From assembly GCA_041659405.1 (NCBI GenBank), contig JBAZYK010000015.1, forward strand, positions 1 through 26,854: a DNA stretch of 26,854 bases, given 5' to 3'. The position numbers and the translations under genes are program-made. A model generated the notes under the pieces. It saw only the letters and a list, made by a program, of their open reading frames with translations. It searched no databases and had not been told where the DNA came from. The stretch comes from Candidatus Altimarinota bacterium. Lineage in GTDB: Bacteria; Patescibacteriota; Gracilibacteria; UBA1369. Below, piece by piece: positions 1 through 26,854 of this stretch; position 1 is the stretch's first letter, and each line of letters starts with the position of its first letter.

Positions 1-101
1 ATGCCAGATTAAAAGGATTCAGATTACTGGTTCGTGGGGTGAGTGATGTTGATTTCTTTTTATATCGCATTGTTCAGCTCTATGTCTAGCGATTTAATTT
101 A

Positions 102-173
102 TTCAAACCAAAAAGCGTATGATCCCATATTATACCGCTGCCAATAAGTTCGCATTGCGTGCGAACGTTGTGC
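102..173 (+). repeat. attC-like cassette-boundary repeat A
   Basis: Possible left box TTCAAAC (102-108). Hairpin GTTCGCA (148-154) / TGCGAAC (160-166) is followed directly by GTTGTGC (167-173). The next ORF's ATG lies 4 nt downstream. The right module aligns with repeats B-E. The left boundary is uncertain. Confidence 0.4.
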
Positions 174-176
174 AAC

Positions 177-482
177 ATGGCAAAATCAACTATAATAACA
201 TCTAGTCTTTACAATTTTAATACAATTAATATGTCTAATCCAAATTCACCGAGAGATCTTGATCCAGCTGAAAAATTAGAAGAACTGGGTTTAGCAGTGG
301 GCCCCGATGGCATATTAAGGGGTAATGAAATAACTGGTTTCACAATAGGTTTACCAAATAAAGAAGGTGTTGTTTTAATAAAAGGTCCCGATGGTACTGA
401 ATTCAAGCTTGAAGGTGTAAAAGGGATACAGATTAAAAAAATGAATGTTTCTGGCCGTGGGAAAGTAGGAATAGTCCTTTAA
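177..482 (+). CDS. hypothetical small protein (cassette 1)
   Basis: The ORF track gives 159..482. I prefer the first ATG at 177 because 159 is a GTG inside the repeat hairpin. ATG 231 is also possible. No recognisable family. Confidence 0.45.
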   Translation: MAKSTIITSSLYNFNTINMSNPNSPRDLDPAEKLEELGLAVGPDGILRGNEITGFTIGLPNKEGVVLIKGPDGTEFKLEGVKGIQIKKMNVSGRGKVGIVL

Positions 483-497
483 ACATTTTGCCAAATC

Positions 498-611
498 GCA
501 CAACAGCACCCAAGCGGTTCGCTGCGGCTCACCCAAATTTTTTGTGGCGGTGGTCGCTCCGCTCCAAATTGTACCGCCATAAAAAACTTCAGTTAGGCGC
601 GAACGTTAGCG
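498..611 (+). repeat. attC-like cassette-boundary repeat B
   Basis: Left module GCACAAC-AGCACCCAAGCGGTTCGC starts at 498. A 13-bp stem pairs TTTTTTGTGGCGG (538-550) with CCGCCATAAAAAA (574-586), with one G.T. Right module is GCGCGAAC-GTTAGCG (605-611). A consensus GTTAGGC is also present at 592-598. Confidence 0.5.
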
Positions 612-672
612 GTTCGGTTTCTTTGCCTTATTTTCTATTTTTTGATAAAATACAGGTGCTTAAAATTTTCCT

Positions 673-897
673 ATGAAAACAACACAATTCACCGTTTATA
701 TAGAACAAGATGAAGATGGAATGTTCATCGGCTCCATTCCGACAGTCCCTAGTTGTCACGCAGAAGGAAAAACACAAGTTGAGATGTTAAAAAATCTTGA
801 TGAGGTTTTGGAGTTATGCCTTCGCAATGTGAACAAGAAAGAAATTATGAAAACAAAATTTATTGGCATCCAAAATCTAGAGCTTTCCCATGCCTAA
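673..897 (+). CDS. hicB: HicB-family antitoxin
   Basis: 74 aa. The pattern FTVYIEQDEDGMFIGSIPTVPSCHAEGKTQVEMLKNLDEVLELCL is typical of HicB/UPF0150. Overlaps the downstream hicA by 8 nt (ATGCCTAA). Confidence 0.85.
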   Translation: MKTTQFTVYIEQDEDGMFIGSIPTVPSCHAEGKTQVEMLKNLDEVLELCLRNVNKKEIMKTKFIGIQNLELSHA

Positions 898-1114
898 ACT
901 CATCCCCATCAAACCAAAGAAGCTCATCAAAATACTGATCTTCATTGGTTTCGTCAAAAGAGATGCACAGGGTTCACATGTGTTTTTCGGACATAAAGAT
1001 GGAAGAACAACAGTAGTGCCAATCCATAATCGAGAGCTGAGTAAGGGACTGCTTAGGAAAATTTTAAACGACGTTCAACTATCAATTGAAGAATACGAGA
1101 AATTAAGAAAATAA
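890..1114 (+). CDS. hicA: HicA-family mRNA interferase toxin
   Basis: 74 aa. MPKL..KKLIKIL...GFV..R.QGSHVFF.H.DGRTTVVPIH...LSKGLLRKIL matches the HicA/YcfA pattern, including the GSH motif. Confidence 0.85.
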   Translation: MPKLIPIKPKKLIKILIFIGFVKRDAQGSHVFFGHKDGRTTVVPIHNRELSKGLLRKILNDVQLSIEEYEKLRK

Positions 1115-1118
1115 GGCA

Positions 1119-1203
1119 AGTAAACATCACCCAAATTGACTGGTTATGGCCTTTCGGCACATTATACAACCAGCCAAACTTCGCCAACGCGCGAACGTTA
1201 GGT
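1119..1203 (+). repeat. attC-like cassette-boundary repeat C
   Basis: Left module AGTAAAC-ATCACCCAAATTG. Internal stem CTGGTT (1140-1145) / AACCAG (1168-1173). Right module CGCGCGAAC-GTTAGGT (1197-1203), which fits GTTRRRY. Confidence 0.5.
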
Positions 1204-1237
1204 GAAATTGCAATTTTTTAAATATTTATCATTAATT

Positions 1238-1612
1238 ATGAAAAAAATAAAAATTCCTTTGTTTGTAGCAATAACATCGGCAATTGTTTTTTTGCTTGAA
1301 ATGTTTTCTTTTTCTATCGGCAGAGTTATCTATAAAATTTTTCCTTGTAGACAAGATCCGATGAACTCATTTCCATGTTTTGGTATTTATGACATATACG
1401 CTGGCTTTATAAAATACGCTGTCTGGAAAGAAGGGAAATACTACGTTTCTCAATGTCTCAACGTAGATGTTTCCAGTTTTGGGAAAACCAAAAAAGAGGC
1501 TTTGAAAAATTTGGAGGAAGCTTTAGAGCTTTATTTTGAAGAGTCAAAAGCCCCAAAAGTAACAAAGATCATGGATGTTCACATTGTTTCTGGATCTTTA
1601 AAGTATGCCTAA
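1238..1612 (+). CDS. HicB-like domain protein with an unrelated hydrophobic N-terminal segment
   Basis: The C-terminal part YAVWKEGKYYVSQCLNVDVSSFGKTKKEALKNLEEALELYFEE is HicB-like. The N-terminal ~40 aa (MKKIKIPLFVAITSAIVFLLEMF..) looks like a TM or signal segment. ATG 1238 is preferred over GTG 1202. The HicB-like part alone could start at ATG 1361. Confidence 0.55.
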   Translation: MKKIKIPLFVAITSAIVFLLEMFSFSIGRVIYKIFPCRQDPMNSFPCFGIYDIYAGFIKYAVWKEGKYYVSQCLNVDVSSFGKTKKEALKNLEEALELYFEESKAPKVTKIMDVHIVSGSLKYA

Positions 1613-1758
1613 ATTACATTCATCAAAAGAAATTATTAAAGTCCTTGAACAAAAAGGCTTTGTTTTTGTTTCTCAAAAAGGAAATACCGGAAGGGACTTT
1701 CAGGTCAATCCTAAGGCAATCGAACACAACTGAAGAAGATTTCAAAAAGAAAAAATAA
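1605..1758 (+). pseudogene. hicA remnant with internal deletion and frameshift
   Basis: It has the same ATGCCTAA overlap with the upstream gene as the intact pair. Frame 1 reads MPKLHSSKEIIKVLEQKGFVFVSQKG, then diverges and stops at 1731-1733. Another frame continues IPEGTFRSILRQSNTTEEDFKKKK* (stop 1756-1758). The GSH..H catalytic core is missing. The locus is 154 nt against 225 nt for the intact hicA, and the 71-nt difference is not a multiple of 3. Confidence 0.6.
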
Positions 1759-1800
1759 GTCAAATTGCAAAAAACTTCGGTTCGCGCGCAAACGTTGTGC
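1759..1800 (+). repeat. attC-like cassette-boundary repeat D (short, left part truncated)
   Basis: CAAATTGCAAAAAACTTCGGTTCGCGCGCAAAC-GTTGTGC (1794-1800). The right module aligns with A, B, C and E. The near-palindrome GTTCGCGCGCAAAC is present. Confidence 0.45.
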
Positions 1801-1848
1801 GACATATTTTGTGCTAATATAGGCTCACATATTTTTTAAATTTTTATT

Positions 1849-2211
1849 ATGAAAAAAACCATAATATTAACAGTACTCATTAATCTTATGATCACAGGAA
1901 CAGCCTTGGCACTTGTCCAAATAAAACAGTTCTCTGATGTTGAAAAAGGAAGTTTTTATTCTACAGCAGTTGATAACATGGTTTATCAAGGCGTTGTTAA
2001 AGGATACGATGACGGATTATTTCATCCAAATGACGGTGTGAATCGTGCCCAAGCCGTAACAATGCTAGATAGATATGATCAAAATTTAAAAGATACAGAG
2101 ATTAAATATTTAAAAACAATGGTATGCACAGGATTTAATGAAAATACAGGTTCATATCCTGACTATAAAGCAGCATACCAAAAATTATGCATGCCTTTAG
2201 TAGCTAACTAA
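1849..2211 (+). CDS. secreted SLH (S-layer homology) domain protein
   Basis: N-terminal signal-like MKKTIILTVLINLMITGTALA. FSDVEKGSFYSTAVDNMVYQGVVKGYDDGLFHPNDGVNRAQAVTMLDRY matches the SLH motif pattern. Confidence 0.7.
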   Translation: MKKTIILTVLINLMITGTALALVQIKQFSDVEKGSFYSTAVDNMVYQGVVKGYDDGLFHPNDGVNRAQAVTMLDRYDQNLKDTEIKYLKTMVCTGFNENTGSYPDYKAAYQKLCMPLVAN

Positions 2212-2217
2212 CAATAC

Positions 2218-2256
2218 GCCTAACAGCGCCCAACCGGTTCGCCGCAAACATTATGT
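2218..2256 (+). repeat. attC-like cassette-boundary repeat E (minimal)
   Basis: GCCTAAC (2218-2224, fits RYYYAAC)-AGCGCCCAACCGGTTCGCCGCAAAC-ATTATGT. The GTT of the right box is degenerate (ATT). Central palindrome AACCGGTT. Confidence 0.45.
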
Positions 2257-2269
2257 GACATTTATTTTT

Positions 2270-2509
2270 ATGCTTGATATCTTCATTGAAGTAATAGAAA
2301 GGTTTGGAATCGCAGGATATTTCCTCGCAATTTCCTTATTTATATATGCAATAATATTAATTATTGCATTCCCATTAGCCCTAGGAATGTTAATTTATTC
2401 TTTAATTTTCAAAAACTGGAAAATTTGGCGAAATTGGAAATATGTAGGTTATGCTGCATTGGTAGGATTAATCATTAGAATAATAGGAATATATTTGTTA
2501 AAAGCATAA
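2270..2509 (+). CDS. small membrane protein (2-3 TM), hypothetical
   Basis: Hydrophobic segments GIAGYFLAISLFIYAIILIIAFPLALGMLIYSLIF and YVGYAALVGLIIRIIGIYLL. ATG 2270 is preferred over GTG 2255, which lies inside repeat E. Confidence 0.5.
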   Translation: MLDIFIEVIERFGIAGYFLAISLFIYAIILIIAFPLALGMLIYSLIFKNWKIWRNWKYVGYAALVGLIIRIIGIYLLKA

Positions 2510-2510
2510 A

Positions 2511-2540
2511 AATAAACAGCGCCCAACCGACATTAAAACA
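2511..2540 (+). repeat. attC-like cassette-boundary repeat F (deleted form of E)
   Basis: AATAAAC-AGCGCCCAACCG-ACATTAAAAC. The 12-mer AGCGCCCAACCG is identical to repeat E. The middle GTTCGCCGCAA is absent. Confidence 0.4.
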
Positions 2541-2579
2541 TCTAAAAGATGCTGTTTTGCTTTACATGGAAGTCGAGAA

Positions 2580-3788
2580 TTAACTTGGTTGCAAACACTT
2601 TGTAGATATTTTAGTTGAAGTATATGGCCCACCAACATTCCCGCGATCACGCCAGGTATCTGTAGTCTCCAGGATATAATCTTCAACGCCGAAAGTATTT
2701 TGATAAAACTTTTTACAGTATGTGAGTTTATCCAAGTCTGCTCCGGAAACTCCATCGGAATCAGTAAGCCAATTCCCGTTTGCGTCAGTATGTTGATTTA
2801 CTTTTCCCCACCAGTACATAATACGAGGATTAGTACCTGGTGCTGTGTATTGCGTCGCCGCAACTGTCATAATATTGCCGGCAAAAAGTTGGCCCGATCC
2901 GTTATTCACCATTAATTCACCTGAAACATTAAACTGTAAAGATCCGCCATAAACACCATAGACCGTCGAACCAATAAGAGCTGAAGGACTAACATCAGCA
3001 ACAACCCTCAAAACCAGTGTTTGGTTGGCTATAAGCTGTATATTGACATAAGGAAAGTTCATGCCGGCGGTGGTAACATTTTGAGTCGTGCCGAGTTGTA
3101 CACCAGTCACATCGTCGTAGAGGCGTAAAGTGGAAATATTCTGGTAGCCGTTTGGCATTGGTAATAGCGAAACAGCGAAGCTATTTAAGGTACCGTCGCA
3201 ATTCGGAGTTGCGTTGAATTTCGTTAGAGTAACCCCGCTTTGACCGGGACTTATGTTTTGCGCCGCAGGAGTTGTTGGAGCAACGGAGACCGAGAACAAG
3301 CATGACGGAGTCGTAGGAACGCTTGGCATGCTCGTGACGGTGAAATATTGACCAAGGCTCATCTTGCCATAAGCGTTCACCACTTTAATTTGAATTTTGC
3401 ACGATCCGGGCTTTATTTTAGCTAAGCTCGCCGAACAATCCGCCTTAACTTTGTCGGAAATGAGATTAACATTAAAAGTAAGTGTCTTCCCGTCAGGCGA
3501 AAGAATGGGTTGGTCTAAAACTTCACTTTGAATTAAAATATAGTTGCCTGGGGCGTACACCTTTCCGTTTATTTGAGTACCGGTGATTCCTTGAATTGAC
3601 GATGAAAATCCGGAACCCGATATAACAACTTCCGTTCCGGTAGCACCCTGGTTTGGTGAAATTGAACTGATTTTCACCATGCTTTCCGCTTTTGGTATAG
3701 CACCCTGGAATAATATTATTCCAGCGATAGCAACCGTACTAAACATCGAGGCGATTTGAACTTTTTTATTTTTCAATAATTTTTTCAT
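2580..3788 (-). CDS. secreted or cell-surface protein with N-terminal IPT/TIG-like beta domain
   Basis: 402 aa. Signal or TM segment MKKLLKNKKVQIASMFSTVAIAGIILF. ISSISPNQGATGTEVVISGSGF resembles IPT/TIG openings. The rest is beta-rich and Ser/Thr/Gly/Asn-rich. It is the only minus-strand gene inside the repeat-bounded region. Confidence 0.65.
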   Translation of the reverse strand: MKKLLKNKKVQIASMFSTVAIAGIILFQGAIPKAESMVKISSISPNQGATGTEVVISGSGFSSSIQGITGTQINGKVYAPGNYILIQSEVLDQPILSPDGKTLTFNVNLISDKVKADCSASLAKIKPGSCKIQIKVVNAYGKMSLGQYFTVTSMPSVPTTPSCLFSVSVAPTTPAAQNISPGQSGVTLTKFNATPNCDGTLNSFAVSLLPMPNGYQNISTLRLYDDVTGVQLGTTQNVTTAGMNFPYVNIQLIANQTLVLRVVADVSPSALIGSTVYGVYGGSLQFNVSGELMVNNGSGQLFAGNIMTVAATQYTAPGTNPRIMYWWGKVNQHTDANGNWLTDSDGVSGADLDKLTYCKKFYQNTFGVEDYILETTDTWRDRGNVGGPYTSTKISTKCLQPS

Positions 3789-3860
3789 ATTTTTATTTTA
3801 ATGATTTATAATGGAATCGTGACTATGAATATTGTACCACAATTAGGCAATTGTTGCAAA

Positions 3861-3896
3861 CTTAACAAAGAGCGCCCACCCAATTCGGCCGCAGCC
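3861..3896 (+). repeat. attC-like repeat G (left module only; last copy seen)
   Basis: CTTAAC..AGCGCCCACCCAATTCGGCCGCAGCC aligns with AGCGCCCAACCGGTTCGCCGCA of repeat E. The right ACGTT/GTT module is absent. Confidence 0.4.
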
Positions 3897-3916
3897 TCCC
3901 CCATTTTTTTTTGCAT

Positions 3917-4426
3917 ATGAAAAGACCAAAGCTGGTAAGGATTGATTTGGACAAGCCAATTACAGAGCTTGTTAGTCAAAGTGACCACAAAATATTAGGA
4001 ATCTGGGCAGCTGACTGTGCCGAGCGGGTCTTACACTACTTTGAAGAAAAATATCCGGAAGATAATCGTCCCCGAAAAGCTATAGAAGCACTCCGGACGT
4101 GGATTAAGACCGGCCTGTTTAAAATGGCCGATGTGCGAAAGAGTTCACTTTCGGCTCATGCGGCAGCCCGTGAAGTGAAAGAAAATGATGATGCCGCCCG
4201 ATCCGCCGCCCGCAGTGCAGGACAAGCAATGGCGACTGCGCATGTTCCCACTCATTCCATTGGCGCTGCTGTTTATGCAGCCACCGCCGTCCGCGACGCA
4301 ACCGGCTCCATTGATGACACTACCAGGGAACGAGATTGGCAATACCAGCACTTGCTCAATCTGAACAAAACATTTGGCACAACCCATCCCGCAAAGAAAA
4401 CGCTCTGGAGGTTCCGGCAAAAATAA
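3917..4426 (+). CDS. hypothetical protein, Ala-rich helical (possibly immunity-protein-like)
   Basis: ATG 3917 is preferred over TTG 3911. It is visibly more GC-rich than its neighbours. WAADCAERVLHYFE...AARSAARSAGQAMATAHVPTHSIGAAVYAATAV recalls Imm5-like putative immunity proteins, but this is from memory only. Confidence 0.55.
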   Translation: MKRPKLVRIDLDKPITELVSQSDHKILGIWAADCAERVLHYFEEKYPEDNRPRKAIEALRTWIKTGLFKMADVRKSSLSAHAAAREVKENDDAARSAARSAGQAMATAHVPTHSIGAAVYAATAVRDATGSIDDTTRERDWQYQHLLNLNKTFGTTHPAKKTLWRFRQK

Positions 4427-4430
4427 AGTA

Positions 4431-5105
4431 TTAAAGCTCAAACGAAGGTTCCACAATTTCCACTTTGTCGCCAATCAGTTTAAACTTATTGGACAGATGT
4501 GGATGCGCGTGAATCGACAGAATTTTCCAGGGAACAAGTTGGTCCGCAGCTATTCCGGTCTTGCCCAAATCAGCTTTTTTGGGCAAAAATATCAGGTTTT
4601 CTTCATCCAGTACCCTAATGATAACCATCGTGTAATCAGTTTCAAATTTGACGGAAACAATGCGGCCGCCAAGCGAAACAGTTTTATTGAGTGCGAATTT
4701 ACTTTCCGGTTCAAATTTTTCGTCCGGCACATGCTTGATATCCTTTAGATCAGCCAAAGAAAGGCTGCCACCGAATTTCCAAGCGCCAGCTTCGTTGTTA
4801 AAACGAAGCATTAATTCCTGAGTGGAATTTTTTTTATCTTCAGTCTTCAGCGCTCCGGTTATATAAAGCAGTGCCTTTTCACCTTTTTGATCCAGGTGCG
4901 AAACGGTAAAGGAAACGGGAATCATCATTGGTGCCATTTGTAAGATACTCGCCTTCCCTTCCGGAGTTTTGAACATCTCCAGAAAAGATTTTTTGCTTTG
5001 TATATCTACAAATTGCATGGCTTTATCAACATCACCGGCCAAAATTGCCTGATTAAAATCATCGAAAATTTTCTTCAATTCCTCCATTGTTGCAGGTGCA
5101 TTCAT
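4431..5105 (-). CDS. hypothetical protein
   Basis: 224-aa ORF with a clean ATG. It converges on the preceding gene with a 4-nt gap. No family recognised. Confidence 0.6.
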   Translation of the reverse strand: MNAPATMEELKKIFDDFNQAILAGDVDKAMQFVDIQSKKSFLEMFKTPEGKASILQMAPMMIPVSFTVSHLDQKGEKALLYITGALKTEDKKNSTQELMLRFNNEAGAWKFGGSLSLADLKDIKHVPDEKFEPESKFALNKTVSLGGRIVSVKFETDYTMVIIRVLDEENLIFLPKKADLGKTGIAADQLVPWKILSIHAHPHLSNKFKLIGDKVEIVEPSFEL

Positions 5106-5236
5106 AGTGTTAATTTTAATGAATTATTTGCACAATTCTATCACAATCAGAAATTCAAGTCATCGACGGGCTTCCCCTTTTTTGCAGTAATGGCCTTTCC
5201 GGCGTATGATGCTATCAAATACCTTAACAAAAAACT

Positions 5237-5710
5237 ATGAAAAAACTCTTAGTCCTATCTCTGACCGTTTTAGCTTTGACCGGTTGCACTCAACAAGTAC
5301 CTGCCGTAAATCAAGACATCAGCCAGCCAAAAACCAGCGTTAATCAACCGATCACCAATGCAAAAGAACCAATAGCAAATGTTAATACGCAAGTGGCCAA
5401 TCCCGCTCCAGCCGACAACCAGGCGCCGCAAATTATCTCGGCCATTTTTGATGGTAATGGCATTGTTATCCAGGGAAAAAATCTGAGTGATTCTTATGTA
5501 GCTTTCAATGCCCCACCTTCCAGAGCACTCTGCCAAGAAATGATTACTCCAAGCTGCGTTTTACAGAAAGCTGTAGCAACCGACACCACCATCAAATTTA
5601 TCAGCAACTCAATCGGTTCGCCCGGTTCTTATCAAATTTATGTTGAAAATAAAACAACCGGCAAAAGCAACGTGGTCAAGCTGACAATTCCCGTACCTCC
5701 GGCAAAATAG
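5237..5710 (+). CDS. lipoprotein with C-terminal IPT-like beta domain
   Basis: Signal peptide plus lipobox MKKLLVLSLTVLALTGC. Followed by a Q/N/P-rich linker, then PQIISAIFDGNGIVIQGKNL...SYQIYVENKTTGKSNVVKLTIP. Confidence 0.7.
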   Translation: MKKLLVLSLTVLALTGCTQQVPAVNQDISQPKTSVNQPITNAKEPIANVNTQVANPAPADNQAPQIISAIFDGNGIVIQGKNLSDSYVAFNAPPSRALCQEMITPSCVLQKAVATDTTIKFISNSIGSPGSYQIYVENKTTGKSNVVKLTIPVPPAK

Positions 5711-5740
5711 TTCAGTTCTTGATAGATAAAATCCTAAACT

Positions 5741-6031
5741 ATGGACCCAACTCCGGAAATAAAAAAAGAGGAAGAATTGCACGATGTGGAAGTTACAAAA
5801 GAGCAGTTTAAAACCCTCTATTTTCAATATGCCACACCCGATAGCGGTTGGGGTGAAGCCAATTGGCATAGTACTTTTGAAAAACAAGAAGGTGAAAAAT
5901 ATTTCTTCATGAAATCTGCAAACCCGGAAGCAGTCATGTGTATTTCCACGGGGCAAAAAGAAAACCGCATCTATTTTTTAACGGAAGACGCATTAGACTC
6001 ATTTTACGATTTCCCCGGAAAAGACGATTAA
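5741..6031 (+). CDS. hypothetical protein
   Basis: 96-aa ORF in a compact co-oriented gene run. No family recognised. Confidence 0.5.
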   Translation: MDPTPEIKKEEELHDVEVTKEQFKTLYFQYATPDSGWGEANWHSTFEKQEGEKYFFMKSANPEAVMCISTGQKENRIYFLTEDALDSFYDFPGKDD

Positions 6032-6041
6032 AATTATTCTT

Positions 6042-6461
6042 ATGAATCAACTCGAAAAAGCAATTCAAATAGCGCTCAAAGCCCATGAAAAACAGGTGGA
6101 TAAGGGCGGCCATACTTACGTTCTTCATCCGCTAAGAGTCATGGTACAGATGCCGACCGAAGAACTGCAGATTATTGCTGTTTTGCATGATGTGGTGGAG
6201 GACAGCAATTATACTTTTGAGGATTTGGTCAAAGAAGGATTCAGCGCTGAAGTGCTGGAAGCTTTAACGGCTATAACTAAACAAAAAAACGAGCAGTATG
6301 ATGATTTTATAAAACGCATTAAAAAAAATCCCTTGGCGGTTCAGGTAAAACTCGCCGACCTGAAAGATAATTCCAATTTAGATCGCATTCCAAATCCAAC
6401 CGAAATCGATTTGGAACGGGTGGAGAAATACAAAAAAGCGATTGAATTTCTTACTTCATAA
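6042..6461 (+). CDS. HD-domain protein, RelA/SpoT-type (p)ppGpp hydrolase-like (small alarmone hydrolase-like)
   Basis: 139 aa. YVLHPLRVMV...IIAVLHDVVEDSNYTFEDL carries the H...HD...D pattern of SpoT/Mesh1-type hydrolase domains. Confidence 0.7.
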   Translation: MNQLEKAIQIALKAHEKQVDKGGHTYVLHPLRVMVQMPTEELQIIAVLHDVVEDSNYTFEDLVKEGFSAEVLEALTAITKQKNEQYDDFIKRIKKNPLAVQVKLADLKDNSNLDRIPNPTEIDLERVEKYKKAIEFLTS

Positions 6462-6467
6462 AAACAT

Positions 6468-6620
6468 ATGAAACATTTAAAATTTACAAATTTCGCAGTA
6501 TTCATAATCTTCTTTGGAATAGCTTTAATTGAAGCACTGCAAAAACAAAATTGGCTTGAAGCGGCTCTTTTTCTAGCTTTAGGAATACTTTCTCTTTGGG
6601 CTGATTTTAGAAAAAACTAA
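6468..6620 (+). CDS. small membrane protein (50 aa), hypothetical
   Basis: Below the ORF-track cutoff. Reads MKHLKFTNFAVFIIFFGIALIEALQKQNWLEAALFLALGILSLWADFRKN*, with two hydrophobic helices. Starts 6 nt after the upstream stop. Confidence 0.35.
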   Translation: MKHLKFTNFAVFIIFFGIALIEALQKQNWLEAALFLALGILSLWADFRKN

Positions 6621-6746
6621 AGCGCTCTTTTTGCTGGAATCACTATGTCTAAAATAACATTCTCAATAATCCGGGACGAAAACGAGCTGGAGATTTTGCG
6701 CGATAAACGAAGGAATTACCTATAAACTCAATTTTTAATTCACACC

Positions 6747-7067
6747 ATGACTTCAATCGAATATCTAAGACAATTTAAAGTTCTTGATTACGCCATTTTT
6801 GATCTTGTCTTATCCTTTGTGGGAATTTATTTACTCGCGCCTCTACTATCAAAAATCTTTCTAAAACTCCGACTAAAAATTTCCAAAAAAAGTTGGATGT
6901 TTTTAACCTTACCAATCAGCATTTTGGTCCATATAATGGTTGGAACCATGACTCCAATGACCAAATATTTTCTGGATATTCAGGATCATTATATTTTAAA
7001 AATAATAATCCTGGGCTTATTGGCCCTTGGAATAAAAGATATTAAAATTGTCCCAAAGAAAACTTAG
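6747..7067 (+). CDS. membrane protein, hypothetical
   Basis: 106 aa with about 3 hydrophobic segments. Confidence 0.5.
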   Translation: MTSIEYLRQFKVLDYAIFDLVLSFVGIYLLAPLLSKIFLKLRLKISKKSWMFLTLPISILVHIMVGTMTPMTKYFLDIQDHYILKIIILGLLALGIKDIKIVPKKT

Positions 7068-7074
7068 TTTTAGC

Positions 7075-7455
7075 CTAAGCCCAAAAACCCTGGTACGTCA
7101 GCCATAATCCAAGCAGAACCACAATTACCAAAGCTACTGGATACCAAGGTGTTAAGCTGACTTTTTTGATAATTTTCTTGGAAAAATCACTGAAAAACAA
7201 TCTGACAACCCCCTTTAGCAATGCAACCCAGCCTGTTAACGTAATAATTACACGCCAATCCGAGACCCAAAGATTATGGCTTGCCACCATCAAAATACCA
7301 ACTATCAAAGAAATTGAACCGGTTATCAGCAAAAAAGTATCATCCTGCGCCTCATGAATAATTAGCTTATAAGCTTTTTTATTTACCAACAAAGCAAGTC
7401 CAACCACGACAAAATAAGCCCCCAGAACTTTTGCCAGGAAAAGAGAAGTTTCCAT
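7075..7455 (-). CDS. membrane protein, hypothetical
   Basis: The ORF track extends to 7821, but that 5' part overlaps the opposite-strand HycG-like gene. I start at the internal METSLFLAKVLGAYFVVVGLALL (ATG 7455-7453), giving 126 aa and about 4 TM. Confidence 0.5.
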   Translation of the reverse strand: METSLFLAKVLGAYFVVVGLALLVNKKAYKLIIHEAQDDTFLLITGSISLIVGILMVASHNLWVSDWRVIITLTGWVALLKGVVRLFFSDFSKKIIKKVSLTPWYPVALVIVVLLGLWLTYQGFWA

Positions 7456-7585
7456 AGGAAGGAAATTAAAAAAATATTTCAACCGACAGAATTGTACATC
7501 CAAAAAGCAATTTTTCAAAAAATACATTGCTTTTTTCCCGCGAAAGTCTAAAAATGAGTCGGATTCTTTTTCTGCCAATGCTGAT

Positions 7586-8143
7586 ATGACTTTCTTAAAA
7601 CTGCTAGATCGACTTTTCTTCGGACCAAAAGTAACCGAGGATAAAAGCAAATTCCTCAGCGGAAAAGATATAAAAGCAAAATTCGCCCCACCAACGGAAG
7701 AAATCGGCAAAGAACTAAAAACAATCATCGCTAACCTATATGGCGGGCGATCTTTACGAATCCGCGCAGTAGATGGTGGTTCAAGTAATGGCGAAGAAAT
7801 CGAATTAACCGCTCTTGGCAATGCTTATTACGACATTGACCGCTTTGGACTTTCTTTTGTGGCATCTCCAAGACACGCCGACATGCTTTTTGTAACCGGA
7901 CCTGTCACCAGAAACCTGGAACGGGCCGTGCGCACCACTTACGAAGCCGCACCGCAGCCATGCATCGTTGTAGCCCTGGGTGATGGCGCCTGCACCGGCG
8001 GCATTTGGAAAAATTCCTATGCCGTGGTTGGCCCTGTCGAAAAAGTCATTCCCGTTCATTACAAAATCTATGGAGACCCACCAACTCCAACTCAAATTTT
8101 AAGCGGCCTTTTAAATATCTTAAAAAACAAAACTCAAAAATGA
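7586..8143 (+). CDS. NuoB/HycG-like hydrogenase small-subunit homolog lacking Fe-S ligands
   Basis: DRFGLSFVASPRHADMLFVTGPVTRNLERAV...VVALGDGACTGGIW...GDPPTP aligns with the HycG/NuoB family. The expected Cys positions read AVDGGSSNGEE, GDGACTGG and YGDPP, so only one Cys is retained. Confidence 0.85.
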   Translation: MTFLKLLDRLFFGPKVTEDKSKFLSGKDIKAKFAPPTEEIGKELKTIIANLYGGRSLRIRAVDGGSSNGEEIELTALGNAYYDIDRFGLSFVASPRHADMLFVTGPVTRNLERAVRTTYEAAPQPCIVVALGDGACTGGIWKNSYAVVGPVEKVIPVHYKIYGDPPTPTQILSGLLNILKNKTQK

Positions 8144-10152
8144 ATAATGAAGTTTTAATCACAACCGGTATTTTGGTGAGCCTGATCGGAACATTCGCAG
8201 GTGGAATTATTTCCTTATTTGGAAAAAACAATTTCATCCAGAGAACCGCGCAAATAGTTACAGCACTTGCACTTTTGCTTGGAACGGCTTCCTCGGGCGC
8301 TTTTTTAATGATGAACCTTCAACCGCTAACAATCTTTAATCTTGGAACTTTATTTCCCGGACAGTTTGTAATCGATCACCTTTCGGCAATCTTTTTTTTG
8401 CTTGTTAATGCAGTTGGATTTTTGGCGACAATCTACGGCACAAGATACGTTTTGAACGAAGCGCACCTTTATAATATTTCTTACGTCCAGTTTCTAACGT
8501 CATTTTTCCTTTTGGGAATGCAAATGGTTGTGCTTTCCACCAATGCCGTTTCCTTTCTTTTTTCCTGGGAAGTAATGTCACTCAGCAGCTTTTTATTGGT
8601 AATAGCCGACTTTAAACACTCTTCCATTAGAGCGGCAATTTTTTATTTGATCATGACTCATCTTGGAGCAGGAGCGCTTTTAGCCGGATTTCTTTTACTT
8701 TCCGGCGGTTCGTTAAGCCTTAACTTCAGCCAAATTGCTCAACTGGTTCCACAAATGTCTTCAATCACCGCCATCAGCGCATTTCTATTATTTTTCTTTG
8801 GATTTGGATCTAAATCGGGACTTTTCCCTTTTCATGGCTGGTTACCGGAAGCGCATCCACAAGCCCCAAGTCACATTTCAGCTTTAATGTCTGGAATTAT
8901 GCTAAAGATTGCCGTTTATGGATTTTTGCGGGTTATACTTTTCATGCTGCCGGTTATGCCAATCGAAATCGGCATGACAGTTACCGTAATCGGCTTATTT
9001 TCCGCAGTTTTTGGAGTTCTTTACGCTACAATTGAAACGGACATAAAACGAATTTTGGCTTTCAGCAGCATTGAAAACCTTGGTCTGATTTTTACGATGA
9101 TCGGAATTTATCTGATCGCCAAAAATTTACAAATGGATCTCCTGGCTCAAATCAGCCTTATAGTAATCTTGTTCCAGTCGATCTGCCACGCTTTTTTCAA
9201 GTCAGGTTTATTCATGAGCGCCGGCGTAATCGCCCAAACTTTCCACACCCGCAACATTGAAAAAATGGGCGGCATGGCCAAAAACATGAAACTGTTCTCT
9301 TTCGCGGTTTTGCTGCTTGCCTTAACCGCTGCGGCGTTACCACCTTCCGGTGCCTTCATTGGTGAATGGATTATTTTACAAACAATTATTGGAACCCTGG
9401 CTATTGCACCTTTAGGCTTTAAAATTATTTTGTTACTGACCTTTGTTGTGTTTGGTTTTGTTGCAGGAATGGCCGTTTTTGCCATGGTCAGATTTTTTGG
9501 AATCGCCTTTTTAGCAAAATCAAGAACAACCAACGCCCACGTTGAAGCCAATTTAAAACATGACCCGCAGGCGGAACTGCTTATACCAATCGTCATTTTG
9601 GCCTTTGTAGTTTTTGGACTGGGGTCGATTGCCCAGTTTATTACAAAAATAATCGGCAATGGCATTCTTACCGAATCTTATCAAAAAACATTTGATACAA
9701 GCTTCAACCTCTTTGGCACATCTTTCAATCCTTCAATGCTGTTGGTAATTATCGTCGCGGCAATTTTGGCGGCTTACCTCTTCCGCTATTTCACCTCAAA
9801 TCGCAAAAACGAACGCCAATATCACAGTTGGGATTGCGGCCAACCGATTGATGCTTCCATGGAATATACCGGCACAGCATTTGCTTCACCTCTGCGCTTT
9901 TTCTTTAACATGATCCTTCGCACAAATAAAAAAGTGGAATCTAAACCTGTGCTAGCCAGCAATCCCTGGATTACCAAAAAAAGCATCAGTATCGAAACTT
10001 ATCCAATTTGGGATCAATATTTTTATGAACCAATCGTCAAGCTGGTAGCTTTCATTTCGGCTAAAATCCGCAAACTTCAAAGCGGAATTATCCAGTTCTA
10101 CATCGCGTTAATTCTTATTACTCTCGTCATAACCGCAATCGCCACTCTATGA
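8140..10152 (+). CDS. HyfB/HycC/NuoL-like antiporter-type membrane subunit
   Basis: Start moved to ATG 8140 (ATGA overlap with the upstream stop) instead of 8005. Motifs FSWEVMSLSSF and FHGWLPEAHPQAPSHISALMSGIMLKIAVYG are typical of NuoL/M/N-type subunits. 670 aa, many TM. Confidence 0.85.
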   Translation: MNNEVLITTGILVSLIGTFAGGIISLFGKNNFIQRTAQIVTALALLLGTASSGAFLMMNLQPLTIFNLGTLFPGQFVIDHLSAIFFLLVNAVGFLATIYGTRYVLNEAHLYNISYVQFLTSFFLLGMQMVVLSTNAVSFLFSWEVMSLSSFLLVIADFKHSSIRAAIFYLIMTHLGAGALLAGFLLLSGGSLSLNFSQIAQLVPQMSSITAISAFLLFFFGFGSKSGLFPFHGWLPEAHPQAPSHISALMSGIMLKIAVYGFLRVILFMLPVMPIEIGMTVTVIGLFSAVFGVLYATIETDIKRILAFSSIENLGLIFTMIGIYLIAKNLQMDLLAQISLIVILFQSICHAFFKSGLFMSAGVIAQTFHTRNIEKMGGMAKNMKLFSFAVLLLALTAAALPPSGAFIGEWIILQTIIGTLAIAPLGFKIILLLTFVVFGFVAGMAVFAMVRFFGIAFLAKSRTTNAHVEANLKHDPQAELLIPIVILAFVVFGLGSIAQFITKIIGNGILTESYQKTFDTSFNLFGTSFNPSMLLVIIVAAILAAYLFRYFTSNRKNERQYHSWDCGQPIDASMEYTGTAFASPLRFFFNMILRTNKKVESKPVLASNPWITKKSISIETYPIWDQYFYEPIVKLVAFISAKIRKLQSGIIQFYIALILITLVITAIATL

Positions 10153-11096
10153 ATCTTCTCGTCATTTTTTATCAATTTTTGATCGTTGCTTTAGTCGCTC
10201 CTTTTGCAGCGGGACTGGTTAAATTTTTTAAAGCCAGACTCCAGGGACGCCGCGGCGCATCGCCATTTTTGCCTTACTTCACAATCCTGACTCTGCTCAA
10301 AAAACAAATGGTTATTTCGGAAAGTACCTCCTGGGTTTTCCGCATTTCTCCATTCATCGTTTTTGGAACATCTTTATTCATGGCACTGGTTTTACCTTTA
10401 ATGACAGCCAATCTCGCCCTGGTAACCTTCAGCAATTTCATCATCGTTGCCGGAATTTTAATTCTTGGCGCGATTTTTCTGGTTTTTGGCGGACTCGAAT
10501 CTGCTTCCGCCTTTGGTGGAATGGGAGCAAGCCGTGAAATGACCATCACTGCTTTAATCGAACCAACGGTTTTGCTGATTTTTGGGACTCTGGCACTCAA
10601 CAGCGGAAGCACGGAAATAAGCAACATGGTGCTTCATCTCGATTTCCTTAAAAATCCTTTTATCATCCCCACAATCCTAGCTTTAGCATTGGTCGCCCTT
10701 GCCGAAAACGCCCGCTATCCGGTGGATAATCCGGCTACACATTTGGAACTTACAATGGTTCACGAAGCCATGGTTTTGGAATATTCCGGTCCATATTTGG
10801 CGTTACTTGAATATGCTTCATTTCTTAAACTGACCTTCTTTTCGTTACTGGTCGCAAATTTCATCTGGCCAATCGGCTTAATTACAGGCTCAATCACAAA
10901 CAACTTTGCTTTATCTCTTGTCATTGCTCCACTCATCCTGCTGGCAAAAATAATTGTGATGATGTTTTTATTGGCACTTTTAGAATCCACAATCGTCAAA
11001 ATGCGTTTTTATCGCATTCAGGAATATGCAACTGTAGCCTTTTTCCTGGCTCTTGGCGGAATTATTTTGACTCTTGTTAATATCACCATCCTATGA
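10149..11096 (+). CDS. HycD/HyfC/NuoH-like membrane subunit
   Basis: 315 aa, polytopic. LQGRRGASPFLPYFTILTLLKK, GGMGASREMTI, and ENARYPVDNPATHLELTMVHEAMVLEYSG (compare the NuoH/HycD P.D..E.E.EL..G motif). ATGA overlap with the upstream gene. Confidence 0.85.
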   Translation: MNLLVIFYQFLIVALVAPFAAGLVKFFKARLQGRRGASPFLPYFTILTLLKKQMVISESTSWVFRISPFIVFGTSLFMALVLPLMTANLALVTFSNFIIVAGILILGAIFLVFGGLESASAFGGMGASREMTITALIEPTVLLIFGTLALNSGSTEISNMVLHLDFLKNPFIIPTILALALVALAENARYPVDNPATHLELTMVHEAMVLEYSGPYLALLEYASFLKLTFFSLLVANFIWPIGLITGSITNNFALSLVIAPLILLAKIIVMMFLLALLESTIVKMRFYRIQEYATVAFFLALGGIILTLVNITIL

Positions 11097-11773
11097 TCTC
11101 GACCCAACTTCTTGCCGATTTTTTTGCAGGCGGACTATTACTTGCCACTTTCATGATGATCGGCAAAATCCGCTTACTGCAGATGCTCCGCTATTTTGCG
11201 ATTGCCTCCTTTTTTCTGGCTGCTCTTGGCGGAATTATCGCCTTTTCACGCGGAGAACCGGAACTGTATATCGGCTCGATCGCCACAATTCTTTTCAAGG
11301 TAATTTTTATTCCCGCCTTCATTTCTTATACAGCCAAAAAAATCCCGTCTTCCTACCAGTTAAAAATGTATATAAAACCCGCTACCACCTATTTTCTTTT
11401 CGCACTGATTTTAATTATAAGTGCGATCATTGTCAGAAATTTACCTTTAACTTTTAGCAGCAGTGACGGCATTTTCCAGGATGTGTTTTTCTTCAGAAGC
11501 CTGCTTTTTATTTCCGTTGCGCTGATTTTATCGGGATTTTTACTCATCATCATCAGAAAAGATTTATTTTCACAGGTACTTGGTTTAATGACAATCGAAA
11601 ACGGTATCGCCGCTTTTGGGCTTGTAGCCTTAAACAACGTACCCCTATTCCTGGAAATGGGCGTCTTTTTTGTGATTATGGTTAGCACGATTATCCTGGC
11701 TCTCCTCACGGAAAAAGTCCACGAAGTGTACTCAAGCGGAGACACCGAAAATTTAAATGAATTAATTGACTGA
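11093..11773 (+). CDS. HyfE-like (NuoK-related) membrane subunit
   Basis: 226 aa. The C-terminal part LGLMTIENGIAAFGLVALNNVPLFLEMGVFFVIMVSTIIL matches the NuoK/HyfE pattern with two membrane Glu. Overlaps the upstream stop. Confidence 0.75.
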   Translation: MISTQLLADFFAGGLLLATFMMIGKIRLLQMLRYFAIASFFLAALGGIIAFSRGEPELYIGSIATILFKVIFIPAFISYTAKKIPSSYQLKMYIKPATTYFLFALILIISAIIVRNLPLTFSSSDGIFQDVFFFRSLLFISVALILSGFLLIIIRKDLFSQVLGLMTIENGIAAFGLVALNNVPLFLEMGVFFVIMVSTIILALLTEKVHEVYSSGDTENLNELID

Positions 11774-11780
11774 TCACACT

Positions 11781-13262
11781 ATGCCTATCCTAATTTTCGT
11801 CATCTTCACGTTAACTGCCATCTGTGCTTTTATCCCAAAGCAGGCTAAAAATGTTTTCAACCTGGTTTTGGGCATGGGCATTGTCTCTTCCGCAGTGGCT
11901 TTTTACACAATGATTCCCCCGCTATTTTCAAATCAAATTTTGGAACTGGGAGGAATGTTAAGAATCGATAAATTTTCCGCGCTGATTGGAGTTTTGATTA
12001 CAACTCTCTACTTTTTTGCGGTTTTAATCAGCCATCGCTACATTTCGGAAGAGTATCGCGAGGGAATTTTGAATTTATTTAAAGTGCGCCTTTATTATTT
12101 GCTGCTGCCATTATTTGCCCTAGCCATGTTAACCGTAATCATGGCCGACAACCTGGGATTATTGTGGCTGGCTCTGGAAACAACCACTTTAGTTACAACT
12201 CCATTGGTCGCAATTTACAAAAAAGACGGCTCGCTGGAGGCAGCTTGGAAATACATGATTTTATGTTCCCTTGGAATCAGTCTGGGACTTTTAGGAGTGC
12301 TTCTACTAAGCTACGCAGGCGTACAAAGTGGTCTTAGCGGCCTGGATTCAATGTCGATTAAAATGTTGATCACCAATGCTCCAAAAATGATTCCGGAAGT
12401 TATGAAATGGGCTTTTATTTTCTGTTTCATTGGACTTGGAACCAAAGTCGGCTTTTTCCCTTTACACACCTGGCTTCCGGACGCTCACGGCAGAACTCCG
12501 GCTCCTATTTCGGCAATGCTCTCCGGAATTCTTTTAAACGTCGCCCTTTACGCTTTATTAAGAGTTAAAGGAATCACCGATATCGCTTTAGGATCTGATC
12601 AATGGACCAATAATTTATTTTTGATTTTTGGGGTGATGTCCATAGTTGCCAGCGCCTTTTTTCTTTTCATCCAACGCAATTACAAAAGAATGTTGGCTTA
12701 TTCCAGCATGGAACACATGGGCTTAATTGCTGTAGCCATCGGCCTTGGCCCGCTTGGACTTGTTCCGGCCACCATGCACATGGTTGCCCACACACTTTCC
12801 AAATCATTACTTTTCTTTGGCTCCGGCGAAATTTTATTACACACCAAAACCGCCAAAATCTACAAAATAAAAAGCCTGATCAACCAATTACCAAAAACGG
12901 TTATTTTGTTTACCATCGGCATGATTTCCCTGCTGGCCTTCCCTCCATTTGCGACTTTTTCCAGCGAAGTAATGATTCTATCCGCGGCCATCACCAAAGG
13001 ACAAATCATCCCTTTCTTTTTGATCATAATTTCTTTGAGTATTATTTGTATCAGCTTTTTTAAACACGCTTTTGACATGTTTTCCCACAGTGAAGATCAA
13101 ACGGAAGACAGCGCTAAAATCGCTCAAGCAAAAGAAAAGTTCAATGTGACTCATCTGGTAATGATTATCCAAATTGTTCTTTTGATAGCGGGCGGAATTT
13201 TTATGTTTACCAATACCGGATTCGATTTCTTCTCAAGTATCGCTGACTCTATTTATCACTAA
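11781..13262 (+). CDS. HyfF/HyfD/NuoN(M)-like antiporter-type membrane subunit
   Basis: LALETTTLVTTPLVAIY and FPLHTWLPDAHGRTPAPISAMLSGILLNVALYA are typical. ATG 11781 chosen. TTG 11766 (8-nt overlap with the upstream gene) is an alternative start. Confidence 0.85.
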   Translation: MPILIFVIFTLTAICAFIPKQAKNVFNLVLGMGIVSSAVAFYTMIPPLFSNQILELGGMLRIDKFSALIGVLITTLYFFAVLISHRYISEEYREGILNLFKVRLYYLLLPLFALAMLTVIMADNLGLLWLALETTTLVTTPLVAIYKKDGSLEAAWKYMILCSLGISLGLLGVLLLSYAGVQSGLSGLDSMSIKMLITNAPKMIPEVMKWAFIFCFIGLGTKVGFFPLHTWLPDAHGRTPAPISAMLSGILLNVALYALLRVKGITDIALGSDQWTNNLFLIFGVMSIVASAFFLFIQRNYKRMLAYSSMEHMGLIAVAIGLGPLGLVPATMHMVAHTLSKSLLFFGSGEILLHTKTAKIYKIKSLINQLPKTVILFTIGMISLLAFPPFATFSSEVMILSAAITKGQIIPFFLIIISLSIICISFFKHAFDMFSHSEDQTEDSAKIAQAKEKFNVTHLVMIIQIVLLIAGGIFMFTNTGFDFFSSIADSIYH

Positions 13263-13276
13263 TTTTTGGCCGCACC

Positions 13277-14908
13277 ATGGAAAAGAAAACTACAATCAGC
13301 AAAGAAAACACGCAGCGACAAGCCACAAATCAGACTTCAAACCTTGAGGTCATCAAGACCGACGCCGAACATTTTAATAACATTGTTTTCAACCTTTTGG
13401 AAAAAAATTATCGTCTTGCGCACATGTTTGCCACTGACGATATCGCTTCAAACAAAACTTTTGGAGTGCACGTTTTGCTCACACCGGAAGCCAAAAACGA
13501 ATGGATTCAAGTTTCAATTGCCTTGCCGGAAAAAAATCCCAAATACGAATCTCTGACCAAAACTTTGCCTTCCACCAACTGGTACGAAAGATACATCATG
13601 GATATGTTTGGAATTGTTGCGGAAGGTCATCCCGACCACAGAAGGCTTGTTCATCACGAAAACATGCCACTCAATACTCATCCGTTACGCAAAGATTTTG
13701 CCTGGAACACGGTTTTGAAAAAAGAAAATCATCCTCATCCAATGCATCACGTTGAGGGAAATGGCATTTATGAAATTCCGGTTGGACCGATTCACGCCGG
13801 CATTATTGAACCGGGACATTTTCGTTTTAATGTAGCCGGAGAAAGAATTATCACGCTGGAAGGAAAATTATTTTTCACCCACAAGGGCGCGGAAAAAATC
13901 ATGGAAGGGAAAAAACTTGAAGAAGCTTTACCTTTTGTTGAAAGAATTTCCACAGATTCAGCCGCAGGGCATGCATTAGCCTACTGTCAGACAGTTGAAA
14001 AAATTACCAACACCAAAATAAGTGAAAAAGCCACACTTTTAAGAACTTTGATTGCCGAATTGGAGCGCATCACCATGCACATTCATGACCTTGCAAACAT
14101 TGCCGGCATGGGAACAGGTTACAGCGTAATGGCTGCACATGGCTTTAGAATCAAAGAAAAGCTGGTTCGTTTAAGTGAAGAACTTTTTGGTAATCGTTTT
14201 TGGCGAGGATTTATTGTACCGGGCGGAGTCGACAAAGATCTGGAAAAATCAGAACTAAAACTTATTTCCGAAACGACAAAAGAGGTTGTGGAAGAAATGC
14301 AGGATCTGCTTAAAATGGGCCTTAATTCAGATGGTTTATGCGAAAGACTTGTTAGTAGTGGCGTCTTAAAACCAGAAGCGGCCAAGGCTTATGGCGCAGT
14401 TGGAATTGCCGCCAGAGCTTCGGGGATCAACATGGACACCCGCGTTGATCACCCTTATGCAGCTTATCCAAAGCTTAATTTCACAGTTGCCGTAAAACAG
14501 GGTAATGGCGTTTTTGCCCGTTACATGGTCCGCGTTGAAGAATTGGAAGCAAGTTACGCAATGGTTCAGGAACTTCTTAAATTCTTGGGACAATCAAAAG
14601 AAGTTAAAGGAAAAGCTCACGTCAAAAGTGAAATCAATTTCATAGCTGCACAAAGCGCAAACAAAGCAAATCAAAAAAACGCAGCCGCTTCGGCAAACGA
14701 AGCCATTTCCGCAGTAGAAGGCTGGCGCGGCGAAATCATTTATTTCATCCGTTTGGACGAAAAAGGCCTGATTGATCGCATTTCCGTCCGTGATCCATCA
14801 TTCTGCAACTGGCCACTTTTTGGAGAAATCGGCCCAGGCAACATCGTCCCAGACTTCCCTCTTTGCAACAAATCGCTCGACCTAAGTTATTCCGGAACGG
14901 ATTTGTAA
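13277..14908 (+). CDS. HycE/HyfG-like fused NuoC-NuoD homolog (hydrogenase large-subunit-like) lacking NiFe ligands
   Basis: The N-terminal NuoC-like part includes WYERYIMDMFGIVAEGHPD. The large-subunit part includes EIPVGPIHAGIIEPGHFRF and VEGWRGE. The N-terminal metal motif reads ERISTDSAAGH (Ser codons 13949-51 and 13958-60 where R.CG.C..H has Cys). The C-terminal motif reads DLSYSGTDL (Ser 14885-87 and Gly 14894-96 where DPC..C has Cys). Confidence 0.85.
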   Translation: MEKKTTISKENTQRQATNQTSNLEVIKTDAEHFNNIVFNLLEKNYRLAHMFATDDIASNKTFGVHVLLTPEAKNEWIQVSIALPEKNPKYESLTKTLPSTNWYERYIMDMFGIVAEGHPDHRRLVHHENMPLNTHPLRKDFAWNTVLKKENHPHPMHHVEGNGIYEIPVGPIHAGIIEPGHFRFNVAGERIITLEGKLFFTHKGAEKIMEGKKLEEALPFVERISTDSAAGHALAYCQTVEKITNTKISEKATLLRTLIAELERITMHIHDLANIAGMGTGYSVMAAHGFRIKEKLVRLSEELFGNRFWRGFIVPGGVDKDLEKSELKLISETTKEVVEEMQDLLKMGLNSDGLCERLVSSGVLKPEAAKAYGAVGIAARASGINMDTRVDHPYAAYPKLNFTVAVKQGNGVFARYMVRVEELEASYAMVQELLKFLGQSKEVKGKAHVKSEINFIAAQSANKANQKNAAASANEAISAVEGWRGEIIYFIRLDEKGLIDRISVRDPSFCNWPLFGEIGPGNIVPDFPLCNKSLDLSYSGTDL

Positions 14909-15011
14909 GCCAGGAACAATCTTCAGTGTTCATTATCCAAACCCTAGGCAAAGTCGTTGATTTTCAGCCTAAAAGGTATACATTTGTGGCAAATAGCCAT
15001 ACGTATTTTTT

Positions 15012-16721
15012 ATGGAAAAATCCTGCGCCCAATGTTCCACAAAGTTCGAAATCACTGAACAGGACTTAAAATTCTACGACACCATCTCACCTGTTTTCGC
15101 TGGGAAAAAATATCCCATTTCCCCACCGACTTTCTGCCCGGATTGCCGTCTTCAGCGCAGAATGAGCTGGCGCAACGAAAGATTTTTATACACCAGAAAA
15201 TGCGATAAATGTAAAAAAAATATCGTATCAGTGCACTCACAAAACAAGCCCTTTCCGGTTTATTGTAATAAATGCTGGTGGAGTGACGATTGGGACGTTC
15301 ATCAATATGGAAAATCTTTCGATTTTTCCCGCCCTTTTTTTGATCAACTCAGGGAACTCATGGACAAAGTTCCGCAACTGGCCATTCAAAACGACAATGG
15401 CACCGGAAGCGTAAATTCCGAGTTTTGCCAGGACGCCTCACACCTAAAAAACTGCTATCTTGTGGTTGGAACCTGGTACACCGAAGACAGTTTTTATTGC
15501 AGCATCAACTCTTCACACAACCGCAACATCTGTGACTGCATCAACATTTCCAAGTCCGAACTTTGTTATGAATCCATCGATTCACAGGGGCTTTATAATT
15601 GTGCCTTCGTGCAGAACTCCGAAAACTGCAGTGACTGTTTTTTTGGCTTTGATCTGAAAGGTTGCAAAAATTGTTTTGGCTGCATCGGCCTGCGTCAAAA
15701 ACAGTTTTACATTTTTAATAAACCCTACAGTGAAGAAGAATATAAAGAAAAAATCGCCACATATAAACTTGATTCATCTGAATCATTAGCCAAATTTAAG
15801 ACAGAATATTTTCAATGGATCATAAAATATCCACGCAAAAATATGAACCTGCAAAATTGCGAAAATAGCGAGGGAAACGATTTATTAAACTGCAAAAACA
15901 CCTACGGCTTTAGTCTTTTAAATTCCGAAAATTGCAAGTATTGCCATCAGGGCGATGAAAATAAATTCAGTTACGACATTTCCAACAGCGGCAGGCCGAA
16001 TTGGTGCTACGAAGGAATCACTCCGGACAATTCCTACATGAATCATTTTTCCTGGTTCTCATGGGCAAATAAATACCTGCTCTACTGCATAAACTGCCAC
16101 AGCAGTGAATATCTTTTCGGATGCGTATCGCTGCATCGAGGCAAATATTGCATCTTAAACAAACAATATACCAAAGAAGAGTACGAAGCGCTTGTGCCAA
16201 AAATCATCGAACACATGAAGAAAACCAGAGAATGGTCGGAATTTCCCGATACCAAATTTTCTTTTTTTGGCTACAACGAAACCGTCAGCAACGAATATTT
16301 CCCGCTAACCCAGGCAGAAGTCGAAAAAAGAGGCTGGCCATGGCAACCCAAAGCCCTTCGAGAATATGAACCTCAAACCTGCATAATTCCCGATTCCATC
16401 AAAGAAATCCCTCAAACTATCACCAAGGAAATATTAAGTTGCACAGACTGCCAAAAAAATTACAAAATCATTCCTCAAGAGTTGGTCTTCTATCAAAAAA
16501 TGGGGCTTCCCATACCCAAAAAATGCTCTAACTGCCGGCATCTTGATCGCCTCAAACGTCGCAATCCCTACAAACTCTGGCAAAGATCCTGCGCCAAATG
16601 CGCCAAACCAATCAAAACCAGCTACGCCCCAAATCGTCCGGCCACCGCCGCAGCGGGGTCCCCCGCTAAGCGGGGGAAAATCGTTTATTGTGAAGACTGT
16701 TATTTAAAAGAAATTTACTAG
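15012..16721 (+). CDS. cysteine-rich protein with terminal zinc-ribbon-like modules and an internally duplicated core
   Basis: 569 aa. The N-terminus has CAQC..CPDC..CDKC..CNKC and the C-terminus has CTDC..CSNC..CAKC..CEDC, and both share the pattern F/Y.I....L.FY......P...C..CR...R...RN. The core contains two related halves ending CFGCIGLRQKQFYIFNKPYSEEEYKE and LFGCVSLHRGKYCILNKQYTKEEYEA. Confidence 0.75.
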   Translation: MEKSCAQCSTKFEITEQDLKFYDTISPVFAGKKYPISPPTFCPDCRLQRRMSWRNERFLYTRKCDKCKKNIVSVHSQNKPFPVYCNKCWWSDDWDVHQYGKSFDFSRPFFDQLRELMDKVPQLAIQNDNGTGSVNSEFCQDASHLKNCYLVVGTWYTEDSFYCSINSSHNRNICDCINISKSELCYESIDSQGLYNCAFVQNSENCSDCFFGFDLKGCKNCFGCIGLRQKQFYIFNKPYSEEEYKEKIATYKLDSSESLAKFKTEYFQWIIKYPRKNMNLQNCENSEGNDLLNCKNTYGFSLLNSENCKYCHQGDENKFSYDISNSGRPNWCYEGITPDNSYMNHFSWFSWANKYLLYCINCHSSEYLFGCVSLHRGKYCILNKQYTKEEYEALVPKIIEHMKKTREWSEFPDTKFSFFGYNETVSNEYFPLTQAEVEKRGWPWQPKALREYEPQTCIIPDSIKEIPQTITKEILSCTDCQKNYKIIPQELVFYQKMGLPIPKKCSNCRHLDRLKRRNPYKLWQRSCAKCAKPIKTSYAPNRPATAAAGSPAKRGKIVYCEDCYLKEIY

Positions 16722-16723
16722 AA

Positions 16724-16753
16724 TAGCCTCCAAGGAAGACTCGATGGAGGCTA
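16724..16753 (+). terminator. stem-loop immediately after the stop codon (possible terminator)
   Basis: Perfect 9-bp stem TAGCCTCCA (16724-32) / TGGAGGCTA (16745-53) with a 12-nt loop, starting 3 nt after the TAG at 16719-21. No U-tract follows, so the terminator function is uncertain. Confidence 0.3.
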
Positions 16754-16851
16754 AGAGACCATGTGGAATTACCAATCCACCTACATTTTATTACTTTAAA
16801 TGCTCAAGGGTCAATGTAATTTGATGCTACACATAATATGGTGCTAGCCCG

Positions 16852-16921
16852 TGGTGGAGATAAGGGGAATCGAACCCCTCGTGATTGGATTGGTAATTCC
16901 ATCACGGCACCTGCTATCCCC
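16852..16921 (-). ncRNA. non-canonical tRNA-like element (acceptor stem + T-arm + encoded CCA, no D-arm)
   Basis: The minus strand reads GGGGATA-GCAGGTGCC-GTGATGGAATTACCAATCCAATCAC-G-AGGGG-TTCGATT-CCCCT-TATCTCC-A-CCA. It has a 7-bp acceptor stem with G3.U70 and a canonical T-arm. Only 35 nt lie between the acceptor and the T-stem, and no 5-bp/7-nt anticodon arm can be drawn. The acceptor helix extends to 10 bp and is stacked on a further 7-bp helix (16843-49 / 16928-34). Confidence 0.4.
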
Positions 16922-17008
16922 ACCTTAGGCCAGCTGTGGACAATATAAAGAATATAGATTATAAAATTCTAAACAGATTCTGAAATTATGATGAAAAATC
17001 CGCCCACC

Positions 17009-17713
17009 CTAATCCCAACTTAAATGTGAATCCCCCGTTATCGGGATTTTTGGGCCTAAAAATTTTGGCAATGCGTAAAACTTAACATCAAAAAAAGCTT
17101 TTACGCGCGCAAAGCTTTCGCGAAAATTATTCATAAATTCAGATTGATACCGTTGTTTATCGGCAACGAATCCAACGGTATCAATCCCCATTGCATTGCC
17201 GATATAAACCGCACGTGGCAGATGAAAAGCTTGAGTAACAACAATCATACTTTTCACTTCAAAAACGTCGCGCGCCCTGTAAAAACTGTCATAAGTGTCA
17301 AACCCGGCATGATCCAAAAATATATCCTGCGCCAAAACACCATGATCAAGCAGATATTTTTTCATAGTATTCACTTCATCGTAAGTTTTTGTCCCATGAT
17401 CCCCGCTTAAAAGAATTTTCTGAGCCTTGCCAGCCTGATAAATTTCCAAAGCCGTTTGCACCCGATCCAGCAAAATACTGCTCATTTTATCGCCAACATA
17501 AACCTTTGCACCCAAAACCATTACCACAGGTTTTGCAGGAACTTTACCCAAATCCGAATAAATATAAGCGCCGGTTTGTTGAAACATCGAAAAATTAATA
17601 TCAATCCCAACAGCAAAAATCAGCACCATCGCAAACAAAACAAAAAAACAAAATTTATGTAACACGCAACGATCAATTTTTTTAATCCAATTTTTAATTT
17701 TCATGAATTTCAT
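17009..17713 (-). CDS. SanA/ElyC-like DUF218 (YdcF) family membrane-anchored protein
   Basis: N-terminal TM segment, then VVMVLGAKVY...LLDRVQTALEIYQAGKAQKILLSGDHGTKTYDEVNTMKKYLLDHGV...IFLDHAGFDTYDSFYRA...VTQAFHLPRAVY, typical of SanA/DUF218. ATG 17713 is preferred over TTG 17734. Confidence 0.8.
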   Translation of the reverse strand: MKFMKIKNWIKKIDRCVLHKFCFFVLFAMVLIFAVGIDINFSMFQQTGAYIYSDLGKVPAKPVVMVLGAKVYVGDKMSSILLDRVQTALEIYQAGKAQKILLSGDHGTKTYDEVNTMKKYLLDHGVLAQDIFLDHAGFDTYDSFYRARDVFEVKSMIVVTQAFHLPRAVYIGNAMGIDTVGFVADKQRYQSEFMNNFRESFARVKAFFDVKFYALPKFLGPKIPITGDSHLSWD

Positions 17714-17821
17714 AAAAATGGCCTCAATTAGCAAGATAATGCCAACGCATTCTACAAGAAACCTTGCTTTTCCGCAAAAAATCCTTTAAAAAGAGATACC
17801 AAAGAAACTCACCAAATCTCA

Positions 17822-19264
17822 ATGAAACCAGAACTTTTAATGCCTGCGGGCGACATGGAAAAACTTAAAACCGCTTTTATGTACGGTGCTGATGCCGTTT
17901 ATGCCGGCGTTCCCGTTTTTTCTCTGCGCGCGCGCGAAAATAAATTCAACATCAATAGCGTTAAAGAAGCCGTAGATTACGCCAAATCTCTCAACAAAAA
18001 AATCTACCTCACTTTAAATATTTTCCCACATAACTACAAAATCCCTGCACTTAAAAAAGCCCTAAGACCCCTTGCAGACCTTAAACCGGACGCTTTTATT
18101 GTGGCCGATCCCGGAGTTGTGATGCTTTGCCAGGAAATCGCTCCGGAAATTCCGATTCATCTTTCCGTGCAGGCCAATAACGTCAACTGGGCTTCCGCCA
18201 AATTTTGGCATAAGACTGGAGTTGAACGCATTATTTTATCGCGTGAAATTTCTCTAACCGAAATCAAAGAAATTCACGAAAAAAATCCCGGCCTGGAACT
18301 GGAATTTTTTGTTCATGGTTCGATTTGTATTGCTTATTCCGGACGTTGCCTGCTCTCCAGTTATTTTTCATATAGAGACGGTAACCAGGGAACTTGCTCG
18401 CACACCTGCCGCTGGGAATACAAAGTTTACAAGGCCCATGGCAAAGATGAAGTTGCCGAAAAAATCTGCACAACTCATCAAACTCCAATCCAAAATCACT
18501 TTCAAAAAACAGCAGAGCATGCCCCACTCACGGCAGAAATAGGCACTTCGTGCGTAGCCAAAGAATCCAACATTTCCTCCAACTACAAAAAACTCGACGG
18601 CGATTATTATTTGGAAGAAATGCAACGTCCGGGAAAGTTTTTTTCAATCGATGAAGACGAACACGGCACCTACATCATGAATTCCCGCGACCTTTGTTTG
18701 ATTGAATATCTTAAAGAATTAAAAGAAGCCGGCATTTGCAGCTTTAAAGTGGAAGGCCGCAATAAAACCGCCTACTACGCCGCTTCCGTCGCGCGAATTT
18801 ATCGCAAAGCCATCGACGAGTTGGAAGAAGGCAAACCCTTCAATCCGGAATATTTAAAGGAACTGGCAAAAACCTCCAATCGTGGCTTTATTCCAGGCTT
18901 TTTAATGAACAATCCATCCGAAAAAGCGCAAGATTACGAAAAAAATATTTCCCATCAAACTCATGAATTTGTGGGAGTAATCCGCGCAATTCAAGAAAAA
19001 AATGGCCATAAACTTTATGAAATGGAAGTAAAAGGCCGCGTTGATGCTCCGGAAAAAATTGAGATCATCACACCCAAAAATCAATACGAAACAACCATCA
19101 AATCTTTTAAAACCATGGACGGAAAAGAAGTTTTAACAATTCATCCCGGCCAAAAAGATCACGTTTTATTGGATCTGGAAGGCCTTACAAATGTGACAAA
19201 TCAGCCCGGCACAGATATTGGCGTTGGAACAATTTTACGAAAAGAACGAAAAGTAATACAATAA
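17822..19264 (+). CDS. peptidase U32 family protein
   Basis: MKPELLMPAGDMEKLKTAFMYGADAVYAG...FSLRARENKF, SREISLTEIKEI, EFFVHGSICIAYSGRCLLS and FKVEGRNKTAYYAASVARIYRKAID all fit the U32 pattern. There is a ~60-aa insertion around 18420-18600. Confidence 0.85.
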   Translation: MKPELLMPAGDMEKLKTAFMYGADAVYAGVPVFSLRARENKFNINSVKEAVDYAKSLNKKIYLTLNIFPHNYKIPALKKALRPLADLKPDAFIVADPGVVMLCQEIAPEIPIHLSVQANNVNWASAKFWHKTGVERIILSREISLTEIKEIHEKNPGLELEFFVHGSICIAYSGRCLLSSYFSYRDGNQGTCSHTCRWEYKVYKAHGKDEVAEKICTTHQTPIQNHFQKTAEHAPLTAEIGTSCVAKESNISSNYKKLDGDYYLEEMQRPGKFFSIDEDEHGTYIMNSRDLCLIEYLKELKEAGICSFKVEGRNKTAYYAASVARIYRKAIDELEEGKPFNPEYLKELAKTSNRGFIPGFLMNNPSEKAQDYEKNISHQTHEFVGVIRAIQEKNGHKLYEMEVKGRVDAPEKIEIITPKNQYETTIKSFKTMDGKEVLTIHPGQKDHVLLDLEGLTNVTNQPGTDIGVGTILRKERKVIQ

Positions 19265-19296
19265 CCCCGGCTCGTTTGTATTCGTAATTACTTTTC

Positions 19297-19794
19297 ATGA
19301 AAAAAACTTGTTTGAAAGAACAGCACATTTGGAGTCTTTTACGTTTTGCCCTTGGTGGAATATTTCTTTGGCCATTTTTCGACAAACTTCTCGGCTTAGG
19401 ATTTTCCACAGCCGCAGATAAATCTTGGCTCGCAGGCGGATCACCAACTTACGGATTTTTAAAGATGGGCACGTCCGGACCACTTGCCGGTTTTTATCAA
19501 AGCATTGCCGGAAATCCAATCACAGACACACTTTTCATGCTCGCGCTTTTAATGATCGGCCTGGCTTTAATTTTGGGCATCGGCCTAAAAATCGCAGGAT
19601 ACAGCGGTGCGTTGCTTACATTATACATGTGGTCAGCAGTTTTACCTCCCAAACAAAATCCAATTTTAGATGAACATATTGTCTTCATGATCATCTTTAT
19701 GGCTTTCACTTTTGTAAAAGCCGGACAATGCTGGGGACTTGGAAAATGGTGGTCAAACACCAAACTCGTCAAAAAATTTCCTATTCTGGAATAA
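19297..19794 (+). CDS. DoxX-family membrane protein
   Basis: 165 aa, 4 TM. LLRFALGGIFLWPFFDKLLG...GGSPTYGFL... resembles DoxX/DoxD-like proteins. Confidence 0.6.
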   Translation: MKKTCLKEQHIWSLLRFALGGIFLWPFFDKLLGLGFSTAADKSWLAGGSPTYGFLKMGTSGPLAGFYQSIAGNPITDTLFMLALLMIGLALILGIGLKIAGYSGALLTLYMWSAVLPPKQNPILDEHIVFMIIFMAFTFVKAGQCWGLGKWWSNTKLVKKFPILE

Positions 19795-19817
19795 TTATTT
19801 AGCATAACCCAAAAACC

Positions 19818-20258
19818 ATGATTACAAGAGCAAAAAACTGGGTCGTACAAAACGTTCTTTACATTGCCTGGACAATCGCATTGGTTGGCATGATCGCCAG
19901 CCTAATTTTTAGCGAAGTTATGAATCTTCCGCCATGTAATTTGTGCTGGTATCAAAGAATTTTGCTTTATCCGCTGGTACTAATTTTGCCCATCGGCATC
20001 ATCAAAAAAGATAAACTTCTACACCATTACGTTTTTCCTTTTTCGATTTTGGGCGCAATTGTCGCATTTTATCACACTCTGCTTCAGGCAAATATCATTC
20101 CGGAAAATCTTGCACCATGTTCATTTGGAATTTCCTGCGTAACAAAAACTATCAACTATTTTGGTTTTATTACCATTCCTTTGCTTTCATTCCTTGCCTT
20201 CGTCACTATTGGCGTCTGCATGTTTATTTATAAAAAATTAACTAAATCATCATCATGA
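19818..20258 (+). CDS. disulfide bond formation protein B family (BdbC/DsbB-like)
   Basis: 146 aa, 4 TM. First-loop motif PPCNLCWYQRILLYP. A second Cys pair (CSFGISC) lies in the later loop. Confidence 0.8.
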   Translation: MITRAKNWVVQNVLYIAWTIALVGMIASLIFSEVMNLPPCNLCWYQRILLYPLVLILPIGIIKKDKLLHHYVFPFSILGAIVAFYHTLLQANIIPENLAPCSFGISCVTKTINYFGFITIPLLSFLAFVTIGVCMFIYKKLTKSSS

Positions 20259-20914
20259 AAATGAAAAAAGAAATCAAAAACCTTATCATCATCGCAATTG
20301 TCGGAATTGTTGTAATTGGCGGAATATTCGCCATGCTTAAAACTCCAACAAATTCACAAACCGTTGATCAAGCCCTATTGATCCATGAAGACAGCTATGA
20401 ACTACTCGAAGGAAAACCAATTAACGCAAAAGTAACGGTTGTTGAGTTTGGCGATTTTGAGTGTCCGGCTTGCGGATTTTCCCATGGCATCTTTAAGCAA
20501 ATTTTACTGGCTTATCCTGATCAAGTTAATCTTGTTTTTAGACATTATCCTCTTCCACAACACAAAACTGCTTTGATAGCGGCAGAGGCGGCGGAAGCAG
20601 CCGGTGAACAAGGCAAATTCTGGCAAATGTATGATTTACTCTATGAAAATCAGGAAAAATGGAGTGCGAAAGCTGAGGCTTTAGATATCTTCGCAGAATA
20701 TGCCAAGCAACTCAACCTGGATGTTGAAAAATTCAAAAAAGACATTCAAGATGAAAAATATAAAGAAAAAATCAAGCGTGATCAGGCCGATGGCGATAAA
20801 TTGATACTAACCGGTACCCCAACAATCTACATCAATGGCCAAAAATATACCGGCGGTTTAAGTTTCCAAGGCATTAAAAATGCAATTGAAGCTCAGCTCA
20901 ACCCAAAACCATAA
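20255..20914 (+). CDS. DsbA/BdbD-like thioredoxin-fold thiol:disulfide oxidoreductase
   Basis: N-terminal TM anchor. Active site FGDFECPACGFSH (CPAC). LTGTPTIYINGQ supplies the cis-Pro loop. ATGA overlap with the upstream DsbB-like gene. Confidence 0.8.
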   Translation: MKMKKEIKNLIIIAIVGIVVIGGIFAMLKTPTNSQTVDQALLIHEDSYELLEGKPINAKVTVVEFGDFECPACGFSHGIFKQILLAYPDQVNLVFRHYPLPQHKTALIAAEAAEAAGEQGKFWQMYDLLYENQEKWSAKAEALDIFAEYAKQLNLDVEKFKKDIQDEKYKEKIKRDQADGDKLILTGTPTIYINGQKYTGGLSFQGIKNAIEAQLNPKP

Positions 20915-20961
20915 AGAATATAAAAAAAATATTAACTACTAATTATTAATTACTAATTAAA

Positions 20962-21921
20962 ATGAAAGCCTGCACCCTTAAATCCGCTTTCCAAAGCGAT
21001 TTTAAAGTTTCCATCATTGGCTGTGGAAATGTAGGAGCCACAACAGCTTACGCAATGTTGATGGACGGCAGCCCCACCGAACTTGTTTTGATTGATTACA
21101 ATAAAGATAAAGCCGAAGGTTTGCTTTTGGATTTTGAGCATTCGCTTTCATTTTTGCCTTATACCAAAATCATTGCGAGCAACGATTATGCCGCTTGCAA
21201 AGGATCACATTTGATTGTTATAACCGCAGGAGCAAAACAACAAGAAGGCGAAACTCGTCTACAATTAATCGACAAAAATCGCGCAATTTTTAAAGAGATG
21301 ATTCCGGCATTGGCAAAAATTGCCCCGGAAAGTATTTTAGTAATCGTCACCAATCCTGTTGATGTCTTAACTTACGAAGCACTGCAGCTTTCCGGCTTTC
21401 CGGAAAATCGTGTTTTTGGAACCGGCACAATGCTGGATACCGCCCGCCTGCGCTTTCATATTGGCGAAAAGCTCTGCCTTAACGCAAAAAGCGTTGAAGC
21501 GTACGTTTTAGGTGAACATGGCGACACTTCTTTTCCGGTTTTCAGTTCTGCTAATGTTGCCGGAAAACCACTTAATGACTTTGAAGGATTCACCAATAAA
21601 GTCGCCGAAGAATGTTATCAGGAAACCAAAAATGCCGCTTACAGAATTATTCATGATATGGGCTACACCTGTTATTCCATCGCGATAGTTGTACGTGAAA
21701 TAATGCGTAACGTCTTTGATCATTCACGCGTGGTTGTGCCACTTTCGGTTAAACTACATGATTACTATGGCGAAAATGACGTGGCGTTAAGCGTTCCCTG
21801 CGTCTTGGACAGCAATGGCATATCTGATGTTATAAACATTCCTCTTAACAAAATCGAACAAAAGAATTTGGCAAAATCCGCTGAAACTTTGCGTCAATAT
21901 CTGAAAAAAAGTCATGTCTAA
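20962..21921 (+). CDS. ldh: L-lactate dehydrogenase
   Basis: [18 protein letters not shown]...[33 protein letters not shown] (Gln where MDHs carry Arg), [19 protein letters not shown] and [11 protein letters not shown] all fit LDH. Confidence 0.85.
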
Positions 21922-22822
21922 GCGATTACCGACAAAATCTTCCAGCCAAAATGTGCAAGACAAAAGCTTATTCGTAAGCGATATTTTTAGTTCCATTCAA
22001 GGCGAAGGAAAGAATCTTGGCAAACCTTCGCTATTTTTAAGACTCGGGATCTGCAACCTGCAATGCACCTGGTGCGACACGCCATACACCTGGAAAAAAG
22101 GCCAAACCGATTACAAACAACAAACAATTGAATCGATTTTTAAAAAATTATTAAACCTAAAAAAAGAATCCAATAACGAAAGAGTTCGCAGCTTAAAACC
22201 ACGCACATCTCTGGCTAAGCAGCCCTTTTTGCCACCCCACGGCATTCAAAATTTAGTTATCACCGGCGGAGAGCCATTGCTTCAACAAACATCGCTCACT
22301 CCCCTTCTTCAAGAAATTTTTCGATCAAAAGAATTTAATCAAAAAGAATTCAAAAAAACAAAAACGTCCAAAAACATCACAGTCGAATTCGAAACAAATG
22401 GCAGCATTCCGCTTCTTCCTGCGTTTAAAAAAGCTTTTAAAAAACAATTAGAGAATGGAACGATTTCATTTAATATTTCGCCAAAGCTTAAAGACAGCGG
22501 GAATAAGCCTTATAAATTGCAACTCTATCCAAACTCAATTCTAAAATTTGTTTATGTGGATAAAAATAGTGAAAAACTGATTCTGGATTTTCTAAAAAAA
22601 CACCAAGTCGAAATTGCAAAAAACTCCAAACAAAGCCGGGGCGCGCTCCAAAAACAGCATCCTCTCGCCAAAAATCCGCCAGTTTATATTATGGCCGAAG
22701 GCACAACCATCAAAGAAATGGAAAAGAAATATTCCGCTATCCTGAAATTCTGCATGGAAAATGGCTTTCAATTTACGCCAAGATGGCATATTTATCTTTT
22801 TGGTAACAAACGCGCAACTTAG
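21914..22822 (+). CDS. queE: 7-carboxy-7-deazaguanine synthase (radical SAM) QueE, with insertions
   Basis: [37 protein letters not shown] (C.3C.2C-type QueE motif), then [10 protein letters not shown]. Lys-rich insertions lie between the conserved blocks. 8-nt overlap with ldh. Confidence 0.8.
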
Positions 22823-22898
22823 CCAAATGCGCAACTTAAAAGCGCACATCCAACAAACACTTTCAAACAGTCGCCTGAAAAACTAAAACGAACCTCTT

Positions 22899-23552
22899 AT
22901 GAAAATCCTCTTTATCCTTTCCGGCGGGCTTGATTCCACCACAGCGCTCTATCTTTTGCGTCAAAAACATGAAGTTGTGGAAACGGTGACCTTTGATTAT
23001 GGCCAGCGCCACGTCAAAGAAATCAAATCAGCGCAAACAATCAGCAAACTACTCAAAATTCCACACACAATCATCAACATTAAAAATCTGAATCAATTTT
23101 TGCAGGGCAGCTCTTTGACCAGCAAAAACATTAAAACTCCGCATGGGCATTACCAAAAATCCAACATGAAAAAGACCATCGTGCCAAACCGTAATGCCAT
23201 CATGATTAACATTGCAGCCGGATATGCAATTTCCAAAAAAATTCACGGACTTGGAGTGGGCGTTCATGCCGGCGACCATTATATTTATCCCGATTGCCGA
23301 CCGGAATTTATTGATTCACAAGCCAAAACTTTAAGTCTGGCCAACGAGTGCGATTTCAAAATTTTCACACCATTTATCAATCAAAATAAAGCAGCCATCG
23401 TCAAAAAAGGGCTTGCTCTGGGCGTTCCTTTTGAACTAACCTGGACCTGCTACGAAGGCGGCAAAAAGCCCTGCAACAAATGCGGCAGCTGCACGGAACG
23501 CCTGGAAGCCTTCAAGATCAACAAATTAACAGATCCGCTTTCAACAAATTAA
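22899..23552 (+). CDS. queC: 7-cyano-7-deazaguanine synthase QueC
   Basis: [18 protein letters not shown] (PP-loop), [16 protein letters not shown], and the C-terminal Zn motif [19 protein letters not shown]. Confidence 0.9.
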
Positions 23553-23571
23553 CACACTTAACTTTCACATC

Positions 23572-24072
23572 ATGCCTTCAAAAAAATCCAACCAGAAAAT
23601 GTCTTTCAAGCATCTTGGCCATTCAACAGCTAAAAACGATTTTAACTTCACCCAACCCGAACCAAAAGTTTTGGAAAAGTTTGAAAATCAGCATCCGGAC
23701 AGTCTTTATGTCGTGAACCTTTTGTGCAACGAATTCACATCGCTCTGCCCAATTACCGGCCAGCCCGACTGGGCGACCATCACAATTCGTTATGTGCCAA
23801 ACAAACTTTGCGTGGAAAGCAAAAGTCTAAAACTTTATTTATTCAGTTTCAGAAATCACGGTGAATTTCATGAAGATGTCATTAATCGCATGACTAAGGA
23901 CTTATTCGCTCTGATGAATCCGCATTATCTGCAAATTTACGGAAAATTTCACGCCCGCGGCGGCATTGCCATTCACCCTTTTGTGGAAAAATGGAACAAA
24001 ATAAATCCGCAAGCCAAAGCCGAAATTCGCGAACTGCTAAAAAACAATCCCCAACTGGAAGCGCAATTTTAA
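23572..24072 (+). CDS. queF: NADPH-dependent 7-cyano-7-deazaguanine reductase QueF (unimodular type)
   Basis: [22 protein letters not shown] and [20 protein letters not shown] are QueF signature blocks. An alternative start is ATG 23599. Confidence 0.9.
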
Positions 24073-24090
24073 TCATCTTAAAATTATTGC

Positions 24091-24627
24091 ATGGCAGACG
24101 AACTCATTGATCTTGTAGACGAAAAAAACGAACTGACCGGAGAGCAAAAAACCTGGAGCGAAGTGCATAACAAAGCCCTTTTACATCGTTCAGTCCATAT
24201 TTGGATATACAACTCAAAAGGCGAAGTTCTGCTCCAATTAAGATCAGAAGAAAAATACACTTTTCCTAATCTTTGGGATATTTCCTGCGCTGGACACGTT
24301 GACTTAAATGAAGATCCCAAAACATCAGCCTTAAGAGAATTAAAAGAAGAACTGGGCCTAACGGTAGATCCACAAAATTTAAAATTCAGAAATATCGAAC
24401 GAGAACAAAAATCATCCGGCAAATTTAAGGAAAACGAATTTTGTTATGTCTACCTGCTTAAATTTGATGGAGCAGCAAGCGATTTGGTTTTGCAAAAAGA
24501 AGAGGTTCAGCAGGTCCAATTTCTAACTCCACAGCAAATCGAAAAAGAACTTAAAATAAATCCAACAAATTACGCACCTCACAATTATTGGCCAGAAATT
24601 TTGGAAGAAATACAAAATGCCTCATAA
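24091..24627 (+). CDS. NUDIX hydrolase (IDI-like subfamily)
   Basis: LLHRSVHIWIYNSKGEVLLQLRSEEKYTFPNLWDISCAGHVDLNEDPKTSALRELKEELGL contains a Nudix box-like REL.EELG. Confidence 0.8.
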   Translation: MADELIDLVDEKNELTGEQKTWSEVHNKALLHRSVHIWIYNSKGEVLLQLRSEEKYTFPNLWDISCAGHVDLNEDPKTSALRELKEELGLTVDPQNLKFRNIEREQKSSGKFKENEFCYVYLLKFDGAASDLVLQKEEVQQVQFLTPQQIEKELKINPTNYAPHNYWPEILEEIQNAS

Positions 24628-24690
24628 ACGCACGCGCAACCAATGAAACTTTGCACATCCACTGTCATCAAACTTTTCTAAAATAAAATC

Positions 24691-25278
24691 ATGAATCTCA
24701 CTTTCGTTATCGGCCTTCTCGGCTCACTAATCCTTGTACTTGGCGCTGCCTGGCCCGAGCCAAAGCATCCCAAACATCCGGTTCAATCTTTAAAAAATTG
24801 GCTATTTGCAGTTGGCGGCGTAGTGATGATGTTTTACGCCATTCTTGGCTATCTGCAGGGAAGTTCCATCTTCTTTGTGTTCATGCAGCTGCTGATTTTT
24901 GTTTCAACGGTTTTGATGATGTTGCACGTGGACGACCGCATCGATTCAGTCATTCTTGGCATCAGCGCGACAATTATCATCATTTGGTCTCTTTATCTTT
25001 TTCAAGGATATACCACAATTATTTTTATCCTCGGCCTGCTTGGAATCAGTCTTGGTTATGCCTTTGATATGGGCACATTAAGGCGCGATCTGGCCTTAAC
25101 CATCGGCAGTCTTTTGATTGCTTATTTCAGTTATGTTGAAGCAAACTGGATTTTCTTCTGGCTGAATTTATTTTTCGCGATCTTTTCCGGATTTTATCTT
25201 TTGAAAAGGACCACACGCGAACAACACAAGCAAACCACCCACCTTCGAGCTACTTCAAAATCTAAAAAACATCAATAA
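24691..25278 (+). CDS. membrane protein, hypothetical (about 6 TM)
   Basis: 195 aa. Hydrophobic throughout, with a basic C-terminal tail. Confidence 0.6.
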   Translation: MNLTFVIGLLGSLILVLGAAWPEPKHPKHPVQSLKNWLFAVGGVVMMFYAILGYLQGSSIFFVFMQLLIFVSTVLMMLHVDDRIDSVILGISATIIIIWSLYLFQGYTTIIFILGLLGISLGYAFDMGTLRRDLALTIGSLLIAYFSYVEANWIFFWLNLFFAIFSGFYLLKRTTREQHKQTTHLRATSKSKKHQ

Positions 25279-25289
25279 TTTTCATAATT

Positions 25290-25712
25290 ATGTTCTACAA
25301 AAAATTCGATTCAAAATACGTAATCCGTCTGGAAAAAGGTGAAGAAATTGTCGCCTCACTCAAAAAATTCTGCACAGAAAATGGCATAAAAGCAGGATCA
25401 GTCCAGGGAATCGGCGCCAGCAACGATTTATCAATCGGATTCTTTAAAACCGCCGAAAAAAAATTCTATCCACGAGAATTTAAAGGTGATTTTGAAATCA
25501 CTTCGTTAATGGGGAACATCAGCACTTTTAATGATGAGCCCGTTTTGCATCTTCACATCAACATTGCCGACAGCGACAATAACGTCCACGGCGGCCACCT
25601 GAACAGCGCTGTCATAAGCGTAACCTTTGAAATTATCCTTGATCCGATCAACACCGAAATCAAACGCGTTCCAAACCAGGAAGTCGGCCTAAATCTAATG
25701 GATTTGGGGTAA
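25290..25712 (+). CDS. PPC/DUF296 domain protein (PCC-type putative DNA-binding)
   Basis: YVIRLEKGEEIVASLKKFCTENGIKAGSVQGIGA...LHLHINIADSDNNVHGGHL fits the DUF296/PPC pattern. Confidence 0.7.
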   Translation: MFYKKFDSKYVIRLEKGEEIVASLKKFCTENGIKAGSVQGIGASNDLSIGFFKTAEKKFYPREFKGDFEITSLMGNISTFNDEPVLHLHINIADSDNNVHGGHLNSAVISVTFEIILDPINTEIKRVPNQEVGLNLMDLG

Positions 25713-25829
25713 AATTACCGCAGCAGGCAGAGCAAATTACCCCCTCAAGCCCAAACGCAGCCCTTAGTTCGTTTACACGGACGCCTTTTTGTGCTACAAT
25801 ACTATAATAAATTTAAAACAAACACAAAT

Positions 25830-26141
25830 ATGGACAGTTGGGAAATAGTGGGGATTACAGCATCAGTGCTCAGCTCACTAACACTCATTCCGGAAGTTAG
25901 AAACGCAATCATCAGCAAACACATGAAAGATGTGGCCTGGGGCATGCTCTTTTTGTTATTTGGAGCGTCCTGTTGTTGGCTCACCTACGGAATTATGTTT
26001 GGCGGACACATCCCCCTTATACTTGCCCCATCGATCAACATAACCATGGAAATAACTTTGATGATTTTAAAAAGAAAATACGATCGCCAGCAAGAACTTG
26101 AATTAAAAAATTCCTTAGCCCCCGCAGAATATGAAAGCTGA
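25830..26141 (+). CDS. SemiSWEET (PQ-loop/MtN3 family, 3-TM) transporter, paralog 1
   Basis: MDSWEIVGITASVLSSLTLIPEVRNAIISKHMKDVAWGMLFLLFGASCCWLTYGI.. parallels bacterial SemiSWEETs, with PE in place of the PQ motif. ATG 25830 is preferred over GTG 25791. Confidence 0.75.
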   Translation: MDSWEIVGITASVLSSLTLIPEVRNAIISKHMKDVAWGMLFLLFGASCCWLTYGIMFGGHIPLILAPSINITMEITLMILKRKYDRQQELELKNSLAPAEYES

Positions 26142-26463
26142 AATAATTGGATATCTCGGCGCACTATTGGGCTCGATTTCATTAATACCTGAAATCAAAA
26201 AAGCTCTCCATACACATCATCTAAAAGATGTATCTTCTTTGATGTTGTATTTTCTGGCAGCTGGCAGCGTTTTTTGGATTGCCTACGGCATCCACATTAA
26301 TTCTTATCCGAATATTATCAGCGATAGTGTGAATTTGTTTGCATCCAGTACGCTTATTTGGCTCAAAATGCATTACGAAGAACATGGACATCCGCTTATA
26401 ACCGCAGAAAAAGCACCCAAAGAGCCAAACGCAGCCTTGGGGAATTTAGAAGTAGGACGATAA
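26131..26463 (+). CDS. SemiSWEET (PQ-loop/MtN3 family, 3-TM) transporter, paralog 2
   Basis: MKAEIIGYLGALLGSISLIPEIKKALHTHHLKDVSSLMLYFLAAGSVFWIAYGI.. has the same architecture. Overlaps paralog 1 by 11 nt. Confidence 0.75.
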   Translation: MKAEIIGYLGALLGSISLIPEIKKALHTHHLKDVSSLMLYFLAAGSVFWIAYGIHINSYPNIISDSVNLFASSTLIWLKMHYEEHGHPLITAEKAPKEPNAALGNLEVGR

Positions 26464-26568
26464 AAATTACGAATTAAAAGTAAAAATCCCCGCTCAAAAT
26501 TTTGGGCAAATTTTAAATATTCATTTGCCGATAACAAAAAGCCGAACTATCATGTGCAAGCTTAAAGG

Positions 26569-26658
26569 GGAGAGATGGCCGAGTGGTTGAAGGCGCTACT
26601 CTCGAAAAGTAGTAAGGGGGCAACCTCTTCGTGGGTTCAAATCCCACTCTCTCCGCCA
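26569..26658 (+). tRNA. tRNA-Ser (anticodon CGA), CCA encoded
   Basis: Acceptor GGAGAGA/TCTCTCC. D-arm GCCG..AGTGGTTGAA. Anticodon arm CTACT-CTCGAAA-AGTAG. Long variable arm. T-arm GTGGG-TTCAAAT-CCCAC. Ends G-CCA. Confidence 0.9.
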
Positions 26659-26766
26659 AGGCGTGCGCCTAAACCCGCAAATTTTCACTCCCATATGGGA
26701 ACTGAAACTATGTATTACTTGGAGTTTTAAAGTGGTTCCCTTTGTCCAGACAGTTTTTTGAGATTT

Positions 26767-26854
26767 TTAAGAGAGATTTTGGAAATAAATTTGGGCTGGG
26801 GTTTTGTAGTTGAGTGACTGGTGAGGACGAACATTGTTGTAGAAATGAAAGTAA
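26767..26854 (-). CDS. transposase C-terminal end (rve/DDE integrase-core type), partial, runs off the window
   Basis: The minus-strand frame reads ..YFHFYNNVRPHQSLNYKTPAQIYFQNLS* (stop 26769-26767). YN..RPH.SL....TP is the conserved C-terminal block of IS3/IS481-type rve transposases. Confidence 0.6.
   Translation of the reverse strand, partial: YFHFYNNVRPHQSLNYKTPAQIYFQNLS

What the first reader, a model, noticed from the sequence alone, without database searches (positions are those of the whole stretch)
102..3896. Integron-like gene-cassette array bounded by seven related attC-like repeats; no integrase in the window
Seen in sequence: seven intergenic repeats lie at 102-173, 498-611, 1119-1203, 1759-1800, 2218-2256, 2511-2540 and 3861-3896. 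They share a left module (xxxYAAC followed by AGCGCCCAAC/CGGTTCG-like sequence, e.g. GCCTAAC-AGCGCCCAACCGGTTCGCC). Five of them also share a right module ending GCGCGAAC|GTTAGCG, GCGCGAAC|GTTAGGT, TGCGAAC|GTTGTGC, CGCAAAC|GTTGTGC or CGCAAAC|ATTATGT. The longer copies (72-114 bp) contain imperfect internal stems. Each interval holds one or two small ORFs, and on the plus strand the ORF starts 4-50 nt after the right module and ends just before the next left module. The contents are heterogeneous: an unknown protein, hicBA, a decayed hicBA, an SLH protein, a tiny membrane protein and one inverted large surface protein. Established knowledge: integron cassettes are promoterless ORFs followed by an attC with R'' (RYYYAAC) and R' (GTTRRRY) boxes, usually 57-141 bp. 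Crossover occurs between G and TT of R', and sedentary chromosomal arrays share similar attC sites and often carry toxin-antitoxin cassettes. Inference: this is the distal part of a chromosomal integron-like array whose integrase and attI would lie left of the window. If the host is a CPR-type bacterium this would be unusual. Caveats: I could not draw convincing L''/L' pairing, two copies are too short for a classical attC, and some R boxes deviate from consensus.
Basis: partly seen in the sequence, partly recalled or inferred. Interest (0 to 1): 0.75.

Follow-up and report, generated by a model that had tools for sequence, protein, structure and literature searches.

The report
Decayed integron-like cassette array, CPR bacterium
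The first 4 kb of this contig, from a candidate-phyla-radiation (Gracilibacteria-type) bacterium, is the worn-down end of an integron-style array of gene cassettes; intact arrays of the same family in related genomes sit next to a small recombinase that lacks the domain thought to define integron integrases.

Summary
The repeats are real and are confined to window 100-3900, all on the + strand. They belong to a large family of attC-type recombination sites. Two sequence patterns taken from the window retrieved 26 metagenome and MAG loci, mostly Peribacteria, Peregrinibacteria and Gracilibacteria. These carry 89 copies in one-directional arrays. The median site is 117 nt and the median spacing 549 nt, with one co-oriented ORF per unit. 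Intact copies have RYYYAAC...GTTRRRY ends, an 11-bp covarying stem and a variable hairpin. In 37 of 59 neighbouring pairs the left box of a site is complementary to the right box of the preceding site. That is the mark of circular cassettes exchanged at G|TT.

In the window only copy 2 (498-611) is full length, and its stems no longer pair. Copies 1, 3 and 5 are significant fragments. Copies 4, 6 and 7 are too short to stand alone. Genes are also decayed (a truncated hicA and a fused hicB). The window therefore holds a fossil distal array. The contig ends 14 nt before the window, so no integrase can be seen.

In relatives the array starts at a conserved attI-like site, next to a divergent recombinase of about 270 aa. 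This enzyme resembles IntI and XerA but lacks the IntI-specific I2 domain. That linkage rests on adjacency only.

The parts
1..89 (+). 3' end of an ORF that runs off the contig start (stop TAG at 87-89). Presumed tail of the preceding cassette.
   Evidence: Gene called at L001:2-103 on the source contig k141_248155, which starts 14 nt before the window.
102..173 (+). attC remnant #1. Only the right third is kept (126-172 matches profile positions 67-110). R' is GTTGTGC at 167-173.
   Evidence: nhmmer E 5.5e-4. The right module has 1 mismatch. The fold shows only a local 7-bp hairpin, z -1.6.
168..604 (+). Cassette A, the only cleanly bounded cassette. Its ORF is 177-482 (101 aa, no family).
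   Evidence: 167-187 (GTTGTGCAACATGGCAAAATC) is the near reverse complement of 483-505, which ends in R'' GCACAAC. R''(#2) matches R'(#1) at 4 of 4 variable positions. No Pfam hit.
498..611 (+). attC #2, the only full-length site. R'' GCACAAC 498-504, L'' arm 506-516, L' arm 590-600, GAAC 601-604, R' GTTAGCG 605-611. The two L arms come from different sequence variants and pair at only 7 of 11 positions.
   Evidence: CM 59.7 bits, E 5e-14. nhmmer E 5e-21. The DNA fold does not form the R or L stems, z -0.7 bottom strand and -1.5 top strand.
606..1196 (+). Cassette B: hicB (673-897) and hicA (890-1114), a toxin-antitoxin pair.
   Evidence: PF21748/PF15919 and PF07927, E 7.5e-15. The same order is seen in two other samples (L002, L003).
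1121..1203 (+). attC remnant #3. About 26 nt carrying the L'' arm are deleted. The inner hairpin and right module are intact. R' is GTTAGGT at 1197-1203.
   Evidence: nhmmer 1127-1202 matches profile positions 36-110, E 3e-15. CM 30.3 bits. Compared with L011:5015-5122. Only the inner hairpin folds, z -2.9.
1204..1757 (+). Cassette C, decayed. ORF 1238-1612 is an unrelated TM N-terminus fused to a HicB-like domain. The hicA remnant 1605-1733 has an internal deletion and frameshift.
   Evidence: PF24113/PF21748 match residues 60-109 only, and PF07927 matches residues 7-27 only. The HicA C-terminus IPEGTFRSILRQ...EEDFKKKK is readable in another frame (read).
1759..1800 (+). attC remnant #4, right end only (AAAAAACTTCGGTTCGCGCGCAAAC|GTTGTGC). 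R' is at 1794-1800.
   Evidence: 78% identical to #1 over 40 nt (D10). The right module has 1 mismatch. Not significant alone.
1801..2217 (+). Cassette D: SLH-domain protein 1849-2211 (120 aa).
   Evidence: PF00395, E 3e-11.
2218..2256 (+). attC remnant #5. The left module (R'' GCCTAAC plus the L'' arm and GGTTCGCC) is fused directly to GCAAAC|ATTATGT. The centre and the L' arm are deleted.
   Evidence: nhmmer 2219-2243 matches profile positions 2-26, E 1.8e-3. CM 16.6 bits with a 71-position deletion. No fold, z -0.1.
2257..2540 (+). Cassette E: small membrane protein 2270-2509, followed by attC left fragment #6 (2511-2540, AACAGCGCCCAACCG).
   Evidence: ORF. The left module matches exactly at 2518-2529. 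Not significant alone.
2580..3788 (-). Inverted 402-aa surface protein with a signal peptide and a weak TIG match. It lies between fragments #6 and #7.
   Evidence: A strain variant in L002 keeps only the last ~95 aa.
3861..3896 (+). Weak attC left fragment #7 (AGCGCCCACCCAATTCGGCCGC).
   Evidence: 2 mismatches to the left module. Not significant alone.
3917..4426 (+). Imm5_like immunity-type gene. It is the last unit of the array or its distal flank.
   Evidence: PF21805, E 7e-43. A 59%-identical homologue in L010 also directly follows a truncated attC left fragment at the end of an array.

Best explanation
Window 1-4426 is the distal, largely fossilised part of a chromosomal integron-type cassette array in a Gracilibacteria/Peregrinibacteria-type CPR bacterium.

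How the array was built. Each unit was once a circular cassette: one ORF plus a roughly 105-130-nt imperfect-palindrome site. As single-stranded DNA the site folds into an R box (xxxxAAC/GTTxxxx), a 1x4-nt internal loop, an 11-bp L stem, an asymmetric loop, and a variable terminal hairpin with a conserved unpaired ATTATAC. A tyrosine recombinase inserted each cassette by strand exchange at G|TT.

How the window copy decayed. Internal deletions have since removed one or both arms of most sites and have fused or truncated genes (hicA, hicB). The window copy is therefore probably no longer recombinogenic. It is stably inherited: the order is the same in two other samples.

The recombinase. In intact relatives the array begins at a conserved attI-like site (TTCGYATARAAACGAG|TT), 40-190 nt upstream of a divergently transcribed recombinase of about 270 aa. 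That enzyme is IntI/XerA-like but has no I2 additional domain. I infer that this enzyme, not a canonical IntI, is the integrase of the lineage.

Shown: family membership, site architecture, covariation, the circular-cassette signature, cassette sharing, and recombinase/attI adjacency.
Inferred: single-strand folding in vivo, the exact crossover point, the catalytic role of the 270-aa enzyme, and inactivity of the window copy.
For: Family and distribution
- The left-module pattern found 10 metagenome loci and the right-module pattern found 16 MAG loci.
- A structural rule (AAC-N-11 nt ... 11 nt complementary at >=9/11-NNNN-GTT) gave 51 hits against 1.2 in shuffles.
- The covariance model R1 found 89 sites in 146 kb, always in one orientation per locus.

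Site structure
- AAC and GTT are invariant in 46 of 46 sites. The L stem is 94.5% paired, and 10 of its 11 pairs show changes on both sides.
- Bottom strands of intact sites fold with z -3.4 to -6.7.

Cassette behaviour
- R''(n) is fully complementary to R'(n-1) in 37 of 59 neighbouring pairs, against 8 of 80 for a site's own R'. Random pairing gives 3.4, with a maximum of 11 in 10,000 trials.
- In 53 of 55 cassettes the longest ORF is co-oriented with the array. Median spacing is 549 nt.
- L027 and L028 share a cassette whose homology starts at R', behind different attCs.
- L034 and L043 share the recombinase and attI at 83% identity, and homology stops at ACGAG|TTA.

Window copies. Cassette A ends are complementary.

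Recombinase
- Homologues at 45-54% identity lie divergent from the array in L011, L016, L019, L023 and L025.
- Of 5 evaluable loci chosen by the protein alone, 3 carry attC hits directly upstream.
- An attI-like motif lies upstream of these genes: exact TTCG-N11-GTT in 6 of 11 loci, and related sites readable in most of the others.
- The I2 region is absent: 21 aa where VchIntIA has 64. The protein matches TIGR02249 in two stretches, scoring 196-226 bits, above its XerC and XerD scores. The AF2 model has no helix there, and the top PDB matches are XerA and VchIntIA.
- A separate XerD-type gene exists in L020.

Host.
Against: - No window site passes the structural rule, and the one full-length site does not fold into the R and L stems. 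Activity of this particular array is therefore unsupported.
- Three of the seven copies are not significant alone.
- Cassette order is identical in two other samples, at 98.5% and 100% identity, so no mobility is seen at this locus.
- The integrase assignment rests on adjacency only. The ~270-aa family has thousands of members in several phyla. Two of five protein-picked loci had no detectable attC (L032, L043).
- A canonical IntI elsewhere in these genomes cannot be excluded from fragments.
- IntegronFinder's own attC model was not available.
- The sites used for covariation counts were selected for L-arm pairing, so the percentage paired is inflated by construction.
Confidence: 0.8

Rival explanations
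1. Active distal end of a classical integron. A canonical IntI (with the I2 domain) and attI lie just left of the contig, and the seven sites are working attCs.
For: The array orientation and cassette A boundaries fit. The contig breaks at the array, as repeat-rich arrays often do.
Against: The window sites have lost their arms or their pairing. None of the array-proximal recombinases found in relatives has the IntI-specific region. No I2-bearing recombinase was detected in any of the fetched loci by tblastn.
Confidence: 0.07
2. CALIN-type orphan array. The cassettes were moved by a canonical IntI encoded elsewhere (or in donor genomes). On this view the neighbouring 270-aa recombinase is an unrelated or housekeeping Xer whose gene happens to flank the insertion hotspot.
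For: The 270-aa family is very large and not restricted to array-bearing loci. L032 and L043 lack detectable attCs. NCBI names the family ambiguously.
Against: The linkage recurs: it is divergent and attI-adjacent in five attC-picked loci and in 3 of 5 protein-picked loci from different CPR classes. A conserved site upstream of the gene coincides with the first cassette junction. A distinct XerD-type gene is present in L020.
Confidence: 0.15
3. IMEX-like stacking. The conserved site upstream of the recombinase is the chromosome's dif-type site. The cassettes are hairpin-forming elements that exploit a housekeeping single Xer, as CTX phage does, and pile up in tandem.
For: The enzyme is collinear with XerA. 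The site lies next to the recombinase gene, as in some single-Xer systems (my own knowledge of XerS/difSL). The CTX precedent for Xer acting on folded ssDNA is described in PMC7790495.
Against: The attI-like site is not an 11-6-11 palindrome by inspection. L020 carries a separate XerD-type enzyme. The profile scores of the 270-aa enzyme are higher for the IntI model than for XerC or XerD.
Confidence: 0.12
4. Non-mobile intergenic repeats: REP/BIME-type elements, MITEs or transcription terminators that merely punctuate small genes.
For: The sites are GC-rich imperfect palindromes lying after stop codons. Two terminator-like matches overlap #2 and #4.
Against: There are no copies among the 22 kb of housekeeping genes in the window. 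Orientation is strictly uniform. Terminator-like sites are not enriched: 5 found against 4.8 expected. The R''(n)/R'(n-1) complementarity and the cassette-level homology breaks are not expected of REPs or terminators.
Confidence: 0.03

Closest known systems
Sedentary chromosomal integrons and CALINs (clusters of attC sites lacking an integron integrase), as defined by IntegronFinder
   Same: One-directional arrays of short, mostly single-ORF cassettes. attC-type sites have RYYYAAC/GTTRRRY boxes, structure conserved more than sequence, and sizes of 63-192 nt. Exchange is at G|TT, shown by the circular-cassette signature. Sites are homogeneous within a lineage. The cargo is toxin-antitoxin, immunity and defence genes. 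In relatives the recombinase is divergent and has an attI-like site.
   Different: The stem geometry differs: an 11-bp L stem starts 1 nt after R'' and ends 4 nt before R', instead of roughly 5/5-nt unpaired spacers. There is also a conserved unpaired ATTATAC bulge. The partner recombinase lacks the IntI-specific I2 domain. The host is a CPR bacterium, a group I did not find reported with integrons in the searchable library. The window copy is decayed.
rAID-1 clusters of Bacteroidales (Ross et al., bioRxiv 10.1101/471110)
   Same: A Xer-family tyrosine recombinase without IntI features lies next to long arrays of small genes, including orphan immunity genes, separated by repetitive intergenic sequences described as reminiscent of integrons. 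The window array also ends in an Imm5_like immunity gene.
   Different: In rAID-1 the genes lie downstream of and co-directional with the recombinase. Here the array is divergent and upstream. No R''/R' boxes or cassette signature are reported there. The phylum and the recombinase clade differ. Sequence relatedness was not tested.
IMEX elements such as CTX phage, integrated by XerCD at dif
   Same: A Xer-type enzyme without I2 acts on a folded single-stranded hairpin that mimics a duplex site, and tandem arrays can form (PMC7790495).
   Different: IMEXs are whole phages or islands, not one-gene cassettes. They use the housekeeping XerCD and dif. Here there is a dedicated-looking recombinase with higher similarity to the IntI profile, and a non-palindromic attI-like site.
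Archaeal integrons (Ghaly et al. 2022, PMC9668308)
   Same: They extend integron cassette arrays to a deep lineage known only from MAGs, and the evidence comes from attC folding and array structure.
   Different: Archaeal IntIs are reported to retain the IntI-specific additional domain. The recombinases next to the CPR arrays do not.

Membership tests
Integron (complete) | IntI: a tyrosine recombinase carrying the IntI-specific additional domain (I2 helix around patch III), adjacent to the array | tested here: not met
   There is no recombinase in the window, and the contig ends 14 nt upstream. In relatives the adjacent recombinase has 21 aa where VchIntIA has 64. It matches TIGR02249 in two stretches and scores below the cutoff. 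The AF2 model has no helix there.
Integron (complete) | attI site next to intI, where the first cassette is inserted | tested here: inconclusive
   Not visible in the window. In relatives a conserved site TTCGYATARAAACGAG|TT lies 40-190 nt (948 nt in L016) upstream of the recombinase and coincides with the first cassette junction. Function is untested.
attC site (59-base element) | R'' RYYYAAC and R' GTTRRRY boxes at the two ends | tested here: met
   In the family, AAC and GTT are invariant in 46 of 46 sites, and the boxes are listed. Window boxes: #2 GCACAAC/GTTAGCG, #3 -/GTTAGGT, #5 GCCTAAC/ATTATGT, #1 and #4 GTTGTGC. Several deviate by one base.
attC site (59-base element) | Single-strand fold with paired R and L boxes, unpaired or extrahelical features and a variable terminal structure. 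The structure is conserved while the sequence varies. | tested here: not met
   For the window copies: 0 of 7 pass the >=9/11 L-arm rule, and fold z-scores are -0.1 to -2.9 without R or L stems. For intact family members it is met: 94.5% paired, 10 of 11 pairs with changes on both sides, z -3.4 to -6.7. The geometry (1x4 loop, 11-bp stem) differs from the classical 5-nt spacers.
attC site (59-base element) | Score above threshold with IntegronFinder's attC covariance model | not testable with these tools
   The model is not available here, and no Rfam family matched the array region. A family-specific model was built instead.
Integron gene cassette | The cassette unit runs from TT of one R' to G of the next, so R'' of a site is complementary to R' of the preceding site (circular permutation) | tested here: met
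   Family: 37 of 59 perfect, against 8 of 80 for a site's own R' and 3.4 expected by chance. Window: cassette A is perfect (4 of 4 positions, extended over about 20 nt). The other junctions are degraded.
Integron gene cassette | Mobility: the same cassette occurs in different arrays or positions, with homology ending at the recombination point | tested here: met
   For the family: L027/L028, L025/L029, L022/L025, and L034 against L043 at attI. For the window only weakly: Imm5_like is shared with L010, and cassette order is invariant in L002 and L003.
CALIN | At least 2 attC sites within 4 kb and no integrase within reach | tested here: inconclusive
   Two sites (#2, #3) reach E<1e-5 with the family model, 600 nt apart, and no recombinase lies in the window. 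But the upstream DNA is missing, and IntegronFinder's model was not run.
REP/BIME, MITE or intrinsic terminator | Dispersed copies between unrelated genes in both orientations, or a hairpin followed by a T-run at gene ends | tested here: not met
   Copies lie only in 100-3900, all on the + strand. Arrays have a single orientation in all 26 loci. Terminator-like sites number 5 against 4.8 expected.
Xer/dif (IMEX target) | A 28-bp dif with two inverted 11-bp arms, located at the replication terminus and acted on by the housekeeping Xer | not tested
   By inspection alone the attI-like site is not an 11-6-11 palindrome. The terminus position cannot be determined from fragments. A separate XerD-type gene exists in L020.

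The most novel reading that the evidence does not exclude
The window array belongs to a CPR-wide integron system whose integrase is a ~270-aa IntI/XerA-like tyrosine recombinase that naturally lacks the I2 domain. It would nevertheless assemble arrays of folded-hairpin attC cassettes at its own attI. That would make it either a living counterpart of the proposed pre-I2 ancestor of integrons or an independent solution to single-strand cassette recombination.
Probability: 0.5. Interest if true: 0.9.

Novelty: new variant of a known kind. Interest (0 to 1): 0.75.

Why it matters
Integron integrases are defined by the I2 additional domain. That domain is held to be what allows recombination of folded single-stranded attC sites and what prevents a lethal second strand exchange (PMC7790495; PMC9668308).

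This window led to a family of textbook-behaving cassette arrays in CPR bacteria (Peribacteria, Peregrinibacteria, Gracilibacteria, Parcubacteria). Their resident recombinase lacks that domain. If it is the catalyst, three things follow:
1. The requirement for I2 and the origin of integrons become directly testable with defined sequences: the attI, the attC and a 270-aa enzyme.
2. IntegronFinder-type surveys, which require the IntI C-terminal signature, would systematically score these systems as integrase-less or miss them.
3. CPR bacteria, with their tiny genomes, would have a dedicated gene-capture platform loaded with toxin-antitoxin, immunity and defence cargo.

For the window itself the result is more modest. 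It holds a fossil array that documents how such arrays decay, through deletions that remove attC arms and fuse neighbouring cassettes.

Tried and rejected
- Rfam scan of the whole window. No family hit in the array region, only tRNA-Ser and a sub-threshold tmRNA-like hit elsewhere.
- Extending the contig to the left. The source contig starts 14 nt before the window, and the other contigs carrying the same genes are shorter and start inside attC #2.
- Classical attC geometry (R''-5 nt-L''). I tried by eye to impose it on #2 and #3. It fails, and the family alignment showed a different geometry.
- Terminator or promoter explanation. No enrichment in window 1-4500.
- Synteny test. A distant relative of the flanking 224-aa gene (45% identity; L038-L040) has no attC. 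This shows only that the array is not ancient at this locus.
- Viral origin. The right-module pattern gives 0 hits in viral contigs.
- Alternative genetic code as the cause of the 'decayed' hicA. TGA serves as a stop in 2 of 17 genes and long ORFs are intact under code 11. The hicA defect is a deletion plus frameshift.
- Literature. Searches for integrons or attC in CPR, Patescibacteria and named CPR phyla found no report. The library is incomplete, so this is absence of evidence only.
- L020's 345-aa recombinase as a possible true IntI. It is XerD-type: 250 bits to XerD against 132 to the IntI model.

Full report
**1. What is in the window**

Positions 1-4426 hold small ORFs on the + strand and one 402-aa ORF on the minus strand, separated by short GC-richer spacers. 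Pfam identifies these ORFs:
- HicB (673-897) and HicA (890-1114).
- A 124-aa ORF whose C-terminal half is HicB-like (1238-1612), with a 42-aa HicA N-terminal fragment (1605-1733).
- An SLH protein (1849-2211) and a small membrane protein (2270-2509).
- A weak TIG surface protein (2580-3788, minus strand).
- An Imm5_like protein (3917-4426).

The remaining 22 kb is ordinary chromosome: a group-4 hydrogenase/Mrp-like operon, U32 peptidase, DsbB/DsbA, Ldh, QueC/QueF and tRNA-Ser. No tyrosine recombinase is present. The window is contig k141_248155 of ENA assembly ERZ27249449 without its first and last 14 nt, so nothing upstream can be read. An identical neighbouring protein is deposited as Candidatus Gracilibacteria bacterium (locus tag WC843). 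Named Ldh homologues come from Altimarinota, Gracilibacteria and Patescibacteria. The code is standard: long ORFs are intact and TGA is used as a stop.

**2. The repeats**

The left module (AGCRCCCAASCG) occurs at 505, 2225 and 2518, and with two mismatches at 3871. The right module (GCGCGAACGTT) occurs at 159, 597, 1189 and 1786, and weakly at 2242. All are on the + strand, and no convincing copy lies beyond 3900. The claim that all seven share the left module is therefore wrong, while the right-module claim holds.

**3. The family**

Scanning public metagenomes with the left module and species-representative genomes with the right module returned 10 and 16 loci. The MAGs are mostly Ca. Peribacteria, Peregrinibacteria and Gracilibacteria, with single Magasanikbacteria, Uhrbacteria, Saccharibacteria and Patescibacteria-group genomes and two bins labelled Gammaproteobacteria.

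These loci carry arrays of well-formed sites. The architecture is: RYYYAAC - A - 11-nt arm - GGTTCGCYGCGGCTCACCCAAATTTG - variable hairpin with an unpaired ATTATAC - AACTTCG... 11-nt complementary arm - GGAC/GAAC - GTTRRRY.

- A rule encoding only AAC, GTT and >=9/11 arm complementarity found 51 sites, against 1.2 in shuffled loci.
- In an alignment of 46 sites, AAC and GTT are invariant. The arms are 94.5% paired, and 10 of 11 pairs change on both sides. Examples are GCGCCTAACCG/CGGTTAGGCGC, GCGTGTATGCG/CGCATACACGC and CAGAATATGCG/CGCATATTCTG.
- The percentage paired is partly built in by the selection. The conserved flanking motifs, which were not selected for, show that the family is real.
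- A covariance model found 89 sites in 146 kb, with a single orientation per locus.
- Bottom strands of intact sites fold as DNA into R box / small loop / L stem / asymmetric loop / terminal stem, with z -3.4 to -6.7.

**4. They behave as integron cassettes**

- The four variable bases of R'' of site n are perfectly complementary to R' of site n-1 in 37 of 59 neighbouring pairs. The figure is 8 of 80 for the site's own R' and 1 of 38 for n-2. Random pairing gives 3.4, with a maximum of 11 in 10,000 trials. The complementarity often extends 15-25 nt. This is what circular cassettes opened at G|TT produce.
- Median site length is 117 nt and median spacing 549 nt. In 53 of 55 cassettes the longest ORF points along the array.
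- Cargo in L011 includes EamA, HAD, Mrr, an AbiEii-like ATPase and others.
- Cassettes are shared between arrays in different company. Between L027 and L028, homology (84% over 482 nt) begins at R' behind different attCs.
- No copy was found in viral contigs.

**5. State of the window copies**

| Copy | Covariance model | Profile search | What remains |
|---|---|---|---|
| #2 | 59.7 bits | full length, E 5e-21 | L arms come from two different variants and pair at 7 of 11 |
| #3 | 30.3 bits | profile positions 36-110, E 3e-15 | ~26 nt with the L'' arm deleted (compared with L011:5015-5122) |
| #1 | not found | right third, E 5.5e-4 | right end only |
| #5 | 16.6 bits | left quarter, E 1.8e-3 | left module fused directly to the last bases of the right module |
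| #4, #6, #7 | not found | not significant | short end fragments |

None passes the structural rule, and none folds into R and L stems. Only cassette A has matching ends (167-187 against 483-505).

Genes have decayed too. hicA#2 has an internal deletion and frameshift, and the 124-aa ORF joins a foreign N-terminus to a HicB-like domain. Two other samples carry the same order at 98.5% and 100% identity. A distant relative of the flanking gene has no array. I conclude that this is a fossil distal segment, probably immobile.

**6. The recombinase in relatives**

L011 (14.8 kb) has a 270-289-aa tyrosine recombinase at one end, divergent from at least 14 cassettes. Homologues at 45-54% identity occupy the same position in L016, L019, L023 and L025.

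I then chose family members by protein similarity alone and fetched their surroundings. Three of five evaluable loci have attC hits directly upstream and divergent, and nowhere else in about 20 kb. They are the Parcubacteria L034/L035 (4 sites), L041 (1 site) and L042 (2 sites). L032 and L043 gave none, and L033 is cut off.

Upstream of these genes lies a conserved pair of sites: AAGTTCGYATAATATGCAA, and about 45 nt later TTCGYATARAAACGAG|TT. The exact TTCG-N11-GTT form was found in 6 of 11 loci, and related sites are readable in most of the others. The first cassette starts at the G|TT, as shown by complementarity with the first attC's R'' extension. L034 and L043 share the recombinase and this site at 83% identity and lose homology right after ACGAG|TTA.

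**7. Nature of the enzyme**

- Its best PDB sequence match is VchIntIA (2a3v), but in two blocks (residues 12-177 to 13-181, and 199-270 to 246-317). That leaves 21 residues where the integrase has 64. It is collinear with XerA.
- NCBIfam scores are 196-226 bits for the integron-integrase model in two stretches (below the cutoff of 265) and 179-242 bits for XerA. Both exceed the XerC scores (164-189) and XerD scores (144-188).
- An AF2 model (pLDDT 86.5) has no helix in that region. Foldseek ranks XerA and VchIntIA first, the latter with about 46 extra columns.
- The catalytic R...HxxR...H...Y motifs are present.
- L020 carries a separate XerD-type recombinase, so the 270-aa enzyme need not be the housekeeping Xer.
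- The family is very large, with more than 7000 hits around 55% identity, and NCBI names it 'site-specific tyrosine recombinase/integron integrase'.
- The link to the arrays is adjacency only.

**8. Comparison with what is known**

Function and site logic match integrons. Membership in the strict sense fails on the defining IntI domain, and for the window copies on attC folding. The stem geometry also differs from classical attCs.

I found no report of integrons in CPR bacteria in the searchable library. Archaeal integrons retain the IntI domain. rAID-1 clusters of Bacteroidales are a precedent for a Xer-type recombinase with integron-like repeats, but their arrays are co-directional with the recombinase. 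Escudero and colleagues proposed that I2 arose in a Xer-like ancestor exploited by single-stranded elements. The CPR system could represent such a state.

**9. Verdict**

- The window feature itself is a decayed member of the family.
- The family is a new variant of the integron kind.
- The integrase assignment is the main open inference, at about 0.5.

Noticed in passing
window 1136-1165; family attCs in L006-L031: The top strand of the attC carries a sigma70-like TTGnCn-16/18-nATTAT pattern pointing into the next cassette. It is present in 28 of 81 family sites against 3.4+-1.9 in shuffles. The window example is TTGACT-18-CATTAT. It could be an attC-embedded promoter, or simply the conserved unpaired ATTATAC bulge.
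   Followed up: partly
L019:3500-4090: One attC has its two arms separated by about 480 nt. The insert is bounded by 21-nt inverted repeats (GAAGGAAATCGGGTTTGGTT...) and contains a 92-aa ORF on the opposite strand. It is either an element inserted in the attC or an unusually large variable region.
   Followed up: partly
window 16852-16921 (-): A tRNA-like fragment (T arm, acceptor 3' side and CCA) matches the tmRNA model at 31 bits, below the gathering score of 47. ARAGORN calls nothing there. It lies between a 569-aa gene and a DUF218 gene.
   Followed up: partly
window 2580-3788 (-) versus L002:2040-2678: In a strain whose flanks are 98.5% identical, the 402-aa surface protein keeps only its last ~95 residues. 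The rest is replaced by unrelated sequence, so this is a modular or hypervariable surface protein inside the array.
   Followed up: partly
window 532-541 and 3917-4426 (L002, L003, L037): Independent short-read assemblies break inside attC #2 and inside the Imm5_like gene. Contig ends cluster at array elements.
   Followed up: no
L033:1-241 versus L011:2649-2700: The first cassette after the attI-like site in L033 starts with almost the same ~50 nt as the cassette that follows the first detected attC in L011 (...AATAATAATACATTCTTTCCGCCACT...). The same cassette type thus sits at a different rank in two arrays.
   Followed up: partly
window 3861-3916 and L010 (reverse complement) 6960-7000: In both arrays the Imm5_like gene directly follows a truncated attC left fragment at the distal end of the array, although the two fragments differ in sequence. 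No explanation was found.
   Followed up: partly
window 7586-14908: A CPR genome carries a complete-looking group-4 [NiFe]-hydrogenase/Mrp-antiporter-like operon: Oxidored_q6, two Proton_antipo_M, NADHdh, and a fused 30-kDa/49-kDa subunit. The 77-nt repeat D1 (8779 and 12411) is just the two paralogous antiporter genes.
   Followed up: no

Follow-up and report, generated by a model that had tools for sequence, protein, structure and literature searches.

An Ehr-class operon in Candidatus Altimarinota predicted to encode a six-subunit complex without redox cofactors

Organisation and class of the operon

The operon lies on the forward strand of a 26.8-kb contig from a Candidatus Altimarinota bacterium (the window, which here means the whole contig) and consists of six intact, mostly overlapping genes at positions 7586-14908. 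The first, ehrS (7586..8143, +), encodes a NuoB/HycG/MbhJ-like small subunit of 185 aa, identified by Pfam PF01058 (E = 6e-24), PDB alignments to 6cfw_J and 7z0s_G, and column conservation over 120 homologues. It is followed by four genes for membrane subunits, each further assessed by comparative columns. These are ehrA (8140..10152, +), a HyfB/NuoL-like antiporter-like subunit of 670 aa (PF00361; NCBIfam hydrogenase 4 subunit B, E = 1e-146); ehrB (10149..11096, +), a HycD/NuoH-like subunit of 315 aa (Pfam PF00146; 7z0s_D, E = 1.6e-29); ehrC (11093..11773, +), a HyfE-like subunit of 226 aa with a NuoK-like C-terminal half (NCBIfam hydrogenase 4 membrane subunit, E = 5e-19; Pfam PF00420); and ehrD (11781..13262, +), a HyfF/NuoN-like antiporter-like subunit of 493 aa (NCBIfam hydrogenase 4 subunit F, E = 3e-100; 6cfw_H alignment). 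The last gene, ehrL (13277..14908, +), encodes a fused NuoC-NuoD/HycE-like large subunit of 543 aa (Pfam PF00329 and PF00346; 7z0s_E alignment; motif survey of 120 homologues).

The Pfam, NCBIfam and PDB matches bear out the gene content and coordinates of the original prediction, which described a six-subunit operon related to group-4 hydrogenases and complex I. Its statement that most junctions are translationally coupled also holds, as ATGA overlaps are present at the S/A, A/B and B/C junctions, with the ATG of ehrA at 8140 overlapping the ehrS stop codon. Just 3′ of ehrL, a consensus scan found a terminator-like hairpin with a T-tract (14985..15011, +). This is probably the 3′ end of the operon, although the evidence is weak because such sites are no more frequent in the region than chance would give.

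By sequence, the operon is of the Ehr (hydrogenase-related) class, within a clade found mainly in candidate-phyla-radiation (CPR) bacteria. Ehr complexes share with it six subunits, a group 4-homologous large subunit without CxxC NiFe motifs, S-G-D at the first motif and LSYSG(T/N)D at the C-terminus (PMC7304191). The closest solved or curated relatives of every subunit (HyfB, HycD, HyfE, HyfF, HycE and HycG) come from Hyf/formate hydrogenlyase-2 and FHL-1 (group 4a, PDB 7Z0S). Unlike these enzymes, the complex has no NiFe site, proximal cluster, HycF/HyfH or HycB/HyfA, and no formate dehydrogenase or hyp genes lie near its operon.

Cofactor-ligand positions in the peripheral subunits

The NiFe ligand columns of EhrL, read from the alignment to the solved structure 7z0s_E, are occupied by Ser225, Ser228, Ser537 and Gly540, such that all four cysteines are replaced. 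In the structure alignment, RISTDSAAGH pairs with RVCGICGFAH of HycE and DLSYSGTD with DPCYSCTD, while Asp227 and the C-terminal LSYSGTDL are typical of Ehr proteins. Loss of the NiFe cysteines, as originally predicted, is thus confirmed; for the CPR Ehr clade it had already been published (Jaffe 2020, PMC7304191).

The Fe-S ligand columns of EhrS are occupied by Ser67, Glu70, Gly134 (in the column of the third ligand cysteine) and Asp164, and again all four cysteines are replaced. Here GSSNGEEIE pairs with GSCNGCDIE of MbhJ, and YGDPP with PGCPP. Column conservation over 120 homologues shows Glu70, Glu71, Asp133, Gly134 and Cys136 to be invariant or nearly so throughout the clade. Cys136 (in GDGACTGG) lies two positions beyond the column of the canonical ligand, and in many cluster-bearing homologues it accompanies the ligand cysteine; none of the four canonical ligands therefore remains. 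The original prediction, which allowed for one retained cysteine, was right about ligand loss but not about this count, and its concern that cysteines at shifted positions had been misread is answered by the structure alignments, in which the ligand columns themselves are replaced.

A ferredoxin-type subunit is encoded neither in the window nor in 80 related metagenome loci, and CxxCxxCxxxC is not found in any reading frame of the window, nor in those 80 loci, in agreement with the predicted absence of a HycF/HyfH/NuoI-type subunit in or beside the operon. By contrast, a fused or adjacent 2x[4Fe-4S] module accompanies many of the ordinary Ehr complexes that have the Hyf gene order.

Whether cluster loss might be typical of Ehr complexes had been left as a query; it is not, since the four-cysteine set is kept in nearly all (about 50) of the 53 small subunits that we examined from ordinary Ehr complexes. 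Beyond the clade described here, loss is limited to one other clade, again mainly CPR, and a handful of isolated lineages. This division, in which ordinary Ehr complexes retain the small-subunit cluster while our clade and a few others have lost it, is new here. All sequence tests agree with the earlier conclusion that the complex cannot be a redox-driven pump, as it lacks a NiFe site, an N2-type cluster and an electron-input subunit.

Conservation of the membrane arm

EhrA keeps the full set of channel residues, namely Glu144, Lys225, His232, His239, Lys256, Lys354 and Glu409. EhrD keeps Glu133, Lys222, His229, Lys341 and Glu396 (6cfw_H alignment and comparative columns), and its TM8 position is Asn253, which is not a loss because Asn is the commonest residue there across the Hyf/Ehr superfamily. 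Within EhrB, the TM5-6 loop and E-channel are retained through Ser128-Arg129-Glu130, Glu138, Glu186, Arg189, Asp193, Asn194, Thr197, His198, Glu200, His205, Glu206 and Glu211, and EhrC retains Glu169 (TIENG) and Glu188 (FLEMG). The interface-loop residues of the NuoH-, NuoD- and NuoB-like subunits are also all kept in the comparative columns. The predicted retention of membrane-arm hallmarks was therefore upheld, with the clade-specific exceptions Gln41Leu and Lys48Thr in EhrB and Asp194Val in EhrC, the last at an otherwise near-invariant position. Channel and interface-loop residues that the superfamily conserves are thus in place, and the L-shaped machine appears to be preserved, with two antiporter-like proton channels, an E-channel of the NuoH/NuoK type and the loops at the NuoB/NuoD interface. 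The operon is best explained as encoding a complete, functional six-subunit Ehr complex without any redox cofactor. The sequence tests support the earlier suggestion of a machine that translocates ions or changes conformation and is coupled to another process; conservation of the coupling residues makes the other option, a scaffold, unlikely.

Gene neighbourhoods and candidate functions

In relatives, the ehr operon has the genes for the F1Fo ATP synthase on one side and a gene for a carbonic anhydrase on the other. Of 42 informative metagenome loci of the clade, 34 have atpA-G-D-C immediately upstream of ehr in the same orientation (raw counts, ignoring shared ancestry), and in 17 of the 34 the gap to ehr is 2-180 bp. 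Genomes of Peregrinibacteria and Uhrbacteria show this order too. ATP synthase genes are found near 5 of 12 cluster-less versus 0 of 65 cluster-bearing loci, counts that likewise ignore shared ancestry. The c subunits of the neighbouring ATP synthases have no Na+-binding signature.

Exactly one carbonic anhydrase-type gene is present in 17 of 33 well-flanked loci (shared ancestry again ignored), drawn from three unrelated classes. One is a γ-carbonic anhydrase (NCBIfam CcmM/Cam, E = 1e-49 and 3e-40) and another is CsoSCA-like (PDB 2fgy, E = 8e-7; Pfam CsoSCA_cat in five of six members). The third family is, with modest confidence, β-carbonic anhydrase-like: its AF2 model (pLDDT 87) has β-carbonic anhydrases as almost all of its top Foldseek matches and it contains an invariant C, D, H and C, but TM-scores are modest (0.35-0.49) and sequence matches sub-threshold. 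Between two loci of 92-96% identity, from near-identical genomes, the γ-class gene is cleanly swapped for a CsoSCA-like gene at the same position. In Thiobacillus and one other proteobacterium, cluster-bearing Ehr operons likewise have carbonic anhydrase genes and a SulP/STAS transporter beside them. About half of the well-flanked loci have no carbonic anhydrase neighbour, including early-branching and Acidobacteria-like members, and none was found in the second cluster-less clade. In the literature searched, we found no link of Ehr to ATP synthase or carbonic anhydrase, and both associations are new here.

The position of ehr beside ATP synthase and carbonic anhydrase genes suggests a machine for CO2/bicarbonate conversion driven by protons rather than electrons. 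We tentatively favour, at close to an even chance, a redox-independent, proton-coupled module that works with carbonic anhydrase in the manner of DAB or NDH-1/Cup. Protons would cross the membrane through the Ehr complex, and their movement would be coupled to a cytoplasmic carbonic anhydrase, so that CO2/bicarbonate conversion would become directional, as it is in DabAB/MpsAB or in cyanobacterial NDH-1(3/4)-CupA. For its proton gradient the complex would depend on the H+-type F1Fo ATPase, the usual co-located partner of the operon. This mechanism draws on the neighbourhoods of relatives because the window itself, across all 26.8 kb, contains no atp gene and none of the three carbonic anhydrase families; the closest relatives (L167-L169) also have neither neighbour. 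In the studied genome, where the ehr operon stands alone, the complex would use a partner encoded elsewhere. Physical or functional coupling to carbonic anhydrase, and the direction of the reaction, are likewise what we infer from relatives.

The cryo-EM of DAB2 offers a precedent, a vectorial carbonic anhydrase that is driven by the PMF and built on an antiporter subunit of the complex-I type (10.64898/2026.03.13.711513). DabAB/MpsAB is redox-independent and combines such a subunit (PF00361) with a cytoplasmic carbonic anhydrase-fold protein, the working principle proposed here for ehr (Desmarais 2019, 10.1101/476713; 10.64898/2026.03.13.711513). However, the membrane part of DAB is a single subunit, paired with a dedicated DabA (PF10070), whereas ehr encodes a six-subunit L-shaped complex with no DabA, and its candidate partners belong to three classes of ordinary, soluble-type carbonic anhydrase. 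One antiporter-like subunit suffices for a DAB-type mechanism, which leaves the strong conservation of the whole peripheral arm unexplained. A complex-I-type membrane arm is also joined to a carbonic anhydrase-like module in cyanobacterial NDH-1MS/MS′ (NdhD3/F3-CupA/S) and in the γ-carbonic anhydrase domain of plant and protist mitochondrial complex I, but these are driven by electrons passing via Fe-S clusters to quinone, and ehr has no redox chain. A fermentative CPR cell has no obvious need to accumulate bicarbonate, which counts against the proposed mechanism.

It is less probable, though still plausible, that the complex is an Mrp-like secondary cation/proton antiporter unlinked to carbonic anhydrase, which would expel Na+ or K+ or control pH using the proton gradient from an ATP-hydrolysing F1Fo, with the former redox arm only a structural cap or regulator. 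To our knowledge, Mrp, an established redox-independent superfamily member, is the only characterised one with two antiporter-like subunits and a NuoK-like subunit, as in ehr. The complete Lys/Glu sets of EhrA and EhrD, the tight synteny with ATP synthase, and the absence of a carbonic anhydrase neighbour from the window and about half of its relatives all fit such an antiporter. Yet Mrp has no NuoH-, NuoB-, NuoC- or NuoD-like subunits, and MrpB, MrpE, MrpF and MrpG are absent from ehr. Neither the fully kept interface loops nor the peripheral EhrS, the best-conserved protein of the complex (71-96% identity across the clade), would be expected of a passive cap; the recurrent, interchangeable carbonic anhydrase genes would go unexplained, and the c subunits do not point to Na+. 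The same atp and carbonic anhydrase synteny could instead reflect a generator, in which vectorial proton release or uptake by carbonic anhydrase converts a CO2/bicarbonate disequilibrium into a proton gradient and F1Fo-made ATP without a respiratory chain. In its favour, CPR bacteria possess an ATP synthase while no proton pump is known in them, which has been stated as an open problem (PMC6851277, PMC13293708). We regard it as quite unlikely, as no sustained free-energy source was identified, the sequences do not bear on its direction, and DAB and NDH-1/Cup spend energy to hydrate CO2 (10.64898/2026.03.13.711513).

That the complex is still a redox enzyme, with a cluster or metal on the unusual ligands Cys126, Cys136, Glu70 and Asp164, or with electrons from a separately encoded partner (for example ferredoxin or formate dehydrogenase), along the lines suggested for FDH-Ehr complexes, is very improbable. 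Cys126, Cys136 and several acidic residues near the former site are conserved in most clade members, an FDH-Ehr complex has been proposed for Margulisbacteria (PMC6349859), and Ehr proteins are abundant in formate-grown Geobacter (PMC7894505). However, Cys126 is Lys or Arg in two loci (L008 and L009) and Cys136 is Ile in 14 of 80, so no group of three or four ligands is constant across the clade; in the other cluster-less clade, the single cysteine retained is a different one. FDH, ferredoxin, hyp and NuoE/F genes adjoin none of about 90 clade loci, and the Tyr needed to bind a quinone head group is missing. Least credible of all is a decaying hydrogenase remnant or non-functional scaffold, for which the loss of every cofactor ligand might speak. 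The six reading frames are intact with coupled junctions, and the replacement residues are invariant in thousands of homologues. Relaxed selection had been named as a sign of pseudogene decay; instead, decay is excluded by purifying selection on all six genes, with dN/dS of 0.04-0.12 at dS of 0.16-0.32, including 0.10 for ehrS and 0.085 for ehrL.

Cofactor sites and class of the operon

Six ORFs on the plus strand at 7586-14908 encode the complex: S, the NuoB/HycG-like small subunit (7586-8143; PF01058); A, an antiporter-like subunit of HyfB/NuoL type (hydrogenase-4 subunit B model of NCBIfam, E=1e-146); B, which is HycD/NuoH-like (PF00146); C, HyfE-like with a NuoK domain, and D, HyfF/NuoN-like (both recognized by Pfam and NCBIfam); and L, the fused NuoC-NuoD/HycE-like large subunit (PF00329 and PF00346). 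The S/A, A/B and B/C junctions are ATGA overlaps, and a consensus scan, in which promoter and terminator sites were not above chance, places a weak terminator-like hairpin 3′ of L. All six proteins score far under the family cut-offs of the curated NCBIfam models, so none is an ordinary Nuo, Hyf or Mrp protein.

Alignment of the large subunit with HycE (PDB 7z0s_E) shows that the four columns of the NiFe cysteines are occupied by S225, S228, S537 and G540, with RVCGICGFAH of HycE opposite RISTDSAAGH and DPCYSCTD opposite DLSYSGTD. In the small subunit, aligned with MbhJ (PDB 6cfw_J) and HycG (PDB 7z0s_G), the ligand columns hold S67, E70, G134 and D164; GSCNGCDIE is replaced by GSSNGEEIE, the third ligand Cys by G134, and PGCPP by YGDPP. 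C136 lies two residues past the ligand column and, since many homologues have both C136 and the ligand Cys, it is not a leftover ligand. A hidden Fe-S site built from shifted cysteines was considered and rejected, because C126 and C136 are not kept by all members of the clade. All six frames of the window are free of the CxxCxxCxxxC motif. The original prediction had noted these motif changes in both subunits and had concluded that the complex cannot be a redox-driven pump of the known kind; alignment to solved structures confirms the observation, and the replaced ligand columns, together with the missing motif, support the conclusion.

The operon differs from each of the better-known relatives of complex I. 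Group 4 [NiFe]-hydrogenases bind Ni and Fe through two CxxC motifs (L1 and L2) and carry a proximal [4Fe-4S] cluster with four Cys ligands and a 2x[4Fe-4S] subunit of HycF/NuoI type, whereas the large subunit here has neither motif and the window lacks both the cluster ligands and such a subunit. Respiratory complex I (Nuo/NDH-1) has the N2 cluster, a Tyr in NuoD that binds the quinone head group, and NuoA, NuoI and NuoJ; in the window the N2 ligands are missing, the Tyr is absent (RIEY of Escherichia coli NuoCD aligns with RIST), and neither gene calls nor Pfam found NuoA or NuoI. Mrp antiporters comprise MrpA-G and have no NuoH-like or peripheral subunits, whereas the window has NuoH-, NuoB- and NuoCD-like genes, no MrpB, MrpE, MrpF or MrpG gene by Pfam and NCBIfam, and curated Mrp scores far under the cut-offs. 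DAB/MpsAB systems pair DabA (PF10070, beta-CA-like) with a single antiporter-like DabB subunit, and no DabA-type gene is present in the window or in the related loci.

Hydrogenase-related (Ehr) complexes, reportedly described by Coppi in 2005 and Marreiros in 2013, are said to have a group 4 hydrogenase-like large subunit without the NiFe-binding Cys. The large subunit of the window is such a protein, and its S..S/S..G pattern is common to 58 other Ehr large subunits. The gene set is also that of an Ehr operon, with NuoL-, NuoH-, HyfE- and NuoN-like membrane subunits beside a small and a large subunit; this is the six-subunit composition of Geobacter EhrA-D/S/L (PMC7894505), and the S-A-B-C-D-L order is found as well in Rokubacteria, Actinomycetota, Acidobacteriota and candidate phyla radiation (CPR) loci. 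Jaffe et al. (2020; PMC7304191) have described CPR Ehr sequences that are monophyletic and have large subunits without the metal-binding Cys. The clade of the window is monophyletic in our neighbor-joining (NJ) tree and, judged by homologue labels, this tree and the contig label, the operon belongs to the clade of those authors. The Ehr class itself and the loss of the NiFe Cys in CPR Ehr are already known.

Conservation of the complex, and cluster loss in some Ehr clades

A common coupling machine underlies complex I, membrane hydrogenases and Mrp, and there is continuing debate on how its distant proton channels are driven by chemistry at the NuoB/NuoD/NuoH interface. Column-wise comparison of the six proteins with 65-70 Hyf/Ehr homologues, drawn from many phyla, shows that every charged or polar residue conserved in the superfamily is kept. 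These are E144, K225, H232, H239, K256, K354 and E409 in A; E133, K222, H229, K341 and E396 in D; R129, E130, E138, E186, R189, D193, N194, T197, H198, E200, H205 and E206 in B; E169, N170 and E188 in C; and, in L, H173...H181 of the β1-β2 loop along with all Arg, Glu and Asp common to true hydrogenases. The TM8 position of D is Asn (N253), the commonest residue there across the superfamily. Clade-specific departures are few (Q41L and K48T in B, D194V in C, P80A and F141W in S, W130 and N267 in L).

The large subunit has thousands of homologues. Among the best 120, which share ER(I/L/V)SxDxxxxH and a near-invariant C-terminus, KSLNLSYSG(T/N)D(L/M), the named members belong mostly to CPR phyla, and a few carry the labels Vicinamibacterales or Eisenbacteria. 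Small subunits are 71-96% identical across 120 homologues, with E70, E71, D133 and G134 invariant and position 164 either D or N. With the closest relative as reference (dS 0.16-0.32), all six genes have dN/dS values of 0.04-0.12, which refutes decay into a pseudogene cluster, a possibility raised in the original prediction. The operon encodes a complex that has no redox cofactor, is under strong selection and retains its proton-channel and interface residues. This natural cofactor-free version, with all coupling residues kept, sets the conformational machine apart from electron transfer and, having six subunits, is a minimal target for cryo-EM.

A large sub-branch of the clade seems to have a single ORF of ∼530 aa in place of the NuoH-like and HyfE/NuoK-like genes, an apparent fusion in which the B gene is ∼1.6 kb and a separate C gene is missing (loci L096, L103, L107, L109, L114, L118-L120, L125-L130, L133-L138, L141, L144, L145 and L147). 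We know of no fusion of this kind in Hyf or complex I.

It had also been asked whether loss of the small-subunit cluster is typical of Ehr complexes. It is not: CCCC is kept by 87 of the best 150 representatives drawn from 1.84 billion protein clusters, and ∼20 of these 150 have lost the cluster, in several distinct patterns. When one genome was scanned per species, 80 loci were obtained, which fall into four grades. True Hyf-type hydrogenases make up the first, with CCCC in the large subunit, four Cys in the small subunit and a ferredoxin-like module. The second consists of Ehr complexes with the Hyf gene order, four Cys in the small subunit and, often, a fused or adjacent 2x[4Fe-4S] module, and the third of Ehr complexes in S-A-B-C-D-L order with four Cys and no ferredoxin module (for example in Rokubacteria, Actinomycetota, Acidobacteriota and Chloroflexota). 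The fourth grade holds the cluster-less forms in three groups: the clade of the window, in which CPR members are joined by a 68% GC Acidobacteria-like branch; another mainly CPR clade (Daviesbacteria, Saccharibacteria, Falkowbacteria); and one Methanosarcina locus. Because these groups lie apart in the NJ tree, the sequences suggest that the cluster was lost independently two or three times. Judged by its ligand columns, loss of the N2-type cluster is the mark of particular clades and not the Ehr norm, and its repeated loss while the rest stayed as it was is a hint that Ehr complexes in general may function without it.

The 68-71% GC branch of the cofactor-less clade (loci L005/L006, L151, L157, L160, L163 and L164) lies on long contigs labelled Vicinamibacterales (Acidobacteriota), among neighbors that look typically non-CPR (BNR, peptidases, a cbb3-type cytochrome domain), which indicates transfer of the operon across phyla. 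No ATP synthase (atp) or carbonic anhydrase (CA) genes lie near the operon in the loci of this branch.

Neighboring genes and a candidate function

Genomes of Peregrinibacteria and Uhrbacteria carry atpH-A-G-D-C followed directly by the ehr operon. A metagenome scan anchored on the small subunit added 80 loci of the clade, 42 of them with enough upstream DNA; in 34 of these 42, atp genes stand immediately upstream on the same strand, and the gap between atpC and ehrS is 2-180 bp in half of the linked loci (17/34). In the species-representative set, atp genes occur within 10 kb of 5 of the 12 cluster-less loci versus none of the 65 cluster-bearing loci (Fisher p=4e-5, uncorrected for phylogeny). 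The neighboring c subunits read GIGxIG...AFAEAIAIY, and in 11 loci those beside the operon lack the Gln and the Ser/Thr of the Na+-binding signature; on this basis the adjoining ATP synthases are probably H+-coupled. A Na+-coupled enzyme, which would have pointed to Na+/H+ conversion, was rejected on the same residues. In Peregrinibacteria (loci L001/L002, 13737-20103) the operon is followed by carA, pyrB, pyrC and pyrD. carA encodes the small chain of carbamoyl-phosphate synthase, a bicarbonate-using enzyme, and the arrangement could be coincidence or a bicarbonate-consuming pathway placed nearby.

Three further gene families recur beside the operon, at most one of them per locus. A gamma-class CA of 204 aa, directly downstream of ehrL, matches the NCBIfam CcmM N-domain (E=1e-49) and Cam-type carbonic anhydrase (E=3e-40) models. 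Proteins of 340-390 aa resemble CsoSCA, the carboxysome-shell carbonic anhydrase: their profile matches PDB 2fgy_A (E=8e-7), the CxDGR and H...C catalytic motifs align, and five of six members match Pfam CsoSCA_cat. The third family, ∼210 aa and located between atpC and ehrS, has invariant C39, D41, H114 and C117, and its AlphaFold model (pLDDT 87, pTM 0.84) finds PDB fold matches almost only among beta-class carbonic anhydrases (E from 5e-4, probability up to 0.99, TM 0.35-0.49). Pro_CA matches are sub-threshold and limited to a few members, profile-profile comparison with the CsoSCA-like family gave no significant match, and a profile search of PDB sequences found nothing; its putative beta-CA identity thus comes from the fold comparison only.

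One CA-type gene is present in 17 of 33 well-flanked loci, 16 of which also have atp genes; about half of the well-flanked loci have no CA neighbor, and these counts are not phylogenetically independent. The three CA types are interspersed across the tree of the clade. The strongest single result comes from two collinear loci with 92-96% DNA identity, L144 and L145, where the stretch from ehrL to the next shared gene holds a gamma-CA in one and a CsoSCA-like gene in the other, a non-orthologous displacement at a fixed position. That shared gene encodes a membrane-anchored DUF4349 protein (310-405 aa), which lies downstream of ehrL or of the CA gene in nine loci (L007, L103, L109, L114, L126, L127, L141, L144 and L145). 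All three CA families are without signal peptides (N-termini read by eye), so the enzymes would share the membrane side of the peripheral arm. The link may extend beyond the cofactor-less clade. In a Thiobacillus MAG (L081; 2576-4699 and 12280-13338), the neighbors of a cluster-bearing Ehr are a SulP/STAS transporter (directly upstream of ehrA), a CsoSCA-like gene and a LysR regulator, and in another proteobacterium (L082, 3955-4515) a gamma-CA lies directly upstream of a cluster-bearing Ehr.

In the relatives, then, the operon is co-located mostly with an apparently H+-type ATP synthase and in about half of cases with one CA of interchangeable class. We propose that the complex would act as a redox-independent proton-translocating module coupled to a cytoplasmic CA, working like the PMF-driven vectorial carbonic anhydrases DabAB/MpsAB and also resembling NDH-1/CupA, with the ATPase supplying the gradient in cells without a respiratory chain. 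The likeness to DAB/MpsAB concerns the working principle only, and PMF-dependent CO2 hydration by Ehr is putative; vectorial, PMF-dependent CO2 hydration through a complex-I-like subunit is described in a cryo-EM preprint on DAB2 (10.64898/2026.03.13.711513, 2026). The contigs of the window and of its nearest relatives (L167-L169) have neither atp nor CA genes and carry the operon alone, so function there is extrapolated from relatives.

An Mrp-like antiporter would be consistent with the ATP synthase link, and we hold it possible if doubtful, given the extreme conservation of the peripheral arm and the CA genes, with which it is at odds. The synteny is compatible with a generator, in which CO2/bicarbonate chemistry would build the gradient for ATP synthesis; with no energy source identified for it, this seems quite improbable. 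A cryptic redox enzyme is unlikely, there being no constant ligand set and no redox neighbor. The proposed CA-coupled module could be one case of a broader rule, under which Ehr complexes generally would be engines shaped like complex I and driven by the proton gradient, with non-redox chemistry at the former NiFe/quinone interface or at a docked CA, the retained Fe-S cluster would be a structural relic, and the CPR clade would be an end state with atp, CA and ehr as one module; this generalization is speculative, and we rate it as rather unlikely. On this broader reading, the atp-CA-ehr module would either spend ATP to pump inorganic carbon or energize the membrane of cells without a respiratory chain, and no complete L-shaped complex-I-type machine is so far known to dispense, as this one would, with electron transfer altogether.

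To our knowledge, no function has been assigned to Ehr complexes since 2005, and the putative partnership with CA and ATP synthase is a first concrete, testable lead. Such a partnership would add a very large and abundant bacterial group to those with energy-coupled carbonic anhydrases (DAB, MpsAB, NDH-1/Cup). CPR bacteria possess an ATP synthase yet have no respiratory chain, and the makers and users of their proton gradient are an open problem (PMC6851277, PMC13293708) on which the Ehr finding bears. Small-subunit cluster loss and the links of Ehr to ATP synthase and to CA are unmentioned in the literature searched, and Coppi 2005 or Marreiros 2013 may hold an earlier mention; within that literature, full Fe-S cluster loss as a clade trait, the ATP synthase synteny of the clade and the interchangeable CA partners appear to be new. 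Together, the three make Ehr function experimentally approachable.

Annotation and other genes of the contig

The 26,854-bp window is an entire MAG contig, labelled Candidatus Gracilibacteria at NCBI. Of its 25 genes, 5 end in TGA, at ATGA overlaps, and none contains an internal TGA; the standard code (code 11) therefore applies, and the NCBI small-subunit protein (MFA5830115.1) is over-extended, at 190 aa versus 185 aa here. Its extra GIMKF arises where the TGA stop codon (8141-8143) is read as Gly under genetic code 25, a reading that probably stems from the Gracilibacteria label.

No redox partner, hyp, ATP synthase or carbonic anhydrase genes were found anywhere on the contig. Between ehrL and a DUF218 gene lies a Cys-rich ORF of 569 aa (15012-16721, plus strand) with many CxxC pairs, no Fe-S motif and no Pfam family except a faint treble-clef zinc-finger match. 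The closest relative (L167) is otherwise collinear but does not have this ORF, which is therefore a lineage-specific insertion outside the operon; its candidacy as a partner or electron-input subunit was dismissed on these grounds. The start of ehrS is overlapped by a long minus-strand ORF (7075-7821), of which just the C-terminal portion (7075-7449, minus strand) has the look of a genuine small membrane protein, with ∼125 aa, four hydrophobic segments and a start near METSLFLAKVLG; transcription of this gene would be divergent from the operon. Elsewhere on the plus strand are an SLH-domain protein (1849-2211), an Imm5-like immunity protein (3911-4426; PF21805, E=7e-43), a DsbB-DsbA pair (19818-20914), and a queuosine-precursor cluster (radical-SAM gene, QueC and QueF) beside L-lactate dehydrogenase (21914-24072).
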